A DNA stretch of 32,004 nt from positions 6,272 through 38,275 of the forward strand of contig JASEHX010000002.1 in NCBI GenBank assembly GCA_030018645.1, given 5' to 3'. A program made the translations under genes and the position numbers. Below are positions 1 through 32,004 of the stretch, one piece after another. How positions within the stretch are numbered: position 1 is the stretch's first letter; each line of letters begins with the position of its first letter. This stretch comes from Candidatus Margulisiibacteriota bacterium (GTDB lineage Bacteria > Margulisbacteria > WOR-1 > O2-12-FULL-45-9). A model generated the notes under the pieces. It ran no database searches, was not told where the DNA came from, and saw only the letters and a list, made by a program, of their open reading frames with translations.

Positions 1-15
1 ATTTGGGGTTGGTTT

Positions 16-3000
16 ATGGGAAGAATTGTGAAAAAAAATAGTTATTTGCTCATTATTTTTGTTGTTGGATTGTTGTTGCCCTCTTATTTTACCGATATTT
101 CCTTTGCTGATGAATCCTACTCAACCTGGCTCAAGTCATATTTAAAAGGACAGGCCGATCAAGCCGCCGCTAATGTTAAAACCGTCCAGCCAATTTATAC
201 AATGGTTGGGGTCTGGATAGAGAAACCAGCGGGGGCATCACTTGAATCCGGCGAAGAAGTTAGATATGAGGCCTCGGACATGTTGGTTGCGGAAGAATAC
301 CGCAAAAAATACGTTAATCTTTGGGGGAGGAAGACCGCTTACAATTTTGAAGGGTCGGGTTGGACCGGTCAATCGGTTGAAGAATTTACTTATAATTACC
401 CCGAAGGCAGTCCTAATTATGGGGCCAGCTGCACTGCCGTATCTGACAAAAAGTGGGAAACGGTCCTGACTTTTCAACCAATTGATAAGAATACCCAATT
501 TAAGATTACCAAGAAAAACGATGAAGTAGCAAAACATAAGGAGCAAGGGAATGTCCTTTATGAAATCCACAAAAGTGACAGCGGTTCGATCCTTCTTCCC
601 AGTGAATTTAAATTAGGTGAGCCGGCCGTGGTTCGTTTTGAATCCGACCTTAATTCTAACCTGTATAGTTTTGGCCTGCGCGAATGGTTGAGCTGGGGCG
701 TGCACGCTGACGGCGACGCCGACAAAAATTACTATAATCTTCCGGAGCTGCGTCCCAATATCCAACGGATCTATAGTTTTTTATTTGATCCCCAAACCAT
801 AATTGACAAAGAAGGCAAGGCAAAATTGTATTACATACCAATCTTGACCGAAGGATCGACCAGCGAATGGGACAACGATGATATCAGTTCATTTACTTAT
901 CAATCCACTTTTGAACATCAGCCGTACTATGATTTGAAAAACCCAAAAGAGGAATATAATGCCTGCCTCTCCATCCCTTCGCCATCATCCTATCCAATTG
1001 TATTTGTGCAATATTCCCTGGGGAATCGCTCGCGTTTATGGAAGTGCACCCCGCTTGAACTGCCTGCCATAGAAGTTAGCGGCGATGGGGCCGGCGAAGT
1101 TTCTGCGCTCAAAGGCGAGCATGCCCGCTTGATTGACGAACTAAAAACTATTTTGCAAAAAGAACCGCCTGCCCCCAAAAAAGATGGTTCTTCCGAAGCT
1201 ATAGCGGCACAGCTGGCTGAATCCCGGAAAAAATTCGATGAGGAAATAATCAATAAAGACCAGGAAATTCGCAGCGTTGAGAAGAAATATTTTGACGCTT
1301 TATCAACCTGTTATGGGTCGGCGAATGAAGCTGGTTTAGCCGCCTTGCGCGAAGCCCTGCGCACGGAAGCTGTTTGCCTTAGCAAAGCCCGCACTGAAGC
1401 TATCGATGAAATGCGCGAGCAAAGTTTCCGCTTTATACCAAATTCTGCCTACTTCCGCTGCCGCCGCTATTACGAGGCCTATTTTAAAGACCTAAAACAA
1501 ATCCTCAATATTTGGAGCAATGTCAACCGGATGGAAATATTGCGGCTCGATATGCTAATTTCTGAACTCCTTAAAGGCCGCGCCGCACATGAGCCAGATT
1601 GCAGCGATATGGAATTGCTTTCTCTTCAAAACCAATTGAAGAATGTTTATGTTGACGAGGCCGTTATCCATTCAGCGCGTGAACAATGCATGGCAGAAGA
1701 CACGTTGGACGGCCGCGACAGTTACGGAGCAGCTTTGGCGGAAGCCCGCAAACAAAACCTGAAACAACCATGGCATAACGATTTCATAAAAAGACAGAGC
1801 CAGCGGGCAATTTACGGCACACAATATCTCATGGGAACCTTTGGGACTTTGTGGACCGTAGTGATTGACAGTATCAACCGTATCCGCAGCGCTCCTGCCA
1901 AGCTCTTAGGCGCCACTTCGTTTATCAGCGACATGCACTCTTCCACCGACAAATCAATCAATGACGTGCGCACCAAAATCGCCAATCGGTTGGCGGTTAT
2001 TGACGCGCTTTACTCGATGGGACCCGATGGATGCAAGTGGATGGGGGCTTTTGCACGGGGAGATGATTTGCTCCCCCCCGAAGGCATTAACGGTAAAATT
2101 GCGAGTGATATGGAAAACGACCGCACCTTTCACGAAGCCAGCGGCGGCGGCCTCATGCGCCTGGCCGCCTGTTATGAAATGGAAAAAGCGCCGCGGTTGG
2201 AATGGGAATACCGTATTGAGCTAAAACACGGCAAGCTATGCTGGGCCGACATGCGTAAAACATTGTATTTGCGCGAAGTCCGTAAGGAAAGCGGCGAAGA
2301 TCCTCTGCTGCGGCGGATGGTTGATCCTATGGGAGCAGTTAAAACCTCTGCCGCACACTACATTGGGAAGCAATACGACGGCGCCGAAGATTATTTGAGC
2401 GAGCGCAAAGGACAATTAATGGAAATGGAAGGACTGCTCCCATTGTTTAAAAAAATTAATTTCGATTTAGATATCGGCATTACTAAATATCCAACCATCA
2501 ACCAAACCCACGCCGCGCTTTGCCAGAATAATCCTGACTACATGAAATTCATGCAATCCTACCGTATGCTTTGGTCGCGCGAGCGCGAAATTGAGCTTTT
2601 TGCCGCCATGTCCACTGCCGAGACCAGTTCCGAGCGCGAAGAATACGAATTTAAACTCGATTTATTGAAGAATATTACCCAGCGCGAAGCCATTCCGGAT
2701 TTTATCCGCATTTTAAAACAACAGCTTTCTGATAAAATCGCGGCATCCGACTTTGACGGTGCTCTCATCCTTGCCCGGCAGATTGAAGATGTAGCGACCG
2801 TGGAAGCAAAAGGATTAACTAAATGGCTTTCCCAAGATTTTGCCTGGGAACAAGCCAAGGAAGTAGGCATCAACACGGCTGTATCAATTGGGAATCAGGG
2901 CTTATACGCGGCCTTTTTTGCCCGCTACCTTAGTCCGGCGGCAGTGCGCAACCAACCGGTTAGCTTTTCAAATATCAAAAAAGTTTTCTCAACCTGGAAG

Positions 3001-4998
3001 GGCTTTGGCGGGATGCTGGAGTTCACCTGGGGACAGGTTAATCCGTTTGCCAACTTGATGAAAACCATGGAGCCTAAAGAAATGGCTGTTGCCCTGGCAA
3101 AAACTACTCTCACCGGATTAGAACAAGTCACGCAGGAGCAAATTAAACAAAGCATTTTTATCGGTTATTTCGGGTTGGACGAAAAATACGCCGATTTTCT
3201 GGCGAATGTAGTAATTAATTTTGAGCAGATGCAAAGGGAGGATCCGACTTCTCTGACCAGTCGCACCGCGCGCAATCTCTTGCGCCAGCTTGATGCCTAC
3301 ACGCCCGATGTCATTAATCTTCCCGGCTGGCAAAGAATCATGAAAAGCCGCGTCAGGATGCGCGAATATTGGATGACTATGGATGCTTTGGCGCAACTGG
3401 AAAAGATAAAACTGCAAATGCAAGACGCGCGTAAAAGCAAAAAAGTGGACCTGCCAAAATTATCCGCGCTGGGCAGCAAATTTGGCAAAATCATGCTGAA
3501 GATCCGTTTAGCTATCAGTCCGCTGAACGCGGAAACAATCCGCTTAACCATGGATGATTATCAGCAAAAATTATCGGCGGCCAAAACTCCGATTGAAAGG
3601 GTTGCTGCTCACTCCGAACTGTTCCGGACCATGCCCTTTGCGGCATTGGTCAGCGCTAAAAAAGCAGGCAATTTGCCTAAAGATATGGAAGCGAAAATTG
3701 ACCTGGCCCGCCGAGACGTGCTAAGCACCATCCAAACCGAATTTCTCAAGGCCTATCCAGGAATGGCGCCTTATATTGAACGCTACATCTATACTGGATC
3801 GGGAGCGCGGGATACTTGGCCGGAATACAAGAAGATCAGCAGTGATCTTGATTTTACCCTTGTCCTGCGGGCAGGTGTGGACATAAAAATTAAAAATAAT
3901 ATTAAACAGGCCTTTGATGCTTTCTTTGAAAAAACCGCTAAGTTCCCGCCCGAAGAATTTGATGTGCATTCTTTTGTGGATGAGCGGCCTAACCTTGCCT
4001 GCCGCGGTGAAACTGCCGACCAATTAATTGCCCTGGTAAAAGACCCGTCCCAAGCGGGAAAATTATCGGCCGAAACACAGAGAAACATCGAAACCCTGCT
4101 GGCTGATTTGGGCGATCCTGAACGCTACTTGTCTACCGGGGCTGTGCGCTTTTTAAATTATTTAAACAAACTGGGCGGTCGGGTAAAAAAACCAGTTGGA
4201 GGAAAACTTGAAAATGATGATACTTATCAGGCCGAATTGTATAAGGATGTAAAATTTGAACCCTGGATGGGACTTGAGATAGTGCTGGACAACCTCAAGT
4301 TAATTGAGGCTCATGCGCCTAAAGACCGGCTGGAATATGCTGGTTCGGTCTCAAAGTACGCCCTGCGTATTCTTTTAGCCCGCATTATCCAATCTGATGC
4401 AGGGCTGGAAATGATCAATAAACTCGATATTGCTGAAATTGAAAAGAATTTGGAAACTACGGGCGGGATCCACGGCGAGTTTGTACGGATTGCCGAATCA
4501 TTGGGAGGGAAATTCAGCGATTCACAGCTAATGCTCTTTAGAGAATTAAACCTCAAAAAACAAGGCAAAAGCTGGGGAGAAGTATTAGCTGAACGCAACG
4601 GCGGAAAAATCATGGATAACGATGATCCGGCCCTAAATGCTGCCATTGAAAAACATGCGGCCGAAGTAGAGACCTTTATGCAGGAGTCGATCCGCGAAAC
4701 GGCGGTAACCCACGCAACCGAAATGAAAAAAATATCTGACGCGGTTCAGGAAACATCGGATCCATCTGCCCAAAAGGCCTTGCTTGATAAATACCGTGAA
4801 ATCCTGTATTCAACTGCAACCGTGTGGGATGCACTGCCTGAAAACCTGCGCAAAAATGTAATTGCCGCTTCGCCCGGCATGGATGAAGTTTATCGAGCAC
4901 TGGAAGATGTGCGGCAATTCTTCGAGCAAAAAAGAATTGACCTTATCCGCAATTATAATCCTTTCCAAAAATCGGGTGAGGTTCCCAAAGGAGATTAG
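16..4998 (+). CDS. Giant orphan envelope-targeted protein (1660 aa) with C-terminal nucleotidyltransferase-like region; no named family recognised
   Basis: Single uninterrupted 4983-nt ORF; no overlapping ORF is longer than about 120 aa. The N-terminus MGRIVKKNSYLLIIFVVGLLLPSYFTDISFA looks like a signal peptide (basic n-region, hydrophobic core, SFA site). aa ~35-350 are beta-rich and aa ~360-1240 mostly helical/coiled-coil-like. aa 1261-1323 carry a G-S...D-x-D...D motif. The frame is open back to base 1, so a start outside the window cannot be excluded. Confidence 0.7.
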   Translation: MGRIVKKNSYLLIIFVVGLLLPSYFTDISFADESYSTWLKSYLKGQADQAAANVKTVQPIYTMVGVWIEKPAGASLESGEEVRYEASDMLVAEEYRKKYVNLWGRKTAYNFEGSGWTGQSVEEFTYNYPEGSPNYGASCTAVSDKKWETVLTFQPIDKNTQFKITKKNDEVAKHKEQGNVLYEIHKSDSGSILLPSEFKLGEPAVVRFESDLNSNLYSFGLREWLSWGVHADGDADKNYYNLPELRPNIQRIYSFLFDPQTIIDKEGKAKLYYIPILTEGSTSEWDNDDISSFTYQSTFEHQPYYDLKNPKEEYNACLSIPSPSSYPIVFVQYSLGNRSRLWKCTPLELPAIEVSGDGAGEVSALKGEHARLIDELKTILQKEPPAPKKDGSSEAIAAQLAESRKKFDEEIINKDQEIRSVEKKYFDALSTCYGSANEAGLAALREALRTEAVCLSKARTEAIDEMREQSFRFIPNSAYFRCRRYYEAYFKDLKQILNIWSNVNRMEILRLDMLISELLKGRAAHEPDCSDMELLSLQNQLKNVYVDEAVIHSAREQCMAEDTLDGRDSYGAALAEARKQNLKQPWHNDFIKRQSQRAIYGTQYLMGTFGTLWTVVIDSINRIRSAPAKLLGATSFISDMHSSTDKSINDVRTKIANRLAVIDALYSMGPDGCKWMGAFARGDDLLPPEGINGKIASDMENDRTFHEASGGGLMRLAACYEMEKAPRLEWEYRIELKHGKLCWADMRKTLYLREVRKESGEDPLLRRMVDPMGAVKTSAAHYIGKQYDGAEDYLSERKGQLMEMEGLLPLFKKINFDLDIGITKYPTINQTHAALCQNNPDYMKFMQSYRMLWSREREIELFAAMSTAETSSEREEYEFKLDLLKNITQREAIPDFIRILKQQLSDKIAASDFDGALILARQIEDVATVEAKGLTKWLSQDFAWEQAKEVGINTAVSIGNQGLYAAFFARYLSPAAVRNQPVSFSNIKKVFSTWKGFGGMLEFTWGQVNPFANLMKTMEPKEMAVALAKTTLTGLEQVTQEQIKQSIFIGYFGLDEKYADFLANVVINFEQMQREDPTSLTSRTARNLLRQLDAYTPDVINLPGWQRIMKSRVRMREYWMTMDALAQLEKIKLQMQDARKSKKVDLPKLSALGSKFGKIMLKIRLAISPLNAETIRLTMDDYQQKLSAAKTPIERVAAHSELFRTMPFAALVSAKKAGNLPKDMEAKIDLARRDVLSTIQTEFLKAYPGMAPYIERYIYTGSGARDTWPEYKKISSDLDFTLVLRAGVDIKIKNNIKQAFDAFFEKTAKFPPEEFDVHSFVDERPNLACRGETADQLIALVKDPSQAGKLSAETQRNIETLLADLGDPERYLSTGAVRFLNYLNKLGGRVKKPVGGKLENDDTYQAELYKDVKFEPWMGLEIVLDNLKLIEAHAPKDRLEYAGSVSKYALRILLARIIQSDAGLEMINKLDIAEIEKNLETTGGIHGEFVRIAESLGGKFSDSQLMLFRELNLKKQGKSWGEVLAERNGGKIMDNDDPALNAAIEKHAAEVETFMQESIRETAVTHATEMKKISDAVQETSDPSAQKALLDKYREILYSTATVWDALPENLRKNVIAASPGMDEVYRALEDVRQFFEQKRIDLIRNYNPFQKSGEVPKGD

Positions 4999-5002
4999 AA
5001 TA

Positions 5003-5368
5003 ATGGCAAAAATTCTATTAGTTGAAGACCAGGCCAGCATGCGCTCTTTGTTTTCGCAGTTATTGCAGGCCAAGGGGCATACCGTGGTTTTAGCGGAGGA
5101 CGGCGAGGAAGCATGGGATATATGCACCACGGAAAAAGAAAACTTTGACTTGGTATTAACTGACGTCAATATGCCCCGCTTGGACGGTTATGAATTCCTA
5201 AAAAGGACGCGCCAGCATTTTCCCGGCGTAAAAGTAATTCTAATAACCGGCGCCAACGAAGAAGCAGCCGCAGTAATTTGCCAAGAATATAAAGCCGACG
5301 GGCTGATCACTAAACCCTTTGTAGTAGAAGAAGCAATTAGTTTAATTGAGAAAGTATTGCAGCCATGA
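5003..5368 (+). CDS. Stand-alone CheY-like response-regulator receiver (121 aa, no output domain)
   Basis: Start moved to ATG 5003 (AGGAG at 4989-4993); the 5' part of the track ORF overlaps the giant gene. Receiver signature: acidic pair in LLVEDQ, phospho-acceptor Asp in LVLTDVNMP, Thr in ILITG, Lys in ITKPF. Confidence 0.85.
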   Translation: MAKILLVEDQASMRSLFSQLLQAKGHTVVLAEDGEEAWDICTTEKENFDLVLTDVNMPRLDGYEFLKRTRQHFPGVKVILITGANEEAAAVICQEYKADGLITKPFVVEEAISLIEKVLQP

Positions 5369-5772
5369 AACGGAGCGTTCCCTTGCTTTCTCCCGGGAAA
5401 AATTTCGAAAATCTCCTGTCAATTGTGCGGCAACTGCGCCAAAAATGTCCCTGGGACCGGGAGCAAACTTTTGAAAGCTTAAAACCCTATTTAATTGAAG
5501 AAGTCCACGAAGCCATTGAGGCCATTAACCATAAGAATTATCCCCATTTAGCCGAAGAAGTCGGCGACATGCTGCTGCATATTGTCATGCTTGCGGTCTT
5601 GGCTGAAGAAGCCCAGGTTTTCAATATTAACGACGTGATTAACCACATTTCGGCCAAAATGGTGCGCCGCCATCCCCATGTCTTTGGGCAGGGAAAAGCC
5701 AAGACCAAGGAACAAGTGCTCAAAAATTGGCAAAGGATCAAACGGGCAGAGGCAAGAAAACGCGAAAAATGA
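5365..5772 (+). CDS. mazG: MazG-family nucleoside triphosphate pyrophosphohydrolase (single domain, 135 aa)
   Basis: Motifs CPWDREQT, EEVHEAIEAI, AEEVGDMLLHIVMLA and RHPHVFG are typical of the MazG/NTP-PPase all-alpha fold. ATGA start/stop overlap with the receiver gene. Confidence 0.8.
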   Translation: MKRSVPLLSPGKNFENLLSIVRQLRQKCPWDREQTFESLKPYLIEEVHEAIEAINHKNYPHLAEEVGDMLLHIVMLAVLAEEAQVFNINDVINHISAKMVRRHPHVFGQGKAKTKEQVLKNWQRIKRAEARKREK

Positions 5773-5789
5773 TATAATAACAACTAATT

Positions 5790-7637
5790 ATGACCTCTAC
5801 CCTGAAGCCGATCCCAAGCCCGCCCGAAAATAATGCGAATAAAGCCAACTGGAAGAATATTTTTATTTATTTGCTGATTCTCCTGGCGGCGGTCGGAATT
5901 ATAGCGCCGCTTTTCCCGATTGAGCCCCCGTCCAAAGAAATCACCTTTTCAGAATTCTTGGACAAACTTGACAAAGGGCAAGTGAAAGAAGTTACTATTG
6001 CCGGCGATGTTGTGCGCGGTGTATATACGGATAAAAAGCATTTTAATGCCCGGGCCTTAAATTATCCCAACCTGGTTTCTACCCTGCGGCAAAAAAATGT
6101 GGCGATCAAAGTTGACACGCCGGTTGAAGCCAGTTGGTTGTGGAACCTGGCCGCCCAGCTCGTTTTTCCGGTGGCCTTTTTTGGTTTCTTGTGGTGGATG
6201 ATGGTGCGCCAGGCGCAGGGCGTCAACCAGCAGGCCATGGCATTCGGGAAAACCGGCGCCCGGCCGCTGACCGGGAAGGTTAATGTCACTTTTCAAGACG
6301 TAGCGGGGGTAGATGAGGCCAAAGAAGAATTACACGAAATAGTTGACTTCCTAAAAACTCCTGAAAAATTCCAAGCCCTGGGCGCTAAAATTCCCAAGGG
6401 TTTGCTTTTAATGGGTGCGCCAGGGACGGGAAAAACATTGTTAGCCCGCGCCATTGCGGGGGAGGCAGGGGTTCCTTTCTTTTCCATGTCGGGCTCTGAT
6501 TTTGTGGAGATGTTTGTAGGGGTGGGGGCGGCTCGCGTTCGCTCCTTATTTGACCAAGCCAAAAAACAAGCCCCTTCCATCATATTCATGGACGAAATTG
6601 ATGCAGTGGGGCGGCAAAGGGGGGCGGGGTTGGGCGGAGGGCACGACGAAAGAGAACAAACTTTAAACCAGCTTTTGGTGGAAATGGATGGCTTTGATCC
6701 CAAGGCCAACGTTATTGTGGTGGCGGCCACTAACCGGCCTGATATCTTAGATCCGGCTCTTTTGCGTCCCGGGCGTTTCGACCGCCGAATAGTGCTGGAT
6801 AAACCTGATTTAAAGGGGCGGGAAGGGATTCTCAAGATCCATGCCCGCGGCAAACCTTTGGCGTCCGACGTTGATTTAAATATGGTGGCCCGGCGCACGC
6901 CCGGCTTTACCGGAGCAGACCTAGAAAATGTTTTAAACGAAGCGGCCATTTTAGCCGCGCGGGTGGACAAAAAACAAGTCAACATGGAAGAGGTGGAAGA
7001 ATCCATTGACCGCGTTTTAGCCGGTCCCGAAAAGAAAAGCCGGGTCATATCGGACAAAGAAAAATCAATTGTTGCCCATCATGAAGTGGGACATGCCGTT
7101 CTTTCCAAAGTCCTGCCCCATGCCGATCCGGTGCATAAAATTTCAATCCTGCCGCGTGGTTTAGCATTGGGCTATACTCTCCAGCTTCCCGAACAGGACA
7201 AGCATTTGGTCAGCCGGGGGGAAGCCCTTGACCAAATTACGGTCATGCTGGGCGGGCGAGTGGCCGAAGAGCTCATTTTTGGCGAGATAACTTCGGGAGC
7301 GCAAAATGATTTGGAGCGCGCCACCGAACTGGCCAAAAAAATGGTCTGCGAATTTGGCATGAGCGAAATGGGCTTGCGCACTTTCGGCCGCAAAGACCGG
7401 CAGATATTTTTAGGCCGCGATATTGCCGAGATGAAAGATTACAGCGAAGAAACCGCGGACAAAATTGACATCGCTATGAAAACTATTATTGACCAATGTT
7501 ATATTCGGGCCAAGGAAGTTTTGACCATGAACCGTGAAAAGCTGGATACGATTGCAAAAAGCTTGATGGAAAAAGAAAGCTTGGAAAACCACGATTTGGA
7601 AGAAGCTTTAACCGGCCTTATCAGTCCCAATGTCTAA
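5790..7637 (+). CDS. ftsH: ATP-dependent zinc metalloprotease FtsH
   Basis: N-terminal TM segments, Walker A GAPGTGKT, Walker [33 protein letters not shown], zinc site HEVGHA. Confidence 0.95.
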
Positions 7638-8466
7638 ACTGGTTGAATGCGTTCCCAATTTTTCCGAAGGTGCGGATTTGGCGCTGGTGGATGAAATTGT
7701 CGCCGCGATCAAAACCGCCAAAGTCCTGAATGTCCACTCCGACCCCGACCATAACCGCTCGGTTGTAACTATTTTAGGTGAGCCCGATGCCGTAATGCTG
7801 GCGGCGTTTTCACTGACCGAGCGGGCGGTCCAGCTTTTAGATATTAATGAGCACGTTGGCGAACATCCTTTTATTGGAGTTATGGATGTTATCCCTTTTA
7901 TCCCGGTCAAAGAAATTTCTATCCCCGCAACAGTGGCCCTGGCAAAAGAATTGGCGGGTGAGCTTTGGAACAAATTGAAACTGCCGGTCTATTTTTACGG
8001 TGCGGCGGCGGTTAATCCCAATCGCAAAGAACTGCCCGCGGTTCGTCGCGGAAGCTATCCGCCGGATGTGGGGAGTGGTTTGCATCCCACGGCGGGGGCG
8101 GTGGCGGTAGGAGTAAGGGATTATCTGATTGCTTTTAATGTTAATCTAACTACCAATGATTTATCAATTGCCCAATCGATTGCCAAGAACATCCGCGAAA
8201 AGAGCGAGGGACTGCCGGGGGTGCGGGCGCTGGGAATTGACCTGAAAAGCCGCGGGATCACTCAAGTTTCGATCAATATCACCGACCACAAAACAACTTC
8301 GCTAAAACAAGTTTTTGATGAAGTAAAAAGATGGGCTAAAGAATATCAAGTAGGCATCATCGAATCCGAGCTGGTGGGGATGCTGCCGCAAGCGGCCGTT
8401 TTTCAAGGGATGAAAAATCTGTTAAAGTTAAGAAATTATTCAGATGAATATATATTATCAAACTAG
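7630..8466 (+). CDS. Glutamate formimidoyltransferase (FtcD N-terminal/transferase type)
   Basis: Hallmark N-terminus [14 protein letters not shown]; length (278 aa) fits stand-alone bacterial formimidoyltransferases. 8-nt overlap with the ftsH end. Confidence 0.8.
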   Translation: MSKLVECVPNFSEGADLALVDEIVAAIKTAKVLNVHSDPDHNRSVVTILGEPDAVMLAAFSLTERAVQLLDINEHVGEHPFIGVMDVIPFIPVKEISIPATVALAKELAGELWNKLKLPVYFYGAAAVNPNRKELPAVRRGSYPPDVGSGLHPTAGAVAVGVRDYLIAFNVNLTTNDLSIAQSIAKNIREKSEGLPGVRALGIDLKSRGITQVSINITDHKTTSLKQVFDEVKRWAKEYQVGIIESELVGMLPQAAVFQGMKNLLKLRNYSDEYILSN

Positions 8467-9797
8467 CTTCTTCGTCTGCTAGCGTGTTTTATTGCGTGTT
8501 CAAGCAAACACAGCTGATCTTCAGCCTGGGCTAATCCAACTGATAAGCGGATCATTCCACCGTCAATTCCCCAAAGTTCCTTTTCTGCTGGCGCTACGGT
8601 CGCATGGGTGCCAAGAAATGGCATTTCAATTAACGAACTTATTCCTCCCAAACTTACAGCATGTTTTATAACTCCCCCGCCATAGCGCGCAACGTAATTT
8701 ATGATTCTTTCGGCACGCGCTGCGCGGATAGCTTCTGTTTTTCCAGCCGGCGTAAAAGCAACCATGAATCCAGGGGCAAAAGTGTTATCCCACGAAGTAA
8801 GCAATCTTTGTGCAATTGAGAAATAAGAAGACGAAGCTAGCCCTGGGTAGTTAACTCTGCTGATATCAGGATTACCTGCAAGAGCAGCGGCAATAGTTTG
8901 GGCATTTCCAGTCATTCCACTAAAGCGATGATACAAGGTTGGCAAGCCCCGCGTAAGAAGAGTATGCACTTGTTCTGGCGCAGGAACTCCCCCAGTGTCC
9001 TTTCTAAACAAGAATAAACTTGGCCATTGGGCTTTAGGAACAATGGCAACCCCGGCCATTTCTTGGGTGAATCCGCCAAGGGCCTTGGTACAGGAATGGA
9101 CCACCATATCCGCACCATGGAGCAAAGGATTATCGCCAGCCGGGGTTTGGAAGGTATTATCAACTATGATCACAATATTTGGTTTTTTCTCTTTGGCCAA
9201 GCGAGAAATAGTTTCTAAATCGTAAACTCTAAGGTCAGGGTTGGTTACGGTTTCAAAATAGAGAACTTTGGTTTTGGGGTTCATTGCCCTAATGGCTTCT
9301 TCGGGATTGGATAAATCTAGGATATGGACATTATAGCCCCGTTTTTTTGCCAAGCCAGAGAAATAATTGTCAGTACAGCCATACAAAGGCTTTGAGGCAG
9401 CAACAATATCTCCTGGATCTAGCTGAAATTCAAGAACGGAATTAATGGCACGCATGCCGTCGCTAAATGCCAGCGCCCAATGTGTTGCTGGGGTAACCCC
9501 TTCTGCTATAACCATTGCCCAATTGAAGGCGACCTCAACTTCAGATCCAATTCTGCGATAGATATGACAAAGGCCGGCAACTTCATCCATGGTGGTTGGG
9601 TTAAATTCCAGGAGAGATTGAAATGCTCTGGCCATATCTTTAGCTGAAGCAGCTTTAACCGTGGTTGCAACTGGTATTGGCCAAACGGCATCAACATATC
9701 GTGCACCTTTGGGGATAGGCGGCGAAGCTAACATCGCCATAGCGGTACTGCGATGAACGTCATAAGGGGTCATCCTTCTTATAGTTGGTGTTAGCAT
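8463..9797 (-). CDS. Cys/Met-metabolism PLP-dependent enzyme family (gamma-lyase/sulfhydrylase-like, divergent)
   Basis: PLP-Lys context HSCTKALGG, AVSLGGISSLIEMP, C-terminal IRLSVGLAQAED. Start set to ATG 9797 (GGAG 8 nt upstream) rather than the 9884 ORF start. Confidence 0.75.
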   Translation of the reverse strand: MLTPTIRRMTPYDVHRSTAMAMLASPPIPKGARYVDAVWPIPVATTVKAASAKDMARAFQSLLEFNPTTMDEVAGLCHIYRRIGSEVEVAFNWAMVIAEGVTPATHWALAFSDGMRAINSVLEFQLDPGDIVAASKPLYGCTDNYFSGLAKKRGYNVHILDLSNPEEAIRAMNPKTKVLYFETVTNPDLRVYDLETISRLAKEKKPNIVIIVDNTFQTPAGDNPLLHGADMVVHSCTKALGGFTQEMAGVAIVPKAQWPSLFLFRKDTGGVPAPEQVHTLLTRGLPTLYHRFSGMTGNAQTIAAALAGNPDISRVNYPGLASSSYFSIAQRLLTSWDNTFAPGFMVAFTPAGKTEAIRAARAERIINYVARYGGGVIKHAVSLGGISSLIEMPFLGTHATVAPAEKELWGIDGGMIRLSVGLAQAEDQLCLLEHAIKHASRRRS

Positions 9798-9898
9798 GGT
9801 TCTTTTCTCCAGACATCTCACCTGGCTTCGCGAGCCTTTGTTTGCACTCAAGAATTCTTCGGCAGGGAGCGTAATAAATTTCACTCACTTTTATAAAT

Positions 9899-9908
9899 AT
9901 AGTATAAT
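9899..9908 (+). promoter_or_regulatory. -10 element (ATAGTATAAT) directly upstream of def; candidate leaderless transcript
   Basis: TATAAT at 9903-9908. The def ATG at 9915 is only 6 nt downstream and no Shine-Dalgarno lies between them. Confidence 0.35.
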
Positions 9909-9914
9909 CATGTT

Positions 9915-10406
9915 ATGCTCCGCAAAATTATTAGATTCCCTCATCCGGTCTTGAAGAAAAAAGCCAAAGCGGTCAAAAGGGTTACCACGGAAATTGTGCG
10001 GCTAATTGACGATATGATCGAGACCATGCAGAAAGCGCCGGGGGTGGGATTAGCGGCGCCGCAGGTGGGCGAATCAATTCGCGTCATCGTCGCAGATATC
10101 GGCACAGGAGCCATTGCCGTAATCAATCCCAAAATAATCAAGAAAAGCGGCAAGCAGTGCCTTAATGAAGGATGCCTATCACTGCCCGGAGTAGAAGCCC
10201 CGGTGGAAAGAGCTGCCCATGTCATTGTAACCGGCCTTGACCGCACCGGCAAAAAAGCAACCATCGAAGCCAAAGAATTATTGGCCACTATTTTACAGCA
10301 CGAAGTTGACCACCTGGAAGGTTTGGTGCTGGTTGACCGCGTCAGCGACCCCAGTTTAATCAAGCATGTTCCCCCTGCCAGCGAAAAGAAGGAAGAACTA
10401 ATCTAA
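9915..10406 (+). CDS. def: Peptide deformylase
   Basis: All three Def motifs present: GVGLAAPQVG, EGCLSLPG, QHEVDHLEG. Confidence 0.95.
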   Translation: MLRKIIRFPHPVLKKKAKAVKRVTTEIVRLIDDMIETMQKAPGVGLAAPQVGESIRVIVADIGTGAIAVINPKIIKKSGKQCLNEGCLSLPGVEAPVERAAHVIVTGLDRTGKKATIEAKELLATILQHEVDHLEGLVLVDRVSDPSLIKHVPPASEKKEELI

Positions 10407-11350
10407 TGCGCCTTATTTTCATGGGAACGCCGGTCCCGGCGGCAAAAATATTAGAAACCCTCATTGCTTCACAACAGCATGAAATTGTTGGTGTGATCAC
10501 CCAGCCCGATCGGCCCAAGGGAAGGGGATTAAAGCTGGCATTCTCACCGGTCAAAGAAACAGCTTTACACCACCAGCTAAAACTTGAACAACCCGATAAA
10601 TTAAAAGATGGAAAGATGGTTAGATGGATAGATGGTTTGAAGCCAGATGTGATTGTCGTAGTGGCGTATGGAAAAATATTACCGCGGGAAATATTAGATA
10701 TCCCTAAATATGGCTGTATCAATGTCCATGCTTCACTTTTGCCCAAATATCGAGGGGCAGCACCGGTCCAATGGGCTTTGCTGAACGGCGAAAAAGAAAC
10801 CGGCATTACCATTATGCGTTTAGATGAAGGAATGGATACCGGCGATATTATTCTGCGGGGAAAAATAATTATTGACGATGACATTAATGCCGAAAAATTA
10901 CTGGAGAAATTATTTGATCTTGGCGCGCCGCTGCTGCTTTCTGCCCTGCAGCAAATTGAAAAAGGAACTGCCGAGTATCAAAAGCAAAATGACGGCCAGG
11001 TTACTTTTGCTCCTAGTTTAACCAAGGAAAGCGGTGAGATTGACTGGCGCAAATCAGCGCCAGAAATTCACAACCGCATCCGTGCGCTGGTCCCCTGGCC
11101 GTCCGCGCACACATATTATCAAAAGAAAGCACTAAAGATTTTAGCGTCGAAAGTAAATGGTCCCGTTTTAGAGAAAGGCGGGCATCCCGGAGAAATTATC
11201 CAAATAGTTAAGGGAATCGGCTTTGTGATAGCGTGCGGACAAGGGCATCTTTTGGTTACCGAAGTCCAGCCCGAAGGCGGCAAAGCCATGTCCGCCGCGG
11301 CTTTCAGCTATGGTCACGCCGTGAAAAGCGGCGAAACCCTTCCCAGTTAG
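10406..11350 (+). CDS. fmt: Methionyl-tRNA formyltransferase
   Basis: HASLLPKYRGAAPVQWAL and MDTGDII motifs plus a C-terminal Fmt domain. Classic def-fmt pair with TAATG overlap. Confidence 0.9.
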   Translation: MRLIFMGTPVPAAKILETLIASQQHEIVGVITQPDRPKGRGLKLAFSPVKETALHHQLKLEQPDKLKDGKMVRWIDGLKPDVIVVVAYGKILPREILDIPKYGCINVHASLLPKYRGAAPVQWALLNGEKETGITIMRLDEGMDTGDIILRGKIIIDDDINAEKLLEKLFDLGAPLLLSALQQIEKGTAEYQKQNDGQVTFAPSLTKESGEIDWRKSAPEIHNRIRALVPWPSAHTYYQKKALKILASKVNGPVLEKGGHPGEIIQIVKGIGFVIACGQGHLLVTEVQPEGGKAMSAAAFSYGHAVKSGETLPS

Positions 11351-11365
11351 GGCAAAAATCAGCTA

Positions 11366-11395
11366 TTGACACCACCATGGATGGTGTGGTAAATT
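11366..11395 (+). promoter_or_regulatory. Candidate sigma70-type promoter of the nrdR-nrdD-nrdD operon, with an embedded palindrome
   Basis: TTGACA 11366-11371 and TGgTAAATT (extended -10) ending at 11395. The inverted repeat CACCAT-gg-ATGGTG (11373-11386) fills the spacer. Confidence 0.4.
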
Positions 11396-11413
11396 TCTAC
11401 TTACCCTAAATCT

Positions 11414-11917
11414 ATGAAATGCCCATTCTGCCAATACGAAGAAGATAAAGTGCTTGAATCCCGCGAAATAGAAGAAGGTGGGGCGGTTCGTCGGAGAAGG
11501 GAATGCCTTTCCTGCCGCGGCCGGTTTACCTCATACGAGCGGGTAGAAGAAAAGCCGCTGATGGTTATTAAACGCGATGGCCGCCGCGAAGCCTTTAACC
11601 GCGAAAAAATTTTAGGCGGGATCCACCGCGCCTGCGAAAAAAGGCCGGTGCCCACGGCCATGATCGAGCAAATGGTAGATGAAATTGAAAAAGAACTGCA
11701 CCGCAAAGAAGGACGCGAAGTGACCGCTGCTACCATTGGCCAAATGGTAATGGATAAACTGCAGGACACCGATAAAATTGCTTATATCCGTTTTGCTTCG
11801 GTGTACCGCAAGTTTGAAGATGTTTCCGACTTCATTAAAGAAGTAGCAGAAATCAGTCCCGCACTTTCTTATACAAATGAACCAGCTTTAAAAAGTGCGG
11901 GGAGGAGGGTAGAATAA
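11414..11917 (+). CDS. nrdR: Transcriptional repressor NrdR (zinc ribbon + ATP-cone)
   Basis: MKCPFCQ...CLSCRGRFTSYE zinc ribbon followed by an ATP-cone (VIKRDGRREAFNREKIL). Confidence 0.9.
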   Translation: MKCPFCQYEEDKVLESREIEEGGAVRRRRECLSCRGRFTSYERVEEKPLMVIKRDGRREAFNREKILGGIHRACEKRPVPTAMIEQMVDEIEKELHRKEGREVTAATIGQMVMDKLQDTDKIAYIRFASVYRKFEDVSDFIKEVAEISPALSYTNEPALKSAGRRVE

Positions 11918-14013
11918 TGGTTAAGGAATTATTGGTGGATGAAATGAAAAGTATAAACGATGCGACCGACATGGCCCTGTTTGTGCGGACATCTTCCGAA
12001 GATATTGTCGGCTGGAACCGCGAAAAAATTGTCGCCGCCCTGATCCGTGAAACCAGCGTTGACCCCGAAATTGCCGAAGTCATCGGCCAAGAAGTGGAAG
12101 AACAGATCATGCGCCTCAACCTGCGCACGGTTACCGCTCCCCTAGTGCGCGAACTGGTGGACGTAAAACTGCTGGAGCACGGCTTGGAAGAAGCCCGCCG
12201 CCGCCACACCCGCCTCGGCTTCCCGCTTTATGATGTTAAAGAAATTATCTTCAGCCAAAACAAGGAAAACGCCAATGTGCCGCACGGTCCCGAAGCTACC
12301 AATTTAACGCTGTCAGAAGGGATCAAAAAAGAATTCGCCCTCCTGCACGTTTTTACCCAGGATATTGCCGATGCCCACATGGTGGGCGACATCCATTTGC
12401 ACGATTTGGGTTTTATCGATCGGCCTTACTGCAGCGGACAGTCAGTAGAGTATGTCAAAAAGTTTGGGCTTGATCTTCCCAATGCTTTATCCAATGCCCG
12501 GCCGGCTAAACACCCTGAAGTTCTGTTGGCGCAAATGGTCAAGTTCTCGGCGGCACTGCAAGGCGTCTTTGCCGGAGCGATTGGCTGGGACGCGGTTAAT
12601 ATTTTCTTTGCTCCGTTTCTAGTTGGTTTATCGGATAAAGAAATTTATCAACTTGCCCAGATGATGATTTATGAATACAGCCAGCAAGCGGTGGCGCGCG
12701 GCGGCCAGGCCATTTTCTCGGATATTAATTTATACTGGGAAGTGCCCAAACATTTTGAAAATGTGCCGGCCATCGGCCCGGGCGGGGAGTATACCGGAAA
12801 AACTTATGCTGACTACATTAAAGAATCTCAAAAATTTGTCTGGGCGCTGTTTGACGTCTACCGCGAAGGGGACGGGGCGGGAAGACCCTTCTTTTTTCCC
12901 AAACCCTTGGTGCATATGACCGAAAAATTCTTCAAAACTCCGGGACATGAAGAATTCTTACTGCATATCTCTGAAGTGGCAACCGAAATGGGCAACACTT
13001 ATTATGTCTTTGACCGCGGCGATACCGCCAAAATTTCCGAGTGCTGCCGCCTGTCATTTAAACTGGAACAATCCGACCTTGACGATGCCAAGGAGCCCTG
13101 GCGGATGCGCTATTCCGCCCTCCAAAATGTTACTATCAACCTGCCGCGCATGGCTTACAAGGCCAAAGGATCGGACGATAAATTGTTTGAACTAATCGGC
13201 GCCAACTTGGAAATGGCCGCCCAAGCCCACATTCAGAAAAAAGCTTTTATTACCGAAATCTTAGCCAAAGGTCAGAGAGGGCCGCTTTCCATGCTGGCTA
13301 TGCAGCGCGACGGGCAATCGTATCTTAGGATGTTTAGGGTAAGTTATTTGATGGGCATTTTGGGCCTCAACGAACTGGTGCAGGCCCACAAGGGAGTGGA
13401 ACTGCATGCCAATGACGCGGCGCTAAAATTTGGCCTCAAAGTTATCTCGTTCATGAAGTTAAAATGCGAAGAATTATCGCGGCGCTATAACATGCACTTT
13501 GTCCTCGAACAAACCCCGGCCGAATCCACCGCCTATCGTTTTGCCAAGTTAGATATGGAACATTACCCCGAGCAAACCAGCCGCGTGGTAAAGGGACATA
13601 AAGAACAGAAGGAGCTGTATTACACCAATTCAACTTATTTTAATGTTTCCCATCCCATGAACCCGGCCGACCGGGTTAAAATGGAAGGCATTTTCCACCC
13701 CCTAATTGATGCTGGAGCGCTGACCCATGTTTGGCTGGGCGAATCAAAACCCAGCCCGGCTTCCATCGCCAATTTTGTGGTAAAAACTTTCCAGCATACC
13801 CAAAACGCGCAGATTGCTTTTTCGCCCGAGTTTACTTCCTGCAATGCCTGCGGTAAAATTGCCCGCGGCCTGCACGAAAAATGCTCCTATTGCCAATCGG
13901 AAAACATTGAAGGCATTACGCGCATTACCGGCTATTTTTCCAAGATTGCCGGCTGGAACAAAGGCAAAATCGGCGAACTAAAAGACCGTTATCGGGTGAG
14001 GGGAACAATATAG
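11917..14013 (+). CDS. nrdD: Anaerobic (class III) ribonucleoside-triphosphate reductase, paralog 1
   Basis: N-terminal ATP-cone, loop KISECCRLSF (C376-C377), C-terminal Zn site CNAC...CSYC and glycyl-radical motif RITGYFS. TAATG overlap with nrdR. Confidence 0.9.
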   Translation: MVKELLVDEMKSINDATDMALFVRTSSEDIVGWNREKIVAALIRETSVDPEIAEVIGQEVEEQIMRLNLRTVTAPLVRELVDVKLLEHGLEEARRRHTRLGFPLYDVKEIIFSQNKENANVPHGPEATNLTLSEGIKKEFALLHVFTQDIADAHMVGDIHLHDLGFIDRPYCSGQSVEYVKKFGLDLPNALSNARPAKHPEVLLAQMVKFSAALQGVFAGAIGWDAVNIFFAPFLVGLSDKEIYQLAQMMIYEYSQQAVARGGQAIFSDINLYWEVPKHFENVPAIGPGGEYTGKTYADYIKESQKFVWALFDVYREGDGAGRPFFFPKPLVHMTEKFFKTPGHEEFLLHISEVATEMGNTYYVFDRGDTAKISECCRLSFKLEQSDLDDAKEPWRMRYSALQNVTINLPRMAYKAKGSDDKLFELIGANLEMAAQAHIQKKAFITEILAKGQRGPLSMLAMQRDGQSYLRMFRVSYLMGILGLNELVQAHKGVELHANDAALKFGLKVISFMKLKCEELSRRYNMHFVLEQTPAESTAYRFAKLDMEHYPEQTSRVVKGHKEQKELYYTNSTYFNVSHPMNPADRVKMEGIFHPLIDAGALTHVWLGESKPSPASIANFVVKTFQHTQNAQIAFSPEFTSCNACGKIARGLHEKCSYCQSENIEGITRITGYFSKIAGWNKGKIGELKDRYRVRGTI

Positions 14014-16115
14014 TGAAGACGGTAACCAGTAACCAGTTGCCGGTAACCAGTATCCCGCCGGCGGAAGATACGACGGACCTTATGGTTTTCGTCCGCACGT
14101 CAACGGATGATATTGTAGCGTGGGATAAAGATAAAATTGTCGCGGCGCTAGTGAAGGAAACCGGGCTTAGCCCCGAGATTGGCTCAATCATTGCCATAGA
14201 AGTCGAAAAACAGCTCCGCGCTATGTCGGTTAAAAACATTACTTCTCCTCTCATCCGCGAACTGGTAGACGTTAAATTGCTGGAATACGGCCTGGAAGAT
14301 GCCCGCCGCCGCCACACCCGCCTGGGGGTCCCAGTCTATGATGTCAGAAAAATCCTTTTCCACAAGAATAAGGAAAACGCCAACACGCCGCACTCGCCGG
14401 AAGCCACCAACTTTACCTTGGCTGAAAATATCAAAAAAGAATTTGCTTTGCTCAATGTCTTTTCCCTGCCGGTGGCCGATGCCCATATGCGCGGCGATAT
14501 CCATTTGCATGATTTGGGTTTTGTTGACCGCCCCTATTGCAGCGGGCAATCAGTTGAATACCTTAAAAAATACGGCTTAGATCTGCCGGGCGCCAAGGGC
14601 TGCGCCAAACCGGCGGAAGATGCCGATGAACTCATTTCCCATATTGTAAAATTTTCGGTAGCTTTGCACGGTTTCTTCGCGGGAGCGATTGGCTGGGATG
14701 CGGTTAATATGTTTATGGCCCCTTATCTGGAAGGGTACGGTTCTGGCCACGTCAAAAAACTGGCTCACAAATTAATTTCCGAGTTTGCCACCGCGGCGGC
14801 GGCGCACGGCGGCCAGGGATTATTTTCTGATTTAAACCTATACTGGGAAATTCCTAAGCATTTTGAAAATGTCCCGGCCATTGGGCGGGGAGGGGTTTAT
14901 ACCGGTAAAGCTTATGCCGATTACATTAATGAATCCCAGCTTTTTGCCAAAGCCATGTTTGAGGTCTACAAAGAAGGGGATGGCGTGGGCAGGCCGTTCT
15001 TTTTCCCAAAACCTTTGGTGCACATGACGGAAAGGTTCTTCAATACCGCCGGCCACGAAGAATTCTTAAATCTTATCTCGGCCGTGGCGGCGGAAATGGG
15101 CAACACCTATTTTGTCTTTGACCGAGGAGAAACCGCCAAGATCTCCGAATGCTGCCGTTTGTCTTTTAAGCTCGATTATTCGGATTTGCAGGATGCCAAA
15201 GAGCCCTGGCGCATGCGCTACTCGGCCATCCAAAATGTTACGCTCAATTTACCGCGCGCTGCCTACCTGGCCCAAAGAAGCGACGAAAAATTATTTAAGA
15301 CCTTAGAGGAAATGCTAAACATTGCCGCCCGCGCGCACCGCGAGAAGAGAAAGTTTATTGAAGACCTGTTAAACGAAGGTCCCGATGGCCCGCTTTCGCT
15401 CTTAGCCACCGAGCGGGAGGGGGATTGCTATTTGCGCCTGCATCGCGTAACCCACCTGATTGGCGTGTTGGGCCTTAACGAGCTGGTGGAGTTTCATATG
15501 GGAAAACAGCTGCACGAAGCGCAGGATGCCCTGCGCTTTGGCCTGAAGGTCATTTCTTTTCTGAAATTAAAATGCGAAGAGCTGTCAGAAAAATACGACC
15601 TGCATTTTGTCCTGGAACAAACCCCGGCCGAATCCACTGCTTACCGTTTTGCCAAACTAGATATGGAGCATTTTCCCCAGCCAGCCCAGCAAGTGATCAA
15701 AGGCGATTTGGTTTCCGGCGAAATTTATTACACCAATTCGACTTACTTTAATGTGGGCTATGCCGTAAACCCGATTGATCGCGTCCAATTAGAAGGCCTG
15801 TTCCACCCGCTGATCGATGCCGGGGCGCTGACCCATGTTTGGCTGGGCGAATCAAAACCCGATCCCGCTTCCATTGCCAATTTTGTGATCAAAACTTTTA
15901 AAAATACCCAAAACAGCCAAATTGCTTTTTCGCCCGAGTTTACCGCCTGCCAAAACTGCGGGAAAACCGCCCGCGGACTGCACGATCAATGTCCATATTG
16001 TTCATCAGAAAAGATCGAAGGGATCACCCGTATTACCGGCTACTTTTCCCGGATCCCGGGCTGGAATAAAGGTAAAATCGGCGAATTAAAAAGCCGCTTT
16101 CGAAGTGAATTATAA
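14013..16115 (+). CDS. nrdD: Anaerobic (class III) ribonucleoside-triphosphate reductase, paralog 2
   Basis: Collinear with paralog 1 over the full length, roughly two-thirds identical by eye. Same ATP-cone, ECCRLSF (C380-C381), CQNC...CPYC and RITGYFS. GTG start overlaps the paralog-1 stop (TAGTG). Confidence 0.9.
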   Translation: MKTVTSNQLPVTSIPPAEDTTDLMVFVRTSTDDIVAWDKDKIVAALVKETGLSPEIGSIIAIEVEKQLRAMSVKNITSPLIRELVDVKLLEYGLEDARRRHTRLGVPVYDVRKILFHKNKENANTPHSPEATNFTLAENIKKEFALLNVFSLPVADAHMRGDIHLHDLGFVDRPYCSGQSVEYLKKYGLDLPGAKGCAKPAEDADELISHIVKFSVALHGFFAGAIGWDAVNMFMAPYLEGYGSGHVKKLAHKLISEFATAAAAHGGQGLFSDLNLYWEIPKHFENVPAIGRGGVYTGKAYADYINESQLFAKAMFEVYKEGDGVGRPFFFPKPLVHMTERFFNTAGHEEFLNLISAVAAEMGNTYFVFDRGETAKISECCRLSFKLDYSDLQDAKEPWRMRYSAIQNVTLNLPRAAYLAQRSDEKLFKTLEEMLNIAARAHREKRKFIEDLLNEGPDGPLSLLATEREGDCYLRLHRVTHLIGVLGLNELVEFHMGKQLHEAQDALRFGLKVISFLKLKCEELSEKYDLHFVLEQTPAESTAYRFAKLDMEHFPQPAQQVIKGDLVSGEIYYTNSTYFNVGYAVNPIDRVQLEGLFHPLIDAGALTHVWLGESKPDPASIANFVIKTFKNTQNSQIAFSPEFTACQNCGKTARGLHDQCPYCSSEKIEGITRITGYFSRIPGWNKGKIGELKSRFRSEL

Positions 16116-16130
16116 GAGGAGGATCATTTT

Positions 16131-16454
16131 ATGGCACTAGACAATCTGGCGGTAAAAGTTTTTGGGAAACCAGGGTGTGAGTTTTGTAAAACCACGGTTA
16201 AAAAATTTGAAACTTTTATGCAGCGTTGGGAAGTGGACACAGAAAAAGTCCAGCTCCAGTTTTTTGACATGGAAACGGTTGATGGGTTGGCGGAAGGGGC
16301 ATTTTACAGCGTTACCAAGATTCCTTCAACCGTGATTGAAAAGGAAGGCAGTATCGCCGCCCGCTGGGACGGGAAAGTGCCGCTGTCCAGCGAATTTAAG
16401 GATTATTTTGGGGGAGTTGCGGATTCTGGGGAAATCACGGATAGTATTAATTAG
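16131..16454 (+). CDS. Thioredoxin-fold small redoxin (NrdH/glutaredoxin-like), 107 aa
   Basis: VKVFGKPGCEFCKTT CxxC motif at the first beta-alpha junction, putative cis-Pro in TKIPST. Strong SD GAGGAGG upstream; immediately follows nrdD paralog 2. Confidence 0.65.
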   Translation: MALDNLAVKVFGKPGCEFCKTTVKKFETFMQRWEVDTEKVQLQFFDMETVDGLAEGAFYSVTKIPSTVIEKEGSIAARWDGKVPLSSEFKDYFGGVADSGEITDSIN

Positions 16455-17920
16455 TTTTTTGGTAAAACCAGTAAGGCATTGCTGACCCGCCGTCCGCCGC
16501 CGCAAACCGTTCGCCCATCCACTATCATAGTGGTGGATCCTCCGCCGTCGAGATTAAAGGCATTGACCGCTCCTAAGCTTTGTAAGAGCCTGGCCAATTC
16601 TTCTAAAGACGCTCCCAAGCTGGAAAGGGACGGATTACTGCGGTTTTTTTGGGGGGCGGCAACGGCAATCAAGATGAGTTCGTTATTCCGAGTAATGCCG
16701 ACGGCCGTGCGGGCCGCCCGTTTTTCGGCCACATCCGCGCGAAATTTTTCTTCGTGCTTGGAAACATAGATGCGCCCGTTTTTTAAAAGGCGCGGGCCGC
16801 CGGAAATAAGATGCACCACTTTGCTCGGAGAAGTATGGTAAGGGATGATTTTAAATTGGGTCTCAATCACACTGCCGGCCTTAGCTGATTGGGCGGCAAG
16901 GTTGGCTTCATTTCCGCTAAGCGAAATAACGTAGCCGGTCGGCGGAATTTTACTGTTGGCTGGATTAATTTGTTTTATTTGGGAATCATCAATGACTAGC
17001 TCCAGCCCTTTTGCCGCTATGCCGGTGCGCTCCCCCCAAACCGGCGTATAAACAATTACATCCTCCGCATCGTGCTTCTGGTTAATGCCGGAAATTTTTA
17101 TGATTTTCCCGTCTTCAAACCGGACAACACCCTTAATATATACGGTATCGATGTGCGGCTTGTTTTGGTCGTCAATGATGAGGGCGGTTCGGTCAAACAC
17201 CGGCAGGGATACCAGCTCTTCATTGATAATCAAGGCGCCCAAGGGACTCCCGCTGTTGGCAAAAAAAGTGCCGTTGATGCCGGCCAGCGCATCGCTGTCG
17301 TCGGCCATATTTTTGACCTTATCAATATAAAAATGTTTGGACGTGCTGGCCGGCTTATTCCAAAAGGCCAGAAAACTAATGAAGGACTCAAGAAAGCCGG
17401 GTTTAAATTTTTTGGCCAAGACCGGTTCGACGCGGGCCTTGTTTGGATCAATTTTTACAACGGTTGCCATGAGGTTCCCCTTGGCCGAACCTTGTTTTAT
17501 TTTTAAATATTCTACTCCGTCGCCCACCATGCCGCCGGAAACCATGTGTAAAAAGTCGCGGTCAAAATCAATTACCAGCCGCGGCGGCATACTTAACGAA
17601 AAGATCTTATAATTGACATCTTCCGAAAGCGGGATGGTGACGAGAAGGTCTTCGTCTTCTTTTTCAATTTGCAGGTAGCGCACCACCAGATCATTGAGGT
17701 CGACATAGCTGGGAATTTGGGAGCTGGCGGCCGTGTTTTTCAGGCGGATAATTATTTTTTCTCCGGCTTCCTCGGTGGCATAAGAAAAGTTTTCATCAAA
17801 ATCAAAAACAATGCGGATATTTTCCGGATAGTAGCCGCAGCGCACGTGGTAAAGCGTAGAGGCAAAACAATGATTAACAAAGATTAGCGCGAAGATTAGT
17901 AAAACATATAGTCTTTGCAT
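16451..17920 (-). CDS. Secreted AMIN-domain + phosphodiester glycosidase (DUF2233/NAGPA-like) protein
   Basis: Signal peptide [24 protein letters not shown]-like NIRIVFDFD...PPRLVIDFD. C-terminal GINGTFF...PLGALIINEE and AFNLDGGGSTTM are typical of the phosphodiester glycosidase family. Confidence 0.7.
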   Translation of the reverse strand: MQRLYVLLIFALIFVNHCFASTLYHVRCGYYPENIRIVFDFDENFSYATEEAGEKIIIRLKNTAASSQIPSYVDLNDLVVRYLQIEKEDEDLLVTIPLSEDVNYKIFSLSMPPRLVIDFDRDFLHMVSGGMVGDGVEYLKIKQGSAKGNLMATVVKIDPNKARVEPVLAKKFKPGFLESFISFLAFWNKPASTSKHFYIDKVKNMADDSDALAGINGTFFANSGSPLGALIINEELVSLPVFDRTALIIDDQNKPHIDTVYIKGVVRFEDGKIIKISGINQKHDAEDVIVYTPVWGERTGIAAKGLELVIDDSQIKQINPANSKIPPTGYVISLSGNEANLAAQSAKAGSVIETQFKIIPYHTSPSKVVHLISGGPRLLKNGRIYVSKHEEKFRADVAEKRAARTAVGITRNNELILIAVAAPQKNRSNPSLSSLGASLEELARLLQSLGAVNAFNLDGGGSTTMIVDGRTVCGGGRRVSNALLVLPKN

Positions 17921-18843
17921 TAGAAAAGCTTTTGGTTGTTTTCTTTAATGGCTTTAGCCGAAACCTGCAGGGCGGTTTGCTCTTCAGATGAGAGCGGGAT
18001 TTCCATAATTTCCTCCACCCCGTTTTTTCCTAATTTAGCCGGCAGGCCAATATATAAATCATTTAAGCCGTATTGTCCCGTAACTAAGACCGAGGACAGG
18101 ATGCTTTCTTTTTTATCCTGTAAAATAGCTTCGGCCATGCGGGCGGCGGCGGCCGAAGGAGCATAATAGGCCGAGCCGGTTTTAAGTAAATTAACGATTT
18201 CCGCCCCGCCATTGGCAGTCCGTTGGACAATAGCATCAATTTTCTCGGGCGGCAAGAGTTGGGTGATAGGTTTGCCCGCAACGATGGTCTGACTGGGCAC
18301 CGGGACCATCAGGTCGCCATGGGTGCCCAAAACAGTGGCTTTAACCTCGGCCATGGGAACGTTTAATTCTAGGGCAATGAAGGATGCCATCCGTCCGGCA
18401 TCCAACAGCGGTGCCATGCCCATGACCCGCTGTGCGGGGAAACCAGAAATTTTCCAAGCCAAGTACGTCATTGCGTCCAAAGGGTTGGTAACGATAATTA
18501 AAACAGCCAGAGGAGAATACTTTTTAATGTTTTCCACAATGCCTTTGACGATGGCGGCATTTTTGTGAAGAAGGTCATCGCGGCTCATGCCGGGCTTGCG
18601 GGCTAAACCAGCGGTAATGACGACAATCTCTGAATCCTTCGTATCCGCGTAATCATTGGTTCCAACCACCCGGCTATTGTAGCCGCAAATCGGCCCAGCT
18701 TGGGTTATATCCAGCGCCTTGCCCTGCGGAATACCTTCGATAATATCCAATAAAACAACGTCTGCCAGGTTTTTTTCCGCCAGCCGGCGGGCGGTTTCCG
18801 CCCCCACGTTTCCCGCTCCAATGACGGTAACTTTTCTTTTCAT
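17920..18843 (-). CDS. mdh: Malate dehydrogenase (LDH-like, type 3)
   Basis: VIGAGNVG Rossmann motif. [13 protein letters not shown] carries Arg at the substrate-discriminating position (MDH rather than LDH). Catalytic His in GTHGD. Confidence 0.85.
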
Positions 18844-18883
18844 ACTTATAGCTTAACAAAATCTAGCCGTAGATTCAAACTTA

Positions 18884-18892
18884 TGCTAAAAT
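18884..18892 (+). promoter_or_regulatory. Extended -10 (TGcTAAAAT) 6 nt upstream of the DUF1858-like start; candidate leaderless transcript
   Basis: TAAAAT at 18887-18892, ATG at 18899, no SD between them. Confidence 0.3.
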
Positions 18893-18898
18893 AACCGT

Positions 18899-19102
18899 AT
18901 GCATCCTATCACCAAAGATATGACCATTGCGGAAGCGCTGAAGTTAAAGCCCGCCATTGCCCAGGTGCTAATGGCAAAAGGTATGCATTGTTTGGGCTGT
19001 GTGGTAGCACAAGGAGAAACTATTGAGCAGGCGGCCGAAGTGCATGGGTTGGCGGCTGATGAGTTGCTGGCTGAATTAAATGCTGAATTAAATAAGGAGT
19101 GA
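18899..19102 (+). CDS. DUF1858-like small redox-disulfide protein (hybrid-cluster-protein-associated type)
   Basis: 67 aa. ITKDMTIAEALKLKP...GMHCLGC...ETIEQAAEVHG matches the DUF1858 pattern as I remember it. Confidence 0.6.
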   Translation: MHPITKDMTIAEALKLKPAIAQVLMAKGMHCLGCVVAQGETIEQAAEVHGLAADELLAELNAELNKE

Positions 19103-19105
19103 TAG

Positions 19106-19339
19106 ATGGCAATAGTTAAAGTATATTCAACCCCCGCCTGTGTCTATTGTGTGATGGCTAAAAAATTCCTAGCGGAGAACAATATCCCTTTTGAGGAAAT
19201 TGATGTTTCCCTTAGCCAATCGGCGGCGCAGGAAATGATCAACAAATCAGGCCAGATGGGCGTGCCGGTAATTGACATTGATGGTAAAATATTTGTGGGG
19301 TTTGATCGGGCGGGCATCAAAAAAGCCCTGGGGTTATAA
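19106..19339 (+). CDS. Glutaredoxin-like protein (NrdH/YruB type), 77 aa
   Basis: VKVYSTPACVYCVMAKKFL CxxC motif, GVPVIDIDGKIFVGFD C-terminal motif. Confidence 0.75.
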   Translation: MAIVKVYSTPACVYCVMAKKFLAENNIPFEEIDVSLSQSAAQEMINKSGQMGVPVIDIDGKIFVGFDRAGIKKALGL

Positions 19340-19355
19340 AAGAGGAGACAATTTC

Positions 19356-19532
19356 ATGACCATTTCAGTTGATCAAGCGTTATGCTCGGGCTGCGGCATT
19401 TGCATTGACCTTTGCCCGGAAATCTTCACTTGGGGGGCGGATGGGAAAGCGCAAGCGGTAAAAGATGTTTGCGAAATCCACAACCCCGAAGAAGTGGCTG
19501 ACCAATGTCCCATGGACGCGATTGATATTTAA
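19356..19532 (+). CDS. Single-cluster [4Fe-4S] ferredoxin (Thermotoga/Pyrococcus type), 58 aa
   Basis: CSGCGIC...CP cluster ligands plus two extra Cys placed like the disulfide pair of that family. Start set to ATG 19356 (GAGGAG upstream); the longer track ORF overlaps the glutaredoxin gene. Confidence 0.8.
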   Translation: MTISVDQALCSGCGICIDLCPEIFTWGADGKAQAVKDVCEIHNPEEVADQCPMDAIDI

Positions 19533-19547
19533 GAAGGGAGAATAAGC

Positions 19548-19733
19548 ATGGCAGATAATAAAAAAGCAGTAGTTGATCCCAATATTTGCACCGGCTGCGG
19601 AATTTGTGTGGATGTTTGCCCCAGCCAGGCGATTGAATTAGTTGATGGATTGGCAAAGGTTAACTCCGACAAATGCAATGGCGATGTGACTTGTGTTGAT
19701 GCCTGCCCCGTGCAGGCCATAGCTATGCAGTAG
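19548..19733 (+). CDS. Two-cluster ferredoxin with a non-canonical second motif, 61 aa
   Basis: First motif CTGCGICVDVCP is canonical. Second motif CNGDVTCVDACP has Asp where the second Cys is expected (CxxDxxCxxxCP). Confidence 0.85.
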   Translation: MADNKKAVVDPNICTGCGICVDVCPSQAIELVDGLAKVNSDKCNGDVTCVDACPVQAIAMQ

Positions 19734-19764
19734 GTTTGCCCAGCAGTAACAATAAAAGCGCGGC
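19723..19764. repeat. Direct repeat copy A: orphan duplicate of the pyrB 3' end
   Basis: 39/42 identical to 21017-21058. Its minus-strand translation AALLLLLLGKPTA* is identical to the real pyrB C-terminus. Confidence 0.9.
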
Positions 19765-19802
19765 TATCTGCGAGATGGGCAATGTTTATTGATACATGCC
19801 AC

Positions 19803-19831
19803 TTGACAATTATACTTCGTTATCCTATACT
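19803..19831 (+). promoter_or_regulatory. Near-consensus sigma70 promoter of the ATPase cassette
   Basis: TTGACA (19803-19808), 17-nt spacer, TATACT (19826-19831). Confidence 0.5.
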
Positions 19832-19835
19832 ACAT

Positions 19836-19851
19836 TATACTATATAGTATA
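19836..19851. promoter_or_regulatory. Perfect 16-bp palindrome TATACTATATAGTATA (candidate operator)
   Basis: The sequence is its own reverse complement and sits immediately downstream of the -10. It overlaps the first of two ATAGTATAAT direct repeats (19844-19853, 19859-19868). Confidence 0.45.
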
Positions 19852-19882
19852 ATGCCAAATAGTATAATATGGAGGCAAACCA

Positions 19883-21004
19883 GTGAAAAACCCTTTTAAA
19901 TACGGAAAAACAGTCGATGGGGCCTTTTTTGCAGACAGGGAAAAGGAATTTAAGGATATGGCATCCTATATCCGGTCCGGCCAAAATGTTTTTGTTTTTT
20001 CTAATCGCCGCTACGGAAAAACATCGTTAGTGAAAAAGGTGGTTGAATATTTAACTCGAAAACGGGAAATTATTGCGATTTATGTTGATCTGGAACAGGT
20101 AACTTCTTCCGCGCAGTTTATCCAGATTTACGGCGAGGCGATTGGCAAAGGCCTTTTTTCCTGGAAGGAGAAACTAGAAAAAATCGCCGCTTTTTTTAGC
20201 CGGATTGTCCCTGTTTTTGAAATAACCAAAGAAGGAGGCGTGCGAATAACCTTTGATTTTTCTAAAACCAAAGACAAAGTTGAATATGCCTTGAACGAAG
20301 TTTATGAACTGCCTCAGCAAATAGCTGTCAAATACAAGAAGCGAGTGGCGGTAGTTTTTGATGAATTTCAGGAGATTGAAAAATTAGGCGGAATTGAGTT
20401 TGAAAAGAAACTGAGATCTTTTATTCAGCATCATTCTGAGGTATGTTATATTTTTATGGGCAGCAAGACCCGTGTGTTGATCCAAATGTTTAATGATCCG
20501 CGCCGGGCTTTTTATAAATCAGCTGCGACATATCCTTTGGGGCCGGTCCCGGAAAGGGAAATGATAAGTTTTATTATTGAACGTTTTTCCTCGACAGGGA
20601 AAAAAATATCGAAAGAAATTGCCAAAGAGATCATCGACCAATCACGCAATATCCCTTATTACGTACAAATGTATAGCTGGCATATCTGGAACCTTGCTGT
20701 ATCGGAAGTTAAGCAATCTGACGGCGCAAAAGCTCTGCAGGAATTGTTAAACAGTCAGAATGAGCTATTCTTTAATTGGTATGACAGCATGAGCATGCAC
20801 CAAAGGGCGCTGCTGCGAGCTTTATCTCAAACCGATGAAATATTCTCGCAGGATGCCTTAATCAAGCACGATTTAGGGACGGCTTCATCGGTACAGGCTT
20901 CAGTTCGGAAATTATTATTAAAAGGATTGATCGTAAAAGAAGAAAAAAAATATAGGATTACCGATCCCTTTTTTGAAATTTGGCTCCGGCAGGATGAGCA
21001 ATAA
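19883..21004 (+). CDS. P-loop ATPase of the archaeal-ATPase (PF01637-like) type with C-terminal DUF234-like wHTH
   Basis: GTG start 7 nt after GGAGG. Conserved N-terminus NPFKYGKTVDGAFFADREKE, Walker A-like SNRRYGKTSL (first Gly replaced), Walker B VAVVFDEFQE, C-terminal KKYRITDPFFEIWL. Confidence 0.7.
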   Translation: MKNPFKYGKTVDGAFFADREKEFKDMASYIRSGQNVFVFSNRRYGKTSLVKKVVEYLTRKREIIAIYVDLEQVTSSAQFIQIYGEAIGKGLFSWKEKLEKIAAFFSRIVPVFEITKEGGVRITFDFSKTKDKVEYALNEVYELPQQIAVKYKKRVAVVFDEFQEIEKLGGIEFEKKLRSFIQHHSEVCYIFMGSKTRVLIQMFNDPRRAFYKSAATYPLGPVPEREMISFIIERFSSTGKKISKEIAKEIIDQSRNIPYYVQMYSWHIWNLAVSEVKQSDGAKALQELLNSQNELFFNWYDSMSMHQRALLRALSQTDEIFSQDALIKHDLGTASSVQASVRKLLLKGLIVKEEKKYRITDPFFEIWLRQDEQ

Positions 21005-21016
21005 AAAATTCTGATT

Positions 21017-21058
21017 CTATGCAGTAGGCTTGCCTAGCAGTAACAATAAAAGCGCAGC
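21017..21058. repeat. Direct repeat copy B: authentic 3' end of pyrB
   Basis: See copy A. This copy is contiguous with the pyrB body. Confidence 0.9.
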
Positions 21059-21955
21059 GCGTACGGCAACCCCATTGGTAACCTGTTCTAAAATTACATT
21101 ATAAGGACCGTCGGCCACTTCGGAAGTTATTTCTACCCCGCGATTAATGGGTCCCGGGTGCATGACAATTACATCTTTTTGGGCTTTCTTCAACCGATCA
21201 GAATTTAAGCCGTAAAGCTTGGCGTATTCTTCAATGGAGGGGAAAAGCCCTTTGTCCTGCCGCTCTTTTTGGATGCGCAGCATGTTGATGAAGTCGGCAG
21301 CGGGAATTTCAGCATCCAAGTTATAAGAAACCCTAACCCCCATTTCTTCGATGTCTTCGGGAATGAGGGTGGGCGGGCCGACCAAGACTACTTTGGCTCC
21401 CAATTTAGTAAGACCCCAAATATTGGAGCGGGCCACCCGCGAGTGGGCAATATCACCGACAATCAGGACTTTTTTGCCTTTCAAATTGCCTTTTTTTTCT
21501 TCCATGGTAAAAATGTCAAGCAAGCCCTGTGTTGGATGTTCATTGTACCCATCCCCGGCGTTAATGACCGATGCCTGCACATTTTTAGCCGCCAGATGCG
21601 GGGCGCCGCCCATGCTGTGGCGGATAATGATGCAGTCAAGCCCCATTACTTCCAGGTTTTTTACCGTGTCAATTAAATTCTCACCTTTAACCACGCTGGA
21701 AGAAGAAACCGCGACATTGGTCACATTGGCGGATAAAATTTTCGCCGCCGTGTTAAAAGAGGTTCGCGTGCGGGTGGAGGCCTCATAGAACAATGTTACA
21801 ATGTGTTTGCCCAGCAGGGTGGGGACCTTGGGGATGGGGCGGGCGGCCACTTCTTTCATGGAATGGGCCGTGCGTAAAATTAATTTTATTTCATCAACCG
21901 AGAGGTCTTTGAGCCCCAAGAGGTCTTTGCGGTGGAGACTTTTTGTGTTGTTCAT
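21017..21955 (-). CDS. pyrB: Aspartate carbamoyltransferase catalytic subunit
   Basis: Motifs EASTRTRTSF, NEHPTQGLLD, HPGPINRGVEI. Start set to ATG 21955 (MNNTKSLHRKDLLGLKDLS) rather than 22006. Confidence 0.92.
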   Translation of the reverse strand: MNNTKSLHRKDLLGLKDLSVDEIKLILRTAHSMKEVAARPIPKVPTLLGKHIVTLFYEASTRTRTSFNTAAKILSANVTNVAVSSSSVVKGENLIDTVKNLEVMGLDCIIIRHSMGGAPHLAAKNVQASVINAGDGYNEHPTQGLLDIFTMEEKKGNLKGKKVLIVGDIAHSRVARSNIWGLTKLGAKVVLVGPPTLIPEDIEEMGVRVSYNLDAEIPAADFINMLRIQKERQDKGLFPSIEEYAKLYGLNSDRLKKAQKDVIVMHPGPINRGVEITSEVADGPYNVILEQVTNGVAVRAALLLLLLGKPTA

Positions 21956-21968
21956 CCTGTAAAAGTTT

Positions 21969-21974
21969 ATTATA
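21969..21974 (-). promoter_or_regulatory. Candidate -10 (TATAAT on the minus strand) for pyrB
   Basis: attata on the + strand, 13 nt upstream of the pyrB ATG. No convincing -35 at 17 nt. Confidence 0.25.
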
Positions 21975-22036
21975 ACAGAAAACGGCCAAGAAAGATAGGG
22001 GTTCATATCCCTCCACCCGCCAAATAAATCGGAGCA

Positions 22037-22057
22037 CCCTCTCCCAGAGGGAGAGGG
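22037..22057 (-). terminator. GC-rich hairpin CCCTCTCCC-aga-GGGAGAGGG just after the queD stop
   Basis: Perfect 9-bp stem and 3-nt loop, 4 nt after the queD stop. On the minus strand it is followed by UGCUCCGAUUUAUUU, which is only partly U-rich. Confidence 0.5.
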
Positions 22058-22060
22058 TCA

Positions 22061-22417
22061 TTATGGTTTATAAGTTGCGGAAGTTGAGGGAGATTCCCAA
22101 ACGGTAACACTATCAAGCAAGGGGATTTCGGGCTTTAGTTGCTCAAAAATAATCCGTGCTATGTTCTCACAGGATGGATTGATTTCCTTAAATTGCGGCA
22201 GGTCGTTGAGATTTTGGTGGTCAAATTGGCCGATGACCGCGTTCAAGCTAGCTTTAACTTCTCTAAAATCAACCAGCAAGCCAAGGTGGTTCAGCTTATC
22301 TCCCGCCAGACGGACTTCGACTTTCCAAGTATGCCCGTGCAAATTTTCACATGGTCCCTGGTAACCGCGCAGAGCATGAGCGGAGCTAAAAGAAGATTCA
22401 ATAGTTAGGGTATACAT
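22061..22417 (-). CDS. queD: 6-carboxy-5,6,7,8-tetrahydropterin synthase (PTPS family)
   Basis: FSSAHALRGYQGPCENLHGHTWKVEV Zn/His motif; 118 aa; 13-nt overlap with the gltX end. Confidence 0.85.
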   Translation of the reverse strand: MYTLTIESSFSSAHALRGYQGPCENLHGHTWKVEVRLAGDKLNHLGLLVDFREVKASLNAVIGQFDHQNLNDLPQFKEINPSCENIARIIFEQLKPEIPLLDSVTVWESPSTSATYKP

Positions 22418-23844
22418 TGTTTTATGGCCTTTCCAATTCTTTGCACTACCTTTTCTTTCCCCAATATTTCAACTACATCATACATAGGGGGAGATTGAAG
22501 TGTTCCAGTCAAAGCCAAGCGGGCAGGATGGATTATTTCTCCCAGCTTTTTACCCAGTTCTTGTGCTAAACCTTTAAAGACCGCTTCAATTGAACTATGG
22601 TCAAATGGCTCAAGTTCGGCTAGCTGCTTTTTGAGGATAGCTAATAATTGGATATTTTCCGCCGATTTAAAATATTTTTCAATGGCGGCTTGGTCAAACT
22701 CAAATTCATCCGTAAAAAAATAACGGGAAAGGGGGACAATATCGGGAATTAGGGTTAATCGATCATGAAAAGCCAAAACCACTTTCCTAATGTAATTAAT
22801 ATCATGGTTTCCATAAGCATCAATCAATAATGGTTCGCAAAGATCAACTAAACGTTCCGGCAAAATGGACCGGATATACTTCCCATTCAGCCAATTTAAT
22901 TTATCAAAATCAAAGACGGCGGGATTTTTGGAAATTCCCTTGAGGGTAAATTTATCAATTAGCTCCTGCCGCGAAAAAATTTCCTGGTCGCCATGTCCCC
23001 AGCCCAGCTTGACAATATAATTGAGGACGGCTTCGGGCAAATAACCCATTGCCTGGTAATCTATCACCGAAGTTGCGCCATGGCGTTTGGATAAGCGCGT
23101 TTTATCTTTACCCAAAATCATGGGGAGATGAGCAAATTTGGGAATTTTCCAGCCAAAGGCTTGAAAAAGTAAAATTTGCCGGGGAGTGTTGGAAAGATGG
23201 TCGTCGCCGCGGATAACATGCGATATCTCCATCAAGTGATCATCAATTGCACAGGCAAAATTATAGGTGGGAAAACCATCAGATTTTAAAATCACAAAAT
23301 CATCCAGCACCTCGTTTTGAAAAACCACATCTCCCCGGATAAGGTCGTGGACAATGGTTTCGCCGATAGGCGGCAGCATGAAGCGGATGACTTTAGAAAT
23401 ACCGCCTTCCAACTTGCTTTTTATTTCCGCTTCGGATAATTTGCGGCAGGAATTATCATATTTGGGGGCTTCCTTGCGGGCGGCGGCATCTTTCCGCTTT
23501 TTCTCCAGCTCCTCCGGCGTACAAAAACAAGAATAGGCCTTGCCTTCTTTAATTAATTGCTCGGCAAATTCTTTATATATATGTAGCCGTTCGGTTTGAT
23601 AATATGGGCCATAGTTCCCGCCGATATTGGGGCCTTCGTCCCAATCCAGCCCCAGCCATTCCATTCCCCTTAAAATACTGTGAGTAGAATCAACCGTTGA
23701 GCGTTCCCGATCGGTATCCTCAATTCTTAAAATAAATACCCCGCCCTGGCTGCGGGCATATAGCCAGCTATACAAAGCAGTCCTTGCTCCTCCGATGTGG
23801 AGGGCGCCGGTGGGGCTGGGAGCGAAACGCACGCGAATTGGCAT
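22405..23844 (-). CDS. gltX: Glutamyl-tRNA synthetase
   Basis: RFAPSPTGALHIGGARTALY (HIGH), RLSKRHG (KMSKS), class I GluRS length. Confidence 0.92.
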   Translation of the reverse strand: MPIRVRFAPSPTGALHIGGARTALYSWLYARSQGGVFILRIEDTDRERSTVDSTHSILRGMEWLGLDWDEGPNIGGNYGPYYQTERLHIYKEFAEQLIKEGKAYSCFCTPEELEKKRKDAAARKEAPKYDNSCRKLSEAEIKSKLEGGISKVIRFMLPPIGETIVHDLIRGDVVFQNEVLDDFVILKSDGFPTYNFACAIDDHLMEISHVIRGDDHLSNTPRQILLFQAFGWKIPKFAHLPMILGKDKTRLSKRHGATSVIDYQAMGYLPEAVLNYIVKLGWGHGDQEIFSRQELIDKFTLKGISKNPAVFDFDKLNWLNGKYIRSILPERLVDLCEPLLIDAYGNHDINYIRKVVLAFHDRLTLIPDIVPLSRYFFTDEFEFDQAAIEKYFKSAENIQLLAILKKQLAELEPFDHSSIEAVFKGLAQELGKKLGEIIHPARLALTGTLQSPPMYDVVEILGKEKVVQRIGKAIKQCIP

Positions 23845-23859
23845 TGGTAATCTTCCTTT

Positions 23860-25215
23860 TTATTCTGCCAGCAAAAAGAGCCAGGCCGGGACAAAAATGA
23901 TTTGCTTATTATCGATCGTTTTTTTCTGGAAAAGGTCTTTAGTAATAACCATTCCCTTTGGCAGTTTCATCTTATTGAGAAAGAAAAGAATGCTGGATAA
24001 GTCCTCTTTCTTGATCTGATTTTTATATTTTACTTCTAGGGGAGAGACAGCTTGTCCTTTCAGGATAAAATCGATTTCTCCATTGTTTCTCCAATAATAT
24101 ACCCCCTGGCCAGCTGCTTGGGAACATTTTATGCCAACCATGTTCTCAATAATAAAGCCAATATTTTCTTCTTGGATCTTATAATCTTTTAAGATCGCAT
24201 TCCGCAAACCCTGATCAACCGCTAAAAATTTCTTTTTAGCTTTCAATTGTTCTTTTATTTTGGCAAATTTGAGGATGTCAATTAAGAGATAACTGCTTTT
24301 TAGGAATTCAATATAATTTACCAGAGTGGCCCGATCGAGGCCGACGGCCTCATTAATTGTTTCATAGGCCAAAATTTGGCTTTGATGGGAAATAATGAAA
24401 GTTAATATGAGCTCCAGCATGCGGGGAGATTTTATTCCATATAATTTGGCAATATCTTCGTAGATGGATTTTTTGGGAACATCGCTGATCAAACTATTAA
24501 ACCAGGCTTCAATGCCAAACGGCTTGGCCTGGAACCATTCTGGAAATCCGCCAACCAGGGCATATTCTTTAAATAAGGGCATGATCTTTTTCCCCATTGT
24601 GCTGATCTCAATGGGAGTAAGTTTCAATAAATCTTCTAAGGAGGAATAGCTTTGCCGCTGTCCTGACAATGCCAGGAATTCATTAAGATCTAATGGAAAG
24701 AGCGATAATTCAAAGGTCCGCCCGCGCAAGAATTGATTGGCTTCATTCTGCAGGGTAATACTGGCTGATCCGGATAAAATAAATTTTATCGATGGGTTCC
24801 GATCATAGAAGGTCTTGATCCATTTATGCCAGCCAGGAAAAGATTGGACCTCGTCCAGGAAAATATACCTTTTTTTACCGCTGACAATGTTTTCAGCATG
24901 GTAATCAATTAGATCTTTGATCAGATTATCGCTGTAAGCGGCCAAAGAAGGGTCATCTAAAGAATAATACAAGATCGAAGCAGGTTCTATGCCGGACGAC
25001 AATAGGGAGGCAATCATTTGTTTGAGCAAGACGCTCTTGCCGGTGCGGCGGGGGCCAAGCAGGAGCATGATGCGGCGCCCGGGCAGTGCGTCGGTTAATT
25101 TGCTAAAAAGTGCTCTCTTGAAGGGATACAGCTCTTCTTCAATAACCGCTTTTGTCAACCACCACTCGTTCACCTTTTCTAACTCGCGGCTAAATTCAAT
25201 CAAATTGGCGATCAT
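23860..25215 (-). CDS. AAA+ ATPase with C-terminal DUF4143-like domain (AAA_14 type), function unknown
   Basis: Walker A LLLGPRRTGKS, Walker B RYIFLDEVQ. The C-terminal half resembles the DUF4143 region common to this family. GGAGG SD upstream; stop 15 nt before the gltX start. Confidence 0.7.
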   Translation of the reverse strand: MIANLIEFSRELEKVNEWWLTKAVIEEELYPFKRALFSKLTDALPGRRIMLLLGPRRTGKSVLLKQMIASLLSSGIEPASILYYSLDDPSLAAYSDNLIKDLIDYHAENIVSGKKRYIFLDEVQSFPGWHKWIKTFYDRNPSIKFILSGSASITLQNEANQFLRGRTFELSLFPLDLNEFLALSGQRQSYSSLEDLLKLTPIEISTMGKKIMPLFKEYALVGGFPEWFQAKPFGIEAWFNSLISDVPKKSIYEDIAKLYGIKSPRMLELILTFIISHQSQILAYETINEAVGLDRATLVNYIEFLKSSYLLIDILKFAKIKEQLKAKKKFLAVDQGLRNAILKDYKIQEENIGFIIENMVGIKCSQAAGQGVYYWRNNGEIDFILKGQAVSPLEVKYKNQIKKEDLSSILFFLNKMKLPKGMVITKDLFQKKTIDNKQIIFVPAWLFLLAE

Positions 25216-25261
25216 GCTATCTTATTCCTCCCCGCAATAATAACTGGATATTGCTGGTTCT

Positions 25262-25290
25262 ATTCTACAATATGGAAGAGCCATGGTCAA
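25262..25290 (-). promoter_or_regulatory. Candidate promoter for the ATPase-gltX-queD transcription unit
   Basis: On the minus strand: TTGACC (25285-25290), 17 nt, TAGAAT (25262-25267) preceded by TG (extended -10). Confidence 0.45.
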
Positions 25291-25296
25291 GTCAAT

Positions 25297-25325
25297 TTGT
25301 AATCTTCTTTCCTGAAAGATATAAT
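25297..25325 (+). promoter_or_regulatory. Candidate promoter of the barrel::SppA gene; possibly leaderless
   Basis: TTGTAA (25297-25302), 17 nt, TATAAT (25320-25325). ATG at 25334 is 8 nt downstream with no SD. Confidence 0.4.
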
Positions 25326-25333
25326 ACAGCAAA

Positions 25334-27745
25334 ATGCCTAAGCGATTCAAATGGTTAATTTATATATTGATCCTTCATTTGTCATTTGACATTTTTCATT
25401 TGTCATTTGCGGCCGTTATTGACGATAATGCCTTGAAGCGCGATATTGGCGCGCGTTATACCGGGATGGGCGGGGCCGGCACCGCCATTGCCGATGACGG
25501 CAGTGCGGTTTTTTATAATCCTTCCAATTTGGCCCAGCCGGGGTTCTCTTTTACCTACGGTTACCCCGATACCGAACAAAGGCAAATTAACGGCTCCAAT
25601 ACTTTGGTCAAAGCAGCTTATCTCGGTTATGCCTCCTGGTGGACGCAAGATAATGCGGCCAATCGGGTAAATGCTAATGCGCTTGGGTTTGGCAACAAAA
25701 GCGGCTGGATGAATTGGGGATTGAATGTAAAAGATCTCAATTGGTCTATTAACGGCACACGGGAAGCCGGCTGGTCGTCCGATTTGGGTTTTCTAGCGCG
25801 CGTTACACCGCAATTTAAAATTGGTTTATTATTACAAGACCTTTTTACCAATAATGGGGCGATGGAGCCGACTTCCTCGCGCCTTGGGTTCGGTTATACC
25901 ACTCCCAAAGGACAAATGGTCCTGGCCGGTGATTTGGAAATAAAAGCGCTTAATCAGATGTTTGGTCATTTGGGGGTTGAAGCCAATTTATCGGAAGGGT
26001 TGGCTGTACGGGCGGGAATAGACCGCAGTGATCCCACCGCCGGCGCCTCGCTGGATTTTGGCGCTTTTAATCTAGATTACGCGGCAGTTTTTGAGTCGGC
26101 CGGACAAACCATCCATAAAGTTGACGTAGGGGTGCGCCTTCTTCCCCAAAGCGGGCGGCCTTATTCTATTATTAAACCGAAGGAGTTTGCTTTAATTGAT
26201 GTAACCGGCGCTTTGCGCGGCGGCCGCTCGGAATACAGCTTTTTGGGCGGGATGCATCCGGGAGCCGATTCAATCTTACTGCAGATCCGCCGGGCAGCCA
26301 AAGACGATGGGATCGACGGGATCATGCTGCGCATCGGCGGGTTTGACGGCGGAATGGGGGGGATGGCCATGGTGCAGGAAATGCGGGAAGAACTGGTCCT
26401 CGCCAAACAAAAGGGCAAAAAAGTTGTTGCCTACCTTGACGGCGGGGCGCTGGGTGATGAGTATTATTTAGCGGCGATTGCCGATAAGATTATAACCCCG
26501 CCCGGCTCCGGCATCGGCGGATTGGGCAAGAGCGTTTCAATCATACGGCTGGAAGGATTATTTGAAAAGTTCGGCATTGAGTGGCAAATTATCTGCCAAG
26601 GGAAATATAAAGATGCTTTCCATCCCTACAATGATAAAATGACCGCCGACCAGAAAGAGATGATTGAAAATTTAATTGCCGACCTGCACCGCAAACTGCT
26701 AACCGATATCGCAACCGACCGCCACCTATCCATTGAAAAAGTAAAAGCAATGGGCGAAGGCAACATTTATACCGGTAAAGAAGCCCAACAGAAAGGACTG
26801 ATCGATGAGATAGGCTATTTCAAAGATGCCCGCAAGCTGGCGGCCAAAATTGCGGGAGAAGAAAAAGATGAGGCCAGGATGGTGACCCCGCAACTGGTAT
26901 CGCCGGATGAAACCTTTTTGTCCAATGTGTTTGGGGTGGCGGTGATTGAAATTGACGGCGAAATAGTCTCGGGTGGTGGCGGGGAAAATGTAATATTTGG
27001 CGGGCGCTATGTGGGGTCAGATACGATTGTTAAATATATCCACCAGGCCAGTGACGATATGTTTGTTAAAGCGATTGTTTTGAGGATCAATAGCCCGGGA
27101 GGTGGAGCCGTAGCGGCAGGTGAAATATACGAAGCCATGCAGTATGCTCGGGAGAAAGAAAAAATTATTATTGCTTCCATCGGCAATCTGGGCGCATCCG
27201 GCGGGTATTACATTGCCTCGGCCGCCGATAAAATTGTAGCTGACCCTTCCAGCTTGGTGGGAGCCATTGGCGTCATCGGCTATTTCCCGGCCTATGAAAA
27301 ACTGCTGAAAAAATTCAATGTGAAAGTGGACACGATCAAAGAAGGCAAACACGCCGATATGTTTTCAGGGATGCGCCGGCTGACCAAGGAGGAAATTGCC
27401 GACCTTACCCGGATGCAGAAAGAGGCCTACCGTGAATTTATTGACGCGGTGGTGGAGGGTCGAGGAATTACAACTACTGAAGCCGAAGCGGCGGCGGAGG
27501 GACAGTTATTTAGCGGACAGAAAGCAAAGGATATGAAATTGGTAGATGAATTAGGCGGATTCCAAGACGCCATTGACCTGGCCAAACAGCAGGCCAAAAT
27601 TACCGGCGAACCGCGCCTTTTGTTTTATCACACGCCCAGTATGTTTTTCCAATTTGGCGATAATAAAAGCGAATTTAATGCTTTTACGGATTGGCTTCCC
27701 CGCTGGCTTTTACCGAATTGGCCTGGCCAGGCCGGATGTAATTGA
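25334..27745 (+). CDS. sppA: Fusion protein: signal peptide + outer-membrane beta-barrel-like domain + two-domain signal peptide peptidase SppA (S49, 67K type)
   Basis: aa 1-27 signal peptide. aa ~30-268 show an alternating beta pattern with IGARYTGMGGAGTAIADDGSAVFYNPSNLA, as in PorV/FadL/TraF-like barrels. S49 domain 1 has the Lys motif QGKYKDAF. S49 domain 2 has INSPGGG and the Ser motif GASGGYYIAS. Confidence 0.75.
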   Translation: MPKRFKWLIYILILHLSFDIFHLSFAAVIDDNALKRDIGARYTGMGGAGTAIADDGSAVFYNPSNLAQPGFSFTYGYPDTEQRQINGSNTLVKAAYLGYASWWTQDNAANRVNANALGFGNKSGWMNWGLNVKDLNWSINGTREAGWSSDLGFLARVTPQFKIGLLLQDLFTNNGAMEPTSSRLGFGYTTPKGQMVLAGDLEIKALNQMFGHLGVEANLSEGLAVRAGIDRSDPTAGASLDFGAFNLDYAAVFESAGQTIHKVDVGVRLLPQSGRPYSIIKPKEFALIDVTGALRGGRSEYSFLGGMHPGADSILLQIRRAAKDDGIDGIMLRIGGFDGGMGGMAMVQEMREELVLAKQKGKKVVAYLDGGALGDEYYLAAIADKIITPPGSGIGGLGKSVSIIRLEGLFEKFGIEWQIICQGKYKDAFHPYNDKMTADQKEMIENLIADLHRKLLTDIATDRHLSIEKVKAMGEGNIYTGKEAQQKGLIDEIGYFKDARKLAAKIAGEEKDEARMVTPQLVSPDETFLSNVFGVAVIEIDGEIVSGGGGENVIFGGRYVGSDTIVKYIHQASDDMFVKAIVLRINSPGGGAVAAGEIYEAMQYAREKEKIIIASIGNLGASGGYYIASAADKIVADPSSLVGAIGVIGYFPAYEKLLKKFNVKVDTIKEGKHADMFSGMRRLTKEEIADLTRMQKEAYREFIDAVVEGRGITTTEAEAAAEGQLFSGQKAKDMKLVDELGGFQDAIDLAKQQAKITGEPRLLFYHTPSMFFQFGDNKSEFNAFTDWLPRWLLPNWPGQAGCN

Positions 27746-27989
27746 TTTTTTCCAGCTCTACCATGCCTAATTGATTTTTGGCTTTATTTTCAATATCGGC
27801 TAAATTTTCTTTGGCGGCAACCGCGCCTTCCAGCGCGCAATTTTTGCTATTTAACTCATTTAACTTTAGTTTTAAGTCAGTTAAAACATATTTCAAGTGC
27901 ATATTTTGGGTATAAACAAATAGATGCAAGGCGGCCAGGGAACCCAGCAAAGCGAGGATAAACATGGACATGCGAAAGTTAAATTTCAT
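27684..27989 (-). CDS. FtsL/DivIC-like cell-division protein (TM + coiled coil), 101 aa
   Basis: One TM (SMFILALLGSLAALHLFVY) followed by a heptad-like helix. Position directly after rsmH, as in dcw clusters. No diagnostic motif. Confidence 0.45.
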   Translation of the reverse strand: MKFNFRMSMFILALLGSLAALHLFVYTQNMHLKYVLTDLKLKLNELNSKNCALEGAVAAKENLADIENKAKNQLGMVELEKINYIRPGQANSVKASGEANP

Positions 27990-28000
27990 AAAGCTGCTTT

Positions 28001-28888
28001 TTACCCCACCTTCTCCGCCGCCCTTAGTTTAGCACTTTTTGCTCTTGGATTTAAATTTACTTCTTCTTCCGTTGCAGTTACGGGCTTTTTGGTTAGAATC
28101 TTTAACTGGCCGGCATGCTTGAAGGTTTGTTTGACGATCCTATCTTCCAGCGAATGGTAGGAGAGGACAACAATTCGTCCGCTGGGAGACAGCAAATCAA
28201 TCGCATCCTCTAAGGCAGTATGTAAACACTCTAGCTCCTGATTGACGGCAATACGCAGGGATTGAAAAATTCGTGATAGCGTTTCCCGCTTGCGCCAACC
28301 GGGCGTCGCTTTTTCTACAATAGCTTTCAGCTCAAAGGTGGTACGGATAGGATGGCTTTCCCGATAGCTGACGATCGCTTTGGCAATGCGGCGGAAAAAA
28401 CGCTCTTCGCCAAACTCAAAAAATATTTTGGCTAGATCGTCTGGATCATAATGGTTAATTATGGCGGCCGCATCCAGTTTTTGTCTTTTGTCCATGCGCA
28501 TGTCAAGCGGACCGTCTTTTTGCAGGGAAAACCCGCGCGACGGCTCGTCAATTTGCCAGGAAGAAACACCAAGGTCGAATAAAATACCGTTAATTGGTTC
28601 TTTAATATGCTTTTTAAGGTTTCGAAAATTGTCCTGGATGTAAGTAATATTATTGAATTGGGCAAGATTTCTTTTAGCAGCTTCGATAGCATCAACATCT
28701 TGATCAAAAGCAAATACCCTCTCCCCCTGGGAGAGGGGGGAAGGTTTAGGGTTAGCGGGTGAGGGTTGGAGTAAAGCCTTTACATGTCCCCCCCCACCCA
28801 GGGTGCAATCGACGAACGTGCCGCCGCGCTGGGGAGCCAGAAAAGCAGCAACCTCATTCAGCATTACCGGGACATGTTGAAAATTCAT
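28001..28888 (-). CDS. rsmH: 16S rRNA (cytosine1402-N4)-methyltransferase RsmH/MraW
   Basis: HVPVML, VDCTLGGGGH, DLGVSSWQID, GPLDMRMD, SYHSLEDRIVK, NPRAKSAKLR motifs. Confidence 0.9.
   Translation of the reverse strand: MNFQHVPVMLNEVAAFLAPQRGGTFVDCTLGGGGHVKALLQPSPANPKPSPLSQGERVFAFDQDVDAIEAAKRNLAQFNNITYIQDNFRNLKKHIKEPINGILFDLGVSSWQIDEPSRGFSLQKDGPLDMRMDKRQKLDAAAIINHYDPDDLAKIFFEFGEERFFRRIAKAIVSYRESHPIRTTFELKAIVEKATPGWRKRETLSRIFQSLRIAVNQELECLHTALEDAIDLLSPSGRIVVLSYHSLEDRIVKQTFKHAGQLKILTKKPVTATEEEVNLNPRAKSAKLRAAEKVG
28717..28765. repeat. GC-rich palindromic (REP/BoxC-like) element lying in frame inside rsmH
   Basis: CCCTCTCCC-cct-GGGAGAGGG (28717-28737) has the same 9-bp stem as 22037-22057. It is followed by GGGaaggtttagggttagcgggtgaggg. 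It encodes PANPKPSPLSQGE within a segment about 9 aa longer than E. coli RsmH (aligned from memory). Confidence 0.6.
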
Positions 28889-31233
28889 TACCCCATTACA
28901 ACTTCAACTTGATGCTCTTTGCCGGGAGACTTATCGCAGGGGAGTAGATTGGAAGGCAGGGATTTTCCGTCCAGAGAAATGGACTTGACGCCCTTAGAAA
29001 CATGCTGGGGATTCTTCACAATAATATTATAAGTTGACCCGCGAAAAACCCGTTTTACCTTGAATCCTTTCCATGCCTTGGGGAGGCAGGGATCGACGAA
29101 TAATCCTTGATAATCTGGCCGGATGCCTAAAATCCACTGCGATGCCGCTACAAAGTTCCAACAGGCCGAACCAGTCAGCCAAGAATTTTTCCCTTCGCCA
29201 AAATCTTTATGGGCGCGGCCGGCAATCATCTGGCAATAGACATAGGGTTCGGTCTTATGCAAGTCGGCAATTTTGTTGCGGGCGGCAGGTTGGATGGCTT
29301 TGTAGTATTGGTAAGCGATATCACCGCGGCCCAGGATACATTCAGCCACCATCGCCCAGGGATTGGGATGGCAGAAAATGGCGCCGTTTTCTTTAAGACC
29401 CGGCGGATAAACTCCGATGGAACCGTATTGATAGTAAAATTTGGAATAGGGCGGAGTCATAACGTGGATGCCGTGTTCGCTGGCCAGCAGTTTATTGACC
29501 GAGTCCATGCATTTTAGGCTGCGCTTTTCATCGGCCGTACCAGAAAGCACCCCCCAAGCTTGGGTTTCAAGATAGATTTTTCCTTCTTCGCAAGCCGATG
29601 AGCCGACTGGTTCTTTGTCGTCGGTGTAGGCCCGTACATACCATGCACCGTCCCAGGCCTTTTCATTGATGGTCTTTTTCATTTTTTCGGCCATGCTTTT
29701 ATAGCGTTTGGCATCCTCCGCTTTACCGATTAGTTCGGCCATCCGCGCCATCTCCTGGCAGGCGCCGACAAACATTTGCGCTACCATTACCGATTCGGCT
29801 TGGCCTTTTCCCTGGTCAAGATTGAGGCAATCGTTCCAGTCGGCAAAAAGGATCAAGGGCAAGCCGTGCGGACCGAGATTCTTCGATGAAAATTTAATCG
29901 CCCGGGCCAAATGCTCGTAGAGCGTCCCTTTTTCATGGCTGGCAAAGGGGATTTGCTCCAGTAAAAACTTGAAATCTCCGCTTTCCTTCAGGTAGCTGGC
30001 GACCGAAAAAATGAGCCACAGGTGGTCATCGCCGTATTTATGATCGGAAGGATTGGCTTTTTTGGTCAGCGGCGAATATTGGTGGTAAGCACTGCCGTCG
30101 GGGAGTTGGGTGGCGGCTAAATCCTTGATGCGGGCTTTTACTTTTTCCGGGATAAGGTGGACAAAGCCCAAAGTATCCTGGTTGGAATCCCGAAAGCCCA
30201 TCCCGCGGCCGATGCCCGATTCATAATAGGAGGCCGAGCGCGACCAATTAAAAGTGGTAAGGCACTGATACTGGTTCCAGGTGTTGAGCATGAGGTCGAG
30301 TTCGGGATCTTCGGACTGAACGGTAAATTTGTTGAGGTTCTTTCCCCAATATGCCGCCAATTTTTTTAGTTCTTTGGCAATAATCTCTGGAGTAGAAAAT
30401 TTTTGGATTTTTTTCGGCAGGACCTTAATATTTTCGGTAAATCCTAAGACGAAAATGAAGGTCTTGGCCTCGCCAGCTTTCAATTTACACTTTAGCATTT
30501 GGGATCCCACCGGTGCCCAGCCCAGTGCCAGCGAATTATGCATCTTATTTTCGATCACCGCCCGTGGTTTTGACCAGTCGCCGTAATTGCCCATAAAGTC
30601 CTTGCGCTGGGTGTCAAAGCCCACGGCCTTGGCATTACTGCAGGCAAAGTAGCCCACCACATCTTTGGTCACCCGGTAGCGGGAAAGGTGATAGATTATA
30701 TTGTCTTTATATTCGGTCTGCCCGATATTAAGATTATATTGATAATCGGTCATGTCATTGAGGGCGTCCCACAGGCAAAATTCGACGAAAGAAAAGAGCG
30801 ATAAATCACGAGCTTTGTCGGCGGTTACATCAAGCTGCCAGATTTCAAGGTTTTCTCCCAGGGGAACAAAGTAGGCGGCTTTGGTGGAAATGCCTTGATA
30901 CTCAGCCGTTATAATCGTATAGCCCAGCCCATGCCGGCATTCATATTTATCCAGCTTGGTCATAGTAGGCTGCCAGGTGGGGGACCAATACGCGCCGCTT
31001 TCGTTATCGCGCAGGTATAGATAGCGTCCCCCGCGGTCCATCGGGACGTTATTATAGCGATAGCGCAGTATCCTTCTTTCTTTGGGATCACGATAAAAAC
31101 TGTAGCCGCCGGCGGTATTGCTCATCAGCGCGCAATATTCTTCCGCGCCCAGGTAATTAATCCAAGGGAGGGGAGTATCGGGCTGGGTGATTACATATTC
31201 TTTCTTGTCTTTGTCAAAGTAGCCGTACTGCAT
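28888..31233 (-). CDS. GH94 glycoside phosphorylase (cellobiose/chitobiose phosphorylase family)
   Basis: N-terminus MQYGYFDKDKKEYVITQPDTPLPWINYLG, catalytic-Asp context FADWNDCLN, NSWLTGSA, 781 aa. TAATG overlap with the rsmH start. Confidence 0.85.
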   Translation of the reverse strand: MQYGYFDKDKKEYVITQPDTPLPWINYLGAEEYCALMSNTAGGYSFYRDPKERRILRYRYNNVPMDRGGRYLYLRDNESGAYWSPTWQPTMTKLDKYECRHGLGYTIITAEYQGISTKAAYFVPLGENLEIWQLDVTADKARDLSLFSFVEFCLWDALNDMTDYQYNLNIGQTEYKDNIIYHLSRYRVTKDVVGYFACSNAKAVGFDTQRKDFMGNYGDWSKPRAVIENKMHNSLALGWAPVGSQMLKCKLKAGEAKTFIFVLGFTENIKVLPKKIQKFSTPEIIAKELKKLAAYWGKNLNKFTVQSEDPELDLMLNTWNQYQCLTTFNWSRSASYYESGIGRGMGFRDSNQDTLGFVHLIPEKVKARIKDLAATQLPDGSAYHQYSPLTKKANPSDHKYGDDHLWLIFSVASYLKESGDFKFLLEQIPFASHEKGTLYEHLARAIKFSSKNLGPHGLPLILFADWNDCLNLDQGKGQAESVMVAQMFVGACQEMARMAELIGKAEDAKRYKSMAEKMKKTINEKAWDGAWYVRAYTDDKEPVGSSACEEGKIYLETQAWGVLSGTADEKRSLKCMDSVNKLLASEHGIHVMTPPYSKFYYQYGSIGVYPPGLKENGAIFCHPNPWAMVAECILGRGDIAYQYYKAIQPAARNKIADLHKTEPYVYCQMIAGRAHKDFGEGKNSWLTGSACWNFVAASQWILGIRPDYQGLFVDPCLPKAWKGFKVKRVFRGSTYNIIVKNPQHVSKGVKSISLDGKSLPSNLLPCDKSPGKEHQVEVVMG

Positions 31234-31242
31234 TGTATTATT

Positions 31243-32004
31243 TTAGCATATTTTTATTTGCCTTGCCCCCACAATCGGCCTCCCCAGCAAGCGGCTGCCC
31301 AATTCCTCAAACTTAAACGGCGAGCCGGTGACCAGATATTCATATTTGGCAGTGTGGGTTTTGGGGGTAAGCGTGCCGGCCATTTTTAAAAGCTGTTTAA
31401 TATCAGCCGCTGTTTCTTCGGCCGGATCAATGATCGCTACCTTGTTTTCAGTTAGAGATTTAAGCATGGGAGTCAAATGCGGATAATGGGTACAGCCCAA
31501 AACTAAAGTGTCAATGCCGGCTTCCAGCAGGGGCTTCAAATATTCTTTGGCAACTTTACGGGTTTCATCGCTTTCAATAAATCCGCCCTCAATTAATGGG
31601 ACAAAAAGCGGACAGGCAACGGCAAAAACTTGGGCATTTTTGGAAAGCGAGCGCAGTAAATTTGGGTAGGTCTGCGAATTGATGGTGCCAGCGGTAGCAA
31701 TGACTCCAATACGATGATTGCGGGTAGCGGCAATAGCAGAACGAGCCCCTGGCTCAATAACGTTAACTATCTCTACCGGGTATTCGTCCCTGATTAGAGG
31801 ATAAGCTATCGCTGAAGAAGTGCCGCAGGCCATCACAATTAATTTGGCCCCTTGTTTGATGAGATAAGGAATAATTTCGCGGTTGATGGCAATGATTTCT
31901 TCAGGCGATCTTCCGCCGTAAGGGATGCGGGCCGTATCGGCCAGGTAAATGACATCTTCGTGGGGCAGTTTGCGCATGATTTCCGATAGGACAGTCAGTC
32001 CTCC
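31243..32004 (-). CDS. murI: Glutamate racemase, 5' end cut by the window edge
   Basis: YLADTARIPYG, MACGTSS (first catalytic Cys) and LGCTHYP (second catalytic Cys). The frame stays open to base 32004 (GGLTVLSEI precedes the track Met), so the true start is outside the window. Confidence 0.85.
   Translation of the reverse strand, partial: GGLTVLSEIMRKLPHEDVIYLADTARIPYGGRSPEEIIAINREIIPYLIKQGAKLIVMACGTSSAIAYPLIRDEYPVEIVNVIEPGARSAIAATRNHRIGVIATAGTINSQTYPNLLRSLSKNAQVFAVACPLFVPLIEGGFIESDETRKVAKEYLKPLLEAGIDTLVLGCTHYPHLTPMLKSLTENKVAIIDPAEETAADIKQLLKMAGTLTPKTHTAKYEYLVTGSPFKFEELGSRLLGRPIVGARQIKIC

Follow-up and report, generated by a model that had tools for sequence, protein, structure and literature searches.

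The ANT(9), ANT(3'') and ANT(4') enzymes (PDB 6sxj, 6p06; AadA) are cytoplasmic and stand alone at about 250 aa; in them a Pol-beta lobe is followed by a helical lobe. GlnE and GlnD, both cytoplasmic, and SidM/DrrA of Legionella are members of this superfamily as well, with the G-Xn-D-X-D catalytic motif. SidM/DrrA, which is secreted through a type IV system (PMC12409994, PMC8605245), is a multidomain effector that has a nucleotidyltransferase domain as one of its modules (PMC12409994). The CD-NTase CdnC (6p80) and Hailong HalB (9dbh) share the catalytic fold and are weak Foldseek matches to the protein described here. MenT/AbiEii-type toxins are small toxin enzymes with a nucleotidyltransferase fold. 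Like CdnC and HalB, they are short and cytoplasmic and are encoded in defence or toxin-antitoxin operons, and nucleotidyl transfer as a toxic or signalling activity is the idea that can be carried over from this group. To our knowledge, SidM/DrrA is made without a Sec signal peptide. Pseudomonas exotoxin A, a single-chain AB-type toxin, combines a Sec signal, a binding domain, a helical middle and a C-terminal enzyme dependent on a cofactor from the cytoplasm.

The protein reported here, 1660 aa long and encoded by Candidatus Margulisbacteria, represents a rare, previously undescribed family and architecture inside a known superfamily. Its module order is that of exotoxin A, a likeness of architecture only, with a binding domain that is variable in the present family and with a predicted nucleotidyltransferase in place of an ADP-ribosyltransferase. 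In contrast to the ANT enzymes, the predicted enzyme is a module of about 440 aa with a much larger helical lobe and ends a long exported chain. Predicted export also sets the protein apart from GlnE and GlnD and, together with housekeeping flanks, from the CdnC, HalB and MenT/AbiEii-type enzymes. Taken as a whole, the observations are best explained by a Sec-exported modular nucleotidyltransferase whose layout recalls secreted effectors or toxins, a reading to which we assign a probability of about 0.55.

The large gene is complete and its reading frame is supported by homologues. Within the window, the whole 32,004-nucleotide stretch of DNA that was analysed, it occupies positions 16–4998 of the + strand, on which all features given below also lie, with an ATG start and a TAG stop. 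Its product is 100% identical to the NCBI hypothetical protein QME05_00265 from a Candidatus Margulisbacteria metagenome-assembled genome (MAG). The NCBI model of this protein (P0001) is 1656 aa long and starts four codons downstream of the ATG at position 16; bases 1–15 upstream of this ATG contain no in-frame stop, and the signal peptide starts right at it. The initial annotation had taken the open reading frame as real and had considered an assembly chimera. The frame is indeed real and intact, and a chimera is excluded because colinear full-length homologues occur in independent assemblies: P0002 (78% identity, 100% coverage), L003 (1636 aa) and P0004 (1643 aa). That the source is a MAG contig would favor a chimera, pseudogene or spurious frame, but uninterrupted colinear homologues across independent assemblies and phyla, conservation from end to end and a C-terminal third that folds with high confidence effectively refute this reading. 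The GC content of the gene equals that of the adjacent housekeeping genes, so it does not have the look of a recently acquired island. The description of the product as large, non-repetitive and uncharacterised, with an export signal, also holds: searches of Pfam, NCBIfam and PADLOC with the whole protein and with three segments returned no match, leaving it without placement in these standard libraries, and neither self-BLAST of the protein nor profile self-comparison of its central module detected internal repeats or a cryptic duplication of the helical module.

The N-terminus carries a predicted Sec-type signal peptide (positions 16–108, aa 1–31). Signal peptides were judged by simple rules, namely n-region charge, h-region hydropathy and the residues at -3 and -1. 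The n-region MGRIVKKNSY has a charge of +3, the h-region LLIIFVVGLLL reaches a KD of 3.1 over 12 residues, and S-F-A before D satisfies the -3/-1 rule of signal peptidase I, placing the predicted site between SFA and DES. The protein thus shows the charged n-region, hydrophobic h-region and small -3/-1 residues of Sec-exported proteins, bearing out the signal-peptide-like N-terminus of the initial annotation, and we infer cleavage by signal peptidase I after aa 31. By the simple charge and hydrophobicity test, 23 of 27 full-length family members have a similar N-terminus. On this basis the protein is likely exported.

Two further stretches are semi-hydrophobic and conserved, the first at positions 1810–1866 (aa 599–617, KD 0.98) and the second at positions 2875–2931 (aa 954–972, with a KD of 0.93 over aa 950–968), and they represent the two most hydrophobic conserved positions in the family core. 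They had been noted as weakly hydrophobic, and this part of the claim stands. A transmembrane reading of either stretch was rejected, as KD values of about 1.0 are far below transmembrane grade. The only transmembrane-grade segment of the protein is aa 11–29 (KD 1.97), internal maxima are about 1.0, and hydropathy analysis detected no internal helices of the grade expected for an integral membrane protein. Among 26 homologues, a single one contains an internal 19-mer with a KD of at least 1.6. Of the earlier label of an envelope protein, predicted export remains, the stretches as membrane spans do not, and an envelope location is unproven.

The protein belongs to a family that is spread over at least four phyla and is therefore not the orphan it had been called. 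An exhaustive profile search identified 69 clusters, defined at 50% identity, at E ≤ 1e-3 and 31 at E ≤ 1e-30, giving a family of about 70 clusters whose placeable members belong to Margulisbacteria, Saganbacteria, Hydrogenedentota and Spartobacteria (Verrucomicrobia). In contrast, a word-indexed homologue search, including searches with alignments of 3 and 24 sequences, returned the same three proteins only and did not reveal the family. A metagenome scan with a 9-sequence alignment yielded five loci. The family layout runs from a signal peptide through an N-terminal domain that is specific to the lineage and a conserved helical module (about 870 aa) to a conserved C-terminal module (about 440 aa).

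The N-terminal domain is the variable part of this layout. As delimited by homology and composition, it spans positions 109–1044 (aa 32–343) and is homologous only to P0002. It is swapped for unrelated domains in other clades, where PD40 propeller repeats, duplicated Verrucomicrobia-type domains or coiled coil occupy the same position. The proportion of helix formers in this region is 0.36 compared with 0.49–0.51 elsewhere in the protein, which suggests a non-helical, beta/turn-rich fold and agrees, at the level of composition, with the initial description of the region as beta-rich. The conserved core begins directly behind the domain with the junction motif C-T-P-L-E-L-P-A-I (positions 1045–1071), for which the family pattern is P-L-x-L-[VI]-x-P.

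The central module, delimited by the family alignment, covers positions 1072–3678 (aa 353–1221) and contains both semi-hydrophobic stretches. Low-confidence modelling and composition indicate that it is probably all-helical; the structure model of the 1200-aa core (aa 455–1654), built from a 3-sequence alignment, has a pLDDT of 40.8 and is unusable, so that a reliable structure is confined to the C-terminal module. Conserved features are G711, P771 and P1010, which are invariant, and the motifs DRxFxExxxGGLxR (aa 702–715), NPDY (aa 839–842) and NPF (aa 1009–1011), to which a TPR-like DFDGAL (aa 912–917) and GxDxxYADFLA (aa 1053–1063) can be added.

The C-terminal module is very probably a nucleotidyltransferase of the Pol-beta superfamily, as judged from its structure model and conserved residues. 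The AlphaFold model of aa 1180–1660 has a pLDDT of 92.4 and a pTM of 0.91 and consists of two lobes. Based on the model, the family alignment and fold matches, the first lobe (positions 3679–4215, aa 1222–1400) is the catalytic one, with the topology alpha1-beta1-[GS]-alpha2-beta2-alpha3-beta3 plus a beta-hairpin. The alternating alpha-beta core of the superfamily is seen in the model in the order H43–67, E75–81, H82–85, E99–105, H111–129 and E138–144. G1261-S1262 (positions 3796–3801) forms the hG[GS] motif at the end of beta1, where strand E75–81 passes into helix 82–85, and G1261 is invariant in 42 sequences. The [DE]h[DE]h motif corresponds to D1277-L-D1279-F on beta2 (strand E99–105), with the putative metal-binding DxD at positions 3844–3852 and both aspartates invariant in the 42 sequences. 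A third carboxylate, D1322 (positions 3979–3981), lies on beta3 (strand E138–144) and is conserved in at least 90% of the same set. This level of conservation is shared by D1229, R1232, Y1271, S1276, T1281 and the R1370-Y1371 pair of the catalytic lobe. The second lobe is helical (positions 4216–4950, aa 1401–1645) and contains R1451, invariant in the 42 sequences, K1447, conserved in at least 90% of them, and K1515, which is invariant in 24 sequences and conserved in at least 90% of the 42. These basic residues may serve to bind triphosphate or substrate. The C-terminal 440 aa had been taken as merely helical or coiled-coil-like sequence; this view gives way to a nucleotidyltransferase core of Pol-beta type whose catalytic residues are intact, and the module is apparently an active nucleotide-transferring enzyme, as predicted from the model.

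Comparisons with solved structures and known profiles agree with this assignment at the level of fold and motif, with no statistically significant match to any solved nucleotidyltransferase by Foldseek, hhalign or HMM-to-sequence search. The highest Foldseek probabilities belong to nucleotidyltransferases, namely AAD(9) (6sxj, 0.92), HalB (0.75) and ANT(4') (0.44), with viral nucleotidyltransferases at 0.5–0.7 and CdnC, OAS1 and PAP also among the matches. By E value the best match is a designed helical protein (0.075), and the best nucleotidyltransferase has an E of 0.12 and a target-normalised TM of 0.45. The ANT enzymes are the highest-probability solved fold matches without being significant ones (Foldseek E 0.12, TM 0.45, hhalign about 10%), and no Pfam model for them matched the protein. 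Searches of PDB sequences by phmmer and with the family profile returned noise only (ClpB coiled coil, apolipoprotein E, designed TPR), the best nucleotidyltransferase entry in the profile search being 9xbd_E with an E of 0.73. Profile alignments to AadA, GlnD and GlnE each fall on the catalytic motif, with pairwise E values of 0.0034, 0.0083 and 0.048 and hhalign probabilities of 1–10%, and in the AadA alignment beta1, G-S, S-D-x-D, beta2 and alpha3 are all in register. Two unrelated controls did not align at the catalytic motif.

The surroundings of the gene vary between clades. In the window, a gene for a single-domain CheY-like response regulator (positions 5003–5368) starts 4 nt past the stop codon of the large gene, and its Shine-Dalgarno sequence sits within the 3' end of the latter; the two are probably co-transcribed. 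Genes for MazG, FtsH and formiminotransferase follow, confirming the tightly packed + strand gene string of the initial annotation, which is not kept in relatives. Rfam families and tRNA genes were found nowhere in the window. At the L002 and L013 loci no response-regulator gene lies beside the homologue. At the Saganbacteria locus KdpD/KdpE are directly upstream of the large gene, and an OprD-family porin gene starts on its stop codon. All-against-all BLAST of the neighbours at six loci plus five more detected no neighbourhood common to several clades, and a conserved operon partner was rejected on this ground; the loci compared also contain no conserved neighbouring immunity-like gene. The only shared neighbour is a TPR-containing upstream protein confined to the Verrucomicrobia-type subfamily.

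Exported nucleotidyl transfer would proceed as follows. The signal peptide would take the protein across the cytoplasmic membrane, and the N-terminal domain of about 310 aa, wholly different between clades, would most likely give targeting or anchoring specificity. The C-terminal 440 aa would then transfer a nucleoside monophosphate in a Mg2+-dependent manner from an NTP to a hydroxyl of a protein, nucleic acid or small molecule, which is the most likely chemistry of the enzyme module. As far as we know, NTPs are generally regarded as scarce or absent in the bacterial periplasm. Given this scarcity and a module order like that of single-chain secreted toxins and effectors, we consider action on or inside another cell, away from the producer's cytoplasm, most likely. 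A role as a secreted effector or toxin is suggested by this architecture and should be taken as tentative. Pfam, NCBIfam, PADLOC, PDB-sequence and PDB-fold searches detected no homology to any toxin, and the protein itself has no PADLOC match and lacks known domains for toxin trafficking or secretion. Features of polymorphic or contact-dependent toxins (RHS, FHA, PT-HINT, an adjacent immunity gene) are absent from the protein and from the loci compared. Classical polymorphic toxins have a variable C-terminus, whereas the present family is reversed, with a variable N-terminus and a conserved enzyme end.

The same data can be read as pointing to a resident envelope enzyme that, once exported by Sec, remains with the producer, in its periplasm or at its outer membrane, and modifies components of the producer's own envelope, for example glycans, lipids or proteins to which it would add a nucleotidyl or phospho-alcohol group, with the helical module serving as spacer or scaffold. 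The conserved export signal, the conserved semi-hydrophobic helices, the housekeeping genes of like GC around the large gene and the lack of an immunity-like partner in the loci compared are all consistent with such an enzyme, as is the overlapping porin gene of the Saganbacteria locus. This porin link is confined to one locus, however, the periplasm has no NTP supply that we know of, and clade-to-clade swaps of the N-terminal domain are more readily reconciled with external targets that vary than with an envelope substrate that is conserved; we regard a resident enzyme as a credible minority view. The regulatory neighbours, that is the receiver-domain gene directly downstream in the window and KdpD/KdpE directly upstream in Saganbacteria, would suit a nucleotide-binding sensor or pseudo-enzyme with a mainly structural or signalling role, for example a surface receptor of two-component signalling, and the enzymatic activity of the module is itself a prediction. 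Near-invariance or invariance of three carboxylates and G-S among highly divergent members (17–30% identity) is unexpected in a pseudo-enzyme, and the adjacency to a response regulator is missing in L002 and L013, which makes a sensor unlikely.

A membrane-anchored cytoplasmic protein adenylyl- or uridylyl-transferase of the GlnE/GlnD type, with the N-terminal hydrophobic segment as its anchor, is suggested by local sequence: E-Y-x3-S-D-L-D resembles E-L-x3-S-D-[IL]-D of E. coli GlnE and GlnD, so that E-[LY]-x3-S-D-[LI]-D is common to all three, and the best local hhalign matches fall on these motifs. Kinship beyond the motif finds no support from HMM and fold searches. There is no GlnE, GlnD or DUF294 Pfam match, an HMM search of E. 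coli GlnE and GlnD gives no match in their catalytic domains, hhalign probabilities are 1–5%, and GlnE and DrrA are missing from the best 50 Foldseek matches. The charged n-region and A-x-A-type site moreover predict that the bulk of the protein is exported and not kept in the cytoplasm, and a GlnE/GlnD-type enzyme is hence highly improbable.

If the prediction of an exported nucleotidyltransferase holds, the family adds nucleotidyltransferases that lie outside all domain libraries and have an unusual placement, at the end of a large exported protein and beyond the normal NTP donors, which raises the testable question of what gets nucleotidylated and where. For expression and assay, the family supplies a defined enzyme module (aa 1180–1660), of which there is a high-confidence model and whose putative catalytic residues have been named; it also supplies a conserved helical module of 870 aa. 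For the poorly known Margulisbacteria it hints at a possible secreted interaction factor. Should the enzyme be inactive or the protein a simple envelope component, it would be one more uncharacterised family of metagenome-assembled genomes.

A bolder and doubtful extension of the exported nucleotidyltransferase reading sees in the family effectors or toxins of a new class, secreted by way of Sec as single chains with a nucleotidyltransferase end, in bacteria that are uncultivated and for the most part free-living (Margulisbacteria, Saganbacteria, Hydrogenedentota, Verrucomicrobia and others). Targeting would fall to the exchangeable N-terminal domain and delivery to the conserved helical module of about 870 aa with its two conserved semi-hydrophobic helices; together they would bring a novel nucleotidyltransferase into a target cell, and kinase-like and RelA/SpoT-like warheads would have been added in some lineages. 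Extra C-terminal domains are indeed present in some distant members, in the form of weak matches to RelA/SpoT (E 5e-4) and to a PI3/PI4-kinase catalytic loop (E 0.11), and such enzyme-like additions are compatible with a multi-enzyme effector scaffold.

The large protein encoded at 16-4998 represents a new family that is rare and unusual in architecture, within a very well-known enzyme superfamily. Its gene is an uninterrupted 1660-codon open reading frame on the + strand (ATG at 16, TAG at 4996-4998), by far the longest of the window, with a GC content of 0.43-0.49 that is similar to the remaining window. The other genes of the window are ordinary housekeeping genes, including those for FtsH, Def, Fmt, NrdR, two NrdD, LDH/MDH, OTCase, QueD, GltX, SppA, RsmH and a GH94 phosphorylase. 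A 100% identical 'hypothetical protein' from a Candidatus Margulisbacteria MAG is deposited at NCBI (QME05_00265) with the start modelled four codons later. The initial annotation described the protein as an orphan that could not be placed in any family from its sequence. The second part stands, as neither the whole protein nor any of three separate segments matched Pfam, NCBIfam, PADLOC or PDB sequences. A word-indexed search of 5.8 billion proteins identified only three relatives, namely the protein itself, a 78%-identical protein of 1666 aa and a 2090-aa protein with 24% identity across residues 402-1649, and alignment-based repeats of this search added none. Orphan status is refuted by an exhaustive HMMER run in which a profile of residues 455-1654 was compared with 1.84 billion cluster representatives. 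It gave 69 matches at an E-value of 1e-3 or below, 55 of which remain at 1e-10 and 31 at 1e-30, and the full-length matches are mostly 1600-2250 aa long. Scanning genome and metagenome contigs further yielded a Candidatus Saganbacteria homologue (53% identity in the core), two homologues in Spartobacteria (Verrucomicrobia) and five loci on metagenome contigs; one representative originates from a Candidatus Hydrogenedentota MAG. All members are named 'hypothetical protein' at their source, and multidomain exported uncharacterised proteins are common in metagenome-assembled genomes. Because full-length homologues from independent assemblies are colinear end to end, an assembly chimera, raised earlier as a possibility, and a spurious open reading frame are both ruled out. 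The protein is real and large, yet at 1660 aa well short of the 'giant' proteins treated in recent literature (bioRxiv 10.1101/2023.11.21.568195).

Alignments of 24 and 42 members show that the family is built from four parts: a signal peptide, a variable N-terminus, a junction with a central module and a C-terminal module. The signal-peptide-like N-terminus is confirmed by a positive n-region, an 11-residue hydrophobic core and the residues S-F-A↓D where cleavage is expected, and represents the only transmembrane-grade segment of the protein (19-residue hydropathy 1.97). A simple rule for signal peptides, which asks for charge in the n-region and a hydrophobic core, is passed by 23 of the 27 full-length members. 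The remaining four are P0004, which is borderline (KD 1.78), P0012 and P0049, which show no net positive n-region, and P0053, which has no hydrophobic N-terminus. The P0049 sequence starts with V, and the starts of P0012, P0049 and P0053 may be truncated or mis-called. Residues 32-343 are homologous to the 78% relative only, and the beta-rich character assigned to the N-terminal region is suggested at the level of its composition. The same position is occupied by PD40 beta-propeller repeats in other clades and elsewhere by a duplicated Verrucomicrobia-type domain followed by an Ig-like-looking region that gave no domain match. In another clade, a long, charged, alanine- and glutamate-rich N-terminal stretch reads as a coiled coil. 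The junction motif P-L-x-L-[VI]-x-P, present as C-T-P-L-E-L-P-A-I at 344-352, opens a conserved central module of about 870 residues with several invariant positions, among them G711, P771 and P1010, and the motifs DRxFxExxxGGLxR, NPDY, one TPR-like DFDGAL, NPF and GxDxxYADFLA. The module is probably all-helical, though its predicted model, built from a 3-sequence alignment, is unreliable (pLDDT 40.8). In agreement with the initial annotation, neither self-BLAST nor profile self-comparison detected internal repeats in the protein, the central module included. The two weakly hydrophobic stretches reported previously are present, each scoring about 0.95, and are the most hydrophobic conserved positions of the module family-wide (mean hydropathy 0.88 and 0.83). 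Only one of 26 relatives contains an internal segment of at least 1.6, which rules out transmembrane spans and identifies both stretches, as judged from the aligned sequences, as conserved semi-hydrophobic helices.

The C-terminal module, about 440 conserved residues, is predicted to adopt a nucleotidyltransferase fold, an enzyme domain that the initial annotation had missed. An AlphaFold2 model of residues 1180-1660 based on a 42-sequence alignment is of high confidence (mean pLDDT 92.4, pTM 0.91). In model numbering, to which 1179 is added to obtain protein residues, the predicted core begins with a helix (43-67) followed by a strand (75-81), a short helix (82-85), a second strand (99-105), a helix (111-129) and a third strand (138-144), and continues through further helices and a beta-hairpin (210-221) into an all-helical lobe extending to residue 466. 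In this model, the conserved positions coincide with the classical signature of Pol-beta nucleotidyltransferases, with G1261-S1262 at the beta1/alpha2 junction, D1277-x-D1279 on beta2 and D1322 on beta3. G1261, D1277, D1279 and R1451 are invariant across all 42 sequences, which share just 17-30% identity with the query outside its own clade, while D1229, R1232, Y1271, S1276, T1281, D1322, R1370, Y1371, K1447 and K1515 are conserved in at least 90%. The motif definitions follow the Aravind-Koonin and Kuchta classifications. The signature is the superfamily signature of Holm and Sander 1995, as cited in PMC12409994.

Foldseek returned no significant match to the C-terminal model in PDB or BFVD. 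Among PDB matches spanning most of the target, the highest probabilities belong to nucleotidyltransferases, with non-significant values of 0.92 for ANT(9)/AAD(9) (6sxj, TM 0.45 by target), 0.75 for Hailong HalB and 0.44 for ANT(4'), and with CdnC, OAS1 and poly(A) polymerase ranking lower. A few short matches of ~55 residues, to proteins of the tautomerase family, reach 0.7-0.9 as well. In BFVD, the top probabilities (0.5-0.7) go to several viral 'nucleotidyltransferase' models. Plain HMM searches for nucleotidyltransferase relatives returned nothing. When a catalytic-core profile was aligned to E. coli GlnE, E. coli GlnD and AadA (a sequence 100% identical to annotated ANT(3'') genes), the best local alignment coincided with the catalytic motif in all three (pairwise E-values of 0.048, 0.0083 and 0.0034, with low probabilities of 1-10%), and for AadA beta1-GS...SDxD-beta2-alpha3 was in register. 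Two unrelated control proteins gave no alignment at the motif. Overall, fold topology and catalytic residues make Pol-beta superfamily membership of the modelled domain well supported. Membership in the described GlnE/GlnD/DrrA, ANT/KNTase or CD-NTase families is not supported, and the module represents a new family within the superfamily.

Distant members P0042, P0048, P0049 and P0055 (2027-2250 aa) carry 280-500 additional residues after this module. The motif GDFDRKxxNxxxxxDGxxxGIDF in the extension resembles a kinase catalytic loop, and both PI3_PI4_kinase (E 0.11) and, in P0049, a RelA/SpoT-like region (E 5e-4) match below Pfam threshold. Another distant member, P0019 (6575-11485 on JADHED010000271.1, locus 305-21217), lies amid other very long open reading frames, including one of ~1900 aa that combines a signal peptide with Ig-like domains of the FlgD_ig and Big_13 types; calls there are partly uncertain due to high GC.

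Among the loci compared, no partner gene is shared across clades and no small immunity-like gene recurs downstream. The tight + strand gene string noted initially is present in the window and is not conserved in relatives. Directly after the large gene it continues with a CheY-like receiver gene of 121 aa (5003-5368), which starts 4 nt past the stop and whose Shine-Dalgarno sequence, AAAGGAG, still lies within the large gene. Genes for MazG, FtsH and formiminotransferase are next and closely spaced, and no convincing terminator separates the large gene from those downstream. Receiver-domain genes adjoin two of four loci checked in this clade, which could be coincidence. The gene of the 78% relative has an unrelated 461-aa gene before it and, after it, a HAD hydrolase gene in convergent orientation. 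In Saganbacteria (JAPLLA010000036), the homologue has kdpD and kdpE directly upstream. Downstream of it, the stretch 13579-15516 holds an OprD-family porin gene, whose start overlaps the homologue's stop codon, and then a dual-specificity phosphatase gene, for which the 'polymorphic toxin system DSP-PTPase' model is the top Pfam hit (E 7e-11). In Hydrogenedentota, the gene shows translational coupling to a gene of 613 aa upstream, which is unrelated. Verrucomicrobia-type genes have a common upstream partner of 560-800 aa (L001:7725-9995, L004:5295-7607, L005:5313-7613 and L009:255-1943) with a conserved C-terminus of ~130 residues that no Pfam family covers. TPR repeats were detected in the L001 copy only, and the L009 partner's stop overlaps the large-gene start.

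The analysis shows an intact conserved gene, a conserved export signal, a modular variable N-terminus and a complete nucleotidyltransferase catalytic set. Sec would export the protein, with cleavage of the signal peptide, and the C-terminal module could move an NMP from an NTP onto a hydroxyl acceptor by means of two metal ions coordinated by D1277, D1279 and D1322. The conserved basic residues K1447, R1451 and K1515 in the helical lobe are probable binders of the triphosphate or acceptor. An NTP-dependent enzyme beyond the cytoplasm requires an NTP source. This need, the order of modules (signal, variable domain, helical module, enzyme) and the extra enzyme-like domains in distant members favor a secreted effector or toxin-like protein acting in or on another cell, to which, as the weakest part of the argument, we assign a probability of roughly 0.3. 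The conservation pattern runs opposite to that of polymorphic toxins, and nothing in the data points to toxicity, to immunity or to secretion past the periplasm. The main rival, an enzyme or scaffold that stays in the periplasm or in association with the outer membrane, would likewise use the export signal and is a possible if unlikely reading. A nucleotide-binding pseudo-enzyme or sensor is improbable alongside the complete catalytic set, and a GlnE/GlnD-like cytoplasmic regulator, for which the shared catalytic motif might speak, is highly improbable alongside the export signal. The most far-reaching reading, in which the family forms a class of its own of Sec-dependent effectors that carry a nucleotidyltransferase and exchange their targeting domains, is doubtful. 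What makes the family interesting is the predicted location, beyond the cytoplasm, of a nucleotidyltransferase that appears to be active, and the large conserved module, predicted to be helical, that precedes it.

No Rfam families or tRNA genes were found anywhere in the window. Its nrdR gene (11414-11917) precedes a tandem pair of NrdD paralogues, both full-length anaerobic ribonucleotide reductases, which are 698 and 700 aa long (11917-14013 and 14013-16115), the second beginning on the first's stop codon, and a small thioredoxin-like gene (16131-16454). An apparent 1-kb gene gap at an 80-aa cut-off (18844-19882) contains four small open reading frames that by eye read as redox-type: one DUF1858-like (67 aa), one glutaredoxin/NrdH-like (77 aa) and two 4Fe-4S ferredoxin-like. 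Two ATPase genes (19883-21004 and 23860-25215), of ATPase_2/AAA_14 and AAA_14-DUF4143 type, flank OTCase, QueD and GltX in a region of lower GC (0.39-0.44).

Follow-up and report, generated by a model that had tools for sequence, protein, structure and literature searches.

Two full-length genes for the catalytic subunit of class III ribonucleotide reductase (RNR), nrdD-A and nrdD-B, lie head to tail in the window analysed here, that is, the whole 32,004-nucleotide stretch of DNA under study. This raises the question of why one genome should keep both, and of whether their products do the same work. The host is an uncultured groundwater bacterium of the Saganbacteria/WOR-1 lineage, and the window was drawn from a fragmented MAG (153 contigs, 86% complete).

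Layout of the locus and catalytic motifs of the two copies

Four genes, all on the plus strand, follow one another in the order nrdR-nrdD-A-nrdD-B-trx (Table 1). The stop codon of nrdR shares 1 nt with the start codon of nrdD-A, and a 1-nt stop/start overlap of the same kind, TAGTG, is found between the two nrdD frames, as had been predicted, with GAGGGG located 12–17 nt upstream. At this A/B junction, the frames of all 29 paired loci either overlap, by no more than 26 nt, or stand at most 12 nt apart. The nrdR gene is placed 5' of nrdD-A and the trx gene directly 3' of nrdD-B, or of nrdD-A where nrdD-B has been lost, in nearly all related loci. Outside the operon, one NrdG2 activase (TIGR02495, 187 bits, cut-off 131) is encoded on contig C138, and the genome also encodes TrxB (374 bits). 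No class I or II RNR large subunit was found in the genome, whose assembly, at 86% completeness, may lack a further RNR or activase; the mini glycyl-radical protein known from relatives was not found in this 86% complete assembly either, nor was a ferredoxin:thioredoxin reductase, searched for in the genome as an electron source.

Table 1. Features of the nrdR-nrdD-A-nrdD-B-trx locus, with positions in the window
Feature	Position	Strand	Remarks
Promoter-like site, best of the operon	11366..11395	+	TTGACA, 18 nt, TAAATT with TG; 10/12 matches; upstream of nrdR; consensus match only
nrdR, 167 aa, Zn-ribbon and ATP-cone repressor of RNR genes (predicted)	11414..11917	+	TIGR00244 202 bits (cut-off 125), PF22811, PF03477
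nrdD-A, 698 aa (P0001), conservative, ancestral-type class III RNR catalytic subunit (predicted)	11917..14013	+	PF13597, TIGR02487
A residues 186-270: putative specificity-site hairpin, helix alphaA (PAKH...), helix alphaB, loop 2 (SQQAVARGGQAIF)	12472..12726	+	Mapped on TmNrdD 4COI, roles from PMC4493059
36-nt tract in nrdD-A	13717..13752	+	Identical to 15825-15860 of nrdD-B
TAGTG junction	14011..14015	+	A stop TAG 14011-14013, B start GTG 14013-14015, one base in common
nrdD-B, 700 aa (P0002), derived paralog, catalytic motifs intact, specificity site apparently rebuilt	14013..16115	+	PF13597, TIGR02487
B residues 190-274	14580..14834	+	PAKHPEV to PAEDADE, Q215H, Q245K, Q248R/H, M249K, QQ to T/A, R261H in this genome, GQAIF to GQGLF
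36-nt tract in nrdD-B	15825..15860	+	Partner of 13717-13752
trx, 107-aa thioredoxin-fold protein (predicted), CEFC motif	16131..16454	+	PF13192 27.1 bits; strong SD 8 nt upstream

Both nrdD frames were confirmed at the positions and lengths first assigned to them. They had been described as collinear and roughly two-thirds identical by eye, in line with the BLASTP comparison, in which 467 of 690 residues (68%) were identical with 0 gaps; at the DNA level, identity was approximately 69%. Each protein matched the class III models over its full length, with 467.2 (A) and 447.5 bits (B) for PF13597 (cut-off 26.2), and 416.7 (A) and 417.9 bits (B) for TIGR02487 (cut-off 326.35). The conservation of the catalytic loop, the four-cysteine zinc site and the RITGY motif in both copies, proposed beforehand, was borne out by a 37-sequence alignment with A and B included, in which the NKENAN flap, HLHD, PYCSG, SECCR, LEQTPAES, the four zinc cysteines and RITGY were invariant. 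In A, NKENAN, HLHD and SECCR occupy residues 115–120, 160–163 and 374–378, the same motifs being displaced by +4 in B. Similarly, the glycyl-radical RITGY starts at residue 669 (A) or 673 (B), and the Zn-ribbon cysteines are C642, C645, C656 and C659 in A and C646, C649, C660 and C663 in B. SECCR, with the putative thiyl-radical cysteine of the finger loop, HLHD and NKENAN align with SCCR and YLHD of T. maritima NrdD (TmNrdD) and with the P. copri flap, motifs with described roles as thiyl-radical cysteine, HxHD triphosphate-binding element and NxN flap (PMC4493059, PMC11226230). Furthermore, the AF2 model of B (pLDDT 80.6, pTM 0.80) shows the expected NrdD fold, a ten-stranded alpha/beta barrel, and the 36 best Foldseek matches to it were NrdD structures without exception (E from 1e-28 to 4e-19). 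Both copies are intact and, as part of our overall explanation of the locus, are likely to be catalytically competent class III RNR subunits.

An ATP-cone had also been assigned to each copy, and this claim held only in part. A cone-like N-terminal domain is present, alike in A, B and the outgroups, and residues 39–100 form a helical bundle of modest confidence in the AF2 model of B. However, PF03477 scored 23.4 (A) and 22.9 bits (B), just under its gathering score of 25.8, and neither protein has the canonical KR(D/N)G motif for nucleotide binding at its N-terminus, where the position reads VRTS(S/T). For these two reasons, we refer to the domain as cone-like, with putative nucleotide binding, and not as a certified ATP-cone.

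With regard to the reductant, a third active-site cysteine and an active-site glutamate are markers of the thioredoxin-dependent NrdD2 subtype (Wei et al. 2014, as summarised in PMC4493059). In A, C172 aligns with Tm Cys125, and C376-C377 constitute the CC of SECCR, with the same residues in B. E531 of LEQTPAES (A), also kept in B, aligns with the glutamate of Tm NIEQVPAE; we take the defining NrdD2 glutamate to be Tm Glu495. Judged from these residues, both copies bear the thiol-dependent NrdD2 signature, and the adjoining CEFC protein and TrxB provide genomic support for turnover via the thioredoxin system rather than formate. The 107-aa thioredoxin-fold protein is the likely dedicated reductant.

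Origin and maintenance of the tandem pair

The order nrdR-nrdD-A-nrdD-B-trx was seen again in about 30 Saganbacteria/WOR-1 genomes, among them L039, a curated complete genome in a single contig of 1.67 Mb, and the tandem pair is kept across family, order and class, with at least 29 named Saganbacteria, WOR-1 or Margulisiibacteriota loci. Whether the duplication is lineage-specific had been raised as a question for phylogeny, and in the tree that we built, A and B form one clade with the single-copy outgroups outside (SH-aLRT 98), B being monophyletic (support 100, stem length 0.40). On the basis of this tree, the pair is the product of one ancient tandem duplication, specific to the lineage and placed at the base of Saganbacteria/WOR-1. 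A is 78–88% identical to its own orthologs and 66–72% identical to single-copy NrdD of other phyla, the latter value being 62–64% for B. Horizontal gain of B from another phylum was ruled out, as B clusters with A inside the Saganbacteria clade, apart from the outgroups. A literature search on tandem or duplicated nrdD genes, or on Saganbacteria RNR, retrieved nothing relevant.

Retention of the two copies was unequal. B is absent from three relatives (G005, G013 and G015), each of which carries nrdR-A-trx, and is dispensable; at least two independent losses, and most parsimoniously three, are needed. A was never lost among the relatives carrying the operon, and no genome had B without A. Since two or more losses of B stand against none of A, A can in all likelihood act alone as the only RNR, and B would be an accessory that differs from it in allosteric behaviour.

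Both A and B are under strong purifying selection. The dN/dS ratio was 0.03–0.075 for A and 0.03–0.106 for B, and in the divergent region 0.015–0.034 and 0.04–0.11, respectively, with usable NG86 dS values (0.6–1.1) for L039/L044 and L046/L043 only, the other pairs being mostly saturated (>2) or undefined. With open frames, dN/dS of 0.03–0.11 and invariant catalytic motifs, neither copy is decaying, which agrees with the original prediction. The copies also share an identical 36-nt tract (p=0.005 versus codon-shuffled genes) that is not shared with the closest relative (L030); as judged from these comparisons, the tract is a short gene-conversion patch. The within-genome excess of shared codons was small and uniform (0.519 vs 0.456). 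Concerted evolution of the whole genes was ruled out, given that A and B orthologs group separately and only short conversion tracts occur, which never wipe out the differences at residues 186–270.

The specificity-site region

The clearest divergence between the copies had been located around residues 185–260, with the suggestion that it may touch effector or dimer-interface behaviour. This divergence proved real: the p-distance among orthologs in residues 186–270 (A numbering; 190–274 in B) was 0.280 for B vs 0.084 for A, a 3.3-fold difference, compared with only 1.2-fold in the rest of the protein. The suggestion as to its place was likewise upheld when the stretch was mapped, through an alignment of 16–18% identity that may be shifted by a residue or two, onto TmNrdD, where it takes in the specificity site together with loop 2 and the helices of the dimer interface. 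In particular, K198 and H199 of A correspond to Tm K150 and H151, where alphaA starts, and in loop 2 the counterparts of A R261, Q264 and F267 are Tm Arg221, Gln224 and Tyr227. TmNrdD, in which the R..Q..Y/F pattern of loop 2 matches, was the only template used; the enzymes of P. copri, S. thermophilus and T4 were dropped as templates because their HMMER alignments were unreliable at residues 240–290. The helices (204–219 and 244–264) and the loop (265–271) of the AF2 model of B agree with the mapped secondary structure.

In this region, A is nearly identical to single-copy enzymes of other phyla and archaea, whereas B differs in all 33 sequences. Over these 33 B sequences (A numbering), K/R198 is replaced by E/Q, H199 by D/E, Q215 by H, Q245 by K/R and Q248 by R/K, Q256 and Q257 are gone, and A265G and I266L are nearly fixed. 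From A to B, the net charge of residues 189–206 goes from +1.0 to −3.45 and that of residues 241–252 from −0.4 to +3.0; in B, charge has been exchanged between alphaA and alphaB. PA(K/R)H, Q215, Q245, Q248, Q256, Q257, R261 and Q264, whose roles are assigned via the low-identity TmNrdD alignment, are kept in 73–74 of the 74 A and outgroup sequences, and B retains only Q264 and, in most genomes, R261. Given that the divergent stretch falls on the specificity site, the interface helices and loop 2, it can be inferred on good grounds that the effector behaviour of A and B differs.

Roles of the two copies and rival explanations

Based on these results, we consider it likely that the locus encodes two NrdD2-type reductases, A being ancestral and B having altered allostery, which would act mainly as A2 and B2 homodimers. 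The tandem duplication at the base of Saganbacteria/WOR-1 gave rise to the two copies, both probably catalytically competent, thiol-dependent class III RNRs. Of these, A is the ancestral form, in which neither the mapped specificity site at the dimer interface nor loop 2 has changed, and it can in all likelihood serve as the only RNR. In B, the radical and substrate-binding machinery stayed whole and the mapped specificity site was rebuilt after the duplication: the putative phosphate-binding PAKH turned acidic, five invariant glutamines on alphaA/alphaB gave way to other residues, three new basic residues arose on alphaB, and loop 2 was altered on its putative effector side. Because of such a rebuilt site, B may respond to dNTP effectors in another way or be blind to them. 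The cell would thereby have another reductase, of different or fixed substrate preference, its output matched to that of A by translational coupling, and the two copies probably divide the balancing of the four DNA precursors. The one NrdG, whose gene lies outside the operon, presumably activates both copies, and their re-reduction presumably falls to the thioredoxin-like protein of the operon, via TrxB.

A more specific reading can be offered only tentatively. The specificity site of B, with acidic residues at the position of the effector triphosphate and new basic residues on alphaB, may form a built-in salt-bridge network that locks loop 2 in one state and renders B effector-independent; or else A and B may form a permanently asymmetric heterodimer in which half-of-sites behaviour is hard-wired. 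Were the former true, B would be the first class III RNR with its nucleotide specificity site so replaced and a fixed substrate preference. In either version, two gene products would share between them the allosteric control of specificity, which to our knowledge is regarded as common to all RNRs.

A more general proposal, that A and B occur mainly as an A:B heterodimer with a hard-wired active/inactive asymmetry and two non-equivalent specificity sites, seems to us unlikely. The overlap or near-abutment in 29 of 29 loci suggests equimolar synthesis, as expected of heteromer subunits, the divergence lies exactly on the dimer-interface helices, and the lack of any B-only genome would fit a B that needs A as partner; moreover, asymmetric monomers are documented for P. 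copri NrdD, in which one is active, the other inactive and their loop 2 conformations differ (PMC11226230). However, A alone suffices in the three nrdR-A-trx relatives, and it keeps both ancestral halves of the site invariant, although in a heterodimer the half of B opposite each of them would be altered and still variable; on these two grounds, the evidence weighs against an obligate A:B heterodimer. In addition, B altered both its alphaA and its alphaB/loop 2 halves, as expected of a self-pairing B2 site, and has all catalytic residues, so that it is no dedicated inactive partner.

Much less probable still is that the copies have the same allostery and are redundant, retained for the sake of dosage, or adapted as ecoparalogs to different conditions. 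RNR gene paralogy is common, with redundancy as the stated null hypothesis (PMC3019208), and B can be lost, but the divergence is asymmetric and localised, the same B substitutions recur in 33 of 33 B sequences at dN/dS of about 0.1, predicted co-transcription and translational coupling argue against separate regulation, and conversion tracts have not erased the differences at 186–270. As to an assembly artefact or a decaying pseudogene, the fragmentation of the source MAG could invite such a suspicion, to which we attach a negligible probability: the pair recurs in independent assemblies, L039 among them, and the two copies are only ~69% identical in DNA, which disposes of the collapse or expansion that had been named as a caveat, and both frames are open with low dN/dS.

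On our preferred reading, with an ancestral A and an allosterically altered B acting as homodimers, a whole lineage with a sole detectable RNR type has long kept a second catalytic subunit in which exactly the specificity site was rewritten and the chemistry left untouched. In every RNR studied so far, as far as we know, one protein's specificity site reads the dNTP pool and balances the four dNTPs. If B is effector-blind, retuned or paired with A, the locus would be a natural experiment on half-of-sites reactivity and on class III specificity regulation, whose mechanistic details are stated to be still unknown (PMC12662201).

Among characterised enzymes, T. maritima NrdD (PDB 4COI, 4COJ, 4U3E) and Neisseria bacilliformis NrdD are, like A and B, of the thiol-dependent NrdD2 type and share their fold (Foldseek E about 1e-22). 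The T. maritima enzyme also has in common with them SCCR/SECCR and the extra cysteine, the glutamate of (I/L)EQxPAE, HxHD, the Zn ribbon and the glycyl-radical loop (PMC4493059), as well as the R..Q..(Y/F) pattern of loop 2. Both, however, are only 16–18% identical to A and B and are single-copy homodimers instead of tandem paralogs, and a cone-like domain at the N-terminus is missing from T. maritima NrdD. The NrdDs of P. copri (PDB 8P23 and others) and S. thermophilus (9D3X) are class III enzymes with an N-terminal cone, the NxN flap and a dimer-interface specificity site (PMC11226230; PMC12662201), but they depend on formate (NrdD1 type), have true ATP-cones that bind two nucleotides, and are homodimers from a single gene. 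The nearest relatives, in Desantisbacteria, Edwardsbacteria, Thermodesulfobacteriota and Thermoplasmatota (for example L067, L085, L087, L077), are single-copy nrdD(-trx) loci; at residues 186–270 they are almost identical to A, and many have a weakly similar thioredoxin-fold gene directly 3', but they hold one gene and no B-type copy. Duplicated RNR subunits that were both retained exist in yeast, namely Rnr1/Rnr3 and the Rnr2-Rnr4 heterodimer, in which Rnr2 pairs with Rnr4; we know of no such paralog pair described for class III RNR. The yeast pairs belong to class I, and Rnr4 lacks the cofactor ligands, whereas B keeps every catalytic residue.

Two nrdD genes in a compact operon

The two class III ribonucleotide reductase (RNR) genes nrdD-A and nrdD-B (proteins A and B) lie in a compact operon, in the order nrdR, nrdD-A, nrdD-B and a thioredoxin-fold gene (trx). 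In line with the original prediction of two full-length, overlapping and collinear copies of about two-thirds identity, one base is common to the A stop codon (TAG, 14011–14013) and the B start codon (GTG, 14013–15), and the proteins share 68% identity across 690 aligned residues with zero gaps. Both scored above the curated thresholds for PF13597 and TIGR02487, and each contains NKENAN (NxN flap), HLHD, the PYCSG cysteine, the SECCR finger loop, LEQTPAES, four zinc cysteines and RITGY, all of which showed no variation when 37 sequences (A, B and outgroups) were aligned. The NrdD2 signature (PMC4493059), which combines an active-site Glu with an extra cysteine beside the thiyl cysteine, was likewise found in both proteins, which clearly belong to the NrdD family and the NrdD2 chemical subtype. 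While the predicted ECCR loop, four-cysteine zinc site and RITGY motif were thus recovered, the predicted ATP-cone was not: the Pfam match remained slightly below the gathering score of 25.8 bits (A, 23.4; B, 22.9), and VRTS stands in place of the canonical KR(D/N)G. The N-terminal domain of both proteins is thus cone-like, without being a certified ATP-cone.

Coordinates of the operon features and of the ~98-aa protein genes of relatives
Feature	Position	Strand	Remarks
Promoter-like site	11366-11395		upstream of nrdR
nrdR	11414-11917		stop overlaps A start
nrdD-A	11917-14013	+	698 aa, ATG start
nrdD-B	14013-16115	+	700 aa, GTG start
Thioredoxin-fold protein	16131-16454		107 aa, CEFC motif, after nrdD-B
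~98-aa protein	L113:1478-1774	-	G001, same genus
~98-aa protein	L114:1498-1794	-	G016, complete genome

Within the promoter-like site 5' of nrdR, the −35 and −10 hexamers flank a palindrome, CACCATGGATGGTG (11373–11386), which is a possible operator. The source genome is a metagenome-assembled genome (MAG) of 1.31 Mb in 153 contigs, 86% complete, in which no class I or II RNR large subunit was detected; on the evidence of this assembly, the organism has no RNR other than A and B. It encodes one NrdG2 activase, on a contig other than that of the operon, and a thioredoxin reductase; a ferredoxin:thioredoxin reductase was sought in the MAG and none was found.

Most relatives also encode a ~98-aa protein, absent from the window's 86%-complete assembly, whose last 35 residues correspond to the NrdD glycyl-radical motif (ITRITGYFSKVGGWNKGKLGEL) and are 65–70% identical to A 661–694. 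It has no Zn ribbon, and a family search of its N-terminal 60 residues gave no match. Its sequence suggests a spare radical domain of the GrcA/YfiD type that would serve class III RNR. In both loci examined (L113, L114), its gene adjoins one for an Rrf2-family regulator.

Duplication history and loss of nrdD-B

The genes are adjacent in around 30 of 40 related genomes, spanning family, order and several families within the class and including single-contig genomes, which rules out the assembly artefact that the original prediction had considered. By its named records, the lineage belongs to Candidatus Saganbacteria, WOR-1 or Margulisiibacteriota, and one of these records is a curated complete genome of 1.67 Mb (L039). 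The gene order fmt-nrdR-A-B-trx is conserved across related loci, and in each of the 29 paired loci the A-B junction is either a 1–26 nt overlap or a gap of ≤12 nt. In three records (L040 and the MFD-labelled MAG records L058 and L104), one or both copies are frameshift-split, reflecting either sequencing errors or real pseudogenes.

Single-copy relatives, from Desantisbacteria, Edwardsbacteria, Thermodesulfobacteriota and Thermoplasmatota, are nearer A (66–72%) than B (62–64%). In a maximum-likelihood tree rooted with distant (~30% identical) NrdDs from the same genome group, A formed an unresolved basal grade. Since all A and B sequences formed one clade without the single-copy outgroups (SH-aLRT 98), and the B sequences formed a monophyletic group (support 100) whose stem was long (0.40), the tree indicates a single lineage-specific tandem duplication followed by faster change in B. 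A thioredoxin-fold gene also follows nrdD in many single-copy outgroups and in B-less relatives. In the former, Thermoplasmatota archaea included, a 28–38% identical gene is often directly 3' of nrdD (L066, L075–L080, L086, L091, L092, L095, L101, L105, L107), and the nrdD-redoxin pairing is therefore older than the duplication.

B is precisely missing in three genera of the window's family, where the order is fmt-nrdR-A-trx (G005, L064; G013, L027; G015, L069), and none was found elsewhere in these assemblies, which are 86–94% complete. A careful A tree gave three losses, at least two of which are forced by well-supported branches, and no related genome surveyed has B without A. A is thus self-sufficient, and B accessory. 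G013 and G015 harbor, instead of B, a distant third NrdD (28–30% identical) elsewhere in the genome. An extra, unlinked and very divergent NrdD (28–32% identical to A) was also observed at L108–L112 (G031, G002, G036, G029, G010), and G024 and G036 have the very divergent type only.

Constraint and local divergence

As originally proposed, neither A nor B is decaying: pairwise ortholog dN/dS was 0.03–0.075 for A and 0.03–0.106 for B, with dS saturated in most pairs, and the two least saturated pairs (dS 0.6–1.1) gave 0.050 and 0.075 (A) and 0.055 and 0.106 (B). The longest A/B identical runs exceeded the codon-shuffled expectation in ~12 of 29 genomes, as tracts of 29–53 nt at positions differing between genomes, showing that short tracts are exchanged between the paralogs; wholesale homogenisation was not seen. 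In the window, a 36-nt tract identical in A (13717–13752) and B (15825–15860) is a recent short gene conversion, because the closest relative (L030) lacks it, differing at 7 positions.

The divergence between A and B is strongly asymmetric and local. The divergence predicted near residues 185–260 was borne out at 186–270 (A numbering; B = A + 4).

Ortholog mean p-distances and net charges
Measure	A	Outgroups	B	B/A
p-distance, 186-270	0.084		0.280	3.3
p-distance, remaining protein	0.195		0.233	1.2
p-distance, N-terminal domain 17-110	0.250		0.219	0.88
Net charge, 189-206	+1.0	+0.8	-3.45	
Net charge, 241-252	-0.4	+0.5	+3.0	

In A, this region is nearly identical to that of outgroups (LPNxLSxA(K/R)PA(K/R)HxEVLLA...ALQG...Q(L/I)AQM(M/L)I(Y/F)E(Y/F)SQQAVARGGQAIFSDIN), and many positions of the pattern are invariant in 74 bacterial and archaeal sequences. 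The 33 B sequences, all with Q215H, share the changes N189D, K/R198 to E/Q, H199 to D/E, V202E, A205S, Q245 to K/R, Q248 to R/K, M249 to K/Q, A265G and I266L. Residues 256–257 are also altered (Q256 to T/S and others, Q257 to V/I/A), except in L055, the earliest-branching B, which retains QQ; the B changes therefore built up after duplication. Q264 and F267, which contact substrate by mapping onto Thermotoga maritima NrdD (TmNrdD), are kept in B, and R261 is retained in 26 of 33 B sequences (His in the window's B). With dN/dS still constrained here (0.04–0.11), the site in B is rebuilt, not degraded.

The dATP effector of TmNrdD sits at the dimer interface along helices alphaA and alphaB, its base ringed by glutamines of both chains, with a Mg ion near Gln210 of alphaB; from loop 2 (217–228), Arg221 and Gln224 reach the base of the substrate, on which Tyr227 stacks (PMC4493059). 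By low-identity alignment to this structure (PDB 4COI), Cys125 aligns with C172, K150-H151 (EPAKH) with K198-H199, and Arg221, Gln224 and Tyr227 with R261, Q264 and F267. The PAK motif at the alphaA start also occurs in NrdD of P. copri and of S. thermophilus. An AlphaFold model of B (mean pLDDT 80.6; best 36 Foldseek matches all NrdD structures) has helices at B residues 204–219 and 244–264 and a loop at 265–271, in agreement with the mapping. Three parts are therefore predicted to distinguish the paralogs: the hairpin of the specificity site, the two interface helices and the side of loop 2 nearest the effector.

Proposed roles of A and B

In both enzymes, the glycyl radical would be activated by NrdG, NTP reduction would be driven by the thiyl radical, and the active-site disulfide would be re-reduced by the operon's redoxin via TrxB and NADPH. 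A would be a canonical enzyme under allosteric regulation; B would share its chemistry, with a specificity site lacking the ancestral phosphate-binding and base-reading residues. We interpret B as a reductase whose response to effectors is different or fixed and which is probably made in step with A. RNR paralogs are common, and the null hypothesis in the literature is that they are redundant (PMC3019208); our literature search gave no report of tandem NrdD paralogs or of an NrdD whose specificity site is remodelled, and none dealing with RNRs of Saganbacteria.

In the low-identity alignment, the acidic patch of B at the alphaA start and its new basic alphaB residues coincide with the effector triphosphate/Mg site of TmNrdD; hypothetically, they could pair and mimic a bound effector. 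Because A keeps both ancestral halves of the site and B has changed both, separate A2 and B2 homodimers would be favoured. A facultative A:B heterodimer may also form and, if real, would be of interest given the asymmetry of P. copri NrdD, in which one monomer is active and the other inactive (PMC11226230).

Follow-up and report, generated by a model that had tools for sequence, protein, structure and literature searches.

How was a gene gained inside the overlap of two convergent genes with both neighbours left undamaged? In the window (the whole 32,004-nt stretch of DNA analysed here) a gene for an AAA+ ATPase lies between a ferredoxin gene and pyrB, and a preliminary description had read the direct repeats on either side of it as the attL and attR sites of an element integrated site-specifically into the 3' end of pyrB. 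The features of the locus, in order of position, are the following:

19548-19733, plus strand: gene for a 2x[4Fe-4S] ferredoxin (fdx2), 61 aa, from the open reading frame list and Pfam Fer4 families
19723-19764, no strand assigned: direct-repeat copy A, a displaced pyrB 3' end without a pyrB body, which aligns to positions 2549-2588 of the related locus L001 (below)
19765-19802, plus strand: 38-nt spacer from copy A to the promoter, not conserved in related cassettes in an alignment of the upstream regions
19803-19831, plus strand: sigma-70-type promoter, TTGACA-17 nt-TATACT, with 11 of 12 consensus positions
19810-19869, plus strand: operator-like repeat region, palindromic (z = -2.4), with degenerate TTATACTA copies upstream
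19883-21004, plus strand: AAA+ ATPase with a C-terminal winged helix, 373 aa, PF01637 (ATPase_2) and COG1672-type, GTG start
21005-21016, no strand assigned: 12-nt spacer from the ATPase stop codon to copy B, delimited by sequence comparison of the repeat flanks
21017-21058, no strand assigned: direct-repeat copy B, the functional pyrB 3' end (13 codons plus stop)
21017-21955, minus strand: pyrB, aspartate carbamoyltransferase catalytic subunit, 312 aa, Pfam OTCace_N and OTCace (length counted from the start codon common to its homologues, MNNTKSL..., as aligned with L001 and L002 pyrB)

The two repeat copies are identical at 39 of 42 bases, with a longest perfect run of 20 nt; they match with E = 1.5e-13 when flank is compared with flank by blastn-short, and similarity is lost sharply at either edge. 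Besides the tandem nrdD paralogues, the window has no other long two-copy repeat. The repeat is exactly 14 codons, namely the final 13 codons of pyrB, from an Ala-Ala pair, plus the stop, and on the minus strand both copies encode AALLLLLLGKPTA*. Their three mismatches (repeat positions 13, 19 and 40) all fall at third codon positions and are synonymous (Lys AAA/AAG, Leu CTG/CTA and Ala GCC/GCT). Copy A also supplies the 3' end of the ferredoxin gene, whose final 11 nt (19723-19733, ending ..AMQ*) lie inside it, and were the insert absent, ferredoxin and pyrB would overlap by 11 nt. On all of these points (the 39/42 identity, the identical peptide, the synonymous third-position changes in the pyrB frame, the ferredoxin's last codons and stop, and the 11-nt overlap without the insert) alignment and open reading frame coordinates bear out the preliminary description. 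Its comparison of this overlap with "other" convergent pairs in the window holds for one pair and no more, 7630-8466/8463-9884, which overlaps by 4 nt.

The same description had suggested a search of related genomes for the empty site, and one was found. Homologues of this pyrB in the Margulisbacteria/WOR-1/Saganbacteria are 80-95% identical, and at locus L001, whose PyrB is 95% identical in amino acid sequence, ferredoxin and pyrB overlap with nothing between them. The alignments of L001 to window positions 19764-19503 and 21998-21019 have 40 nt of L001 in common, which are the repeat, and the insert together with one repeat copy accounts exactly for the difference between the empty and the occupied form. 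Ferredoxin orthologues adjoin pyrB at L001 and at three further loci (L002, L009 and L014), and the ATPase gene is absent from these three as well. Comparison of the occupied and empty sequences thus confirms a real insertion into the pyrB/ferredoxin overlap. None of 13 related Margulisbacteria pyrB loci carries an insertion at this site, and the idea that the pyrB 3' end is an insertion hotspot was rejected for that reason; downstream of pyrB, these 13 have a gene for a ferredoxin or for an MFS-like transporter, or else one like rnhB, the latter two labels being our reading of translated open reading frames, not Pfam results. An RNA gene as the target was likewise rejected, since the window holds no tRNA or tmRNA gene and positions 18500-22500 gave no Rfam match. 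When pyrB was compared with L001 and L002 by sliding identity, no step appeared towards the 3' end; these relatives are too diverged to give the comparison power (third-position identity of the L001 pyrB to that of the window is 66%).

The insert itself (19765-21016, 1252 nt) holds one real open reading frame, the ATPase gene, and is foreign in composition: its GC fraction of 0.391 compares with a mean of 0.476 for the other 1252-nt stretches of the window (sd 0.024, minimum 0.402), and is the lowest of all, in agreement with the AT-rich look that had been remarked on by eye. Its other reported contents, a promoter and a palindromic operator, were found as described. Three of the four TTATACTA sites in the whole window, where 0.41 would be expected, lie at the operator region, as perfect copies at 19835-19842 (plus), 19845-19852 (minus) and 19860-19867 (minus). 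The -35 box is conserved in three related cassettes (L003, L005 and L006), and the ATTATACTA..TAGTATAAC arrangement of the operator region has been kept among cassettes although their synonymous sites are saturated. We infer from this pattern that the cassette's own protein binds the operator-like region through its winged helix.

The ATPase gene has a GGAGG ribosome-binding site at 19871-19875, and its product scores 45.4 bits against PF01637 (cut-off 33.2). An AlphaFold2 model (pLDDT 88.9) consists of an AAA+ domain, a lid and a winged helix (residues 305-371) only. The top Foldseek matches of this model are 2qen and 2fna (E = 3e-15 and 9e-15, TM 0.67-0.71), and 2fna is also the PDB profile match (E = 5e-12); the next Foldseek matches are archaeal Orc1/Cdc6 proteins (E about 1e-12, TM about 0.56, identity 12-13%). 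The Walker A (G45-K46-T47-S48) and Walker B (D160-E161) residues are invariant in 30 homologues except for T47, which is kept in at least 90%. The gene is intact, and a dN of about 0.2 with saturated dS indicates that it is under purifying selection; the earlier suggestion that the cassette might be a relic is therefore not borne out.

Neither Pfam, the AlphaFold2 model nor Foldseek gives this protein a nuclease or recombinase domain. DUF234, a PD-(D/E)XK-type module fused to many PF01637/COG1672 members (PMC3424549), has no Pfam match in it, and that module is dispensable for membership in the PF01637 family. A homing nuclease was considered and rejected on the lack of a DUF234/PD-(D/E)XK module. 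An anti-phage system name was also rejected, since the PADLOC mad8 match (E = 2.5e-6) is too weak and the NCBIfam DS8 match is far under its cut-off. The literature on PF01637, DUF234 and COG1672 held nothing on function or mobility besides the PD-(D/E)XK survey. With low confidence, we would describe the protein as a DNA-binding nucleotide switch that is possibly defence-related. A second solitary ATPase gene, of the AAA_14-DUF4143 family, lies 2.8 kb from the insert, and L001 has a distantly related AAA_14-DUF4143 gene (23% amino acid identity) elsewhere in this neighbourhood.

The preliminary description had also proposed a search for the cassette at other loci, and relatives were found there. 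The closest are 71-74% identical in amino acid sequence and lie at loci that have no pyrB-like sequence, where their neighbours include a parA-like and a nadD-like gene (putative names, read from the printed sequence); no second copy of the window's cassette above 74% identity is present in the databases searched. Homology among the closest cassettes starts at the -35 box, their common parts are promoter, operator and gene, and the aligned cassettes have no conserved ends or arms outside promoter and gene. Relatives at 50-58% identity span the Omnitrophota, Ratteibacteria, Elusimicrobiota and Krumholzibacteriota, in contrast to those of pyrB, which at 80-95% identity stay within the Margulisbacteria. 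The same compact unit of promoter, subfamily-specific palindrome and ATPase gene recurs across phyla. For one relative, P0007, the same protein is found in seven contigs with the same downstream gene and with an upstream flank that diverges about 130 nt before the start codon, which is suggestive, not decisive. Distant homologues occur in 24 of 72,556 plasmid records, all of them larger replicons (about 20-420 kb), as well as five times in IMG/VR and twice among GenBank phages, and a viral or plasmid origin was rejected on these few and distant matches; in the same plasmid records we found no small plasmid with a member of the ATPase family as its sole replication gene.

Are flanking repeats a property of the family? 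Direct repeats of 26 to 94 nt flank the ATPase gene at 9 of 73 loci, compared with 4 of 394 control genes (Fisher p = 1.5e-5) and 3 of 1184 random placements. The random-position control was judged to be biased towards coding sequence and was redone with real gene boundaries (the 394 controls), and the enrichment persisted. Nonetheless, 64 of the 73 loci have no flanking repeat, and at L143, L147, L149, L153 and L158, five of the nine, the repeat is a multicopy genomic one. Among the closest relatives, a pairwise screen found no flanking repeat at L003; at L004, L005 and L006 the contigs are not long enough for a judgement.

The locus L120, of a member of the Ratteibacteria, carries a distant cassette and offers an independent analogue of the window. 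Its ATPase is about 36% identical to that of the window, and its cassette lies between two diverged copies of the neighbour's 3' end: a cgeB-like glycosyltransferase gene ends in the attached tail ..HRIKKMLTVIGKKIFESA*, and a displaced tail, ..HRLKKILEIISPDQCLRENI*, overlaps (in our reading) the putative start codon of the gene that follows. Each tail conforms to the family consensus, and the differences between them are synonymous or conservative (one Leu codon, for example, is CTT/TTA); the displaced tail is thus a diverged allele and no decayed target duplication. The layout of the window, in which foreign DNA separates an attached gene 3' end from a displaced homologous one, recurs at L120, and a protein-level search for displaced tails at 70 loci returned these two only, the other matches being multicopy or of low complexity.

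In our view the insert is best read as a horizontally acquired, non-autonomous one-gene islet with an autoregulatory operator, and the repeats as the scar of host recombination with incoming DNA that carried an allelic pyrB 3' end; we put the probability of this recombination account at roughly 0.5. The DNA would have entered at the tail-to-tail overlap of pyrB and the ferredoxin gene, exactly at the stop codon of pyrB, and would have brought its own copy of pyrB's last 42 nt from a very close donor or a previous host. By one route, a single crossover would have joined the chromosome with a circle made of the cassette and one pyrB tail (Campbell-type integration); by another, homologous recombination would have been anchored in pyrB and completed by an illegitimate join 42 nt before the resident pyrB end (homology-facilitated illegitimate recombination, or C-terminal displacement). 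Both routes would leave copy B on pyrB and a displaced copy A that still completes the ferredoxin gene, and the survivors would be only those events that left both genes intact.

A repeat that runs from the pyrB stop to a codon boundary, and that differs synonymously, is as expected of two alleles of one coding end. Compared with L001, both copies also have derived states in common, namely TAG as stop in place of the TCG-TAA of L001, and three synonymous sites; if the second copy was brought in, these shared derived states imply that it came from a near relative. Against host recombination, no donor arrangement was found (a pyrB-cassette junction with a different far flank), the origin of the first pyrB-cassette junction is not accounted for, and 42 nt with three mismatches (20 nt of perfect run) is at the lower limit for a RecA-dependent crossover.

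The original attL/attR proposal, that an element whose attP carried a surrogate pyrB end integrated here and then lost its integrase or was moved in trans, stands in part. The insertion, the empty site and the foreign composition that it called for are all present, and 42-nt repeats at a restored gene 3' end are the classic footprint of such events. With L001 taken as the host-like reference, copy A agrees with it at positions 13 and 19 and copy B at position 40, as a single crossover between positions 19 and 40 would produce, although four of the eight possible patterns would fit. Elements without integration genes are moreover covered by the definition of CIMEs, which retain attL and attR but no longer carry genes for integration and transfer (PMC5704250). 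What did not hold up are the recombinase and reuse of the site. No integrase or transposase is present, as the preliminary description itself had noted: no open reading frame of at least 110 aa in the 32-kb window has a recombinase or transposase domain. None of the 13 related pyrB loci is occupied, and the cassette's relatives sit at unrelated loci without pyrB-like sequence or conserved arms. The repeat has neither dyad symmetry nor detectable structure (z = +1.5 and +1.7), though core sites can be cryptic, and an insert in which promoter and gene leave just 38 and 12 nt free at the ends is unlike a decayed larger island. On balance we consider site-specific integration unlikely.

A rather improbable alternative is that an illegitimate or transposition-like insertion doubled 42 nt of its target in situ and the copies then drifted apart. 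One event would be enough and no donor with the same junction would be required, the derived states relative to L001 are common to both copies, and flanking direct repeats are enriched around the ATPase family. Nor are three synonymous changes out of three improbable under simple duplication and drift (P = 0.11-0.18 by enumeration of the allowed substitutions), so that the synonymous-only pattern is weak evidence against in-situ duplication. However, there is no transposase, the insert ends have no inverted repeats, the cassettes have no conserved ends, and the ATPase is the only gene encoded. Known bacterial transposases make target duplications far shorter than 42 bp. A repeat edge exactly at the pyrB stop codon would be rare from random staggered cuts, and by our own estimate, given two synonymous changes in copy B, the free 31 nt of copy A should show more than one. 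At L120, too, the tails are clearly two diverged alleles.

We think it very doubtful that the ATPase gene and its upstream repeats form an autonomous minimal element, for instance an integrated mini-replicon or a novel type of integrating element, that mobilises or replicates itself and targets and regenerates gene 3' ends. The recurrence of the same compact unit across phyla would suit such an element, as would a fold whose nearest matches, behind two uncharacterised archaeal ATPases, are origin-binding initiators, the excess of flanking repeats (9/73 against 3/1184 and 4/394, above) and the two independent gene-end duplications of the window and L120. On the other hand, the protein lacks a nuclease or recombinase domain, most loci (64/73) have no flanking repeat and five of the nine repeats are multicopy, the cassettes have no conserved ends, their plasmid and phage or viral homologues are distant only, and the palindrome lies between promoter and ribosome-binding site as in an autoregulatory operator. 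No result demonstrates self-mobility of the insert. An assembly artefact, in which the assembler joined a separate molecule with a pyrB tail into the path of the chromosome, is the least probable account. In its favour, the window probably comes from a metagenome, and a repeat of about 42 nt can mislead de Bruijn assemblers; but these copies differ at three positions with at most 20 identical bases in a row, so that they would not collapse at usual k-mer sizes, and the genes at both junctions are intact.

The locus is a single case in which a gene was gained within a tail-to-tail overlap at no cost to either neighbour, and for which occupied and empty alleles are both known. Orphan "archaeal-type" PF01637 ATPases are abundant in archaea and in candidate bacterial phyla, and those studied here appear to behave as self-contained, presumably autoregulated, horizontally moving one-gene units. 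Their pattern (flanking repeats, gene ends duplicated twice and the AAA_14-DUF4143 neighbour) may point to a selfish or defence-type role. It is a highly speculative extension of this that Orc1-like PF01637/COG1672 cassettes are a widespread and so far unrecognised class of minimal selfish elements, each a promoter, an operator and a gene within 1.3-1.8 kb, which pass from genome to genome in many candidate phyla and settle at gene ends by duplicating or regenerating the neighbour's 3' end, possibly with their own AAA+ protein; if it were true, the 42-nt repeat of the window would be the footprint of a process and no one-off accident.

Several known systems resemble parts of this arrangement. 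The uncharacterised archaeal ATPases 2fna (SSO1545) and 2qen (PABY2304) share with the window ATPase an AAA+ core, a lid and a winged helix at the C terminus; their identity to it is only 16-20%, and the window protein is bacterial, from a candidate phylum, and without DUF234. Archaeal Orc1/Cdc6 initiators likewise combine AAA+ and winged-helix domains and have genes preceded by AT-rich inverted repeats, whereas the repeats in the window sit, operator-like, between promoter and ribosome-binding site. The window ATPase has no Cdc6-family Pfam match and, judging from its model, is like an Orc1/Cdc6 initiator in fold alone.

With integron cassettes the insert shares its form, a single-gene unit of about 1 kb in variable contexts. 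It differs in that its repeat consists of target sequence without structure instead of an attC hairpin, that it has its own promoter (11/12) and that no intI or array was found; an attC site was rejected on the unfolded repeat, the promoter and the missing intI. CIMEs come closer, since there too direct repeats bracket foreign DNA at the restored 3' end of a conserved gene and no integrase lies inside. The window cassette, however, shows no site specificity, cognate integrase or remnants of a larger element, its relatives are at unrelated sites, and at 1.25 kb and one gene it is far smaller.

The scars of C-terminal displacement by homology-facilitated illegitimate recombination, described at rhs loci and for Vibrio T6SS effector-immunity modules (PMC5361080), are the remaining comparison. 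The window differs from them in that its displaced piece is 42 nt long, encodes the same peptide and leaves the function of the target gene unchanged, in that its cargo is a single regulatory-type ATPase and not a toxin-immunity pair, and in that the displaced tail was kept as the end of a convergent, overlapping ferredoxin gene, by a route that we can only infer. In those systems, as would be the case here, homology in a conserved gene serves as the anchor, a new 3' part becomes attached and the old one is displaced downstream, and no element-encoded recombinase is required.

The two direct repeats, copy A (19723–19764) and copy B (21017–21058), are identical at 39 of 42 nt, and the minus-strand translation of each is AALLLLLLGKPTA*. 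The repeated segment is exactly the final 13 codons plus stop of pyrB (21017–21955, minus strand), with similarity dropping off sharply on either side, and the mismatches, at repeat positions 13, 19 and 40, are all third-position and synonymous. Copy A also contains the last 11 nt (AMQ*) of the gene for a 61-aa 2x[4Fe-4S] ferredoxin (19548–19733, plus strand). The only other comparable two-copy repeat in the 32 kb is formed by a tandem pair of paralogues for the anaerobic ribonucleotide reductase NrdD (11917–14013 and 14013–16115, plus strand), which are 75–79% identical in nucleotide sequence and lie directly after nrdR. Elsewhere in the window, a 1660-aa ORF (16–4998, plus strand) has no Pfam match at E <= 1e-5. 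The 1252-nt insert between the repeat copies (19765–21016) is made up as follows:

First part of the insert, ahead of the promoter: 38 nt without assignment
Promoter: TTGACA-17-TATACT
Palindromic region: three perfect TTATACTA sites (0.41 expected across the whole window)
Ribosome-binding site: GGAGG, before the gene
19883–21004, plus strand: 373-codon ATPase gene with a GTG start, followed by 12 nt to copy B

The GC content of this insert, 0.391, is below that of every other 1252-nt stretch in the window (mean 0.476, sd 0.024, minimum 0.402). The preliminary description, which had reported the repeats, their common peptide, the ferredoxin end, the insert content and, by eye, its AT-richness, was correct in every checkable detail.

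The same description placed an insertion between ferredoxin and pyrB, and the relatives of pyrB bear this out. More than 100 were found at 80–95% amino acid identity, all in Margulisbacteria (WOR-1, Saganbacteria). In the closest, contig L001 (95% amino acid, 85.6% nucleotide identity), ferredoxin and pyrB are directly convergent and overlap; L001 aligns to window positions 19764–19503 and 21998–21019, and the 40 nt of L001 common to both alignments are precisely the repeat, so what distinguishes the occupied form from the empty one is the insert and a single copy of the repeat. Ferredoxin also adjoins pyrB, with no ATPase gene, in L002 (92%) and in L009 and L014 (about 85%). In the nine other Margulisbacteria loci the gene after pyrB is rnhB-like or encodes an MFS-like transporter (names read from translated ORFs), and an insert never follows it. 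Parsimony and composition both say that it was the window's lineage that acquired the cassette. The finding is real and was rightly read as an insertion. Each condition named beforehand as refuting it is contradicted: empty sites exist, ATPase cassettes lie at other loci (below), and the insert differs in composition from its flanks.

Several Margulisbacteria have a transporter-like gene of ~440 aa between the second ferredoxin gene (or pyrB) and the first ferredoxin gene, and it is missing from the window and L002:

L009: 6175–7503
L013: 1377–2708
L015: 5993–7315

L002 also has no PTPS gene between gltX and pyrB. In L017 a solitary 339-aa ORF (6737–7756, plus strand) lies between rnhB-like and lepB-like genes (names read from translations) that are adjacent in L007, so here too related genomes differ by one gene. 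The window has another solitary ATPase, of a different family (AAA_14 + DUF4143, 451 aa; 23860–25215, minus strand), 2.8 kb away from the cassette's and immediately next to gltX. Its gene has the second-lowest GC content among window genes (0.407) and is bracketed by a 16-nt imperfect repeat (14/16; 23843–23858 and 25295–25310), but chance matches of this kind occur in the region. The AAA_14-DUF4143 gene of L001 is a different one (23% identity) and is placed elsewhere, just before the PTPS gene.

The cassette's ATPase matches PF01637 (ATPase_2) above threshold, and 30 homologues conserve its Walker A and B residues. In its AlphaFold2 model (pLDDT 88.9) an AAA+ core is combined with a lid and, at the C terminus, a winged helix; structurally it is closest to 2qen and 2fna, archaeal ATPases that are both uncharacterised, and after these to archaeal and eukaryotic Orc1/Cdc6 proteins. 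Neither DUF234 (PMC3424549) nor another nuclease module was found in it, and its similarities to defence-system ATPases are weak. The nearest relatives (71–74% amino acid identity), carried by short contigs, occupy other loci, where the neighbours include genes resembling parA and nadD (names read from printed sequence). Against these, dN is about 0.2 and dS is saturated, so the gene is under purifying selection and is not a relic, one of the two states earlier proposed for the cassette. Nucleotide homology with the nearest cassettes starts at the -35 box and stops at the stop codon, and ATTATACTA..CATTATACTA..TAGTATAAC upstream of the ribosome-binding site is kept among them despite saturated synonymous sites. 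In more distant subfamilies other palindromes occupy this position (TTATGCAC/GTGCATAA in L131, TTACGC/GCGTAA in L143). We infer that the palindromic region is an autoregulatory operator, bound by the ATPase's own winged helix. Relatives at 50–58% identity occur in several phyla; the distribution is therefore patchy and horizontal. GC-rich palindromes CCCTCTCCC..GGGAGAGGG occur at window positions 22035–22059 (PTPS-pyrB spacer) and 28714–28739 (inside the rsmH ORF), and similar hairpins adjoin ATPase cassettes in L006 and L153. One homologue, P0007, was found with the same downstream PMT_2 gene in different samples; between its contigs L172 (560–860) and L173 (1–245) the upstream flanks cease to be related about 130 nt ahead of the start codon, and in L173, L174 and L175 the gene has the same offset, 240 nt, from the contig's upstream end.

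How did the cassette arrive? The repeats had been read as attL/attR, and of that claim the inserted DNA between direct repeats stands. A dedicated site-specific system, its integrase perhaps elsewhere in the genome, is unproven and on balance disfavoured: the 32-kb window holds no recombinase or transposase (as noted earlier), the insert has no inverted termini, the repeat has neither structure nor dyad symmetry, and the pyrB site is not reused among 13 related Margulisbacteria pyrB loci. The key argument had been that all three repeat differences are synonymous, as they are; enumeration of the substitutions permitted by selection (in copy B, synonymous ones; in copy A, any save where the ferredoxin end constrains it) gives a probability of 0.11–0.18 that three would all be pyrB-synonymous, so this argument is only mildly informative.

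The repeat might also be an in-situ duplication of the target, but three points favour two alleles instead: its end coincides exactly with the stop codon, there is a single change among the 31 unconstrained bases of copy A, and both copies have derived states relative to L001, with the ..LLLLLLGKPTA tail occurring, among 120 homologues, in the window and L001 only. This tail and the shared derived states indicate that any donor was a near relative. An independent analogous locus, L120 (Ratteibacteria), has a cgeB-like glycosyltransferase gene ending ..VIQKHTYLHRIKKMLTVIGKKIFESA*, an ATPase cassette and a displaced ..VIQKHTYLHRLKKILEIISPDQCLRENI*, which overlaps the start codon, as read, of the next gene. 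The two tails have a common 31-nt core with two synonymous mismatches; outside it the differences are synonymous and conservative, and both tails match the family's C-terminal consensus. The two represent diverged alleles of the same gene end rather than a duplicated target that has decayed. No ATPase gene follows an 86%-identical relative of the cgeB-like gene, and the cassette is present in all contigs with the 98%-identical protein.

At 73 loci encoding ATPase homologues, the 500 nt preceding the gene were screened against the 300 nt following it for direct repeats; matches far above the reversed-sequence control were found at 9 of the loci, versus 3 among 1184 placements at random and 4 among 394 real genes of comparable size (Fisher p = 1.5e-5). 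This enrichment would fit the cassettes themselves being a class of minimal mobile elements, but that is unlikely, since the repeats are heterogeneous, most loci have none, and there is no catalytic domain. Five of the nine (L143, L147, L149, L153 and L158) have multicopy genomic repeats. In L143 (3686–7577) the ATPase gene lies between direct copies of the 24-nt motif GGGTCGGATCTTGAATCTTGAA. The motif is found again, inverted, where 95-nt direct repeats (5824–5918 and 7483–7577, 93% identical) end; these enclose an unrelated coiled-coil gene of 394 aa, which gives two adjacent genes the layout repeat-gene-repeat. L147 has a repeat of about 100 nt (1–108, 1521–1614, 1743–1850) and L153 one of 53 nt (694–746, 2537–2589, 2626–2678), in each case with one copy upstream and two downstream of the ATPase homologue.

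Recombinational capture is the simplest account that covers both the window and L120. Incoming DNA with the cassette and a homologous tail of the gene would recombine with the resident copy, either as a circular molecule by a single crossover or through a homologous anchor and an illegitimate join, leaving one gene tail attached and the other displaced. A donor arrangement for the pyrB-cassette was sought and not found, and the profile of pyrB identity to L001 lacks the power to reveal a recombination tract, so the route is one that we infer. The event is a small variation on a recognised type and of moderate interest; it is mainly useful as a pointer to the biology of a large ATPase family whose members are uncharacterised. 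For rhs and T6SS modules, C-terminal displacement and homology-facilitated illegitimate recombination have been described (PMC5361080), and the proposed capture matches them; its outcome overlaps with that of integrase-less CIMEs (PMC5704250).
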